The notes beneath the pieces were generated by a model. It was not told the origin of the DNA. It did no database searches and saw nothing but the letters and a program-made list of their open reading frames with translations. Shown here in pieces: positions 1 through 64,000 of a stretch of DNA of 64,000 nucleotides. The position numbers were made by a program, and so were the translations under genes. The first letter of the stretch is position 1. Each line of letters begins with the position of its first letter. Origin of the DNA: Stegostoma tigrinum (taxonomy: Eukaryota); NCBI RefSeq assembly GCF_030684315.1, contig NC_081391.1, forward strand, positions 21,536,629-21,600,628. The letters are read 5' to 3'.

Positions 1-576
1 GGCCTTGAGCTATGCAATGTGAGGAAAGAGGCACATTTTCACACTATGTATGTGGTTTTTTTTTCTCTCTCTAACAAAGCAGTTAGAATTCTGTGGAGTA
101 GATGGTAGGACACTGGGGTTATTCAGGTGGGTGATGGTGACAATGAGGCTGCTGACTGAGCTTTCTGGCTGTGCTAATGAACACATGTCCCTTCATTCAG
201 TTGGACAGGGGCTGAACTGGTCTCCACCTCCTGAACAATAGTGTTTCTAACCTGCAGAGCAGGGATGTCTAATGGCAATAGCCAGCTGTCCCCTTCATCA
301 GGCACTATGCCACATGCTCTCTCGCTCTCGCTTGAACACGGGCCAGGGATTGCATTTGGTTTTTGTCCTTGATTTCCAGAATGCTGGTGCAATGCCTGCA
401 CAAAGGCTGGTTAAGTATCTGTTGTTTGGGTTATAATCCATGGAAGGTGACTTCCTGCTTTGTCTGTTTTTTTTCCACTTAAATGTGGAATCAAGATGGT
501 GCCCAGGTTAGTTCCTGAGTGAGGCGTGTCAATCACAAATTTCAGTCAGTTTCCTTTAGCCTCTCTCTTCCCACAG

Positions 577-1732
<1,156 letters not shown>

Positions 1733-1803
1733 GTGGGGTCAATAATATCTGTTGTACATGGTGACCTCATTCTCGAGAATGGTTTTGGTTGTGCTCTGAG
1801 CAA

Positions 1804-1809
1804 ATTAAA
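1804..1809 (+). terminator. Probable polyadenylation signal ATTAAA of ferritin A
   Basis: About 70 nt after the stop; same motif and context at 5608-5613 (B) and 12104-12109 (C). Confidence 0.6.
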
Positions 1810-2226
1810 ATAGTGTTCACCATGGAACTGAGTACTGTGTCACTTCATATTTGCTTCTGGTTGCTGTTTTAACACCCGATCACAAAATGGATTTTGTTCT
1901 TTGACAACCTTTTGATTCACTGCCTGTCCCAGTAATTTGCTCGCTGTTTGCTTCTGAGTGTTTGTAGGGATTGAGTGGGCAATCTTGTCCTTGGAAATGC
2001 CACAACTGGCAAATATCTGCATTGCAGACAATGCCAGAACAAAATCTGTCCTCTGCTTCCCCAGGACAATTTTTCAGGACTAGCTTCTAGTCAAAACCAT
2101 GACAGAAATCTGTCCTGTGCCTAAACGTTAGGCATTGCCAAGGCCCATCCATTCATTCAATCTTCAGCATTTTTGGAAAAATCAAGCTGACCCTGGAAAC
2201 CAGGAACAAAAGCTGCTGGGAAATCT

Positions 2227-3120
2227 CAGGCCAAGCAGCATCTCAGGCGCACAAAAGCTGACGTTTCGGGCCTAGACCCTTCATCAGAGAGGGGGATGGG
2301 GAGAAGGAACTGGAATAAATAGGGAGAGAGGGGGAGGTGGACTGAAGATGGAGAGTAAAGATGATAGGTGGGGAGGGGATAGGTCAGTCCAGGGAAGACA
2401 GACAGGTCAAGGACGTGGGATGAGGTTAGTAGGTAGAGGGGGGTGCGGATTCGGGTGAGAGGGAGGCAGAGACAGGTTGGACTGGTTTTGGGATGCAGTG
2501 GGTGGGGGGGGAAGAGCTGGGCTGGTTGTGTAGTGCAGTGGGGGGAGGGGATGAACTGGGCTGGTTTAGGGATGCAGTAGGGATTTTGAAACTGGTGAAG
2601 TCCACATTGATACCATTGGGCTGCAGGGTTCCCAGGCGGAATATGAGTTGCTGTTCCTGCAACCTTCGGGTGGCATCATTGTGGCACTGCAGGGGGCCCA
2701 TGCTGGACATGTCATCTAGAGAATGGGAGGGGGAGTGGAAATGGTTTGCGACTGGGAGGTGCAGTTGTTTGTTGCGAACTGAGCGGAGGTGTTCTGCAAA
2801 GCGGTCTCTAAGCCTCCGCTTGGTTTCCCCAATGTAGAGGAAGCCACACCGGGTACAGTGGATGCAGTATACCACATTGGCAGATGTGCAGGTGAACCTC
2901 TGCTTCATGTGGAATGTCATCTTGGGGCCTGGGATAGGGGTGAGGGAGGAGGTGTGGGGGCAAGTGTAGCATTTCCTGCGGTTGCAGGGGAAGGTGCCGG
3001 GTGTGGTGGGGTTGGAGGGCAGTGTGGAGCGAACAAGGGAGTCACGGATTGAGTGGTCTCTCCGGAAAGCAGACAGGGGAAGGGATGGAAAAATGTCTTG
3101 GGTGGTGGGGTCGGATTGTA
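2227..3120 (-). mobile_element. 5'-truncated Penelope-like retroelement (GIY-YIG endonuclease C-terminus plus 3' pLTR)
   Basis: Minus ORF 2426-2920 encodes NVVYCIHCTRCGFLYIGETKRRLRDRFAEH...LGTLQPNGIN, a PLE GIY-YIG domain; same family as 51845-53831. Confidence 0.9.
2260..2287 (-). ncRNA. Minimal hammerhead ribozyme core in Penelope pLTR
   Basis: Reverse complement reads CTGATGA-AGGGTCTAGGCCC-GAAAC-GTC. Confidence 0.6.
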
Positions 3121-3123
3121 AAT

Positions 3124-5542
<2,419 letters not shown>

Positions 5543-7589
5543 GTGGGGTCAATGTCTATGTTGTACATGGTGACATAATGCTCGTAACTTGGTTGTGCTC
5601 TGAGCAAATTAAAATAGTGTTCACCATGGAACTGAGTACTTTGCATAATTTCACAGCTGCTTCGGGCTCTTGGTATTGCTGTTTTCACATCTGATCATTG
5701 AATCCTTTTCTGTTACTTTGGATTAACCTTTAATTCAATGCCTGCCCCAGTAGTTTGCTCCTCTTTTGTCTGTACGAATTCAGTAGGCAATTGATTAGTG
5801 GAAATCCCACAAGTGTTCAGTTCTTTTTTTGTCAGTACAATACTGTCTACTAGCCAAACAATTTTTCAGGACCAGCTTCTAGTCAATACCTTGACTTAGA
5901 CCAGCCCCCTCCTTAAGTGTTGGGAACTGAACTAGAGCCCTGCCCTGTGCAATGCTCAGGTCTCATTGGAATAAGCAGCTGCAGAAAATCTCAGGTTTGG
6001 CAGCACCTGTGGCAAGAACTGTTCAGTCCCACGACCTGAGACACATTATCATCTACTGACAGATGTTGCCACGCCTGTGAGGTTTTCCAGCAATTTGTTC
6101 TAGCACTTGGAATCTAAATGATTTGAGCATACATTCACTTTTCAAACAGGAACATAAAGTAAAAAATGTAAGCTTGAGGATGCACTGATTTTTAAACTTT
6201 TTTTAGATAAGCAATTGCTACAAATTGGTTTCTCTCCTATTTCCTTTGCTTGTTGATCAGTGGAAGGAGTGAGTCTAATGGCTGCCTGTAGGAGAATGGG
6301 AAATCTCGTGCGCTCTCTCTCAACTTTTAACATTGCTCTGCAACGTAAAGATGACAAAGGCGAAGAACACCAGGCAAAAATAAAGCTAGAACCCTAAATA
6401 CCACTCAGAGAAATCAGTAGTTCCAATTTTTAGCTCTTTATTTTCAATGAAATGAGCTCTCCTGCTCTCAAGTGACCTGCAAGTGACAGCACATGCACTA
6501 GTCTATGCCTGCCTAGTTCGTGATGCTCAGGGGGACAGTCTCCTCGAGTCAAAAGATGTGGATGTCTCTGAGCTGACAGCATTTATTATCCATTTCCAAA
6601 GTGCCCCAAGGCCAGGTCAGAGGTGCACACATCACTGTGGTTGCAGGGTCATGTGCAGGCCAGGATGGGTTTTTGACACTGAATTTAATGCTCCTCATCA
6701 GCTCCTCAATTCCAGAGCGTTATCAGATAGATAGAATCAGGAGATCAGGCCAACACTCCTGAAACTTGATGGCCTCCAGCTCTGAGCAATGACTGTCAAG
6801 CTCATTATTAGGTTCTTATTGCCAGAAGAGAGTTGTTCAGACAGAATCAGGTCAACGGGTATCGGCCCAACACGCCAGGAGCTTAAGAGCCTCCAGCTCA
6901 GAGCAGCCGCGAGATTCATTCTTTCCACCACTGACACACAGGGACTACAATATGTGCCGTCTAACAAATGCTGTAGAAATCCACCAAATCTTCTTAGACA
7001 ACACCTTCCAAAGCCCCCATTCATCCAGTGTTGGTGGATCAAAATGCTGCCATTGCCTCACCAGAAGCATTGGGGATCTGCCTCCACTAAATCAACAACA
7101 GTTCAAGAAGGCAAGCCACCACGTTCGCGAATCTAATGTTAGGCCTGATCTTGGACCAGTTCAAATATCTCAGCGTGGAGGTTCTTTTGTTCTAGTTCAA
7201 ACATATCTGGAGTGCACAGTTCTAGCAGGTTGGACCCAAAGATGGTTATGAACAGAATTTCTGGAATGCCCCCGGACAGAAAGTTAATGGGTTATTATGA
7301 TAATACTTTGCCCAAGCCCTTCTGTGTAGAAGTGTAAAGGATGTCTGTGCTTCAAGTTTCAAAGTGGATTGATGCATTTGAGAGGGTAGAGAGAGAGATC
7401 CTGCTTCTTTTCAATCCTCATCTAGGACTAAGAGTGGGGAATATGATTACAATCCTCGCATTAGAAGTAAAACATCTATGATAAAGCCAAAAACAGCTTC
7501 GTTTTGGAAAGGATAATATGTGAATCAGCAGATACATTTTTATTTGGTAAGATTTGATGTTGCCAATTGCTTTCCAATTTGAACATAAA

Positions 7590-8330
7590 AGATGATTGCA
7601 TTTTGGTTGAACAAACGTAGAAAGACAAAACAGGCTCGATATTACAATTCTGAGGCGAGTACAAGAGCAGAGGGACTTTGGGTTTCAAGTATGTCATTAC
7701 TGGAAAGTGGCCGAGCAGGACTAAGCTGCTATGAGAAGGCTTTTGTGAAATGTGTGTTTTCAAATGGACGCAGAGAGTATAAAAGGGAGGAATAGATGTT
7801 ACACCTCTACAAATCATTGGTTAGACCACATATGCAGTGTTGTGTTCAGTTCTGGGCATGGTATTTAAGGAAGGACAGAGTTCAAAGGGCATTTACGAGA
7901 ATGACACCAGGAATGAGGGATTTTAGATACAAGGAAAGATGAAACAAATTTGGAGTAAATCTCCTTGGAGCATAAATGTTTAAGAGGTGACTCTGTTGAA
8001 GTGATCAAAATAATGAACAATTCTGTCAGGGTAAAGGAGAACATTCTGTTTTCACCAGTTGATTATGGCAGTAATGAGGGGTCACAATTTGTCAGTAATG
8101 GAGCTCCGAGATGAGGACAAACCTCTCTATTCAGAAGGTTGTTAGGATTTGGAATCTGATGCCTGGGAGAGTGGCAGAGGTAGATCCCATAGGTGGCTTC
8201 AAAACAAGAGCTGGATATGTACTTGGAAGTGATGAATATAGAGCGTATAGGGCTGGAGAGGGGGCCTAGGTGGGTAGCTCTTTCGGAAGCCGATACAGAC
8301 ATGATGGGCTGAATGGCCTCTGTCGTTTAA
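7590..8330 (+). mobile_element. Degenerate CR1-type LINE 3' fragment, duplicated at about 14100-14850
   Basis: CR1 RT C-terminal remnant (LYKSLVRPH...VQFW-like) and typical 3' end gggctgaatggcct. Confidence 0.75.
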
Positions 8331-8899
8331 AAATCCTCTGAATGTCCACCCAGGAACTTTTATAAATTTTGGGTTTGTATTCCTCTCTGTCTTAAATGTC
8401 CAACCCAGTCCTCTTACATCAGGATACCCTGATCCTGGACTCCCCCATCATTGGGAACATCCTTCCTGTCTTTGCCCCGTCTGATCCTGTCACAGTTTTC
8501 TATGACCCAGAGTCAATTTTCCACCTTTCTGTCTCATATCCCAGCACAACAGGCTGAGAAACTGACACCTCTTCTTCATTGACTTCCTCATGCAGTTTGT
8601 CACAACCACCTTAATTTAGAAACAAAGTGTTAAAGCTGTTCTCAAACCAAATGCAGTTTTTTTAAAAAAGAGCCAAATAATTTATGAAGAAGTGTCCAGA
8701 CCTGAAACATCAGCTTTCCTGTTCCTCTGATGCTGCTTGACCTGCTGTGTTCATCCAGCTCGACACCTTGTTATACAAATGACCCATGACCTGATTGAGT
8801 GGAGCAACAGGTTTGAGATGCTGAATGGCCTCCTGCTGTTCCAATCACAGAATAACCATCCAGACCTGACGATCATCTCCACCACTGATCAGCTCTGCT

Positions 8900-9033
8900 T
8901 AACACACCCTCCCCCTCTCTCTAATTGGTGCCTGTATGAATGGATGGTTCCTGATTGGCTAGCAGCAACTGTCAGTCATCGTCAGTTCTACCTCTCCATG
9001 GGTGAGTGCAGGATGGTCCCAGGAGTATAAATA
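8900..9033 (+). promoter_or_regulatory. Core promoter of ferritin C: CACCC motif, two inverted CCAAT boxes (8924, 8954), TATA box TATAAATA (9026-9033)
   Basis: Motif order and spacing upstream of ATG 9097, conserved in the ferritin D promoter. Confidence 0.7.
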
Positions 9034-9096
9034 CAGAGCTTGTGTGAGACCAACTCACTTCTGGAGTGGTCTTGGTTTTTGTGAGTGGGAATAGTG

Positions 9097-12031
9097 ATGA
9101 TGGCTTCCCGAGTGTGTCAGAACTACCACAAGGACTGTGAGGATGCTGTTAACAAGCAGATCAACCTGGAGCTCTATTCCTCCTATGTTTACCTCTCCAT
9201 GGTGAGGCTTGTGACATTGAGGACCTGACCTCAAATTGAAGCCTGTGATAGACTTGCATTGACTCTCTTAGGTTTATTTTCTTGCTTAGTTTAATGATTT
9301 AGTTGTAGCATGTGTTTTGGTCTGTGGCCCTTCCCTGACTGAATCCCAGTGAAATGGTTCACACTGACTCTGTTGGAAACTTGAAGTTTGTCTTGTATTG
9401 CAACTGACTCCTGGGTGACAATGGCCACTTTGTTATCTCTGGACAATGTACTCCTTAGTGACTTTTCTCCTTCCTCTGAAGGGATGAGCTGATGTTGCTG
9501 ATAAACCTATATTTTCCTTAAATTTAGTTGCAATTTATTTTAAAGAAAAGCTTTCCCTAGTGTGAATGTGTCTATGCAAAACATGCTCCCCCTTAAAATG
9601 TTGCCCCATTCACCAGGCTGCCCTCTGCTCTGGCCCTAAATGAGTTTTTTCTTTGCTAAATGAACTGCAACTGCTGGAAATTAGAAATAGGAACAAAAAT
9701 AGCTGGAATAGCTTTACAGATCTGGCAGGACTTAAAGAAATCAGTTCATGTTTTGGGTCCAGTGACCCTTCCTTGGAAGTCCTCCTCCTAGCTATTCAGT
9801 AGGAGGAAAGACAAGTGTGGCATGTTTTCACACTCCAAATGGGAATTACTGAAGAAAAAAGACCCGTTAGAAGTCAGTGCTGGGGAGATGGTAGGAGAGT
9901 GGGGTTATTCAGGTGGGTGATGTTGGTAATGCTGGAGCTCACTGCGATTCATGGCTTGGTTCATCCACGTGTCCTTCCACTCAGTGCTGTGTCCCTGATT
10001 GGCTGGTTCTATGTCCTCTCTTTGGGCTATAATCCATGGGAGAAGACTTCCTGCTTCTGCCTGTCCATGTTCTAGTCATTAAAATGTCCAGTTCTGGTTG
10101 CCACATTAACAAAGGGATGTGAATGCTTTGGAAGGGGTGCAGAGGAGGTTCACCAGGATGTTGTCTGGTATGGAGGGTGTGAGCTAGGAAGCAAGTTTGA
10201 GTAGATGAGGATTATTTTCATTTGGGGGTGGGTCCTGATTGAGCTCCTTAAATTCATGATTTGTGTAGATAAGGTGGCTAGCAAGAACTCTTTCCTAGAG
10301 TGGGGGATTCAATTACTAGGGGTCATGAGTTCAAAGTAAGAGCAGGAAAGTGTTTTTTTTTGTTTGGAGATTGGGTTAGATTGCTTTTCAGTGTGGAAAC
10401 AGGCCCTAAGTTCCAAGTCCACACTGGCCCTTGACGCATCCCACCCAGACCCATTCCCCTATAAACCCCATACCTCTGAATGCTACGGGCAATTTATCAC
10501 ATGGATATGTTTGGAAAGCTCTTTACGCAGAGGTTGGAGGGTGCCTGGCACACATTGCCTGTGGAGGTGGTAGATGCAGTCACGCTAGTGTCTTAAGATC
10601 TATCTGGACAGGTACATGGATGGGCAGGGAGCAAAGGGATACAGACCCTATGAAAATAGATGACTGATTTGAGACAAGATCTCACTCTGTGCAGCCTTGG
10701 AGGGTCAAAGAGCCTGTTCCTGTGCTGTAGCTTTTTTGTCATTAAATGTGGAATCAAGATGGTGACTGGGTTAGTTTCTGATTGAGGAGTGCCATTGAAT
10801 TTCAGATACATTTCCCCTTCCTGCCTTTCTCTTCCCCACAGTTCTCTTACTTTGACCAGGATGATGTTGCCCTGCGTCACTTTGCTGAGTTCTTCAAGGA
10901 GCAGTCCCATGAGGAGCGGGAACATGCTGAGAAGCTGATCACATTCCAGAATAAACGTGGAGGTTGTGTCCTTCTGCAGGACATCAAGGTTGGATTCTAA
11001 TTTTTTTCAGCTCACTACAATTGACTGGTATCTCAATATGCTCAGGTTCAGGATTGGGCAAATGCTGTGTGAATGGGAGGTTGCTCACCACAATACGATT
11101 CCCTTCATTAAAAGGAAATACTTTGTACTTGTGATTCAACAACAGTCAGCAATTGTGATCCACCAAAACACTGGTGAGCAAATGTCTGTATACAGTGCTG
11201 CTTTGGACAAGATGAGGTGTCAAAAGGAAAAACAGAAATCTTTCAGGTGTGGAAAGCATCAGTATGAAGCTTTATGCATCGAAGATGTTTCTGATGCCTT
11301 GAGATCACTCTGATCACAGCATAGCAGGATCTGTTTAGAAATGTCCCCTTCAAGAACAGTACCAAATACAGCAGGTGTTTCACCAAGGTCAAGTTGGCCT
11401 GTAGTACCTCCCCTACAATGATGAGGGATAACTAACTAACTGATCAGATGTAGACTAATGATACAACTGCCTGCTGAGCTGTGCTTTCTGTTCCTGCTTC
11501 CCTCCCTCCAGAAGCCAGAGCAGGATGAGTGGGGCAATGGTCTGGAGGTAATGCAGAGAGCTCTGCAGATGGAAAAGGATGTGAACCAGAGTCTGCTGGA
11601 TCTGCACAAACTGGCCTCTGGCCACACGGACCCTCATGTGAGTGTGTATTTTTAAATCAGGGTTTTTGGGATTTTAAAAATAGGGATCAGACACTTGGTC
11701 CTCTTTGTTAGCCACAAGATCTCATTTGACATTGTGGAGTGTTTTCTTGGGTTATACCAAGATCCTCCAGTTTCTAAAACTGAGTGCTTTCTCAAGTGTA
11801 TTTGGCAATCTCCATTACATCACTTCACTGGTCTCCCAAGCTGTATTTTGCTGGATTTAACCAGTTCCCCTCTTTGCTTTCTAGCTGTGTGACTTCCTGG
11901 AGAGGCACTACTTGGATGAGCAAGTGAAGATGATCAAGAAGCTGGGAGATCACATCACCAACCTGAAGAGACTGGGAGCCCCTGCCAATGGCATGGGAGA
12001 GTACCTGTTTGACAAGCTCTCACTCAGCTGA
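9097..12031 (+). CDS. Ferritin C, M/H-type subunit, 173-174 aa; exons 9097-9201, 10842-10988, 11512-11637, 11885-12031
   Basis: Complete spliced [33 protein letters not shown]...[10 protein letters not shown] with GT-AG introns and all seven ferroxidase ligands. Confidence 0.95.
10076..10746 (+). mobile_element. CR1 3' fragment with a nested inverted HE1-SINE tail (about 10374-10504) in intron 1 of ferritin C
   Basis: Absent from the homologous introns of A and B; flanked by direct repeat gtcattaaa (10076 and 10738). Confidence 0.7.
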
Positions 12032-15000
12032 ATGGGGTTAATACCTATATCTGTTGTACATGGTGACTTCAGTCTACTAAATGACTAGTTGTTCTCTGAG
12101 CAAATTAAAATAGTGTTCACCATGGAACTGAGTGCAGTGTAATTTTCATAGCTTCTGGTTCTTGGAGGTTTTTGTGTTTTAACATCTGGTAATCAAATCC
12201 ATTTTCTGTTCTTTCCTGCAACCTTTGATTCAATGCCTGCCCCAGTAACTTGCTCAGTGTTTTCATTCTGCTGAGTGTCTGTTGGGATTGAGTGGGCAAT
12301 CCTTAGTTGAAATTCCACAACTAAAAAGTTAATGCTGATTTATGTCATCTACTTGCAGGGACAATTTTGCAGGACCAGCTTCTAATCAATACACTGACTG
12401 AAATCAGTCCTTTGCCCAAAGATTAGGCACTGATCTAATGCACTACCCTTGGCCATGTTTTTGGGTCTTTTTTCCTTTAAATAAGCAGATTCTGGAAACC
12501 AGGAACAAAACCCCCTGGGAAATCTCCTAGTTTGGCAGCCTTTGTAGGGAGAAGCATTGAACAGAACCTGGACCTGAGATGTGATCATCTCTTGACTGAC
12601 TCTGCTGGCAGACCTGAGGTTTTATCCAGCAATTTGTTCTAATGCTTGGATGCTACTGATTTTAGCACATCATACAATTCCTCATCAGATGAATATCAAG
12701 TTAACATTTATCTAGTAAGATACATTGCTTTTCTACTCCTTTCTTTTAGCTAAGTAATTGCTTATGATGTCATTGTTCTGTGAGCTAGGGAATTAGTTTC
12801 TCCAGTATTTCCTCTTCCTTGCAGGAGAATGAAACATCTGCCTTCTCTCACCATGCTTGGAAATGAAGCAGTGCCTGCCTTGTGACCTGAGATAATTTCT
12901 CTCATTGCCTGAGAAGGCAGAAGTGACAAATACCGAGGATGCCTTGTGCAAATAAAGCTAGAATGCAAATACCACTTGCAGAAATCAGCAGTTCTGTTTG
13001 TAGCAAGGAAATGAGCTCTCCTGATGTAGACTGACCAGCAGATACCGACACCTGCAATGCACTATGGCTGCCTAATTATTGATGCTCAGGGGTGACAGTT
13101 TCCTTTTATTTCAAGGATGAGGCTGTCTCTGAGCTGCCACCACTTATTTATCCATGGCTCATTGCCCCCTCCACACTCACTCTCCTTTCTTTCCCCGGCC
13201 CCACCCCAAGGCCCGGTCCCAGTCACACACATTGCTGTGGTTGCAGGGTCATATGCAGTACGCAGGCCAGACTAGGTAAGGATGGGTTTTTTGATCCTCA
13301 TCCCTCCCAGCTGTCACTAGATTCATTCTTTCCACCACTGACACGCAGGGACTACACTGTGTACCTTCCAACTGCTGCAGAAATCCACCAAAGCTCCTGA
13401 GACAATAGTTTCCAAAGCCCTAATTACTTGCCATGGGAGAAGGGCAGCTGTTACAGGGGCGTACCACCCCCCTCTGAGTTCTCCACCAAGCGACTCGCCA
13501 TCCTAAGTTGGAAACGTGACCCCATCCTCCAGTGTCGGTGGATCAGAAACCTGGAATTCTCTCACTAGGAACATTGTGGATCTGACTACAGCAAATAGGC
13601 AACAGCAATTCAAGAAGGCAAGCCACCACGTTCTTGGGCCTCATCTCTGAGGGTTTCAAATACCTCTGGATGGAGGTTCTTTTGTGAAATTGTCACGTTC
13701 TAGTTCAACCACATCTGGAGTGCACCGTTCTAGCAGGTTGGACCCAAAGATGCATGTGCACAGAATTTCTGGAATGAACCTGGCCAGAAAGTTAATTGGT
13801 TATGATGACAATAGTTTTGCCAAGCCCCTCTCCGTAGAAGTGGAAGGGATGTCTGTATGTCTGTCATTGAAATTTCCAAGTGGATTCACGGATTTGATAG
13901 GGTAGATAGATACTGCTTCTTATCAATTCGCATCCAGGACTGAGAGTGGGGAATATGATTACATTCCTAGCATTAGAAGTGAATCATCTACGATAAAGCC
14001 AAAAACAGCTGCTCCTTGGAAAGGATAATATGTGAATGAGCAGTTAAACACTTATTCAGTAAAATTTGATGTTGCCAATCACCTTCCCGTTTCATCATAA
14101 AAGATGAATGCATTTTGGTTGAGAAACATGGAAAGACAAAACAGGCTCGATGTTACAAATCTGAGGTGAGTACAAGAGCAGAGGGACTTTGGGTTTCAAG
14201 TATGTGATTATCTGAAAGTGGCCGAGCGGGACTAACCTGCTCTGAAGAAGGCTTTTGTGAAATGTGTGTTTTCAAATAGACGCAGAGAGTATAAAAGGGA
14301 GGAATAGATGTTACACCTCTACAAATCATGGGTTAGACCAGATTTGCAGTATTGTGTTCAGTTCTGGGCATGGTATTCAAGGAAGGACATTAAAGCCCTG
14401 GACAGAGTTCAAAGGGCATTTACGAGAATGACACAGGAATGAGGGATTTTAGATACAAGGAAAGATAAAAGAAATTGGGGTAAATCTCCTTGGAGCATAA
14501 ATGTTTAAGAGGTGACCCTGTTGAAGTGATCAAAATAATGAACAATTCTGTCAGGGTGAAGAAGGATATTCTGTTTTCACCAGTTGATTATGGCAGTAAT
14601 GAGGGGTCACAATTTGTCAGTAAGGGAGCTCTGAGATGAGGACAAACCTCTCTATTCAGAGGGTTGTTAGGATTTGGAATGTGATGCCTGGGAGAGTGGC
14701 GGAGGTAGATCCCATAGGTGGCTTCAAAACAAGAGCTGGATATATACTTGGGAGTGACGAATATAGAGGGTATAGGGCTGGAGAGGGGGACTAGGTGGGT
14801 AGCTCTTTCAGAAGCCAATACGGACGTGATGGTCTGAATGGCCTCTGTCGTTAAAAATCCTCTGAATATCCACCCACGAAATTTTGTGAATTTTGGGTTT
14901 GTATTCCTCTCAGTTTTAAATGTCCAACCCAGTCCTCTTAGATTAGGATACGCCGTTCCTGGACTCTCCCATCATCTCCTCTCCACCTATCTTCTTTCAT

Positions 15001-15065
15001 CTCCATCTTCGGTCCGCCTCCCCCTCTCTCCCTATTTATTCCAGAACCGTCTCCCATCCCCCTCT

Positions 15066-15093
15066 CTGATGAAGGGTCTAGGCCCGAAACGTC
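15066..15093 (+). ncRNA. Minimal hammerhead ribozyme core (Penelope pLTR fragment)
   Basis: CTGATGA-AGGGTCTAGGCCC-GAAAC-GTC. Confidence 0.6.
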
Positions 15094-15199
15094 AACTTTT
15101 GTGCTCCTGAGATGCTGCTTGCCCTGCTGTGTTCATCCAGCTTCACATTGTGTTATCTTACTTTTAGATTGTTATTGGGTAAGGTTTGACGTTGGTAAT

Positions 15200-15890
15200 C
15201 ATTTCCTAATTTCAATACAAATGTGAGGAAATGCATTTTGGTAGAAGAAATACAGATGGGCAATATAGGCTCAATGGTAGAGCTTAGAGGTGAGTACAAA
15301 AGCAGAGAAAGCTGAGTTCAAGTACATAATTATCTGAAAGTGGTCAGGCAAGATGAAGTTTTTATTAAGAAGGCTTATAGAATCCTTGTGTTTTTAAAGA
15401 GAGGCATAGAGTACAAAAGCAAGGAATTGTTGCGAAACCTTTACAAATCATTGGTCAGACCACATCTGGAGTTTTGTGTTCAGTTCGGGCCACCACTCTT
15501 AAGGAGGGATGTTAAAGAGCTAGGGAGAGTTCAGACGAGGTTGACAAGAATGAAACCAGGAATGAGGGATTTTAGACACAAAAGTATATTAAAGAAATCA
15601 GGCTTTTTCCTCCCTGGAGCAGAGAAGATTAAAAAGTGACCTTATTGAGGTGTTCAAACTCAAATAATTTTGTCAGAATAAAGGGGGACATTCTGTTTAC
15701 AGCAGGTAGTACGTCAGTGAGTGGCGGTCATAATTTGTTAGCAATTAGACATCAGAGTGAGATGAAGAGAAACCTCTTTATTCAGAGAGTTGTTTAGATT
15801 TGGAATGTGCTGCCCGGGAGAGTGGTGGTGGTCGTGGAGGATTCCATGGGAGGTTTCAAAAAAATAAAGAGCTGGATACATATTTGATAG
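15200..15890 (+). mobile_element. CR1-type LINE 3' fragment
   Basis: ORF 15340-15639 encodes RGIEYKSKELLRNLYKSLVRPHLEFCVQF, the CR1 RT C-terminus. Confidence 0.8.
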
Positions 15891-16649
15891 GAAAACCAAA
15901 AGAACTCTGTTTGCTGTAAATCAGGAACAAAAATAGTTGCTGGAAAAGTTCTGCAGGTCTGGCAGCACAGATGCCACTGATGTACTCTCTGATGAAGGGT
16001 CTAGGCCCGAAACATCAGCTTTTGTGCTCCTGAGACACTGCTTGGCCTGCTGTGTTTATCCAGCTCCACACTTTGTTATCTTGTATTCTTCAGCATCTGC
16101 AGTTCCCATTACCACTGACGTACTACCTGCTGTAAACAGAATGTCAGGATAAAGGGGGACAAAATTGTTTGAGTTTGAACACTGCAATAAGGTCACTTTT
16201 TAATCTTCTCTGCTCCAGGGAGGAAAAGTCCTGATTTCTTTGGCCTACCTCATATCTTTACACTGCGACCCCCTGTTCTGGACTTCCCCCCCCCCCCACC
16301 ATGGTGAACATCCTTCTTGTTTCTGTCCCATCTGGTGCTGTTACAATTTTCTATGTGCTCAGGCTAATCTTCCACCTTTCACACCCAAATCCCAGCACAA
16401 CAGGCAGAAAAACTGACCCCCACCCCCTTCAATGAACCGCACCTGAAGTTGGTCACAACAGAACTTATCTTAAAAGGGAAACTTTTTCTCAATTCAGATC
16501 AATTTCTTTTTAAAAAAAAGAACCAAATGACCTATGACATGATTGAGTGGTGCGGCAGGTTTGAGATGCCGAATGGCCTCCTGCTGTTCCAATCACACAA
16601 TAACCATCCAGACCTGATTACCATCTCCACCTGTGATCAGCTCTGCTTA

Positions 16650-16780
16650 ACACACCCACCCCCTCTCTCTAATTGGTGCCTGTATGCATGGGTGGTTCCT
16701 GATTGGCTGTCAGCAATTGTCACTCATCATTGGCTCTGCCTCTCCCTTGGTGAGTGCCGGACGTCCCAGCAGTGTAAATA
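16650..16780 (+). promoter_or_regulatory. Core promoter of ferritin D: CACCC, three inverted CCAAT boxes (16672, 16702, 16729), variant TATA TGTAAATA
   Basis: Homologous to the ferritin C promoter. Confidence 0.65.
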
Positions 16781-16847
16781 CAAGAGCTTGTGGGTGAGAG
16801 GCTCAGTTCTGAAGTTGTCTAGGTGATAGTGAACAGGAATAGTGAAG

Positions 16848-18951
16848 ATGGTTTCCCAAGTGTGTCAGAACTACCACAAGGACTGTGAGGATGCTGTTAA
16901 CAAGCAGATCAACCTGGAGCTCTATTCCTCTTATGTTTATCTCTCCATGGTGAGGCTGGTGGCCCTGATTAAAATTCAGAATGTGATTATATTTGCATTG
17001 AGTCTTTTAAGTGTTTTCTTGACCAAATAATTAGCTCACTTGAATGTTAAGTCTGCCAGTCTTTCTTTGACTGAACCTGATGAACACTTAATGAGGAAAC
17101 CTTTTGTTCCAATGTTTAGAATATATTTTGGGTTTCTGCTGCATGAATGTCCCCAGTTTGCTGTAACTGAACAGCATACCTACTGGTTCCTACTCTCCTA
17201 GCTGTGGAAGGCTGGTCTGGCTCAAAATGTGTTTGGTTTTTTACTTCTTGTAAAACAAGCCTAATTAACCAGGCTGTTGAAATCTGAGTAAGCTTATTAA
17301 CTATTCAACATGAAAGTAGCTAGGTGTGGTACACTTTTTTCACTTGAAATGTGAATGTTTTAAATATACAGTTAGAATTCTGTGTGGAGTAGATGGTAGG
17401 ACACTGGGATTATTCAGGTGGGTGATGTTGTTCGTGTGGTAGCTGACAGACTGATTACTGTATTAATCAACACATTTCCTACTGAAACACAGGGCAATGT
17501 TCTGACTGTGTCTTCTAGCACTGAGCAATAGGGCTTTTAATGAGCCTTGCAGGTTCAAGTCTAATGGCTGTGCCCCACCTGTGACCTTCATATTCCAGCA
17601 TACTGGACTTATGCACTCTGTAACCACGATACAGGTCAAGGTTACATTTGTGCTTTTGACTTGTTTGGGGTTTTTTTTCCCCTCCTTAAGTAAGATCAAG
17701 TGTCACTGGGTTAGTTCCTGGCTTAAGTTCTGTGGGTGAAAGTGAGACTCAACTCCCCTCTTTTTGTGTTTTACTTTTACAGTTCTCTTACTTTGACCGG
17801 GATGACGTTGCCCTGCGTCACTTTGCTGAGTTCTTCATGGAGCAGTCCCATGAGGAACGGGAACACGCTGAGAAACTGATGGCATTCCAGAATAAACGTG
17901 GAGGCCGAGTCCTCCTGCAGGACATCAAGGTTGGGGTCTTAATTTGGCTTTCTTTCTACTAGATTAGAAATAACGCTATTCTGTCTGGATTTGAGGTGAC
18001 TTAACTCCAGATAATGGCAATTCCAAACTGATGCCCTGTTAGCCCCTTCTCTTGCATCTTTACTGGATTGAATGCTCACTAAAAAAATGACCACCTCTTC
18101 TCTTCTGTTCTGCCATCAGAAGCCAGAGCAGGATGAGTGGGGCAATGGCCTGGAGGCAATGCAGATAGCTCTGCAGATGGAGAAGGATGTGAACCAGAGT
18201 CTGCTGGACCTACACAAACTCGCCTCTGGCCACATGGACCCTCATGTGAGTTTGTCATGCTCGTGACCCATGAGGAAAGCTTCAGATTACTGCTGGAAGG
18301 TGACTCTGTCCTTTTATAGCTGTACTTCTGAATGAAGCTAAACTACCTAAATTCAAACATGTAATTGAACAGGTGTTCATAAGCAGACATAACTGAAAGC
18401 TGTATCTAGCAGCATCTGTAGACAGAAAGCAGGTAATGTTTTGGGCCCAGCAACCTTTCAGAACACTTCCTCCCTTTTAAGGTAGGGTTGCTAAATTGGA
18501 AACACGAATAATCCCTCTCCTCAGATGCTGCCAACCTGCTGAGCTTTCCAAAAACTCTTTTGCTCTAGAGGCTGCAGTCCTTCCAGTTTTAACTTTTTTT
18601 TAAACTTGTACAGTCTAGCAGATTTCAGCCACTATTGCTACTGTTATAGAGCAGTGACTTTGTTTAGTGCCATGTCACAAGTGACTTGTGACTCCCTGGA
18701 TATGACTCTCTACTAGCTGGCAAGAGCATGCTGTATTAACTTGTCTCTTAGTTTTAAAACCTTGTTTCCAAAAGTCTGCTCACTTTTCTCCTTCACAGCT
18801 GTGTGACTTCCTGGAGAGGCACTACCTGGATGAGCAAGTGAAGATGATCAAGAAGCTGGGAGATCACATCACCAACCTGAAGAGACTGGGAGCCCCTGAC
18901 AATGGCATGGGAGAGTACCTGTTTGACAGGCTCACCCTGGGGGAAGAGTGA
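16848..18951 (+). CDS. Ferritin D, M/H-type subunit, 175 aa; exons 16848-16949, 17783-17929, 18120-18245, 18799-18951
   Basis: Complete spliced [15 protein letters not shown]...[12 protein letters not shown]; ferroxidase ligands intact; AATAAA at 19122-19127. Confidence 0.95.
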
Positions 18952-21504
18952 CTGAACTGCCTGCAAGGAGCAGGACCATATCTGGGGTGGGGAAGATATA
19001 CATCTTTAAGACTTGAGCAAGCTTGTGGCTTTGCATGTTTTGGGAGCATGTTTGTTTTCAGATTTGGAAGAAAACACTTCAGGTGCTGATGTCTCCAAAT
19101 ACTTTAACTGTATCAAGTAAAAATAAAAGTGCTGGAATATGAAATGGCTTGCTATATATCAAGCAACACGAACCAGTAACTAATCAGTTTTGCCTCCACT
19201 TAAAACACACTCTCTTGCATGAGCTTTACTTCATCTTCTACATCCTTTTGCGCATGAAGGAGTTACAGTTTGTCCAAGTTCTGAAGCCTCTTGAGCCGCC
19301 TTTGCCACTTTTTTAACACCCAAAAAGTAGATGAGCTATTTGTCTGTCTGCCATGTTTTCCATTCAATCTTCCACATTGACAGGATGTGTAACTAGTTTC
19401 AAGTTTAATTACGATTTCCCAATTAACCAAAAGGTTGCGTCAACCCTGATGTGGATCTGGAGTCACATGTAGGTCAGACCAGGTTAGTTGGTTTTTTCTT
19501 TTTTTTAAAAAATGCAAGTGTAAATTATCTGGTTGGCTTAATGACCAAGCAGTTGCATCGTTGCTATTAACATTGCATTTTTTTTTTGGTAAACATGACC
19601 TTATTCCTTGGTGGGAATTAATGTCTCAAGAATATTTGTCTTGAGCTCCACGTTGAGTTAGCCACTACCACTCCATCATCCCTGCCCTAAATCAAATGGG
19701 GCCGATGCTTAAATTCTTGCCTATAAGACAGTTCTGCCCTCTTAGAATTCTCACAATGGGTTTTCCTTTCCTGCTTCTGTTAGCTAAACTAAGGCCAGCT
19801 TTCAATTCTATTGTAATTAGTAGCAAATGCCACTAACACTTCAGTGGCTATGACTTTCTCTCCTGGGAGAAGATGCCCCCTGCCAATTTCCTGTTGCAGA
19901 CAGGAAAACACTAATCATTAAGCTCTCAGGTGCTGAGATGAAGTGGCTCCCATTTAACAATCTGTTGCATTTCCTTTCCCCCATCCCTTATCTTTCAATG
20001 TATTCACAAATATTTAGAGCACTCTTAACCAGACTTCAAGCTTACTGTAAAATATGAAGTAATATTGAAACCAATACAAATTGTTTTAATTGAACCATCT
20101 CATTGATTTCAGTAAATGGAACTTTTGTCCTCAAATTGCCAGTATGAACTTTTTTTTTCATTGCAGTGTAGGTGTTCAATGGCTGTTATTCCTGGTCCTA
20201 ACAGACTAGGGGTTGCAATCACTTTTTTTTGGTCTTTTCAGCTCGATCTTCTCCAAAAGGATCCTGCACTCAAACAGGATATCACCTGCTGATGAGGTGC
20301 AGGGAATGATGTTAAAAGGAGAAAGTTGAGCTTAGTCAGCCTCCAATCTTTCTCAGCCCATTCTCATTTGTTATTTTTTTTCCCTGACTTAGTTAAAGTC
20401 AAATTCCATATGGAATTTGTTTCTGGTGTGTTGATGCTGGTCTTTGACTACAGCAGTCAAAGTCACAACACCAGATGACGGAGCAGCACTTGGCTTGTGA
20501 TTTCAAATAAATCTATTTGGTCTATAACCTGATACTATGTTTCTTACTTCAGCATCTTTGTTTTTTTTTTCCTTATTTTAAAAGTTGGAATAAAGTTTGT
20601 TCATCAGAACTCCAGGATCCCAGTCCAACACCACGATGGTATTCAAAACTCATCAGAAATGTGTTTAAATTTTTTTAACATCCTGCTTAAAGTTTAATGC
20701 TTTTTGAGTTGAATAACTAGTTAATTGGTTCAAATTCCAAATGAGTAATATCCTGTTTGCCCCACCCCCTCTTCAGGTTGGCCAGCTTTGGATATGCTTC
20801 ATCTATCAAAGGTTTTATAGCTGTTGCCTTCACTTTTTTAATTGACTACTTGATGGTTATTTGGTTTGAGTGGATATAATTGCTGGGCATGAGAAGACTT
20901 GACTGGAGAAAATCAAATGCTTCAGGAAAATCTCTAGTGGAGTTTTGATGCATTTTGGCACTTAAATATAAAATATCTAGAGGACAACTGACAATTTGAC
21001 TTAGCCTTTTTAAGGTTTTACCCAGAAAGACAGGTATTTATTCATGCCTCTTTTTGTAAGAAAAGCTTTGATCTGGCAGTGCTCAGGGGATTGGACAGCT
21101 TACTACTTATCCAGTCCTACTATCTGCTTAATCTTTTTGGCCAAGTCAGACCCTCTAATCCCTGAACAGAATCCCCAACTAAACTAGTCCCACCTACCTG
21201 TTCCTGATCCACATCCCTCCCAAACTTCTTTATTCATGAAATTATCCAAATGTCTTGTCAACATTGTATCTGTACCTGCATCCCTACTTCCTCTGGAAGG
21301 TATGACACAAATTACCCTTGGTAATAAAAATTACCCCTCTGGCTTTTAAAGTCTTGCTCCTAGCACCTTAATATGCCCCTCGTCTTGATGTCTTTCCCAG
21401 CCTGGGGGAGTAATGCTACCTTTTAACTCTAACTCTACTTTTTCATGCAGTGGCCTTCACGGGTCCTCTTAAGCATGGTGGTCCTTGACTGCGTGACCCA
21501 ATTT

Positions 21505-21735
21505 AAAACCAAAAGAACTGCAGAGGCTGTAAATCAAGAACAGAAACAAAGTTGCTGGAAAAGCTCAGCAGGTCCGGCAGCATCTGAAGAGAAAACAATT
21601 AACATTTTGGGTTTGGTGACCCTTCCTCAGCTCAGTCCCGAGGGAAGGAGCACCGGACCCGAAACGATAACTGTTTTCTCCTTCTCAGATACTGCCTGAC
21701 CTGCTGAGTTTTTTTCCAGCAACTTTGTTTCAGTT
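21505..21735. mobile_element. Fold-back mini-element of a second Penelope-like family (similar copy at about 47070-47300)
   Basis: Inverted arms ctggaaaagctcagcagg...cctgctgagtttt around a degenerate CTGAGGA...GAAAC core. Confidence 0.6.
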
Positions 21736-23838
21736 CCTCTGTGGCCAGAAGTTGTGATCGGCAGGAGGCCAGCCCAGTGGACGTCAGTGAGCTCCCTGAT
21801 TAGACCAAGTTAACAGCCTTAATCTGTCAGCCAGGGCTCCTGAAATAAACAAGTGTCAGGGGTTCTTTACACTATGCGCTGGATCAGTCTCAGACCGGTA
21901 ACAGATAGTGGCCCATGGAGTTACTTTACTCATCTTTCTCATGCAGATGACAGCTTTGTACAAGCTGAGTTTGTTGGTATATGAGCAACATACTTGTTTA
22001 CAACAATGGGCTGATCGCTTCCCAGAAAGGAAGCAGAATGCCGAGTTCCAGCTTGGATGTTTGGGCTGTGGTGCTGGGAATGAATCGCCTGTAACAGGGT
22101 ATCATGGTCAGAAATTTTTTTTAGCTTTGTTCACAGCTGTAGGTGTTGCTGACTTTTCCGGCTAGTGAAAAGTTGCTGCCTTGAACCACTATTGCTTGTG
22201 TGGGTAGGGATGAGCAACCACTCTTCTCTTATGAAGTGCCAGACATTGTTCCAGCAACACAAAAGGAACACTGTTTGGAGTCAGATAATAGGAACTGCAG
22301 ATGCCGGAGAATCCGAGATAACAAGGTGTAGAGCTGGATGAACACAGCAGGAAAGCTGACATTTTGGGCAAGAGGGTCTAGGCCCGAAACATCAGCCTTC
22401 CTGCTCCTATGATGCTGCTTGGCCTGCTGTGTTCGCCTTGTTATCACTGTTTGAGGTCAGTGTGGCTTTCACATGGGTTTCTGTGCATCTACCAGCGTCT
22501 TGCTGTATTAACGCACAATTGATGCAGCTTTAGTGAGTAATTCCTGTGTATCTTGGACACTGTCTTTCTTGGTGACCAGTAAGCATTTAAATGTGGATGT
22601 AGTGCCAACTACTTTGGCCTAGGTGGACTCAATTCTCATGTACTGTGGGAGCTATGCTCATCTGGGAAAGTGGAAGGCATATCAAACACTGGCTTGTACT
22701 TTGCAGACGGTGGCAATGCATTCGAAAGTGAGATACCAGTGTAGATTTCCTTGCCTCGGAGTTACTCTTAAATACTGTAGGTATATCAGGATGCATCAGT
22801 TTCTGGTCAATAGTAATAACAGGATGTTGATGGTGGATTTATCAGTAATGCTATTGCCATTGTTTTTAATCTAGCAGTCTTTGAAATTCAAAGCTATGGA
22901 TGCTGAAAATCAGAAAACCAGGAGTGGCTGGAAAATTTCCGGTTCTAATAGTACCTGTGGAGAGAATCCCAAGCTAACGTTTTGGATCCAGTGACACTTT
23001 GGAGCAGGATGATTAAAGTTATTTTCTTCAGGGAAATCTTAGAACCCAGACAGGAAGAAGCAGGCTGTTCCACCCTCAGAGCATCGCAGTCAGGCTCCCA
23101 CTCATACCCTAGCCCTGCATTTTCCCATGGCTAATCTACCTTGCCTGCACCTCTCTAGACACTATGGACAATATAGCATGTCCAATCCACTTATCCTGCA
23201 TAACTTTTGAATTGTTGGAGGAAACTGGAGCAGAAACAGGAGGAGAACATGCAAACGCCACACCTACGTGAGGAAGCAATATTAACCACTATGACACCGT
23301 TTACTGTGTTGTTTGCTCATACTTTATCAGCCTGGGATGAGATGTTGTCCAGGTCTTGCTGCATCTGGTTATAGATAGCTTCAGTTTGTAGGGAGTCCTA
23401 ATAATGCAGAACTTTGCAATCGTCAACAGCCATCCTTACTCTGTGAAGGCACAAAAAAATCTGCACACTCTGGTTCTGTCCAAGAGTTGGCCACAGCAAG
23501 TTCCCAGCTACCCTTGACATCAGGCATTCTGCTCTACTGAGCAATCACTTTCAAATTAGTTCCTCCCATTCACCAATAATCTGAAGCACTTTAGTGTGAT
23601 ATTTAACCCTCTATGCAGGATACAGCAGCCTTCAATAATTATGTACGCTGTGGTTTTAAAAAATATATATAAAATGGTTACACCCTGTAACATCTGGCCT
23701 ATGTAAACTCCATTCACAAAGCCACTTTACCACAAGTGGAGGGTGATTGATTGATTTCAGAAGTGGATGAAATCTACGTACACCTCCAGGCAGCAGAGAG
23801 TTTCAACCAAGAGGTTCAGAAAGGAATTCAGGTTCCAT

Positions 23839-24393
23839 CCGAGATAACAAGATGCAGAGCTGGATGAACACAGCAGGCCAAGCAGCATCAGAGGAGCAGG
23901 AAAGCTGATGTTTCAGGCCTAGATCCTTCTTCAGAAAAAGGGTCTTGGCCCAAAATGTCAGCTTTCCTGCTCCTCTGATGCTGCTTGTCCTGCTGTATTC
24001 ATCCAGCTCCACACCTGGTTATCTCAGATTCTCCAGCATCTGCAGCTCCTAGTACCTCAGGTTCCATGCGTCTTTTCTCCTGCCTGTCTGCTCCTCATCT
24101 AGCCTCCTTGACCTGTCCATCTTCCCTCCCACCTACCTCCTCACTGACCAACCCCCATCCCAACTCCCTACCTACACTCACCTTTTACTGGCTCCATCCC
24201 CACCTCCTTGACCTGTCCGTCTTCTCTCCACCTATCTGCTCCTCTATCCACCTTCTATCATTGCGTTCCCCCCTCTCTATTTATTTCGGAGCCCCCTACC
24301 CCTCCTCCATTTCTGAAGAAGGGTCTAGACGCCAAACGTCAGCTTTCCTGCTCCACTGATGCTGCGTTCGTCCAGCTGTACACCTTGTTATGC
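23839..24393. mobile_element. Two adjacent Penelope pLTR insertions
   Basis: Fold-back copy about 23840-24057, then a single-arm copy about 24080-24392; caggttccat occurs at 23829, 24058 and 24394. Confidence 0.75.
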
Positions 24394-24929
24394 CAGGTTC
24401 CATGTGAGCTGCTGGTTCTACTTTTCCAGCAGGTATTTTTGACTCCTGTACTTTCCCGTCTCATTGTCTTTTGCCACATTGTTCTCCCCATCCTGCCATA
24501 AATCCGTCCCTGCTCTTCGCTTCATTTAAGGGGAGAAGTGCAAGTTTCTGGTGTGGCAGCAGAGTCGCTAATCCTGAGCTACTGGTGGTCAGGGTTCATT
24601 TCCCACTTCCCCCTAAAGCGCAGTAAGGTGATTAGAAATCCATTGACCAAATAATGGATGGGGCATGCTGGCAGGTATAAGGGGAAATACCACTAGAGAC
24701 AAATGGGCCAGATGGTCCATTTCTCTGCTGCTGTTCTGTTCTGTCACATGTGTAATTAATAGCACAAAAGTAAGAAACTTAGCACCCCATTACAGAATGA
24801 AGTAGGAGTGATGGCAATAGTGTCGCTGAAGTAATCCAGACCCCACCCTCATGATCCAGAGAGGCAAATCCCCATGACAGGAAATTACTTAATTCAATTA
24901 ATTTATAAATTGAAACCATAGATTTGGCA

Positions 24930-25167
24930 GAGATAATGGGAACTGCAGATGCTGGAGGATCGAAGATAACAAAGTGTGTAGCTGGATGAACACAGCAGGC
25001 CAAGCAGCATCTTAGGAGCACAAAAGCTGATGTTTCAGGCCTAGACCCTTCATCGGAGAGGATGCTCTCTGATCTTCATCTCTGATGAAGGGTCTAGGCC
25101 CGAAACGTCAGCTTTTGTGCTCCTGAGATGCTGCTTAGCCTGTGTTCATCCAGCTCCACACTTTGTT
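24930..25167. mobile_element. Fold-back Penelope mini-element with 15-bp TSD
   Basis: accatagatttggca at 24915-24929 and 25168-25182; inverted arms; hammerhead core at 25082-25109. Confidence 0.85.
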
Positions 25168-25390
25168 ACCATAGATTTGGCAAGCTAGTTTCAGGAATGC
25201 TGATCATGGAACGAGCATTGATTGCCACTGTTAAAAAATCTATGTTTGTGACTGCTCTGTTCTTGCCCAGTCTGGTTGATGTGTCTCCAGATCCGTAGTG
25301 ATATGGTTGACAATTAACTACCCTCTGAAGTGGTCAGGTGAGCCACTCACTTCAAGGGCAACTTGGAATGGGGTGTGGGTGTAACAATGA

Positions 25391-25945
25391 GGGATGGCAC
25401 GGTGGCTCAGTGATTAGCATTGCTGGATCACAGCGATAGGGACTTGGGTTCGATTCCATCCTCAGGCAACTGTGTGGAGTTTGCGCATTCTCCCAGTGTC
25501 TGCGCGGGTTTCTTCCAGATGCTCCGGTTTCTTCCCACAGTCCAATGATGTGCCAATTAGGTTAGATTGGCCATGCTAAATTATCCATAGTGTCCAGGGA
25601 TGTGTAGCTTAGATAACAAAGTGTGGAGCTGGATGAACACAGCAGGCCATGTAGCATCTTAGGAGCACAAAAGCTGACGTTTTGGGCCTAGACCCTTCAT
25701 CAGAAAAGTGGGAGGGGTAGAGGGTTCTGAAATAAATAGGGGGAGAGGGGGAGGCGGATCAAAGATGGATAGAGGTGAAGATAGGTGGAGAAGAGACAGA
25801 CAAGTTAAAGGGACGGGGATGGAGCCAGTAGAGGTGAGTGTAGGTGGGGACGTTGGGGGATGGATCTGGGTGGGATGCTCTGAGGGTCGGTGTGGACTTG
25901 TTGGGCTAAAAGGCCTGTTTCCACACGGTAGGGAGTTTAAGTCTA
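25391..25945 (+). mobile_element. HE1-like tRNA-derived V-SINE interrupted by a Penelope fragment (about 25611-25850)
   Basis: A box tggctcagtg, B box ggttcgattcc, V-domain gtgtggagtttgc...ctccggtttc...cacagtccaa, CR1-like tail. Confidence 0.8.
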
Positions 25946-27869
25946 GATCTTTAGCCTTGCCAAGAATGCCCCAATCCTAGGGGAAGTATTTCTTTCATAG
26001 CTCGCACAAAACTAAACATGCAGAAATAAAATAAATGCTTGCTATGACAGAAATATCAATGCAGTGAGTTCCAAAATCCACACACCTAATAAGTTGATTG
26101 CAAAATTGGCTACACCCTCCAGCCTTCAGACCCTTGAGTGAAAATCGACTTGACACCCAACAGGCCAAGTGTAATGACAGCTCTGAAGGTGAGGAGAGGC
26201 TAATCATCTGATCTCATAAGAGCTTTGGAAAGTTGAATTGATTTAATGTGAAAGAAGTGGATCTCAGGAAGGCTATCACTTTTAAAAAAATGAAACCGGC
26301 CATCATTTAGGCCTCAGCTGGAGATTTTGAGTTGACTCTGGGCCCTAAGTGGCTTAGGAATGATGCCAAAGCATTGGCAAGGGTCTACTTGAGGTTTTCT
26401 CAAATGGTAGCAGTGACGAAGGAAGAGGACTTCTTTCGAGCAGGTTAAGGGGGAGATTTAAGCAACTTTGAAAATTCTGAAGGAGTAAATGAAGTTTCAA
26501 CTGAGGGGCAAGTAGGTAACCAAAGGTAACTGCCATTATAATCCAAGAGTTGAGGCATTTTTTTTCCCACAACAATTTGCTGTGATTTGGAACATGCTGT
26601 CTGTAACAGCAGTGGACAGAGGTTCAATAGGAGCTTCAAATTAAGAATCAGATACTAAGGTGAAAAGGATAAATATGGAGAACTGTGAGAAACAGCAGAA
26701 AGGAGTGGGACAGTTGTAAAGCTTCTAAATGGGGAAAAATTATCTGAGTGGAATCATTCTGTGCTGTATAATCCTGCAATTTGGATAATGCACCCGGATT
26801 GAAGGGAAAATATATTAACCCCATTGTCAAACAACTTCCTGACCCCATGCCTATCTTTCAGAGTTCAAACATTTCTTGTTCAATTTCAAGTCAATTTATG
26901 ATCATATAGTAAGCCCACACTTGAAAGGTATTTGGTTAATTGCATGTAATTGAGGGTCAGAACATTAAATATATTTATAAATCTGTAGATTTGTCAACTG
27001 CTCGAGCATATGGCATTCTCCAAAGGCTCTTAGTCTATAACTAGAAACTGCAGAAAATAGGTTCAAGGTTTTTGAAACATAGAAGGTTCTCAGGGAACTT
27101 GATAAAGTAGATGTTAAAGTTTGTTTACCCCCTTGCAAGACAATCTATGACCAGAGGACATCATGTCAGAATAAGACATTGCTCATTTAAGACAAAGATG
27201 AAAAGGAATTTCCTCTTTCGGAAGGTAGTGAGTCTGTGGAATTATTTGCCATGGATGATGAAATGCCTGCTTCCAAGAGTGGTTTGATTTCTTGCCCTGC
27301 CAATCCACTTCATGAAGTTGCATTATGACTCACAATTACAGTTGGATCTACTGGCGAATCAGTGCCAGAACGTATAAGGGAACTGGCCAAGTACTGGAAG
27401 ATGAACCTAGAGTAGTTAGATGTTTGATGATGGATGTGGATGTGATGGGCTGAAGGGCCTTATTCCATGCTGTAAAAAAAATCAAAGACTCAAAGGGAAA
27501 GCAGAACATTTTGGATATTTGTAAAATTGTCTGAAGAAGTCCCAGGTAAATGCCTGTTTATGAAGATTTGCAGGAGTAGGTGAGAGCTGTGGGTGACCAC
27601 TGGTACCTGAGAGAATTTCAACACAAGAGGTGTCTCTCAGGGTGTAAAGGACTGTTGTAATGAGGAGCTAACCAGCTGTTCTTCACTTGGCTGTAAGTTG
27701 TGAACTTACTCTTAAGTTGACCCTGAGCTGCCACGAGACTATCATGGAGATCAGACCTAATATGTCACTTACTATTGAATGGAGGTGTAAGAAAAAATTT
27801 CTATTCTATCCATCGAGATCAAATTTAACTTCTGTGAACATATCGGATAGCTCCCTTCCACACTTGGTG

Positions 27870-28540
27870 AAAGCTACATCACAAAAAGTTTTGGGAGTCT
27901 TCATGCATTAATCACAAAAACCCAGCATCAAGAAGCTAGCATTCAGCAGGTAATAGGGAAGGCAGGGAATGTTGGCCTTTATTTCAAAGGCATTGGAATA
28001 GAGAAAACTTGTTATAACTAAGCAAGGTACGAGGCAGATCACAGCTGCAATATTGTAAACTGGCTTTGGGCCCTTTTACCTAAGGAAAGATATTCTGATA
28101 TTGGAAGCAGTCCAGAGAAGGATTACCAGGCTAACCCCAGATATGGACGGACTGTGTTACAAAGAGAGATTAAGTAGGTGAGGACTGTGCTCGTTGGGGT
28201 TTGGAAGAATGAGAGGCATCTTTATTGAGATGAATAAGGTTCTCAGAGGACTTGACCGGTTAGATGTTGAAGGAGAGTCTAGGCCCAGAGGGCATAATCT
28301 TCGAATAAGGGGTCACACATTTAAAACAGATGAGGAGGAATTTCTTCTTTCAGAACGTAGTGATTCTATGGAATTAGTTACCGTGGAGCTGGGTCATTAA
28401 GTATATTCAAGACTGAGATAGACATTTTATCATCAGTAAAGGAATTAAGAATTATGGGGAAAAGGCAGGAAAGTGTTCCCATATTCTCATTGAATGGTAG
28501 AACAGGCTCAATGGGCCGAATGGCCTACTTCCGCTCCTGC
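27870..28540 (+). mobile_element. CR1-type LINE 3' fragment
   Basis: Degenerate RT C-terminus and 3' end gggccgaatggcctacttccgctcct. Confidence 0.7.
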
Positions 28541-28889
28541 GCTATTTGATCTAGGCACTGCCATCATAGACTAATAGCAACAAGGAGATTGATGGCAACA
28601 AATCCATCCAGGGTGTCTCAGATTGTTCTTGTGTTTGTTTAAGGATTCATTATGTTGTACAATTACGTTGGTCTTGCTGGTATCCAACATTATAATAAAT
28701 TCTTGATTTTAATATGCACTGTTCTGCAGCAGCTGTAATGCACCTGTAAAAGCAAATGGATAGCTTCTCTGTCTTTGAATCTCTACTGTCTAAGTATCTT
28801 AAGGCCCCCGTGTTTCAAATAACCAGAAAAACCTATTCCACTTCTAAGGGTATGATAAGGGATCATGTTTCCATTCTCCTCATCTTTTA

Positions 28890-29460
28890 TGTATTCACTC
28901 ATGGGATGTGAGCATCATTGGGTGATAAGTTTGCATCCCTAATTGCCCCTTCAAAAGGTGAAGGTGAGCTGCCCCCTTGAACTGCTGCAGTCCATATGCT
29001 GTAGGTAGACCCATAATGCCCTTAGGGAGGGAATTCCAGGAGTTTGACCCTGCAACAGTGAAGGAACAACAACACATTTCCGAGTCAGGGTGGCTGCAGC
29101 TTGGAGGAGAACTTTCAGGGGGGTGGTGCTCCCATGTATCTGCTGTCCTTGTCCTTCTAGATGAGTGTGGTCATGGGTTTGGAAGGTGCTGTCTATGAGC
29201 CTTGGTAAATTTTCTGCAGTGCACCTTGTAAATAATACACGCTACTGCTACTGAGCATCGGTGGTGGAGGGAGTGGACGTTGAAGCTGGTGAAGGGGGTG
29301 CCAATCAAGTGGTTAACTTTGTCCTGGATGGTGTCAAGCTTCCTGAGTGTTGTTGGAACTGCAGCCATCCAAGCAAGTAAGAAATATTCCATCACACTCT
29401 GACTTGTGCCTTGTAGATAATGGACAGACGTTGGAGTCTGGATGTAAGTTACTTGTTGTG
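28890..29460 (-). mobile_element. CR1/L2-type LINE 3' fragment (second family)
   Basis: Minus ORF reads MEYFLLAWMAAVPTTLRKLDTIQDK; related pieces at about 6940-7130, 13330-13640 and 47370-47700. Confidence 0.7.
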
Positions 29461-29504
29461 GGATTCTTGGCTGTTCAGTTCAGGTTATTGATAAACCATA
29501 GAGT

Positions 29505-30215
29505 ATTGATGAACCCAGGGGTTCAGATGCATGGTTCTTTGAAAGTTGTGTCGCACACAGACTGGTTGGTTGAGAAAGCGTTTAGCACACTAGCCTTTAT
29601 TGCTCAGGCCATTGAGAATAGGATTTGGGACACCATGTTGAGGTTATACAGGAAGTTGGTAAGGCCTCTTTTGGAGTACTGTGTATAATTCTGATTGTCC
29701 TGCTATTGGAAGCATATTATTAAATGGGACATGTTTCAAAAAAGATTTACTAGGATATTGCTAGAACTGGAGGTTTAGGCTATAAGGTGAGGTTGGATAG
29801 GCTGGGACTTTTCTTCATTGGACTGTAGAGGCTTAGGGGTGACATTTTACAGAGGTTTATAAAATCATGTGGGCATGGGTAAGGAGAATAACAAAGGTCT
29901 TTTCCCTAGGGTGGGTGAGTTCAAAATTAGGCAGCATATTTTTAAGGTGAGAAGAGAAATATGTAAAAGGGGCCTGTGGGGCAACCTTTCCACGCAGCGG
30001 GTGGTTTGTGTGTGCAACGAACTGCCAGAGAAAGTGATAGATGCAAGTACAGTTGCAACATTTTATAAAACATTTGGACAGATACATGGATAGGAAAGGG
30101 TTTAGAGGGATATGTGCCAAACACAGGCAAGTGGGACTAGTTTAGTTTGGGATACGTGGTCAGCATGGATGAGTTGGGCTGAAGGCTTTGTTTCCATGTT
30201 GTACGACTCTATGAC
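29505..30215 (+). mobile_element. CR1/HER1-type LINE 3' fragment
   Basis: Encodes MLRLYRKLVRPLLEYCV remnant; ends in a gactctatgac tail. Same family at about 33340-33735, 37300-37830 (-), 44770-45440 (-), 48320-48790 and 58680-59450. Confidence 0.8.
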
Positions 30216-33200
30216 CTCTTGCCGAATTTCAACCTGGACTGTGCGTTCACTGCACTGTCTCATGCCTGCCTGTATTGTAATATACATACTCATGTGGTGA
30301 GTGCCACTGGCTCAACTGTGCAGCCACGATGCTGCAGCTTAATTCCAACACTGTACCTGAGCAGTTAATGGCTAGGTGTATACAAGGAAGTTAGGGGATA
30401 GCCAGCTTCACAGGCCTTTTGTGCAAGATGAAACCAGGCACTGCTTGTTTAGCAGGAATCTGGGTGACAAGGATTGCTAAAAGGCTGCCTGATCTTCATA
30501 GTTATCCAGGTTACTCAGATAGAGGCAGTCGGAAGGACAATGAAACTGATGCACCATATCTATACGACCTTTGGATGGATGATCTCAGAGTCATGAGGGC
30601 CCTGAGCAGGAGTCAAACTTTCAAGAGAAAACATGTATTTTGAAGACATCAGCAGCTTAATCTAGGAAAACCATCACTAAAGCAGGACCAAATTGAGCTT
30701 GAAGTTCAGGGAAGGAGGACAGACCCAGCTGAGTGAGTGTAGCCTCGCCAGCTGTGCCTCACCTCGTGCTGGGTAATACTACAGCTGCACCTTTGTGTTG
30801 TGATTTTATGATTTGATGCAATGGTTTTAAACTGAGTGAGTGATAAATAAAACCATAGATTGCAGTAACATTACAGACTGTAATTATTGTGTTGACCGGT
30901 GTTAATATGGAGTGGACAATGGGCAATCAGCATTTGTTGCCAATTCCTAATTGCCCTTTAGAAGGTGTGCCGCCCTTGAACTAAGTGGCTTTCAAAATCA
31001 TTTCAGGAGCAATTAAGAATCATCCAGTAGACGCGGAATCACCGATTGGACAGATTAGAAAAGCCTAGCCAACTTCCTCCTCTAAAGGCATTCGTTCCAA
31101 CTATGGTTTTCACAACAATTGATTGGTTTTCTGGCCACACCATGAAATGGTTCAGGGCCCCATCTTGTGTTTTAGCCACAATGATGCATAGAATCTGTGC
31201 AGTAACTTGTGTTAGTAATTGTATTGTACAGGCCGTGAGAAAAGTTAATTCTGACAGACACCAAGGGAACGGCATCAAATGTAGAGATGGTTGAATACAC
31301 AATGGAGAAAAGGACTATAAAGAATTGTTGTTTTAAGTGGCAGTGCTTTCGTTTGTCCCAAAAACTGGCGAGGACAACCTCAGCGCTGTTTTAATTTTCA
31401 AGTAATTCAGTGTATCAATTTTCTTTCCAGCTCGGTATATATATAACATTTCAAAGAGGTTCATGTAGGGAAAAAAGTGAGAAGAAAGGATAAACTGGTG
31501 TGGAATTAATATTGAGCTAACTATAATCTAAATAAAATGCAAATCAATTCCTAGATCAAAAAGGACACAGGTTTATTTTGAGACTGATGTTGCACCACTG
31601 CTTTGGAACACAATCAGCTGGAATTGTCAACATCGAGATCTGAATTTGCATTGGACCCTGTATGTGATCTCCACTTGCTTGCACCTTGTACCATGCAGCT
31701 TACAGTCATGGGATAAAATATGCAGCTGGAGACCATTCAGCCCAACAAGCCTACTCCACCATCTAATATGATCATGGCTGGTCTTGGGCTTCAATTCCAC
31801 ATTCCCACCCGATTTCCCCCATATCACTTCAATCCCATGATCCATCAGAGACGGTCCCCTATTTCACAGGTTAAACAAATTTGTTAAAGTCATGTACAAT
31901 GCTATGATTCATGAGAGTGTTAAGTAATCGCAGTGAAATTTCACCTGGGAGAAATTCTACCTTATCAAGCCACTGAGAGACAATTAAGCCAAGACCATTT
32001 ACAGCGATAGAATTCTATAACAACATTGTGCATGATCTGGTTTTATTGACTAAGTATTGAATTACATGCAATGGCAGAGTGCTCCATCAGTGATTGAAAG
32101 GTTAGGGATTTCTCACAAAACTGACATTCCAATTTTACATAGTTCTCGAACAATCTGGATTGATAAAACTGCATAAAAGCAGGAGCGCAATTTCCAATTG
32201 CTTAATTTACAAGGCATGCTCAGAATTGGGTCCTGCACGTCAGCTGATTTCCACAGTGCTAATTTGATAAGTTACCAACTTAAGCTTGTACTGCAGAAAT
32301 GGAGCTGCCCCAGATCCCTGGAAATCACTTGAGGGGTGGGGGGTGGTGGTGGGAGAGAAAGGGGAGTAGAGTCTGGATTCTGCTGGAGATTCTCAATCTC
32401 AGTTGAAGGTCTGTGGCTGTGTTACAATTTTTATTGGTTGCTGCAAAAGGATACATTTTCTCAATGCTTTGTATCTTGCACTCAACAGGACAATTTGCAA
32501 GAAATACGAATTTGAAAGGAAAATCAACATTTTTGCTGTGTGAGAAGAGATTACTAATTGGTTGGCAAGTGGACGTTTATTGATAGAGGGCTTTGAAAGC
32601 TTGTGATTTCAAGTAAACCTGTTGAACTAAAACCTGGTGTCATGTGACCTCTGACTTTGTCCACCGCAGTCCAACACTGTTGTCTCCACATCCTGGTTAA
32701 TGATGACTGGGGGTTAACTGCCAGGCTCTGTTTAAATTTTGAACCAGGCAGGTTGCATCTGATTGGTCACTCAGATTTGAATTTGCAAAGAGTTGTCACC
32801 TATTTTGGTGTAAAAGTCAAACGAAGCCTGGTTGTTAACTGCCAATCACATTAACTAGTGCATTCCCCATAGCAACACCTCTATCCATCGCAGTTAACTT
32901 GCCAAATAATCAGCATTCTCCTTTTGTTGGTTTTCCCCTTTAAATTGGTATCTTTGCGAATTGCCCTGCTGAGTAAAAGATGAAAAGCTTTGTCAAGAGT
33001 CTTTTCTTCACCAGTACTCAAATTCTATGCTTTAAAAAACAATTTTGATTTAATTCTGATATAGTAGGATAGGACGACAAAGGATGAGCTGATTCATTGA
33101 CTCATTCAGGAGGCAACAGCTGGCAGTTTTGTCCTTGACACCAGGTAAGGTTTTGAGGGAGCAGCTGCATGTATGCACCTTCAGTTTTAGCTATAACTGC

Positions 33201-34012
33201 GGGCTATGGAAACTCAGTCACCGTATACATTTGAGATTGATATTGATGAAGTCTTGGACACTGAGGGAATCCAGGAGATTTGGACAACACCTGGAAAATG
33301 GAGTGAAGGTAGAAGATTCAGCCATAATCACATTGGCTATTTTCCCTGAAGCGTCGGGGGCTGAGGCATGACCTTTTAGATGTTTATAAAATCATGAGGT
33401 GCATGGATAAAGTGAATAGCCAAGGTCTTATTTGCAGTATAGGGAAGTCCAAAACTAAAGTGAGAGGGGAAAGATATAAAGAGGACCAGAGGGACAACAT
33501 TTTCACACAGAGGGTGATGCGTGTATGGGATGAGCTGCCAGAGGAAGTGGTGGAGGCTGGTACAGTTACAGCTTTTAAAAGGCATCTGGATGGATAGATG
33601 AACAGGAAGGGTTTAGAGGGATATGGGTCAAATGCTGGCAAATGGAACTAGATTAATTTAGGATATCTGGTCGACATGGACAAGTTGGACTGAAGGGTCT
33701 GTTTCCATGCTGTATGTTTCTATAACTCTATGACTGGCAGAGAACACTGGAGGGATTACATGGTCTCTTGCTACTCCAAAAAGTGAGTTATTATTCTCAA
33801 TTACTTATTCAGTCAAAGTCAGGAATTTGTTCACTCTACTGCCTAGGATTTTTTTTATTCGTTAATGGGATGAGGGCTTTTCTGGCCTAATTATTCAATG
33901 AAGGGAATTATGCACAGTGCTTGCAATCCAGCAATGTTAGCCGCTAAACTAAATTGATAAACAGTGGGCAGTTTTCTAATGGATAACAAACAAATTCTAG
34001 AGTGAAACAATA

Positions 34013-34018
34013 TTTATT
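34013..34018 (-). terminator. Polyadenylation signal AATAAA of ferritin E
   Basis: About 80 nt after the stop on the minus strand. Confidence 0.6.
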
Positions 34019-34100
34019 CAAGCTCCGGGGATTTTTTTTGAGAAGTAGATACCATCGCTTTCAAGAGTTGGAGGGTATTGGAGACTGGTGTTTCCATTGT

Positions 34101-37100
34101 CTACTCTGCTCCCAAAGTGTGCTTGTTGAACAGATACTCAGCCATGCTATTCTGAGGGGCACCTAAGCGATGCAGGTTGGTGATGTGGTCGCCAAGTTTC
34201 TTGATGGTCTTGACTTGCTTCTCCAAGTAGTGGGTCTCCAGAAAGTTAGACAACTGGAAGAGAATGAAATGTATCCACTGTTTACTAAGCACAAAATATG
34301 GACTGCTTTTGAAAGTTAACACAAACCCAACAGTTTAGGCATGGGCAGGTTGTCCAATTTTTTCTGCGGTCTCTGTTTTTAGTGAAGGAAAATGAAAGAA
34401 AAATATGAAGGAATAATCAATAAATTATTCACCTGAATCTGTTCCTCACCTAACGATGCAGTCATGACAGACTACTACACCAAGTCCACTCTCTCACCTT
34501 AGGATCGTACAATACAGAAGAGGCCCTTTGGCCCACTGAGTCTGTGCAGAAAGAAGCACTGCCAGCTGTACTAGTCCTATTTTTCCATACTAGGATCCAT
34601 TACCGTGAATGGTATGACACTTCAAGTGCTCTTCCAAGTTCCTTATAAAGGTTTTCTGCCTCAACTACCCAGGCAGTGCATTCTAGACCCTCACAGCCCT
34701 CTGGGTGACAAAGGCTTTCCTCAAATCTTCTCTAAACCTCTTGTTCTACTCAATTGTAAGTTCACAGGAATGTAGAAAACAGGAGCAGAAGTAAGCCATT
34801 CAGCCCTTTGTGCATGCTCTGCTCTTCCCTCAACTACATCATTGTTAATCTTCTACCTCAACACCCTTTAGCCACAGTATCCTTACCGCACTTCATGTCT
34901 TAAGGATTGTTAGGTTTATAGATCTCCGATGGCTTGACTCTACAGCCCTCAGATTGAGAACATTCCATCACCTTGTGTGTAGAGAAACTCATATTCTATC
35001 AGTCCCAAATGTCCTAAGAGGCTTTTTAGTCTGGGGCTCTGTCCCCTGATTCTAGATTCCCACTCTCCAGCCAGAGGAAATCTCCTTCCTGCTTATACCT
35101 GTAAGAACTCTGCTTTCTTCCATGAGATCACCTCTCATTCTCTAAACTGTAGACAGCATGGGCTCCTCATGTAACAATCTGGCCACCTTGGGGATTATTC
35201 TGGTGAATCCTTTGTTGCACAAACTATCGGCATCTACCAAGACATGTCTTCCTCCCAAAATCTGAGTGATCTAGAACATTGTAGTCACCATTAAAAGGGC
35301 CATAATTGGCAAGTCTGCAAGTAATTCTGAATCCCTTTGTGTAAAAGGATTGAGTTGTCATTTCTGAATGTAGCAGCAAGCTGAAGAGGGTGGAACAACC
35401 TCAAGTTAATATCCAGTTGTAAAAACTCATGTGCCTGTAGGAGCAGCCAAACTCACAAGAAAATGCAGAACCATTCCAAGTGGCAAACTTACAGCATTTC
35501 GATTTCCTGACCATTCACATTAACATTGTTTTCAGAGATGGTCGCAATATCAATTCTGGGTGAAAAAAATGTCTCAATCTCTCTCTGCCAATATGTTACA
35601 AGTTGAATACCCAAAACCCAACAAATTTAGGTTACAGAATATTTTATTGAATACATACATGAGGGTCACTTCTATCCTTGGACAGTTTGTACAGCTCCAG
35701 TAGGGTTTGGTTAATGTTCTTCTCCAACTGCAGAGCGCACTGCATTGCCTGCAGACCACTGTCCCAGTCATCTTGTTCAGGTCTCTGGAGGGAAAAGTGT
35801 AGCCTGGTTAGTGATAATCAGGGTGGACAATGAAAGCAGGGGGAATCCATGGAATCTGGCTGTCCAGTTAGTCTTCACAACATCGATTCCCTGAGATGAA
35901 AGGGTTGTCTTATGAGGAAAAATTGAGCATTTTGGACCAGTGCATTTTGGAGTTTAGAAGAATGAGAAGTGATGTTATTGAAACAATGCTCATGAAACAA
36001 ATAGACAGGGTGAATTGAAGATAATAAAATGTGAGGCTGGATGAACACAGCAGGCCCAGCAGCATCTCAGGAGCACAAAAGCTGACGTTTCCGGCCTAGA
36101 CCCTTCATCAGAGGGTCTAGGCCTGAAACGTCAGCTTTTGTGCTCCTGAGATGCTGCTGGGCCTGCTGTGTTCATCCAGCCTCACATTTTATTATCTTGG
36201 ATTCTCCAGCATCTGCAGTTCCCATTATCACTGAGACAGGGTGAATTGAATGGGAATCTGGAAATAGGAGGCACAATTTCCAAATGAGGAATCTTTCACT
36301 GACAACAGATGGAGGAGAATACCTGCTCACTTACATTTTGGAATTCTCTATCCTAGGCAGCGATGAAGACAGGGTCATATGACATATTCAAGGCTGAGTC
36401 ATATTTTTGTTTACAAGGCTGTAGGGAGTAGGTAGGACTTGAGACCAGGATTATATCAGTCAAGATTGTTTTGAATAATAGGCAGGCTCAAGGGGCTTAA
36501 TAATCTACTGCTGCTCCTATTTCTCATGTCAGAATCTTACCCAATTTTCCAGCAAGCTTTTTGATTGTCAGCGAATCTGCTGAGGGTGACACCTTAGGCA
36601 GTAACACAAGAATAAAGAGATAACACAGTGTGGAGCTGAGGAAACACTGCAGGAGCAGGGCAATTGACGTTTTGGGTTGGGACCCTTCTTCAGAAATCCG
36701 TCCCGACATGCTTTCCTGCTCCTCTGATGCTGCCTGCCTGCTGTGTTCCTCCAGCTCTACACTGTGTTATCTCCAGCTCCAGCATCAGCAGTTCTTGCTA
36801 CCATGAGAAGGAAGGCTTCTTTGTTAAGCAAGGGTGTTAAGGAATATGGGCTAAAGCTGGGAACATGGCATTACACCACAGATCAACTATGATCTCATTA
36901 AGTGGCAGAACAGGGGCTGCATGCCTTATTTATAATTCTATTTTCCTTTCTCACTTTGATGCTAATTGGACACAAACATCTCTAGTAGCATGTGCTCTGA
37001 GGGGAAGCAGAGTTAATATGGAGCTTCAGGGTTGAATTACAGTAGAGAATAAGGCTATGAGAAACAACACAGAGCTGCTGTTACACCAACATGTTAATGT

Positions 37101-40100
37101 CCTAATCTCAGAAGAGCATTCTATCTGGCTCGGCGTGATGATCCCTTCTCATAATTATGGAGGAGTAAACAGAGAACAGATTTGTTCAAGAATTCTTCCA
37201 GAGTTGTGTGTAAAACAGGATGGGTTATAGAATCATATAGAACATTACAGCACAGTACAGGCCCTTCGGCCCTCGATGTTGTGCCGACCTGTCATACCCA
37301 TCATACCGACCTGAAGCCCATAATCGCCACCCTTCAGGCCACACCAATTATGTTCCTAAATTAAACTAGTCCCACTTGCTTGATTTGGTCCATTTTCCTC
37401 CAAACTGTTCCTATTCATTTACTTATCCAAATGTCTTTTAATTGCTGTAACTGTACCTACATCCACCACTTCCTCTGGCAGTTCATTGCACACAGGAACC
37501 ATTCCCTGTGTATAAGGTTGCCCCTCATTTCCTTTCTAAAACTTTCTCTTCATGCCTTAGAAAATGCCCCCTTGTTTTGAACTCCCCCACTTCAGGGAAG
37601 AGACCGTTAATAGTCACCTTATCTATCCTCCTTGTGATTTTATCAACCTCTATAAGGTCACCCTCAACCTCCTACGCTCCAGCGAAAAAAAATCCCAGCC
37701 TATTTTTATAACTCAAACCCTCCATTCCCAGCAACATCCTGGTAAATTTTTTGCTGAACCCTCTCCAATTTAATAATATCTTTCCTATAGCAGGGCGACT
37801 AGAACTGTACACTGTGCTCCAGAAGAGGCCACGTTCTTGCACTGGTTCAGGGCTGATGCAAGAATGCCAATTATAAAATTTAAACACAGGGCCCCACTCT
37901 CTGCAAACAGAAAAAATACACCCAGGTAATATGCCTTTTACAATTAAGCAAAAGTATACGGGACAATGGTTCCCCAGTGCATTGTCAATGTCAATGTCTT
38001 AAGCAATAAGAGTTCATTTGCCAACTAATCAGTACCTTTGTCTCATTCAGCAAAAGTTATTCTCTTTGAAAACTAGCATTCTTGCATCTGTCCTGATGAA
38101 TGTAAAGTGTAAAATTTCAACAGAGTCTCTCCTTTATCAGCGACATTTAGTTAGACAATGTTCGCAACATTTGTCACATGACAGAACTGCTCCTATTAGT
38201 TGCTTTCAACAAACTAACCTTGATATCTTGCAGGGTGATTCGGCCCCCTCGTTGATTCTGGAATTTCATCAGATTCTCTGCTTGTTCGCGTTCCTTGTCT
38301 GACTGCTTCTTGAAGAACCTCATAAAGTTGTCCAGGGCCACAGGTCCTTGGTCAAAGTAATAGGACTGCAAAATAGGGGACAGGGTGAGGTGAAATAAAA
38401 GAGAAATCAATCAAACGGATTTCTGAAGACAGATTGTCCGCTTGCCTGAATGAAAAAGATACAGAAGGATTCTGATTTATTCACTCTTAGGGTATGTATG
38501 TCACTAGGAAAGACCAGCATTTATTGCCCATTCCCATTTGCCCCTTGAGAAGGTGGTGGTAAGCTGTCTACTTGAACCACTGCTGTCCATGTGGTGTCAA
38601 AGGAGAATTAAGAGTCAATCGTGTTGTGGTGGGGCTGCAGTTACCTGTAGGCCAAGACATGAAGAATTCAACTCATTTCTTTCTCTTGAGAGGCAGGAGC
38701 AAACCTGACAGTTCAATAATTACAAATTCAATAGTTCGATGGTCATTATTACTGAAAATTGCATTTTAGTTTGGATTTATTCATCAATTGAAGTTAAATT
38801 CCACCAACTGCTGTGATGGTACTTGTCCTCATAGAACCATAGAATCACAAAATCATACAGTCCAGAAAAGGCTCTTCAGCCCATCAAGTCTGTACTGCTA
38901 GAAATGTATAGCTACCTTATAACCTTATAGTTATTCCAGTCTATTTTGACCTGATTCTCATGTCTCTGGCCACTGATTTAGGTCTTTGGATTCTTAGTCC
39001 AATAATATTTACAACAATGCTACCATCCCTTTGTTCTGATACAATCACATAATCCTTACCGTATTATCATAGATTCACCAAATTATATAGTATTGAAGAG
39101 GCTCTTCAGACTATTGAGTCTGCACTGTCAAAAATAGACCAAATCTGAACTGGTCCCACTTTCTACACATGGCTCAGAGCCTCAAATGTTGTGATGCTTC
39201 AAGTGCTCATTTTTAAAGGTTGAGGTTCCTCATCTCAACTACCCTCTGGGGCGTATATCCCAGACTTTTCCCCCAGACTACCCCACCAACTCACACCTCT
39301 GTCCCTCCCTCCCTCCCTCCCCCCACTATCCACCGCACTCTGAGTGAGAAAATAATTTCTCAAATTTTCATTGTCATTGTGTCAAACTGTACTTCTTTTG
39401 TATTAAGAAATCAGCAAAAGAAGATGCTGTTTCCCTCAGGTTGTGCCTTAATCGCAAAAAAAAAACTCTTTAGAATCAGAGATAACAAGGTGTAGATCTG
39501 GATGAACGCAGCAGGCCAAGCAGCATCGGAGGAGCAGGAAGGCTGATGTTTCAGCTCTGGACCTTATTTCTGAAGAAGGGTCTAGGCCCGAAACATCGGC
39601 TTTTGTGCTCCTCTGATGCTGCTTTGCCTGCTGTGTTCATCCAGCTCCACACCCTGTTATCTCAGATTCTCCAGCATCAGCAATTCCCACTATCTTTAGA
39701 ATCAGGATTATTTCAGTAGTGTCAGAGATAATGGGAACTGCGGATGCTGGAGAATCCAAGACAACAAAATGTGAGGCTGGATGAACACAGCAGGTCAAGC
39801 AGCATCTCAGGAGCACAAAAGCTAGTTTCAAGGCCGCAGAGATTACAAGAGAGTTGCAATGGGAGAGAGATTCCCTGAGGTTGGTCCGGAGGGAGGAGGG
39901 TAACTTCTTCAGGTTAGGCATCCCTGGAAGAGGCTTCGCAGTGAGGTTAAAATAGTATCAGAGATAATGGGAACTGCAGATGCTGGAGAATCCTTTTGTG
40001 TTCCTGAGATGCTGCTTGGCCTGCTGTGTTCATCCAGCCTCACATTTTGTTGTCTTATTTCAGTAGTGTGTCAGTTTTAATGGCCGTCAGTTATTAACAC

Positions 40101-43100
40101 ACATTGGAAGAGAAATGCCTCAGCTCTCTTCAGTTTACTGAGGCTCATAATCTGTTATCATTTCATTAGAATCAATCCATTGTTCTCAATGCACTAATAC
40201 ACACCCATGCCTATTCATTTTCTTGGGAAATCATGCAATAAACATATGCCTGATCTCATTAATAACAAGGCATTTCCATTCAACTGTAATATAATAGCCA
40301 TTAGCGAAGATTAAATATCAGTCTTCAGTTTGCTTTTTGACAGTTGAAACTTTAGGTGATTTAGGACAGTCAATTCAACAGATTTAGGACAGTCAAAAAT
40401 GAACGCTGAGACAGAAATTGCCAGAGAAACTCAGCATGCCTGGCTGCATCTGTGGAGAGAAAGCAGAGTATTCATTTCAGGTCCCGTGACCCTTCTTATA
40501 GAGTCATAGAGTTGTACAGCATGGAAACAGACTCTTCGGTCCAATCCATGCCAACCAGATATCCTAAATTCATCTAGTCCCGTTTGCCAGCATTTGGCCC
40601 ATATCCCTCTAATCCCTTTCTATTCATATACCCATCTAAAGATCTCCAGCAATTTCTGTTTTGGTTTCAGATTTCCTGCTTTGGTTTAATAAAGGCCAAG
40701 AGATGGTTCCCAAAACCAAGTTCCCAAGTGAGTTGGAGCGAACAGAGAACATGCTGGATAAACTCATCAAGTCTGGCAACATTTACGCCGAGAGAAACGG
40801 AGTTAACATTTTGAGTCCAATATGACTCTTTCTCAGAACTGAAAGCTGGTAGAGTCATAGGGGTCTGCAGCACAGAGAAGTCTGAGCTGGTCAAAAACAA
40901 CTAATTTAATCTTATTGGGTGTTGGAACTTCTTTTAATACATTTTTGACAGAGTCAGAGGCCCAGTGCAAAAGGATTGCTAATGGTGGAGAAAGAGATGG
41001 GGAGATGTAAATGGGTGTGTATTAAGGTTTGAAAGGAAGAGGAAGGGCTCTAACTACTGAGAGCAGAATAAATATGACATGAACAATAAATAAGACTGTG
41101 GGGGGAATGGGGGGGCAAGAATGTACAACAAATGGAGAACAATCAATTTCAGAAGTTGTAGAATTTAACATTGAGACTTTGAGGCAGTAGCTTTTCGAAG
41201 GAAATAAGATGATTAGCTCAGACAGAACTGTCTCAGAGGAAGGGTTACCAGACCCGAAACTTTAACTCTGTTTTTTCCTTCACAGATGCTGCCAGACCTG
41301 CTGAGCTTTTCCAGCAACTTTGTTTTTGTTAGGACTGCCTTAGACTCTGCTTTTAGACTGCTTGTAACTATCTTAACTCTGCTCTGAGCAAATGTTAGGC
41401 CCCAAATCATGTTTGTCAATAAGTGAAAAGCTGCCTGTCTGAGAAATTCAAGGTATCTGTACAAGCATTGAGGCTTTCCCCCTTCAATGGCGAAGATAAT
41501 GACAAATACCTGGGCAACTTATGACGGATTGAATTGCTGCAAGATTGATTTAATAGCATTGTACAAGTTTATGACTGGCTTATACGTAGGTGACAATATA
41601 AACTCTGATGAGCTGATAGTACAAACATTTCAAAGTTTTGGGCAATAGTTTGTAAGGAAAATTCTATTAACGCATCAAGTGTAATGATCTTGAAATTGCT
41701 GCTGAGAGAAGGGTCAAAGTGCAAGTGGAGATGATCAATGATTTCAAAGGAAATTGGATGGAAAGAAATTTGCAAGGCAATGAGGTGAGGCCGGGGGAAT
41801 AGGGATGATTGTACTGCTCTACAAGAGCCAGCATAGAGATATCAGGCTGAATGGACGCTTCCTATCACAAAATGGACTCTTTACCTCACTTTGACCTCTA
41901 CACAGTCACAGTATTGCCTTGATGCCTCGTGTTCAGCATTTATGATTAGTTTATACATTCGTTACATCAGAATTATGACTGGATTTTAAGTGCAACTGGT
42001 AAAATGTTTCATCATTGAACAGAGGTAGTGGGGACTGCTGATGCTGGAGAATCCAAGATAACAAGGTGTAGAGCTGGATGAACACAGCAGGCCAAGTAGC
42101 ATCAGGGTAGCAGGAAAGCTGACGTTTCGGACCTAGACCCTTCTTCAGAAATCTCAGCTCTCCCGCTCCTCTGATGCAGCTTGGACTGCTGTGTTCATCC
42201 AACTCTACACCTTGTTATCTCATCATTTTGGGGCAGAATTTGCTCTTGTTAATGAACTGGCAGACAGCTGCTGGTGATTTAACCTGAGGGTTAAACACAC
42301 CTCAGGCAAGGGGAGAGTTTGAGAAGGAGAATCCTTCATGTCACAATATTGCCAGCTAATGTGGGAGTTGAACCCAGTCGGTCGGCATCACTTAGCATCA
42401 CAAACCACACATCCAGCCAAGTGAACAATATTATGCACCATCTAGAAAGACATGGGTGTGACAGTCTTTGACAGGGTGCAGAGGAGATTTACCAGGATGG
42501 TTCCAGAGATGGAGAACTCGAGCTATAAGGTCACACAATGTGAACAAGTGAACAGCTCACACCATGATATGACCTATTAACAGAAATCAGTTTCTCTCTG
42601 GTCAGTCATTTCCTTTCAAGAATTTGGGAAATTGTGCCCAATAACATTTAGTGGCACTGAATGATGAGTTTGAAATTACACGCTGCAGAATTCCACCATT
42701 GGAACCATTAACTTTGCCTTACCGAGGGTTTTGAATGCAGAGGGGCATTTTTATCTGTATGTCATGATGATGAAGGACAAATTTATGGATACAATGTGGC
42801 AAGAAAGAAAAATGAGGATTTGACAGAGTAGCACCTTTTCCCACTGGATTCCCGAGGTGCTTTATGAAGTTTTAATGAGATACACGTCATAATGTTGGTA
42901 TACTACACTTTTTAATCCGTATTTACACTTCCACCAAAAATGCGGAGAAAGGCATCTGCTCCCAGGTTTTTTGAGTTTTAGAAAAACTTTAACGGGTTAC
43001 ACGAGCACAGGTTAGATAGGACACATGCAATATTCCTTAACACTATCTCACATTGAACACAACGTCAAACTGCATACCTGGGAATATAGTCTATACATGT

Positions 43101-43726
43101 TAAAGATCCCTAATAATTGGAAGTCCTGCTCGTAAATATTATTAAATTGAATTCGTTTGATTGTCACATATGTTCAAGTGAATACAGTAAAAAGTTTACA
43201 GTTGCTGCATCACTGCACCATCTTAGGTACAAAAATACAGATGCTTCAGATCAAATTCTTAGAAAACAAAACAAAATTAGTAAAGAAATAGCTCAGCATT
43301 ATAGATCATAGGAATAAATTAGAAAAATGAACAAGTTAAAAATGCAGAGTATCAATCTTTATGACCCGTACATGCGGACACCCATCCCCATCTTAGTTAT
43401 TCAGCTTAGAATTATGACAGTGCAACAAATGTTCAGTAAACTCAGTCACTTCATGCAAAAGATTGGGAGAAGGAATTAACTTAAGTTCAGGAAATTTTTT
43501 TTAAAAATTGCTTTCTGTGCAAGTTGCCACTGATCCTCCAAGAGGAAGGCGCATTTTGAAAAGACCAACATGAAATCACTAGCACCCCGACAGGTTTGAA
43601 ATTTGCTTCAGATACAAAACTCACCATGGAGAGGTAAACGTAGGAAGCATAGAGTTCCATGTTGATCATGCGATTGACAGCACTCTCACAGTCCTTGTGA
43701 TAATTCAGGCGTATGTTATGGTCCAT
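34101..43726 (-). CDS. Ferritin E, divergent subunit, 175 aa; exons 43726-43625, 38365-38219, 35784-35659, 34253-34101
   Basis: Four exons of 102/147/126/153 nt with canonical splice sites splice to the open frame [29 protein letters not shown]...[13 protein letters not shown]. Confidence 0.92.
36020..36233. mobile_element. Fold-back Penelope mini-element with 17-bp TSD in intron 2 of ferritin E
   Basis: agacagggtgaattgaa at 36003-36019 and 36234-36250; inverted arms of about 85 bp plus a 3' tail. Confidence 0.88.
39480..40054. mobile_element. Two adjacent fold-back Penelope insertions in intron 1 of ferritin E
   Basis: TSDs tctttagaatcag (39467/39693) and ttatttcagtagtgt (39708/40055). Confidence 0.8.
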
Positions 43727-43844
43727 GCTGAACAGGTCTTCAATACAGGCTCAAATTGCCCGAAGTGATATAGACTCAGGAATAGCTGCTGCTACCAGGC
43801 ACTCAAAGTTGGCAGTCTGAAAATATTTCGCAGGTGCCTCTGAA

Positions 43845-43850
43845 TTTATA
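43845..43850 (-). promoter_or_regulatory. Probable TATA box of ferritin E
   Basis: TATAAA on the minus strand about 120 nt upstream of the ATG at 43726. Confidence 0.55.
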
Positions 43851-46800
43851 TTGTTACTCAGGCACAACCCACTCTCCCTTCAAGTTGCTACATGCTTAAT
43901 GAGTGACAGATCTTCCAACTAATAAAGCAGCTCAGGCGTGAACAGCAGGAGATGGCCTGAGATTTGGCAAGGATTGACAATTCGCTTGGCACCTTCCTGA
44001 CTTTGTCCTGGTTGTTTAGCCTGCATCTGGAAGATTTCCGACAGGAGAATTTCAGAGCTTTCCCTCCGAGAGGAAGTTTCCACATGTGGGCCAATCTGGA
44101 ACGAGAGGTCAGTTTTAGGATAAGGGGTGGCAGATTTAAAACAGAGACAAGGGGAATGACTTCTCTCGGGCTGGGTGCCAAGACACAGAGTAAATTTAGG
44201 GATAAGATAGACAGATTTTTAATTAGTAGTTATTTAAAAGATTATGGAGAACAGGAAAGTGGGTTGGAGCCCAAGACGAGATCAGCCATGATCGTATTAA
44301 TCATATAGGAGGCTCAGAGATAACAAGGTGTAAAGCTGGATGAACACAGCAGGCCAAGCAGCATCTTAGGAGCACAAAAGCTGACGTTTCGAGCCTAGAC
44401 CCTTCATCAGAGAGGGGGTAGGGGGAAAGGGTTTCGAAATAAGTAGGGAGAGACGGGGAGGCGGATCGAAGATGGATAGAGGAGAAGATAGGTGGAGAGG
44501 AGACAGACAAGTTAAAGGGGCGGGGATGGAGCCTGTAGAGTGGCTAAATGGCCGACACCTAGTTCTTCTGTTTTTCGTTTATATTAGGTTAAAAACGATC
44601 TTTGGAGAAGTCAGCAGGGAAAAGGAAACATTTTGGGTGTGACAGTCTTCTCTCAGTAATCCTAACAGGTGTTGATCGATTTTTTTTTAAATTTCTTTTT
44701 CTCTGTCTGTCTATCCCAATGGGTTCAGCCCTCCTGGAATTTCCTCTAATGTTTGATGTTGATGATCTTAGAGTCATAGAGATATATGGCATGGAAACAG
44801 ATCCAAGGGTGCCACCTGTCCATGTGAACGAGGTATCCTAAATTAATCTAATCTCACTTCCAAGCATTTGGCCCATATCCTTCTAAACCCTTCCTATTCA
44901 TATACCCAACCAGATGCCTTTTAAATGTTGTAATTGTACCAGCCTCCACCACTTTCTCTGGAAGCTCACTCCATACATGTGCCACCCTCTAAGTGAAAAT
45001 GTTGCCCCTTGGGTCCCTTTTAAATCTTTCTTCTCTCAACTTAAACCTATGCCTTTTAGTTCTGGGCTTCCCCACCCCTGGGAAAAGGCCTTCACTATTC
45101 ATCCTATCCATGCCCCTCATGATTTTATAAACCTCTATAAGGTTCCGATCTCCAAGGAAAATAGCCCCAGTCTATTCAGCCTCTCCCCTTGACTCAAATC
45201 CTCCAACCCCAGCAATTTCCTTGTAAATATTTTCTGTGCCCTTTCAAGTTTAGCGACATCTTTCCTACAGCAGGGAGAGCAAAATTGAATGCACAATTCC
45301 AAAAATGGCCTAACCAATATCCTGTGCAACTGCATGATGATCTTCCAAGTCCTATTCTCAAGGCACTGGCCAACAAAGGCAAGCATACCAAATACCTTCT
45401 TCATCACCCTGGCTAACAGCAACAACACTTTCAAGGAACTTATTGAAACATAGAAGGTCCTAAAGGCATATGAGACTCAAAGGAGGTTTCTCCTTGTGGG
45501 AGAGGCTACAACGAGGGAACACGGTTTAAAAATATGAAGTCTCCCAATTAAGTCAGAAATGTGGAGAATGTTTTTCTCTCTGACAGTCATGAGTCTGGAA
45601 TTTTCTTCCATGGAGGAGGAGTCATTGAAGTCTGTAGCTTTGAAACAGATCTTTCGGCCCAACTTGCCCATGCCACCCAGTTTTCACAATTAAACTTGTC
45701 CCATTTGTCTATGTTTCGTCCATATCCCTCCCCACGTATCCAATCCATGTATGTGTCTAAATGATTCTTAAATGACAAAATTGTACTCACTTCCACCAGT
45801 ACCTCTGGCAGGCCATTCCAGACACTCAACATCCCCTGTGTGAAATGATTTTAAGTCAGAGATGGTGAGATTCATGACTAACAGTGGTGTCAGGGCATGG
45901 TATGGTGGGGTGGGGGAGGGCTTGCAAAGGAAGCAATGAGGAGTGGAGGTCACTGTCAGATCAGCCATGATCATAACGAATGGTAGAGCAGGCTCGAGAG
46001 GCCAAATGTCCTATTCTTGCTCTTCACTTGTAATTTCATTGTTCAACAGTTAGCTGCTTTGATCAGAAATGAGCTGCCTGTGGTGGATCAGATTCAAACA
46101 AGGCATTCAAAACAGGGAAAAAGCAAAGGACTGCAGATGCTGGAGACTCAGAATAAACACGAAGAATGCTGAAGAAACTCAGCAGATCTTTGGAAACAGG
46201 AAGAGAGTTAATGTTTCAAGTCCTGTATGATGTTTTTTGGAACTCAGAACACTTATGAAGGAGTCATACTGGACTGGAAATGTTAACTGTGCTTTTTTCT
46301 CCACGGATGCTACCAGAACCATTGAGCTTCTGTTGCACCTGTCAGTTTTCAATCAAAATGGGAACTGGATCATTGTCTAAAGAGGAAAACTTCATGAGGG
46401 AGGAGTGGCACTAGGGTGAATTAAGCTGAATTGGTATAATTTCTGATCAAATTAAATTTAAGAGGGACCGAAACCGTTATTTGTAAATGGACAATGTGAT
46501 GCGAAGAATGGCACAAAAGTGAGATGTTCAAAGAACTAGCACAGACAAGATGAGCTGAATGGTCACTCTGCACCAATAATATGACTCTGCATAAGGTGTT
46601 GGACAACGAATGGACTGTATATTTTCATCATACCTTCTATTTTCTTTTTTGTCTTACAAACTCAGTATTCTATCAAGTATAAGGTAAATTCACTATAGTC
46701 TGACCAGTCCATAGCACTGCTCACTCATTAGGTGGTGGTTTAAACTGAGGGTCACCATGCCTCAGGTGAGGAGAGGGGATGGGAAGGAGAGACCTTCACA

Positions 46801-49175
46801 ATAACCTCAGCTGACACAGTAACTGAACCCACAGTGTGAGCATCACTCTGCTCGTAAACCAACCAGCAGCCAACACACCCTATCCTACCATTAGGCTTGC
46901 AGGAACACCCACTCTGTCAAAATAGGGAGAATCCAGTGGAATTGCACAGGGAAAGTACAAAAATAAACACCAGAGTGCAATCCTCTGTTTTCAGTAATAT
47001 TTCCTTTGTTAAATTGAACTCAAAACTTTAACATACATAAAATCCCATTCTATTTGAGGCAATCTACTAATCGCAAACAAAGTTGCTGAGAAAGCTCAGC
47101 AGGTCTGGCAGCATCTGTGAAGGGAAAAAGTAGAATAAACATTCTGGGTCCAGTGACCCTTCCTCAGAACATTTCTGAGGAAGGATCACTGGACCCGAAA
47201 CGATAACTGTATTTTTTCCCTTTACGGATGCTGCCAGACCTGCTGAGCTTTGCCAGCAACTTTGTTTTTGTTCTTGATTCACAATATCCGCCGTTCTTAG
47301 TCTATCAATCTTCATGAGATTATGTCATACAATCGAATTAGACAATGGTAGAAGGAAGTAATGATGCTTTTTAATCATTCAGGGATGTGGGAATCCCTAA
47401 CTGCCCCTTGAGAAGTTGGTAGCGAGCCACCTTCTTGAGCTGCTTCAGTCCTTAGAGTGTGGGAACACCCACAGTGCTATTGGAAAAGCAGTTGCAGGAT
47501 TTTGATCCAGTGACACTAAAGGACAGCAATATATTTCCAAGTCAGGATGGTAAGTGGCTTCGAGGGAAACTTGCAGGTGTTTCTAATCCCATGTATCTGC
47601 TGCCTTTGTCCTTCAAGTGACAGAAGTCATGGCTTTGGAAGATGATGCGGGAGGCTTGATAAAATTCTTCAATGCATCTTGTAGATGGTACAACACTACT
47701 CTGGGGTTTTGAAGAAGGCGAATGTTGGACTGGAAATGTCAGCTTTGTTTCTTTCTTCCATAGATGACACTGACCTGCTGAGTTTCTCCAGCACTTCCTG
47801 TTTTTAGCTGAGATTTCCAGCATCCACAATGAAGTCAGAATCTGTACACGATGAAAAGAGGCCCTTCGGTCCGTGCCATCCGCACGCAGTTATCAAACAT
47901 CAACCCATTCTAAAATAGTTCTGAGGAAGGTTGCCTGGATCTGAAATGTTAAATATGCATTCTCTCCACAGATGCTGCCAGATGTGCTCAGTTTCTCCAG
48001 CACTTCCTGATTTCATTTCCGATTTTCAGTATTTTGCTTTTATATTATTGTTATACCACACCTCTAGCTCTGATCTATCTTTTTAAAGCAGGCTACAGAC
48101 TCATGTTTACAGCACTCAAGGAAATATACGCATGCCAGTTCCGATCTGTCAGAGCAAATCAGCTAATCCCACCCTTTTCCAATTGTATGAAAGCAAAATA
48201 CAACATATGCTGGAAATCAGAAAAATCAAAAAGTCCTGCAGAAATTCGGCATTTGTGGAGACAGAAACAGAGTTAATGTAGCAAGTTCAGTATAGCTCTT
48301 CTTTGGAAGGTGGTGGTTAAGATTTACAAGGATGTTGCCGGGCTGGAGAGTTTGAGCTGTAGGGAGGGGTTGAATAGGCTGGGGCTATTTTTCCTGGAGG
48401 GTCAGAGGCTAAGGAGTGACCTTATTGACTTTTATAAAATCATGAACATCATGGATAGGATGAAAAGCCAAGGTCTTTTCCCCAGGGTAGGGGAGTCCAA
48501 AACTAGAGGTCATAGGTTTAAGGTTAGAGGGGATAGGTTTAAAAGGGACCTAAGGGGCAACTTTTCACACAGAGGGTGGTTCGTGTCTGGAATGAGCTGC
48601 TGGAGGAACTGGTGGAGGCTGGTGCAATTGCAACATTTAAAAGGCATCCAGATGTATATGAAGGGTTTAGAGGGATATGGGTCAAATGCTAGCAAATGGG
48701 ATTAGATTAATTCAGGATATCTGGTCAGCATGGACAAGTTGGACTGAAGAGACCAACTTCAATTTCATGCTGCACAGATCTATGACTCTATTTAGCTGTT
48801 GATAGAGGGGGAGGAGAAACAATTGGCACTGATGGTTAGTGTGCCCAGAGCAACAGACAAAGGGAGTGCCAATGGTGGTGAGAGAGTAATAGAGATGGAG
48901 GTGAGGCAGTGATAGAAATGGTCAAGAGGTGTAAATGTTAGCTGTGTAAAGGAGAAAATGAGTCTATACCTCAATGAGCAAAGTTGGCGACAGGCAAAGT
49001 GCCTTACGCATTTTACAGCCCCTAGGTCTCAACTTGAGTTCTATATTAAGGTTGTGATAACCCCAACAAGGCCCATGGGAAATCACTAATTAATCTCCAC
49101 ATGAAGCTTGGTGACCATGTGATCGTTGGGTAACAAGCAATGGCTTGTCCAGCTGGAAGTCATCACCTGAACCCT

Positions 49176-49890
49176 TTGATTGATGTACTGTCACGAATAC
49201 CAAAGTACTGTGAAAAGCTTTGTTTACAAAAAATACAAGCAGATCATGGTAAACCACGATGTACAGATCAAATGCATAGTTAGAGACAGAGGCATACATG
49301 TTACGTTGCACTGGGCAAGATCAACATTCGCAAGATCAGTGTTATTTGAAGCTGGAGAGTTCATTCATCGGTCTGATAACGGCTGGGAAGAAGCTGTTCC
49401 TGAACCTGTTGGTGTGTGTGTTCAGGCTTCTGTAATTTCTGCCTAACGGGAGAGGTTGTAGGAGATCATTACCAGTGGGATGGGTCTTTGATGATGTTGG
49501 CAGCCTTTCCGTGGCAGCGAACCATGTAAATAGAGTCCATGGAGGGAAGGTTGGCTTCTGTGATGGCCTGGGTGGTGCACACCACCTCTGTATTTCTTAC
49601 GGTCCTGGGCAGAGCGGTTGTCACACCAGGCTGTTATGCACCCAGACACTATGCTTTCTATGGTATACCTCTAAAAGTTACTGAGGGTCCTTACTGATAT
49701 ACCAAATTTCCTGAGCCACCTGAGGAAGAAGAGATGTTGTTGTGCCTTCTTGACCGTCGCATCTACATGGGAATTCCGGGACAGGTTGTCAGTTATCACC
49801 ACTCCAAGGTACTTGATGCTCTCCACCCTCTCAACCTCAGTTCCATTGATATGGATGGGGTCGTGCTCTCTGCCTTTCTGCTTTTTGTAA
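49176..49890 (-). mobile_element. Rex1/Babar-type LINE 3' fragment
   Basis: Minus ORF encodes IHINGTEVERVESIKYLGVVITDNLS...VKKAQQHLFFLRWLRKFG. Confidence 0.8.
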
Positions 49891-50515
49891 AGTAGGCCCA
49901 TGCCATACAGGGTGGTAGAGAAAAAAATTAAAATCTAGTCATAATGGTGTCTTCTTTTTCTCAGAAAAAGGAAAGCAAAAGGACAGGGAGTGGGACCCTC
50001 TTGTGGTGAAATTGTAGAGTCTCTACCCCTGGACCAGGAGACCCAAATTTAAGTCCCACTAGTGCCAGAGATGTGTAATTACGTCTTTGAACAGGTTGAA
50101 TCAGAAAACATGTTAAATTAAGAAAAAGTAAAGCAAATCTGTCTGCCTATAATAAGATTTGCTATTAAATACTCAGTTACATGCACAGATGTTTTTACTA
50201 GTGGTGGGTACTGGTTGTAAAAACAAGTAAAGCAGACACTAAAGGCTCTTGTAGTGTTCCTACTTTTGAGCCAGGAGTCGCAGCTTCAAGTCCAACATAT
50301 TGCAGTGGCATGTCATAACATCTTTAAGCAGGTTGATTTGAATAAAAAAACAAACAGACCCACACCACTGGAAACCAAAAAAAAACTATGGATGTTGGAA
50401 ATCAGAGGCTGCTGGAAAAGTTAAGCAGGTCTGGCAGCATCTGCGGAAAGAAATCAGAGTTAAACATTGCAGTCCAGTGACCATTCCCCAGAAGACCTAC
50501 ATCAATTTTTACTTT

Positions 50516-50833
50516 GATTAGATTAGATTCCCTACAGTGTGGGAACAGGCCCTTCAGCCCAACAAGTCCACACTGCCACTTGAAGCATCCCACCCAGATC
50601 CATCCCCCTATTACCCACACACCCCTGAACACTATGGACAATTTAGCATGGCCAATCCACCCAGCCTGCACATCTTTGGACTGTGGGAGGAAACTGGAGC
50701 ACCCAGAGGAAACCCACACAGACATGGGGAGAACGTGCAAACTCCGCGCAGACAGTTACCCGAGGCTGGAATCGAACCCGGGTCCCTGGCGCTGTGAAGC
50801 TGCAGTGCTAACCGCTGAACCACCGTGCCACCC
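50516..50833 (-). mobile_element. Full-length HE1-like tRNA-derived V-SINE
   Basis: Minus strand has A box TGGTTCAGCGG, B box GGTTCGATTCC, V-domain and (AATCT)n tail. More degenerate copies at about 23050-23300 (-) and 57045-57410 (+). Confidence 0.85.
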
Positions 50834-51844
50834 CAATTTTTATTGATCTAGGTCTTCTGTTCAGAGATGTTATTACCCACCATTGGAATATGCTACACAT
50901 GAAGCCATGCCTTCTGGTTCAGAGGTACGGACACTACAAGAACTTTATGAGTCTGCTTTACTTTTATTATAATCAGTAACCAGTACAAAACTCCTGTGTA
51001 TCCAATTGAGTATTTACAAGCAAAGCTCATTGTCGGCAAATAGGTCTGCTTTACATTTTGTTTTAAATATCTAACCAAACTGTTCAGAAATGTAATTACA
51101 CACCTTTGCAACAGGTTGATGTTGAACCTGGGTCTCTTTGTCCAGAGATAGGGACATTACCACTGCACTACAAGACGCTGACCTTCTTTTTCTTGATGCC
51201 TTTAGAGTGAAATGGGCATACAGTGCTTTATTTTCCTCTCTAACTCCATTTTAATTTAGACCTCCCTAATCTCCCTACCACCCCACCTCACCCTACTCCC
51301 TTCAATTTTGGTGTCCATTGCCCGAATTGGGCTTTGTATATAAACTTCTAATTAGCTACGTGGATGGTTTATTCGTGGCACAAAATGGTTTTTTAAAAGG
51401 TTATGGTGATTTGGTAGTGGGAATGTTGTTCGGTTGCATGTGATAACATCTCCGGATATATTTTTTCAAAAGGCCGAAGTCATGGCAGAAAAAGAGCTTT
51501 GCTTTGTGTAAGGGCACTTCTGGATATTCAACAAAGGAAAAATAAAGGAAGGAAGTCCCAGATGAGCTCCTGTAGAGCAATGGTAGTACCCTAACTCTGA
51601 ATCAGAAGACCACTGATGCAGGAGTAAGAGATAACAGATATTGGAGCTGGACGTACACAACAGGCCAGGCAGCATCAGAGGAGCAGGTTGCTGAGAAAAC
51701 ATCTTTGAACAGGTTGTTGAGAAAGAATGCAGCCCTAGAGAGACCTATTGGTATAATGGTAGTGACCCTACCAGTGATCTGTGGAGGCCTGGGTTCAAAT
51801 CTGACCTGTTCCAGAGGTGTGTAAAAACATCACAGATCAGATTG

Positions 51845-53831
51845 AAGATAATAAAATGTGAGGCTGGATGAACACAGCAGGCCAAGCAGCATCTCAGGAG
51901 CACAAAAGCTGACGTTTCGGACCTAGACCCTTCATCAGAGAGGGGGATGGGGTGAGGGTTCTGGAATAAATAGGGAGAGAGGGGGAGGCGGACTGAAGAT
52001 GGAGAGAAAAGAAGATAGGTGGAGAGGTAGGGAGGGGATAGGTCAGTCCAGGGAAGACGGACAGGTCAAGGAGGTGGGATGAGGTTAGTAGGTAGATGGG
52101 GGTGCGGCTTGGGGTGGGAGGAAGGGATGGGTGAGAGGAAGAACAGGTTAGGGAGGCAGAGACAGGTTGGACTGGTTTTGGGATGCAGTGGGTGGAGGGG
52201 AAGAGCTGGGCTGGTTGTGTGGTTCAGTGGGGGGAGGGGGCGAACTGGGCTGGTTTAGGGATGCAGTTGGGGAAGGGGAGATTTTGAAACTGGTGAAGTC
52301 CACATTGATACCATTAGGCTGCAGGGTTCCCAGGCGGAATATGAGTTGCTGTTCCTGCAACCTTCGGGTGGCATCATTGTGGCACTGCAGGAGGCCCATG
52401 ATGGACATGTCATCTAAAGAATGGGAGAGGGAGTGGAAATGGTTTGCGACTGGGAGGTGCAGTTGTTTATTGCGAACTGAGCGGAGGTGTTCTGCAAAGC
52501 GGTCTCCAAGCCTCCGCTTGGGTTCCCCAATGTAGAGGAAGGCACACCGGGTACAGTGCATGCAGTATACCACATTGGCAGATGTGCAGGTGAACCTCTG
52601 CTTAATGTGGAATGTCATCTTGGGGCCTGGGATAGGGGTGAGGGAGGAGGTGTGGGGGCAAGTGTAGCATTTCCTGCGGTTGCAGGGGAAGGTGCCGGGT
52701 GTGGTGGGGTTAGAGGGCAGTGTGGAGCGAACAAGGGAGTCACGGAGAGAGTGGTCTCTCCGGAAAGCAGACAGGGGTGGGGATGAAAAAATGTCTTGGG
52801 TGGTGGGGTCGGATTGTAGATGGCGGAAGTGTCGACCCCACCACCCAAGACATTTTTCCATCCCCACCCCTGTGTGCTTTCCGGAGAGACCACTCTCTCC
52901 GTGACTCCCTTGTTCGCTCCACACTGCCCTCTAACCCCACCACACCCGGCACCTTCCCCTGCAACCGCAGGAAATGCTACACTTGCCCCCACACCTCCTC
53001 CCTCACCCCTATCCCAGGCCCCAAGATGACATTCCACATTAAGCAGAGGTTCACCTGCACATCTGCCAATGTGGTATACTGCATGCACTGTACCCGGTGT
53101 GCCTTCCTCTACATTGGGGAACCCAAGCGGAGGCTTGGAGACCGCTTTGCAGAACACCTCCGCTCAGTTCGCAATAAACAACTGCACCTCCCAGTCGCAA
53201 ACCATTTCCACTCCCTCTCCCATTCTTTAGATGACATGTCCATCATGGGCCTCCTGCAGTGCCACAATGATGCCACCCGAAGGTTGCAGGAACAGCAACT
53301 CATATTCCGCCTGGGAACCCTGCAGCCTAATGGTATCAATGTGGACTTCACCAGTTTCAAAATCTCCCCTCCCCCTACTGCATCCCTAAACCAGCCCAGT
53401 TCGTCCCCTCCCCCCACCGCACCACACAACCAGCCCAGCTCTTCCCCTCCACCCACTGCATCCCAAAACCAGTCCAACCTGTCTCTGCCTCCCTAACCTG
53501 TTCTTCCTCTCACCCATCCCTTCCTCCCACCCCAAGCTGCACCCCCATCTACCTACTAACCTCATCCCACCTCCTTGACCTGTCCGTCTTCCCTGGACTG
53601 ACCTATCCCCTCCCTACCTCTCCACCTATCTTCTTTTCTCTCCATCTTCAGTCCGCCTCCCCCTCTCTCCCTATTTATTCCAGAACCCTCACCCCATCCC
53701 CCTCTCTGATGAAGGGTCTAGGTCCGAAACGTCAGCTTTTGTGCTCCTGAGATGCTGCTTGGCCTGCTGTGTTCATCCAGCCTCACATTTTATTATCTTG
53801 GATTCTCCAGCATCTGCAGTTCCTATTATCA
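51845..53831. mobile_element. Palindromic (fold-back) Penelope insertion: 967-bp inverted arms, 21-nt spacer, 3' tail, TSD up to 17 bp
   Basis: Arms 51845-52811 and 52833-53799, each with a GIY-YIG C-terminal ORF; atcacagatcagattga at 51829-51845 and 53828-53844. Confidence 0.93.
53706..53733 (+). ncRNA. Minimal hammerhead ribozyme core (mirror copy at 51911-51938 on -)
   Basis: CTGATGA-AGGGTCTAGGTCC-GAAAC-GTC. Confidence 0.55.
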
Positions 53832-54564
53832 CAGATCAGATTGATTTTTTTTTATAAAGAGGCCCAGGGATAGATGCTGTCTTGGGTTGGGGCGTGCCTA
53901 TGTCCTGCCACGAGTGGTGGCTGTATTTCGGGGTTCAACAGTAAATGATATTGCTTTCCAGTCAAGTTTCCTGAGTTATTACAACTAAGATCTCTGTTCT
54001 CCATGTTTCTTACATCCTGCGAGCTGTCTCACAGCCCTGGCTGGTTTGTGCCTGCTCTTAGCAGCGCAGACCCATTATCCCTTTTGACTAATATCGACAG
54101 CCATTGATAACACAGCGTGAAGCCGGAGGAACACAGCAGGCCAGACAGCATCACAGGTGCAGGACAGTTGACGTTTCTGGTCAGGAGCCTTCTTCACAAA
54201 TGACCCGAAACATCAGTTTTCCTGCTGCCCTGATGCTGCCTGGCCTGTTGTGTTCCTCCAGCTCCAATCTCTGTCAGCTCTTACTCCTGCATCTGCAGTT
54301 CTTACTGTCCTCAGTGAATTAACACCCATCTAACATCTCTATCACTCCTTTGCCACCACAGGCACTCCCACCGTCTTTTGCTCTGGGTTCCCTTATGATT
54401 TGTTCCACTTGCTCCACCTCCACTTCCCTCAGCGGCATCGAAAACACCATTTTCCGCTCCTTTCCAGTTCTAAAAGAGTCCAAATCGATTTGACGCGAAA
54501 GCTTTGTTTCCCTCCGCTGAATTTTCACCAGCAATTCCTGTTTTTGATGTAAAACAAGGGTCAG

Positions 54565-54859
54565 TGCCACACTCAAGATGGCAGACCAACGGAGCCGACC
54601 CCGCCCTGATGCTGCTCGAAATGGCGGGCAACGGACACGCCACGCTCAAGATGGCGGCCACATGGCACCGCCCCTTCCCCCAACACGGCGGTTGGGCTGC
54701 GCGCGACGCTCCGCCCTTTAGAGCCAATCAGCGGCAGCGGACCCGGCGTGCGAGTTCCCGGCCCGGGCGCTAGCACGGCGACGTGCGCGTGCCCCTCGCT
54801 GCCCCCCCCATTTCCCCCCCCCCGCCTCAGCCGCCGCTGGTCGTGCCTGAGCTCAGGCG
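54565..54859 (+). promoter_or_regulatory. CpG-island, TATA-less promoter and 5' region of ferritin F with YY1, GC-box and CCAAT motifs
   Basis: Most CpG-dense segment of the window; CAAGATGGCGGC at 54647-54658, CCGCCC boxes near 54601, 54668 and 54711, CCAAT at 54724-54728. Confidence 0.75.
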
Positions 54860-57800
54860 ATGGGCAGCCTGTGGCGCCTGTTACCGGGACGTTGCCGCCT
54901 CCTCCTGGTCGCACCTCGGCACCCCGGCCTGCCGGGCCTGTCTTGCTCCCTCTTCGCCGCCCGGACACAGCTGCGGGTCCAGGGGGGGTCTCAGGGCCCG
55001 CGGAGATGGGGGTCTCAGGGCCCGCGGAGATGGGGCCACAGCCGCCAGGACTACCCGAGGGAATGTGAGGAAGGCATCAACAGACAGATCAACCAGGAGC
55101 TCACCGCCTCCTACGTCTACCTGTCCATGGTGAGCGGGGATCCAGCAGATCCCAAGAACTCCAGCACACCTCAGTGGGCAATACAGCACATCCCATTTCC
55201 TCCAGCAGGTCTTTTTTGATCCAGTATGTCACATTAGGGCATCCAGTGGATCCCATTCACCCCAGCACACCCAGTGGAGAATCCAGTAGATTTCCATTCA
55301 CCCCAGCACACCCAGTGGAGAATCCAGTAGATTTCCATTCACTCCAGCACACTTTAGTGGGGAATCCAGTGGATTCCATCCACTCCAGCACACCCAGTGG
55401 AGAATCCAGTCGATTTTCATTCACTCCAGCACACTTTAGCGGGGAATCCAGTGGATTCCATCCACTCCACACCCAGTGGAGAATCCAGTAGATTTCCATT
55501 CACTCCAGCACACCCAGCGGGGAATCCAATAGATTCCATTCACTCCAGCACACCCCTTGGAGAATCCAACAGATTCCATTCACTCCGCACAACCAGTAGG
55601 GAATCCAGCAGATTCCATTCACTCCACACCCCAGTGGGAAATGCAGCTTATCCTATTCATTCCGCATCCCAGCAGGAAATCCAGCAGATCCCACTCATGC
55701 CAGCACTTTTCATTAGGGAAATTCAGCAGATCCTCACTGCCTCGTGCATAACGGGGCCAAATCCTGGCCCATCCTGTTCACTCCACCATGTTCCAGCAGA
55801 GAGCCTAGCGCATTCCCATGCAGTACAGCCAATTCCAGCAAGGAATCTCAGCTCAACCAAGGATAAAATCCCGAAGATTCCAATATATCTCAGGAGAGAA
55901 CCCAAGCATGTACTCACTGTCTGATAAGTCCCAGAAAGGAATCCCAGCACACCCAGAAGACCTCAAGGGAAAATCCTGCCAGTCATTGTTCAACTCAACA
56001 CATGCCAGGAGGGAAACCCAGCACCAAACCCAGTACATTAAGGAAAGAATCCAGCAGATACCATTCAGCCTAACATTTCCCTGGAGAGAAATCCCAGGAG
56101 AGAATCAGGCATGTCCCATTCAAAACAATGTATACTGGTGCAGTGTACAGAGCCCAGGGCATGTCACTAGGAATTCCAGCACATCGCTGTAGTAAATTTC
56201 ACACATCACATTTGAGAAACCATGGCCTTCTGCATGGCATAGCATATCCCACACCCCCACACCCACCAAGTAATATCTCCCCCACCTCAGTTCCCCCAAC
56301 AGTAAATCCCAACAAATCCTCACTGGCTGACATCACTTCCCAGCAGGAAATTCTAGCAGGCCCCCACCAGCTAGCACATCCCAGCAAGGCATGCCAGTAT
56401 TTTCTTACATCTTGAGAATAACAACCATCACATTGCCTACAGTATAGATTATGTCAGTTTCAATGCGGAAGTAGCAAGGCTCCACAGTACCAAGAGAAAT
56501 ATCTAGTGCTACTTATACAATAGAACTTTATCCAATCAGCGCAACAAGAAACTCAGCATATCTCCTTTCAATCAAAACACGTGCCCTCCAACAATTCCAG
56601 CATCTTCCTTCAGTTTCCCAACCCAAAATATAAAATCAGTTTGGCTGGAGTTGGGGGATATAGGAAAAACATCACTGCTGGGAATGGTTTATATCACTAA
56701 CAATAGTTAAAAGTCTAGTTCAGAGTGTGTAACACTATTATTCAAGAAAGGGCAGAGCCAAAATGCAGGAAACTATTGCCTAAGGTTGGGAAATTGCAAG
56801 AATTCCCAAAGTAGCAGGTCATTTAGAACATCATAATGCAATCAGACAGAGCCAACATGTTTTTGTAAAAAGGAAACTGACAGATTTATTACAGCTGTTG
56901 GTGAATGTTACATGTAAAGAAGGTGGGAACAATATTTGGATGTATAAAATGCTGAGGTGATACGTTAGCATGGATAGAGGGAAGTGACAGCGTGGTGGTA
57001 TTATCACTGGACAGTAACTCCATTGACTCGGTATTAATCCATCATGGTGGTTCAGTGGTTAACACTGCACCCTCACAGTGTCAAGGACCAAAATTCAGTT
57101 CCATCCTGGGCGACTTCTCTGTGTTGAGTTTGCACATTCTCCCAATATCTCCATGGATTCCCTCTGGGTGCTCCACTTTCCTCCCAAAGTCCAGAGATGT
57201 GCAGTTTAAGTGGATTAGCCGTGCTAAATTATTCCATACTGTCCAGGGAAGTGCATTCTGGGTGGATTCGCAATGGGAAATGGAGGAATACAGGGAGAGG
57301 ATGGGCTGGATCTGAGTGGGATGCTCTTTGGAGGATCAGTGATTGATTGGCTTGATTGGAGGAACTTGATTGGCTGAATGGCCTGCTTCCACACTGTAAG
57401 GATTCTACAATCTAGAGAATGTTCTGGGGACCTGGGTTCAAATCCCACCATGACAGATAGGGGAATTTGAATTCAGTACAAGTCTGGAATTAAGAGTCTA
57501 ATGACAACCGTGAATCCTTTGTCAGTTGTTGGGAAAAAGACCATTTGGTTTACTAATTACCATCCTTACCTGGCTGACATGTGACTCCAGACCCATAGCA
57601 ATGTGGTTGACTTTTGACTCAATTAGGGATGGGGTGATAAATGCTGGCTGTGCATGTGACTCCCCCAATCCTGTGAATGAATAATAAGAGAAAAGGATTG
57701 CTTGACAAACAAGAAACAAGAGTCAGAATAAAAGCTCATTTTCAGACTGGTGAACTATCATGTAGTCAGATAACACAGAACCAGTGCTGAGGCTTCAATT

Positions 57801-60800
57801 ATTTGCAGTCACTATTAGTCACTTGAATGAAAGGTCAGTCTGTATTGTAGTTAGATTTACTGATAAGATTAGGGTAGGTAGGAAAGCTAGGTCTGAGAAG
57901 GGTAGAAGGATTTAAAAAGATATTGAAAGGTAAAATTACAGAGTATAACGTGGGAAAATGTGAGGCTGTCCACTTCAATAGAAGAATAGAAAAGCTAAAT
58001 ATTACTTAAATGGGAGAGAGTGTAGAAAGCTACATTACAGAGGGATCAGGATCATATATGAATCACAAAAGTGAGCATCGAATTACAGCAAGTAATTGTG
58101 AAGGCAATGGAACATTAGCCTTTATTGGAAAGAGGATGGAGTATTTAAAAAAACAAAATTGTGCTACATTGGTACCCGCTGTAGGATATGATTTTACTGT
58201 CAATATTGAAGGAACAATATACTTGCATTGAAAGCAATTCAGTGAAGATTTGCTGGTCTGATTTGTTTGGATAAAGGGAACAAAAACAGAAATTTGCTGG
58301 AAAAGCTCAGCATGCCTGGCAGGATCTGTGGAGGGAAATCACGTCAATGTTTCAGGTCAAGTGACCCTTCCTCAGTGCAAATGAAAAAAGGGATTTTGTC
58401 TTACAAGGAAGGGTTGAGCTGCACTCATTGGAGTTTGGAAGAAATCAGTGATCTTATTGGAATGTAAGATTCTGAGCACATCTGGGAGGGTGGATAGTGA
58501 AAGGATGGTTTTTTTTTCTAGTGGGGATGTGGAGCCAGGGGTCACAGTTTCAAAATATAGAGTCACACTTAAAATAAAAAGAGAACGTGCTGAAGAAACT
58601 CAGAAAATCCGATAGCACTCGTGGAGAGCATTAGCATTTCGAGTGTGATACAACTTGTCTTCGAAAAAGAGAATCAGCAGCATTTTGAAAAGGCAAATTG
58701 GGCAGGACTTGTACACTTAATGGTAGGGTTCTGGGGAGTGTTGCTGAACAAAGAGACCTTAGAGTGCAGACTCGTAGTTCATTGAAATTGGAGTCACAGG
58801 TAGACAGGATAGTGAAAAAGGCATTTGAAATGCTTGCCTTTAGTGGTCAGTACATTGAGTACTGGAGTTGGCACGGTATGTTTTAGCTGTACAGGACATT
58901 AGGCCACTTTTGGAATGTTCTGTTCACTTCTGGTCTCCCTGCTACAGGAAGAATGATGTGAAACTTGAAGGAGTTCAGAAAAGATTTAAAAGGATGTTGC
59001 CTGAGTTGGAGGGTTGTGCTATAGGGAGAGACTGAATAGCCTTGGGCTATTTTCCCTGGACTGTTGGAGGCTGAAGGGTGACCTTATAGAGGTTTATAAA
59101 ATCAAGAGAGGCGCGGATAGGTTGAATAACTAAGTTGTTTTCCCCTAAATGAGGGAGTCCAGAACTAGAGGGCATAGGTTTAAGGTGAGAGGGGAAAGAT
59201 GTAAAGGGGACTTAAGGGGCAACTTTTTTTACACCGAGGGTGGTGCGTGTTGGGAATGAGCTGCCAGAGGAAGTGGTGGAGGCTGGTACAATTACAGCAT
59301 TTAAAAGGCATTTGGACGCGTATATCAATAGGAAGGTTTAGAGGAATATGGGCTAAATGCTGGCAAATGAGACTAGATTAATTTAGGATATCTGGTTGAC
59401 ATGGGCAAGGTGGGCTGAAGGGTCTGTTTCCATGCTGTACCGCTCTATTGATAAATTGAAGAATTGATAATGATTATAGTGATGAATCAAAGTGTCGATC
59501 CAGTCTAGGTGTTAATGGCAGATTAATGGGCTGTTGTGGTGTGGTGGCAGTGTCGCTGTCTCTGAGTCAGGAGGCTTGGGTTTAAGTCCCACCTACTCTA
59601 AAGATGTGTAATAATATCTATGAACAGGATGATTAGAAAATATAGACCCAGGGTTGGTGCTAGTGACAGATTTATGGACCCTTGTCATGCAGGTCTAGTG
59701 TCCCTATCTTTGAGTTAGAAGGACCAGGTTCTAGTCCCATCTACACAAAGGTGTATCATAACATGACCAGACAGGCTAAACACAAAACAACAGTAATGGT
59801 GAATCAAACGTTATCTCTGACCAAAAACAAGGATATGAAACAAGCTGAAGGCACAGAGATAGAGAATCAATAGTTTTTGAAATTCTTTTCCACAAAGAAC
59901 GTCAGAGATTGGATCATTGAATATATTCAAGGTTACTTTAGAAGTATTTTTGACTGGCAAAGAATTAAAATGGACTGACAGAAAAGTGTACTTAAGGTCA
60001 CAATTAGCTCACTGATGATCCTATCAATTGGTGCAACAGGCTCAGTGGGCCAAATGGCATACTCCTGTTCCCATCCCGTGTAATCTTACGATCATTAACT
60101 CTCAACTCCAGTACATATTCATATTCGATCCTCATATGCCCTTGTACAACCCTAGGACATCAGATAATCTTCTTCATAGCCAGCAGATTTGACAAATTAT
60201 AAAGCAACATGTAATCTCATTGATTTGCATTAATCATAGGACAGGGCATGGTTTAAAATGGAAGTTTTAAATCATGCTAAATAATTAAAGATATTAGAAA
60301 GTATTTCTTGAGAGCATTGAGGCCTAAAATAATTGAGACTAAATCCAGCATAGTATTTTTTTTAATTGAGAACAGGATAAATATAACATGAAAAGAAAAT
60401 ACTATGATGGCTGGAAATCTGAAATGACAAATAGCAAGGGCTAGAAAGCACCCAGGAGGTCGGGTAGTACCTGGATAGAGATTGAGAATTAGCTTTTAAG
60501 TTTACTGACAATTAAATATGTGACCTTGGTCTTAGCTGTGCTCTCTAACTGGATTCTCAGCTTTCTGACCCATAGACCACAATCAGTGAGGATAGGTAAC
60601 TGCACCACCTCCACAATAACTCCAAACACTGGAGTTCCCCAAGGATGTGTCCTTGGCCCCCTACTGTATTCCCTGTACACCTACTACTGTGTTGCCAAAT
60701 TCTGAACGAATGCCACCTACAGGTTCACTGAAGAGACCGTGTAGTGGGACTGATGGCTAACAACGATAAGTCAAAACCCAGAAGGGAGATGGAGGGCTTG

Positions 60801-63800
60801 CTGATGTGGTGCAATGAAAACAATCTGTCTCTGAACATCAGCAAAACTAAAGAACTGATCATTGACTCCAAGAACAAAAGAGGAGAATATGCCTCCATCC
60901 ACATCAGTGGAACAGAGGCTAAGAGAGTGAAGAGCGTCAAGTTCCTAAGAGTGACAATAACCGGCAGCCTGTCCTGGACTCCCCATGTAAATGCAACAGT
61001 TAAGAAGGCACAATAACACCTCTTCTTCCTCAGGCGGCTCAGGAAATTTGGCATGTCCATAAGGTCCCTTGTCAACTTCTATAGATGCATCATTGAAAGC
61101 ATAATGTCCAGGTGCATGTTGAACAGCTACTTCTTCACCATTGAATAGACTCTAGTCTCAAATAATTTAACCTGTACATCTTTTTGACCTGTACATCCTT
61201 TGCTTACTGTGATCTGCCTGTACCATTCTTAAACAAAGCTTTTCACTGTATTTCAGTACATGTGACAATAAAATCAATCAATCAATCATCCAAACTTGAA
61301 GATGTTGAAGACTGGTCATCATTAAGTGGAGACAAAACATGACTGTAAATTGAATTAAAATCATACAAATAGTTATACAAATTATACAAATAGTTGTAAA
61401 CTGTGTAGATTTACATTGAAGGGCTTATGTCAGCTCATACTCAACTAAGGCTGGCTTTTTCTTTTCAATTTCCTATACTTGTTTATAAAGAAGTGTCATA
61501 TTGTCTTGCGTATAATATTGTTATTAACTCTAATAGTTGCAAAATGCTGCAGAACCTCCAGGAGCAGGTGGATGTAATTGCAGTATGACATGTTTACATT
61601 CAAAATTTAGAAACATAAAAGATTGGAGCAGGAGAAGGCCATTCAGCCCTTTGAGCCTGCTCCAACATTCTTCACGATCATGGCTGATCATCCAACTCAA
61701 TAGCCTAATCCTGCTTTCTCCCCAAAACTTTGATCCTATTCGCCCCCGGTGATATATGTAGTGGCCTGTTCAATACGTTCACTCTTTTGGCATCAACTAC
61801 TTCCCGTGGTAATGAATTCCACAGGCTCACTGCTCTTTGGGTGAAGAAATGTCTCCTCATCTCTATCCTAAATTGAATATCCCAAAACCTCAGACTGTGA
61901 CCCCTGGTCTTGACGCACCCAACGTCGGGAACATTCTCCCTGCATCTACTCTATCCAGTCCTGTTAGAATGTTATAGGTCTCTGTGAGATCCCCCTCATT
62001 TTTCTGAACTCCAGTGAAAACAATCCCAACCTATTCAATCTCTCCTCATATGTTAGACCCGCCATCCCCAAAGTCAATGCGGTAAACCTTCACCACACCC
62101 TCACAAACCTTCAGCCATGATCGTAAAGAATGTCAGAGCATGACTCAAAGGGCTGAATGGCCTCCTCTTGCTCTTTACGTTTCTAAATTCTGAATATAAA
62201 CATCACTGCAGTCACATCCTCCTACTACTGGAGGTTCTGCAGCATTTCCAACTACTACAAAGAGCAAGAGCATCCTTCCTCAGAAAAGGAGACCAAAACT
62301 GCACACGATATTTCCAGCTGTGGTCTCACCGGTGGCTGTACAACTGCAACAACACATCCCTGCTCCTGTACTCGAAACCTCTTGCATTGAAGGTCAACAT
62401 ACCATTTCCCTTCTTTATCGTCTGCTGCATCTGCATGTTTACGTTCAGTAACTTCTGCACAAGCTATGAACTGACATAAGTCCTTCAACGCAAGCCTACA
62501 CAGCTTACACATATTTGTATAACTTCCAATTTTAATTCAAATTATAGTCATGTTTTGTCTCTACTCAATGATGATCAGTCTCCAACATCTTCCAGTTTAG
62601 ATTATTGATTAATTGATTTTATTGTTACGTGTACCAAAATACAGTGAAAAGCTTCGTTTATGAGCGGTACAGGCAGATCACAGTTAGCTAATGATGTACA
62701 GATCACAAAGGTTTAGAGGCATACAGGTTACATTGTTTGAGGCTCAAACCCATTCAACAGTTTCATTGTTGAAGAAGAAATTTTATAGCTCCTTTCTCAA
62801 CCTCAGGACATTCGAAAACACATAACAGCCAGTGAAGTGTTTTGCTGATGATTAGTCACTTATGCAGGAAATATGGGTCACCTTTTCCTTAAAGCAAGCT
62901 TAAACACAATCACAAGTGACTAAACAATGAACTACGGATGATGGAAATCTCAAACAAAAAGAAGAAATTGCTAGAGAAACTTAGCAGGTCGGGAGAGAAG
63001 ACAGAGTTAACATTTGGAGACCAGTTCTGAGAACAGATCACCGGACTTGAAATGTTAACTCTGCATTTCCTCTCTACTGAATTACCTGTCTGATTTACAA
63101 GTTATGGTGGAAAGATAAATACTGGCTGGGAAACAAGGGATAGCAGCCCTGGTCTTTGAACTATGGTAAAACCATTGGGTTCTTCGTGTGCACCTGAGGG
63201 AATTTTGCAAAGGAAGATGTCGCTTTGGAAAACTCCCTGAGATAAATGTAAATAACTACAATGGACATGTCTCCTCTCTGGAGAAAAATTCAAACCACAA
63301 TCTTCTGACTGGGGTCAGTGTGAAATGCCGGTACAAAGCTGACATGTACTTGTACCAAGAAGATTGTGGGATTGTCTCTCGAAGGCTTAAATATTTCGTA
63401 GTCTGCTCTGACTAGGTAGTGAATGGTAGAGTGTTGACAGGGTGACCATGAATGAATGGTGAGGTATATTCGTGTTGGGATGGCATGTGCCTTGGTGTTT
63501 TAAATATTGTCATCGCCTGCTGTTTTTATCTGCCTCAGTCGTACTACTTTGACCGGGAAGATGTTGCTTTGCGCAACTTTGCCAAGTTCTACTTGGAGCA
63601 GTCACTTGAGGAACAGAAACATGCAGAGATGTTGATGAAGTTCCAGAATCTGCGTGGTGGCCGTATCATCTTCTCGGACATCAAGGTTAGTGGGCAAGAG
63701 CTGTCTCTACCCTCTTCACTGTTCCAATGGCTTCTCCCTAATGTTAAGCGATTTGGTTCAAGTCCATTGACCCAATTATCTTTATTCATAGAAACCCAGC

Positions 63801-63917
63801 CGGGATGAATGGGGCAATGGCTTGGAAGCGATGGAGCAGGCCCTGGAGCTGGAGAAAACGGTGAACCAGTCTATCCTGAATCTACACAAAGTGGCATCCG
63901 AGCAGAAAGATCTTGTT
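54860..63917 (+). CDS. Ferritin F with 56-aa N-terminal extension, candidate mitochondrial ferritin, partial (exon 4 beyond window); exons 54860-55129, 63539-63685, 63792-63917
   Basis: Exon 1 [16 protein letters not shown]...[29 protein letters not shown] then GT; exon 2 [14 protein letters not shown]...SDIK; exon 3 [14 protein letters not shown]...KDLV. Exon sizes 147/126 match the paralogues, and I saw no other ferritin exon between exons 1 and 2. Confidence 0.88.
55140..55710. repeat. Minisatellite, about 40-bp unit (atccagtagatttccattcactccagcacacccagtggaga), about 11 recognisable copies
   Basis: Unit starts at 55241, 55281, 55322, 55364, 55404, 55446 and onward; degenerate on both sides. 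Confidence 0.9.
60520..61290 (+). mobile_element. Rex1/Babar-type LINE RT fragment with 3' UTR ending (TCAA)n
   Basis: Encodes [17 protein letters not shown]...[19 protein letters not shown] and [20 protein letters not shown]. Confidence 0.85.
61610..62460 (-). mobile_element. CR1-type LINE 3' fragment
   Basis: Minus remnant of [23 protein letters not shown] type, with 3' end gagcaggagaaggccattcagccc. Confidence 0.7.
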
Positions 63918-64000
63918 GTGAGTTGGGCAGACGTTGCCAAACCCTAGCCACTCTGAATTGGTGTATACATTTGTTGCCCTCAGAAGTGAAAAGGTTCTGT

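What the first reader, a model, noticed from the sequence alone, without database searches (positions are those of the whole stretch)
34101..43726. Intact ferritin gene with substituted iron-entry and ferroxidase residues
Seen (human H numbering): SHEEREH becomes SDKEREQ (E61K, H65Q), and E140 is K. Three-fold channel residues change H118Y, C130S and D131N, and DRDD becomes DQGP. The frame, splice sites, TATA and polyA signal are all intact. Known: H65 ligates ferroxidase iron, and H118/C130/D131/E134 line the Fe2+ entry channel. Mammalian L chains lose activity by different changes (E27Y, E62K, H65G) and keep D131. Inference: an independently evolved catalytically impaired subunit, acting as an L-like partner, a channel-restricting modulator or a non-iron structural protein.
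Basis: partly seen in the sequence, partly recalled or inferred. Interest (0 to 1): 0.72.

Follow-up and report, generated by a model that had tools for sequence, protein, structure and literature searches.

The report
Shark ferritin with charge-reversed iron pathway
Sharks and rays share an intact, single-copy ferritin gene in which acidic residues that move iron into and through the protein cage are fixed as lysines, so it likely makes a subunit that cannot store iron and would line the cage with positive charge, a change so far described only as an engineered one in the papers searched.

Summary
Confirmed. The minus strand carries a four-exon, 175-aa ferritin gene with all the listed substitutions. 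It is not a decaying copy: it is single-copy, and 14 distinct shark and ray sequences, its own included, form one clade. K57, K61, Q65 and K140 are fixed in 14 of 14, while E62, E64, E107, E134 and Q141 are kept. C130S/D131N occur only in the 5 carpet-shark sequences, so the channel change is a late addition. It is not an L chain. The genome has a frog-L-type gene 79 kb away and an array of over 100 E62K copies, and this gene loses nucleation carboxylates instead of gaining them. E61 and E140 are the exit/nucleation and entry-transit residues (PMC12022971). E61K, E140K and E147K are three of the seven changes used to engineer a cationic, siRNA-loading human ferritin (PMC11838010); K147 is ancestral here. 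No iron-responsive element was found. Best reading (0.5): a non-mineralising subunit with a cationic cavity, functionally like FTHL17. Expression and activity are untested.

The parts
43844..43850 (-). TATA-like box, 124 nt before the ATG
   Evidence: sequence
43625..43726 (-). Exon 1 coding part (34 aa; helix A; E27 and Y34 retained); ATG in a strong context
38219..38365 (-). Exon 2 (49 aa; helix B): DQGP at 42-45, K57, K61, E62, E64, Q65
35659..35784 (-). Exon 3 (42 aa; helix C): E107 retained, Y118
34101..34253 (-). Exon 4 (50 aa + stop; helices D and E): S130, N131, E134, K140, Q141, K147
34013..34018 (-). AATAAA polyadenylation signal 83 nt after the stop (a second one starts at 33859)

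Best explanation
This is an intact, single-copy ferritin paralogue shared by sharks and rays, with lysine fixed at inner-surface positions 57, 61 and 140 and glutamine at the iron ligand 65; it likely still folds and joins a cage but would not mineralise iron, and would line the cavity with positive charge. Shown: the gene, the clade, the fixed residues, no IRE match in the window. Predicted: a normal four-helix ferritin fold. [quoted passage not shown] The likely role is an anti-storage subunit outside iron-responsive translational control. Alone it would form iron-poor cages; mixed with H or M chains it would lower iron capture and keep Fe2+ available in a restricted cell type, as proposed for mammalian FTHL17.
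For: K57, K61, Q65, K140 in 14 of 14 orthologous sequences; E61, H65, E140 in 14 of 14 canonical H/M/array ferritins. Of 9 derived columns fixed in all 13 full-length sequences, 4 lie in a 15-residue iron-path set (hypergeometric p = 0.004; p = 0.03 using only the 72 columns invariant in canonical ferritins; the set was drawn up after the changes were seen). 0 of 247 other ferritins carry K/R61 + Q65 + K/R140 together. Human mitochondrial ferritin: E61A lowers mineralisation from 79 to 6.9 uM/min and blocks Fe3+ release; E140A cuts Fe2+ binding from 3.0 to 0.76 (PMC12022971, passages). D131N abolishes the rapid phase in human H (PMC13088775, section 7). Charge at five inner-surface sites named in those papers and PMC11838010: +3 in 12 of 14 and +2 in 2 of 14, against -2 to -4 in H, Z and both arrays. 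Model: pLDDT 85.5, TM 0.92 and rmsd 1.1 A to human H. IRE found at the H and Z genes but not in the window.
Against: No activity, assembly or expression data. E27 and Y34 (13 of 13 full-length sequences) and E62, E107, Q141, E134 (14 of 14) stay invariant, although the lower-subunit genes show these can be lost, so a metal site may still be under selection. No measured H65Q variant was found. In mitochondrial ferritin E61A leaves the ferroxidase centre working. The Glu-to-Lys changes are single G-to-A transitions, and K147 is shared with the canonical array and Z genes. Overall 99 of 173 columns are invariant in the clade, so invariance of four sites alone is not striking.
Confidence: 0.5

Rival explanations
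1. A retuned, slow metal-binding or ferroxidase subunit: the centre still binds and oxidises one or two ions through E27, E62, E107, Q141 and the Q65 oxygen, but does not build a core; it acts as a stoichiometric Fe2+ or peroxide buffer, or binds another metal.
For: Five of six centre residues and E134 are invariant across sharks and rays. E61A mitochondrial ferritin keeps centre activity (PMC12022971). 8 of 14 sequences keep an acidic residue at 131.
Against: Both transit carboxylates are reversed to lysine, not just removed, and H65 is invariant in the 14 canonical ferritins compared.
Confidence: 0.27
2. A natural cationic cage for anionic cargo (nucleic acid, phosphate or polyphosphate), unrelated to iron storage.
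For: It has K at 61, 140 and 147, three of the four helix sites changed to make siRNA-loading HFn(+), and ends at residue 178, before two of that design's three C-terminal sites (PMC11838010, passages). Net charge of the chain is -4 to +1 in 6 orthologues against -7 to -12 in H, Z and array chains.
Against: E64 is kept, K147 is ancestral, and engineered loading needs pH-driven disassembly. No natural cargo is known to me. In mixed cages with acidic chains the charge would be cancelled.
Confidence: 0.12
3. An L-like nucleation or stabilising partner for H/M chains.
For: Apparent loss of ferroxidase function; it lies in the same cluster as the lower-subunit gene; salmonid and eel lower subunits also have K61 and Q65; a sister relation to the lower subunits is not rejected.
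Against: L-type nucleation uses the acidic patch around 57/61/64 (PMC12022971), which is K, K, E here. It has none of the lower-subunit changes E27K, E107Q, Q141S/N, nor E62K. The genome already has both kinds of L-type gene.
Confidence: 0.07
4. A decaying or silent duplicate from the neighbouring array.
For: It sits at the end of an array of more than 100 ferritin copies, some with stop codons; no transcript was seen directly.
Against: Open frames in 14 sequences from sharks and rays; 85-99% identity among full-length shark sequences and 75-80% to rays, better conserved than the lower-subunit gene (55-70% to rays); dN/dS 0.12-0.24 against paralogues; only 64-65% identical to array copies.
Confidence: 0.04

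Closest known systems
Vertebrate H and M ferritin chains (FTH1; fish and amphibian middle subunit)
   Same: Four-exon phase-0 structure, predicted fold (TM 0.92), 64-68% identity to the genome's H, Z and array chains, and E27, Y34, E62, E107, E134, Q141.
   Different: E61K, H65Q, E140K and K57 fixed; no IRE, which the H and Z genes have; separate clade.
Amphibian/fish lower (L) subunit (frog L, PDB 1RCD)
   Same: Same gene cluster; salmonid and eel members share K61 and Q65; frog L shares T144 and N171.
   Different: Lower subunits carry E27K, E107Q and Q141S; this gene keeps all three. The shark lower-subunit gene is a different gene 79 kb away, 47% identical.
Mammalian L chain (FTL)
   Same: Presumed ferroxidase-poor; same chromosome neighbourhood (RUVBL-family and Bcl-2-family matches on C50; the human gene order is recalled).
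   Different: No E62K; nucleation patch basic instead of acidic. The genome's E62K/Q141E array groups with amniote L-like sequences instead, with weak support (90/59).
FTHL17
   Same: A conserved, H-like ferritin without ferroxidase activity, proposed to keep Fe2+ available rather than store it (PMC7760355 and PMC13149808, passages).
   Different: FTHL17 is an X-linked mammalian gene inactivated by E62K with E61D; this gene has introns, keeps E62 and reverses charge at the transit sites. No FTHL17 proper was in my trees, so non-orthology rests on residues and gene structure.
Engineered HFn(+) (E61K, E64R, E140K, E147K, D177K, D179K, E181K)
   Same: K61, K140, K147; predicted cationic cavity (PMC11838010).
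   Different: Natural; keeps E64; adds K57 and Q65; no cargo shown.

Membership tests
Eukaryotic ferritin subunit | Four-helix bundle plus short E helix; ferritin domain | tested here: met
   PF00210 on all orthologues; model with helices A-E, TM 0.92 to human H
Eukaryotic ferritin subunit | Assembles into a 24-mer cage | not testable with these tools
   Many core and interface residues are invariant; no assembly test was run
H/M-type (ferroxidase-active) chain | Centre ligands E27, E62, H65, E107, Q141 (with Y34) | tested here: not met
   H65 is Q in 14 of 14; the other five are kept
H/M-type (ferroxidase-active) chain | Transit carboxylates E61 and E140 | tested here: not met
   Both K in 14 of 14
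H/M-type (ferroxidase-active) chain | Three-fold channel D131 and E134 | tested here: not met
   N131 in this gene and 4 other carpet sharks; D in 5, E in 3, G in 1; E134 in 14 of 14
H/M-type (ferroxidase-active) chain | 5' iron-responsive element | tested here: not met
   No RF00037 match in the window at the gathering score or at E <= 5 in 33500-55000; matches at H and Z as positive controls. The array copies in the window lack it too.
H/M-type (ferroxidase-active) chain | Measured ferroxidase activity | not testable with these tools
   Needs recombinant protein
Amphibian/fish lower (L) subunit | E27K, E107Q, Q141S/N | tested here: not met
   E27, E107, Q141 kept; frog L states read
Amphibian/fish lower (L) subunit | Falls in the lower-subunit clade | tested here: inconclusive
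   Outside it in the best trees, but a joint clade is not rejected: p-AU 0.50 and 0.38
Mammalian L chain / FTHL17 | E62K inactivation | tested here: not met
   E62 in 14 of 14
Mammalian L chain / FTHL17 | Acidic inner-surface nucleation patch (57/61/64 region; L chain) | tested here: not met
   K57, K61, E64
Mammalian L chain / FTHL17 | Germ-line expression and partly nuclear location (FTHL17) | not testable with these tools
   No RNA data were reachable

The most novel reading that the evidence does not exclude
Sharks and rays evolved a natural charge-inverted ferritin: a homopolymeric cage with a cationic interior (about +70 from the five named sites over 24 subunits) that packages RNA, phosphate or another polyanion instead of iron, arriving at the same lysine substitutions that engineers chose for nucleic-acid-carrying ferritin.
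Probability: 0.12. Interest if true: 0.88.

Novelty: new variant of a known kind. Interest (0 to 1): 0.6.

Why it matters
Vertebrate ferritins are taught as H, M and L. This is a further conserved subunit type, kept across the shark-ray split (roughly 250-300 million years, recalled), that is altered at the iron transit and nucleation sites while most of the catalytic core is kept. It gives a natural test of what E61, H65 and E140 do, with a built-in series (D, E, G or N at 131) across species. It bears on the open question of what ferroxidase-poor ferritins such as FTHL17 are for. It may also be a naturally stable cationic nanocage. None of my 10 literature searches returned a description of it.

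Tried and rejected
Expression: no RNA holder listed for the locus, which is no evidence either way. The catshark atlas supplement (PMC11979771) could not be read and may hold tissue data. Supplements of PMC13188829 and PMC11406177 and the texts of PMC13701976 and PMC13007054 had nothing on this gene. Orthologue dN/dS could not be computed, as no orthologue DNA was reachable; paralogue values are near saturation and not lineage-specific. A shared promoter with the array copies was suspected from a short motif, but alignment scores (27 and 33) did not exceed shuffle maxima (34 and 39). The sister group is unresolved. The glycogen synthase family maps to C20 and C33, not C50, so that synteny marker failed. 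Rfam matches below threshold in 33500-55000 are hairpin hits, several in repeat-rich intron stretches, and were set aside. No complex prediction was sent, since ferritin pairs would pass by likeness to solved cages. Three look-ups of earlier findings returned nothing. Assembly error was rejected.

Full report
Observation. The minus strand holds a complete ferritin gene, here called X: exons 43726-43625, 38365-38219, 35784-35659 and 34253-34101, three GT-AG phase-0 introns, 175 residues. The protein is identical to record P0009, labelled by its source as a ferritin heavy-subunit-like model of Stegostoma tigrinum. A gap-free alignment of orthologue P0001 to human H chains fixes the numbering as residue + 3. 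E61K, H65Q, H118Y, C130S, D131N, E140K and DQGP at 42-45 are all present, as are a TATA-like box and two AATAAA signals. Contigs of two DNA runs match the exons with no differences (they may be the assembly's source). E27, Y34, E62, E64, E107, E134 and Q141 are retained, and position 57 is also lysine.

Copy number and neighbourhood. Searches of the genome with exon 2 and exon 4 each gave one self match; the next best were at most 70% and 76% identical among the 150 scored of 427 and 461 candidates. X is therefore single-copy within those limits. It stands at the end of a large array of canonical ferritins: an exact pattern for the canonical helix-B motif has 134 matches in the genome, 99 of the 100 listed at C50 20.0-21.4 Mb. 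Beyond X lie gene Y (54860-65281), gene Z (about 70.6-72.7 kb, canonical, with an IRE) and gene W (about 122.5-133.6 kb). W has E27K, E107Q and Q141N, and frog L ferritin is its best PDB match. The H gene lies on C20 beside a bestrophin gene and has an IRE. A second array at C50 13.0-14.4 Mb carries E62K and Q141E: 119 pattern matches, 97 of the 100 listed on C50; of 10 four-exon copies assembled, 9 had canonical junctions and open frames.

Orthologues. Protein searches returned 14 distinct X-type sequences, one of them X itself, from carpet, horn, mackerel, cat, hound, saw and sevengill sharks and two batoids. An isoform (P0002) was left out of the counts, and the sevengill model has a different first exon. 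They form one clade: SH-aLRT 99 in a quick tree of 70 rows, 100/100 and 100/99 in careful trees of 40 and 41 rows. No X-type sequence from chimaera, Amblyraja, Leucoraja, Mobula or Narcine appeared in the 120 listed of 487 hits; that does not show absence.

What is fixed and what is not. K57, K61, Q65 and K140 are in 14 of 14. E62, E64, E107, E134 and Q141 are in 14 of 14, and E27 and Y34 in 13 of 13 full-length sequences. Y118 is in 12 of 14. S130, N131 and Q43 are only in the 5 carpet-shark sequences; position 131 is otherwise D (5), E (3) or G (1). Four of 9 fully fixed derived columns fall in a 15-residue iron-path set (p = 0.004, or 0.03 under a stricter null; the set was chosen after seeing the data). 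Among 247 of 277 other ferritins with all three columns aligned, none has K/R61, Q65 and K/R140 together; 8 have two of the three, including salmonid and eel lower subunits (K61, Q65) on an already dead centre.

Constraint. X is 85-99% identical to full-length shark orthologues and 75-80% to batoid ones. For comparison, H is 95%, Z 85-86% and W 55-70% identical to their batoid counterparts. Pairwise dN/dS against paralogues is 0.12-0.24, with synonymous sites near saturation. A young pseudogene is excluded. Expression was not shown. The record lists three accession numbers for the same protein, which in my knowledge of NCBI's pipeline points to transcript-based UTR variants; this is indirect.

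Mechanism. The AlphaFold model (pLDDT 85.5) is an ordinary ferritin subunit, TM 0.92 to human H. In frog M ferritin the equivalents of E61 and E140 are the transit sites between channel and centre (PMC10114856, passages). In human mitochondrial ferritin E61A cuts mineralisation from 79 to 6.9 uM/min by blocking Fe3+ release while leaving the centre working, and E140A cuts Fe2+ binding about four-fold (PMC12022971, passages). D131N abolishes rapid oxidation in human H (PMC13088775, abstract, introduction and section 7). H65 is a listed centre ligand; I found no data on H65Q. X reverses the charge at both transit sites and at 57, so the inferred result is a subunit that takes up little iron and does not nucleate a core. 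At five inner-surface sites named in these papers the charge is +3 in 12 of 14 and +2 in 2 of 14, against -2 to -4 in H, Z and both arrays and +1 in W. The engineered siRNA carrier HFn(+) uses E61K, E64R, E140K, E147K and three C-terminal changes (PMC11838010, passages). X has three of the four helix changes, but K147 is shared with Z and the canonical array, so only two are its own innovations. No IRE was found in the window, while H and Z have one.

Against this reading: five of six centre residues remain invariant although W shows they can be lost, which fits a retained metal site (rival 1). 99 of 173 columns are invariant in the clade anyway. Nothing was measured.

Relation to known kinds. 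X fails the H/M test (H65, E61, E140), the lower-subunit test (E27K, E107Q, Q141S) and the mammalian L/FTHL17 test (E62K). It works, most likely, like FTHL17, a ferroxidase-less H-like ferritin proposed to keep Fe2+ available (PMC7760355, PMC13149808, passages), but by other residues. Its sister group is unresolved: joint clades with W (p-AU 0.50), with all lower subunits (0.38), with the E62K array (0.26) or with that array plus amniote L-like rows (0.10) are not rejected. Frog and lungfish lower subunits keep E61, E62 and H65, so the K61/Q65 state is best read as separately gained in X and in teleost lower subunits.

Novelty. Ten literature searches returned no description of this paralogue or of shark ferritin arrays; most results were seen as listings only, and the library lacks most subscription papers. 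The nearest precedent for expansion is 14 fthl27 copies in a snailfish (PMC10746142, passages). A ferritin history review mentions elasmobranchs only for a 1952 crystallisation (PMC11719527, passages). Ferroxidase-poor ferritins are a known kind, so this is a new variant of a known kind. Interest 0.6.

Noticed in passing
G000:C50 about 13.0-14.4 Mb (L039-L050): A second tandem array of intron-containing ferritin genes with E62K and Q141E, changes typical of mammalian L chains: 119 pattern matches genome-wide, 97 of the 100 listed on C50; 9 of 10 assembled copies intact; groups weakly with amniote L-like sequences. Possibly a roughly 100-fold expanded FTL orthologue; may merit its own follow-up.
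   Followed up: partly
window 583-18951 (+) and G000:C50 about 19.9-21.56 Mb, also contig C216: Large array of canonical middle-type ferritin genes (at least 5 in the window; 134 exact motif matches genome-wide). With the second array the genome holds over 250 ferritin exon-2 copies; cluster sizes of 138 and 180 for other sharks suggest the expansion is shared.
   Followed up: partly
window 54860-64000 (+), exon 4 at extended position 65126-65281 (L021): Gene Y: intron-containing ferritin with an Arg-rich N-terminal extension of about 56 aa lacking acidic residues, resembling a mitochondrial transit peptide; keeps E27, E61, E62, H65, E107, E140, Q141, with E131. Candidate mitochondrial ferritin separate from the intronless mammalian gene.
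   Followed up: partly
L021 (-), extended positions 70634-72699: Gene Z: canonical ferritin with an IRE, with orthologues in sharks and rays; likely the housekeeping middle-type chain.
   Followed up: partly
L026-L027 (+), extended positions 122500-133589: Gene W: lower-subunit (frog L-type) ferritin with E27K, E107Q, N131; no IRE match in L026 or L027.
   Followed up: partly
L033-L034, extended positions about 187000-203300 (+): Repeated exons that look like fibronectin type III domains of a receptor tyrosine phosphatase (recognised by eye, not searched), preceded by a 1485-codon low-complexity, mucin-like frame at 163138-167592.
   Followed up: no
window 52700-52930; also 36050-36200 and 39500-39820: Long inverted repeats that give sub-threshold miRNA-family matches; those at 36 kb and 39.5 kb lie in very high-copy repeat stretches and look like head-to-head repeat elements.
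   Followed up: no
P0108 (chimaera): A chimaera ferritin with K57, D64, D140 and A141, another altered centre; it groups with the canonical array, not with X.
   Followed up: no

Follow-up and report, generated by a model that had tools for sequence, protein, structure and literature searches.

Structure of the gene and its product

The analyzed window, a stretch of 64,000 nt from the Stegostoma tigrinum genome, contains the first three exons of a four-exon ferritin gene whose 232-aa product begins with a long N-terminal leader. The features of this gene, in window coordinates unless another system is given, are as follows.

54722..54731, + strand: what we take to be a CCAAT box, in a CpG-rich promoter
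54860..55045, + strand: N-terminal leader of 62 codons, a candidate mitochondrial presequence that occurs once in the genome and has homologous leaders in 20 other species
54985..55032, + strand: 24-nt tandem duplication (8 codons) within the leader, frame kept, read from the sequence
55046..55129, + strand: remainder of exon 1, encoding helix A of the ferritin fold, which carries E27 and Y34
55130..63538, + strand: intron 1, 8,409 nt, GT-AG, repeat-rich
63539..63685, + strand: exon 2, with E61, E62, and H65
63792..63917, + strand: exon 3, with E107
G000:C50:21601754-21601909: exon 4, with Q141 and the stop codon, beyond the window

Exon 1 (54860–55129) is open throughout its 90 aa and has a GT donor at its end (55129), which confirms the exon that the original prediction had proposed, and the ATG at 54860 has G at both −3 and +4, bearing out the strong Kozak context claimed for it. 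An in-frame TGA lies four codons 5′ of this ATG. As had also been claimed, no Met occupies the usual ferritin start: the residue at that position (residue 57) is Arg, and the second in-frame ATG (55127) is the final codon of exon 1, past helix A. Because exon 1 holds helix A and has no other Met before its end, the predicted leader is almost surely translated. An alternative first exon was sought in intron 1 with tblastn, which revealed no second ferritin-like first exon, and all three introns of the gene are GT-AG.

The product retains all seven ferroxidase ligands (E27, Y34, E61, E62, H65, E107, and Q141), the first six as already noted from the window and the last in exon 4. It contains a PF00210 domain (four-helix bundle; E = 3.5e-38) and matches the human H chain in Foldseek with a TM of 0.85 by target. 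Its sequence is identical to RefSeq XP_048377534.2 (P0129), "ferritin heavy chain A-like" of S. tigrinum. The gene model, leader included, is already in RefSeq under an H-chain-like name, and "mitochondrial" appears in no database name of any ortholog.

Promoter, IRE, and expression

The interval 54700–54899 has a G+C content of 0.75 and a CpG observed/expected ratio of 1.02, and no TATA box was seen by eye in the leader-gene promoter. Rfam detected no IRE in the window; across the 94 kb examined it found two, one belonging to FTH1 and the other to the tail-to-tail neighbor of the leader gene, and these served as positive controls. A motif that we take to be YY1-like has two promoter copies but occurs only 6 times in the window against 11.5 expected, and it was dropped. 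The upstream extensions of the Heterodontus (P0004) and Rhinoraja (P0025) protein models contain peptides that fit an in-frame YY1-like word followed by a CCAAT box, hinting, at the protein level, that this promoter layout may be common to sharks and rays.

Four small-share runs, which we guessed to be RNA, were mapped to 54300–64000 and were swamped by intron repeats; contigs mapped in this way cannot rank expression. Three of these four presumed RNA runs displayed the same contig depth on exon 1 and exon 2 (87.3, 5.47, and 5.7), a weak hint of splicing, and one of the four gave cover in the bin 54624–54947. The Leucoraja protein is also present in a Logan assembly, which, given the four-exon gene, suggests that it derives from a spliced contig.

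Composition of the leader

The first 63 residues contain 11 Arg, 10 Gly, 10 Leu, 6 Ser, and 6 Pro, with zero Asp, Glu, or Lys, so the 11 Arg and the absence of acidic residues reported originally were both correct. The use of this composition as a presequence signature, the main argument of the original prediction, proved weak on its own. Among 20,000 shuffles of the leader DNA (74% G+C), 8.6% encoded no Asp or Glu, 36% encoded at least 11 Arg, and 3.4% had neither Asp/Glu nor a stop; moreover, 15 control 5′ UTRs, taken from mammalian H-chain models and translated in frame, were likewise Arg-rich and acid-poor (1 to 11 Asp/Glu). Composition in one species therefore lies within what chance gives, and we rejected it as proof of a presequence. 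Hydrophobic moments of the leaders (0.43 to 0.77) overlapped those of the translated UTR controls (0.42 to 0.79), the richness in Pro and Gly disfavors an amphipathic helix, and the AlphaFold model (a modest one, with a mean pLDDT of 55.6) gave residues 1–62 a pLDDT below 50 and no helix. It is conservation across species, rather than composition, that carries the case.

Conservation across sharks and rays

The ortholog set comprised one protein from each of 21 shark and ray species, which we take to span ten orders, with six isoform or partial models omitted; these species share ancestry and do not amount to 21 independent tests. All 21 orthologs begin with M-G/A-S/R, at the annotated start in 19 and at the homologous Met in P0004 (a fused model, Heterodontus) and P0025 (an upstream-extended model, Rhinoraja), and the usual ferritin Met is absent from every one. 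The leaders have 14 distinct lengths ranging from 28 to 65 aa, each of them in frame, and all seven ferroxidase ligands are kept in 21/21. An open Arg-rich leader, proposed at the outset as something to look for in other genomes, was thus found in all 21 species, its frame unbroken across the 14 lengths. The first 30 residues lack Asp and Glu in every ortholog (8 acidic residues in the 1,124 leader residues overall), and the net charge ranges from +6 to +11, with Arg far above Lys (0 to 2 Lys per leader). None of the 163 other proteins compared had a core closer to the clade, which means that this sample revealed no leaderless member of it. Judging from these alignments, the leader is genuine, conserved coding sequence and an obligatory part of the protein.

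In 14 of the 21 orthologs an Arg-Arg pair stands 14–15 residues ahead of the core despite the changes in length; the other 7 have none there. In S. tigrinum the ancestral pair is lost, and the 24-nt duplication supplies a pair 15 residues before the core. Following the leader, four basal orthologs still show the S-Q-x-R motif with which ordinary ferritins begin, which is expected if the leader was added and the Met replaced. In the core of the clade, His60 and Tyr29 are replaced in 21/21, Asp131 is changed to Glu in 19/21, and Arg22, presumably an NCOA4 contact, varies in 9/21.

The original prediction spoke of cartilaginous fishes, which is wider than sharks and rays, the groups that gave orthologs; no chimaera ortholog came up in the searches described next. 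A leader profile, with 8,000 candidates scored, matched 11 proteins, all from sharks and rays, and a search of 1.84 billion representatives returned 6 proteins (2 clade members and 4 exon-1 pieces) and no leader homolog outside sharks and rays. In the ESM Atlas, the Heptranchias leader had one match at 0.77, mostly a plant ferritin cluster and below the trust level, and the S. tigrinum leader had no usable match. Two Logan proteins (P0124 and P0126) are invertebrate-type ferritin first exons that keep the normal Met and have a basic, acid-poor stretch in frame ahead of it, which may be another leader or a translated UTR. P0070 bears a bacterial-ferritin label, most likely through host contamination; the protein is a mammalian H chain that includes translated UTR.

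Genomic setting

The leader, single-copy in the genome, belongs to a gene that stands at one end of a large array of ferritin genes, consistent with its being a duplicate within a ferritin cluster, as first proposed: 145 of the 150 PF00210 matches listed (1,246 candidates, 150 scored) are on contigs C50 or C216. The array occupies G000:C50:19.95-21.61 Mb, C50:13.1-14.0 Mb, and C216, including 583–18945 of the window, where its copies have TATA-like boxes and no IRE. One copy (3080–3240) has no Met before the core and an extra His codon, and other DNA seems to have taken the place of its 5′ part; this copy is a possible pseudogene. Clusters of 127 to 180 near-identical ferritins from several sharks point to an array expansion common to them, and no literature report of a shark ferritin array was found. 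Six intron-poor copies were checked as possible relatives of the leader gene, and none was closest to it; L001, L002, L005, and L006 (on C11, C5, and C2) are intron-poor, contain stops, and are closest to the array (L005 ambiguously).

Two other ferritin genes flank the leader gene. A divergent one (43726–34095, − strand) lies head to head with it, with 11.1 kb between the starts; it has a long branch and no IRE, and with E27, Y34, K61, E62, Q65, E107, and Q141 at the center, its ferroxidase site looks to have been lost as in L chains. The tail-to-tail neighbor (L031:9425-9460; G000:C50, about 21607262-21609460; − strand) has a canonical IRE and a normal start and forms its own shark/ray clade (100/97). 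By its sequence, this neighbor is predicted to be iron-regulated, and it probably serves as the H chain's housekeeping partner.

More distant neighbors were also compared. Lysyl oxidase, which we take to be the neighbor of FTMT at human 5q23, was absent from C50 among the 26 matches listed. Glycogen synthase, presumably the FTL neighbor in human, is on C20 and C33 and not on C50, and a gene with what we take to be a BAX-like signature is on C50, 4.8 Mb from the leader gene; together they give no more than a hint of synteny with the FTL region.

Phylogeny and comparison with known ferritins

The tree contained 56 rows, including 16 of the 21 leader proteins, with eight redundant non-leader rows dropped and partial outgroups. 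The leader proteins formed a clade (100/100) outside the H clade (99/93). Grouping of this clade with the four mammalian H rows was rejected (p-AU 0.0024), while two sister placements, with the H chains as a whole (p-AU 0.445) and with the array (p-AU 0.506), were both allowed. A phylogeny including FTL, M, and FTMT had been suggested originally; the present one sets the clade apart from H chains but was built without FTMT, mammalian FTL, or teleost M, none of which was among the search results. The leader gene is a gene other than FTH1 and stands apart from mammalian H chains in the tree; it is an old single-copy elasmobranch ferritin paralog.

The true shark FTH1 is on C20, ~45 kb from bestrophin, with an IRE and a normal start, none of which applies to the leader gene; the two are alike in fold and ligands, and the best PDB matches of the leader protein are human H chains (~65% identity). 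The fish and amphibian M-type and shark array ferritins share its exon layout, clustering, and full ferroxidase center (core identity, 63 to 69%), but they have the usual Met start and no leader.

Mammalian FTMT resembles the shark gene in combining an N-terminal leader of ~60 aa, seven ferroxidase ligands, lack of an IRE, and a CpG-rich promoter (PMC8393899, PMC5022048). FTMT is described as a processed copy of FTH1 that is 79% identical to H and carries F12 and S144 (PMC7760355, PMC8393899, PMC12092714), and PMC12092714 calls Ser144 invariant across mitochondrial ferritins. In contrast, the shark gene has three introns at the usual ferritin positions where FTMT has none, a place in a ferritin gene cluster, a CCAAT box, and a clade outside the H chains; its residue 144 is Ala in 21/21 orthologs, and its residue 12 is Tyr in all 19 orthologs aligned there. 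By four tests (introns, H derivation, Ser144/Phe12, and LOX position), it is not an FTMT ortholog. The independence from FTMT claimed at the start holds as regards the introns and the rejected grouping with mammalian H chains; it rests partly on the literature and on a tree without FTMT. The mitochondrial ferritins of Drosophila and plants are organelle-targeted ferritins of separate origin, whose genes, like the shark one, contain introns according to a review (PMC8393899), but they belong to other lineages, and no leader homology to them was found (8,000 candidates scored; 1.84 billion representatives).

Destination of the protein and alternative explanations

The leader is N-terminal, basic, acid-poor, and of presequence length, and the best reading, quite likely in our view, is that of a predicted mitochondrial presequence. 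Its main competitor is an ER signal peptide followed by a basic pro-region, which would make the protein a secreted ferritin (of plasma, yolk, or egg case), as in insects; signal-peptide ferritins are common there, according to the available text of PMC8395497. Several orthologs are compatible with such a signal. Specifically, the first 18–19 residues are uncharged in 3/21 (Heptranchias, Heterodontus, and S. canicula), a Leu-rich stretch reaches a 9-residue hydropathy of 2.3 to 2.5 in four species, and small-residue sites occur near position 20 in Heterodontus and Pristis. However, Arg breaks up the apolar stretch in S. tigrinum, for which the original prediction had noted no long hydrophobic core, and in other carpet sharks, and the stretch is largely deleted in Leucoraja and Narcine. 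A continuous hydrophobic core of the signal-peptide kind is thus lacking in S. tigrinum, and 3–4 of the 21 orthologs are borderline for one. Because these stretch-breaking lineages stay basic and acid-free, mitochondria are favored over secretion. Furthermore, the mean hydropathy of residues 6–20 reaches 0.953, which we take to be the iPSORT cut-off, in only one ortholog and stays below it in 20/21; 8/21 have zero glycosylation sequons; and a basic tail of 30–40 aa would stay on each of 24 subunits. We consider secretion unlikely. A leader that is translated and left uncleaved, directing the protein to the nucleus or nucleolus, to membranes through N-terminal Met-Gly acylation, or to RNA, or altering its turnover, is improbable to a similar degree. 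Gly2 in 20/21 and the Arg/Gly-rich distal part would suit it, but myristoylation calls for Ser/Thr at position 6, which never occurs there in the 21 orthologs, and Rhinoraja has Ala2; Lys is almost absent (0 to 2 per leader), unlike in classical nuclear signals, and the conserved part is the apolar/basic first 30 residues.

A mitochondrial protein might also descend from an old jawed-vertebrate gene that sharks and rays have kept, in which case FTMT would be a retrocopy of the mammalian descendant, the parent would have disappeared later, and the two would not be independent. The similar leader length (~60 aa) and the lack of an IRE would agree with this history, as would L133, common to FtMt but also the state of most non-mammalian ferritins seen, and the tree, which has no FTMT and allows two root positions of the clade. 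We regard it as very unlikely, given that FTMT has the features of a processed FTH1 copy and 79% identity to human H in the available text (PMC7760355, PMC8393899), while the S. tigrinum and Heptranchias proteins are only 64% and 74% identical to macaque H. In addition, Y12 and A144 differ from FtMt, the searches that scored 8,000 candidates and covered 1.84 billion representatives gave no leader homolog outside sharks and rays, and the best 60 PDB matches for two members of the clade included no mitochondrial ferritin chain. Least credible of all is an annotation artifact, in which a G+C-rich 5′ UTR is read in frame and initiation occurs at a non-AUG codon near the old start. Gene finders favor open frames, and false Arg-rich extensions do occur in mammalian FTH1 models, but those retain the normal Met and begin at unrelated places, whereas here a single homologous Met begins the protein in all 21 species, the normal one is missing, and 14 different leader lengths leave the frame intact.

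Proposed origin and function

The explanation that best covers the data, and a likely one, is that of an elasmobranch-wide ferritin paralog predicted to make a mitochondrial-matrix ferritin, separate from FTMT. That this destination arose independently in sharks and rays before they split, through an intron-containing non-H duplicate that dropped its IRE, also seems probable. Before the split, one copy in the ferritin cluster away from FTH1 would have lost its start Met and IRE and gained an upstream in-frame start, presumably in that order. The basic, acid-free, unstructured leader of 28–65 aa would be recognized by the TOM/TIM23 import route, and the matrix peptidase would cleave it, probably right after the Arg-Arg pair 14–15 residues before the core. 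A cut there would leave a mature end of about H-chain length; human FtMt loses 58 residues, according to the available text (PMC8393899). By analogy with mammalian FtMt, whose gene is described in the available accounts as having no IRE (PMC8393899, PMC5022048), mature subunits, each with its full ferroxidase center, would form a 24-mer in which matrix iron is stored and detoxified free of IRP control. The shark and ray gene would have arisen separately from the intronless mammalian FTMT.

The available portions of four papers name mitochondrial ferritin for mammals, Drosophila, and plants only (PMC11719527, PMC7760355, PMC5022048, PMC8393899), and we found no report of a shark or ray gene of this type in the literature covered, which lies mostly outside subscription papers. 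If our reading is true, at least 21 genomes in which this gene passes for an ordinary heavy chain would have their annotation corrected, and vertebrates outside mammals would have a mitochondrial ferritin, gained through tandem duplication rather than retroposition. It would be a mitochondrial ferritin without the Ser144 chemistry thought typical, and Ala144 would offer a natural test of whether mixed-valent chemistry at Ser144 is unneeded in mitochondria or sharks solved the problem differently. A second vertebrate origin, kept in 21/21 species with an ortholog, would imply that selection has repeatedly favored an iron sink in the mitochondrial matrix that is free of an IRE.
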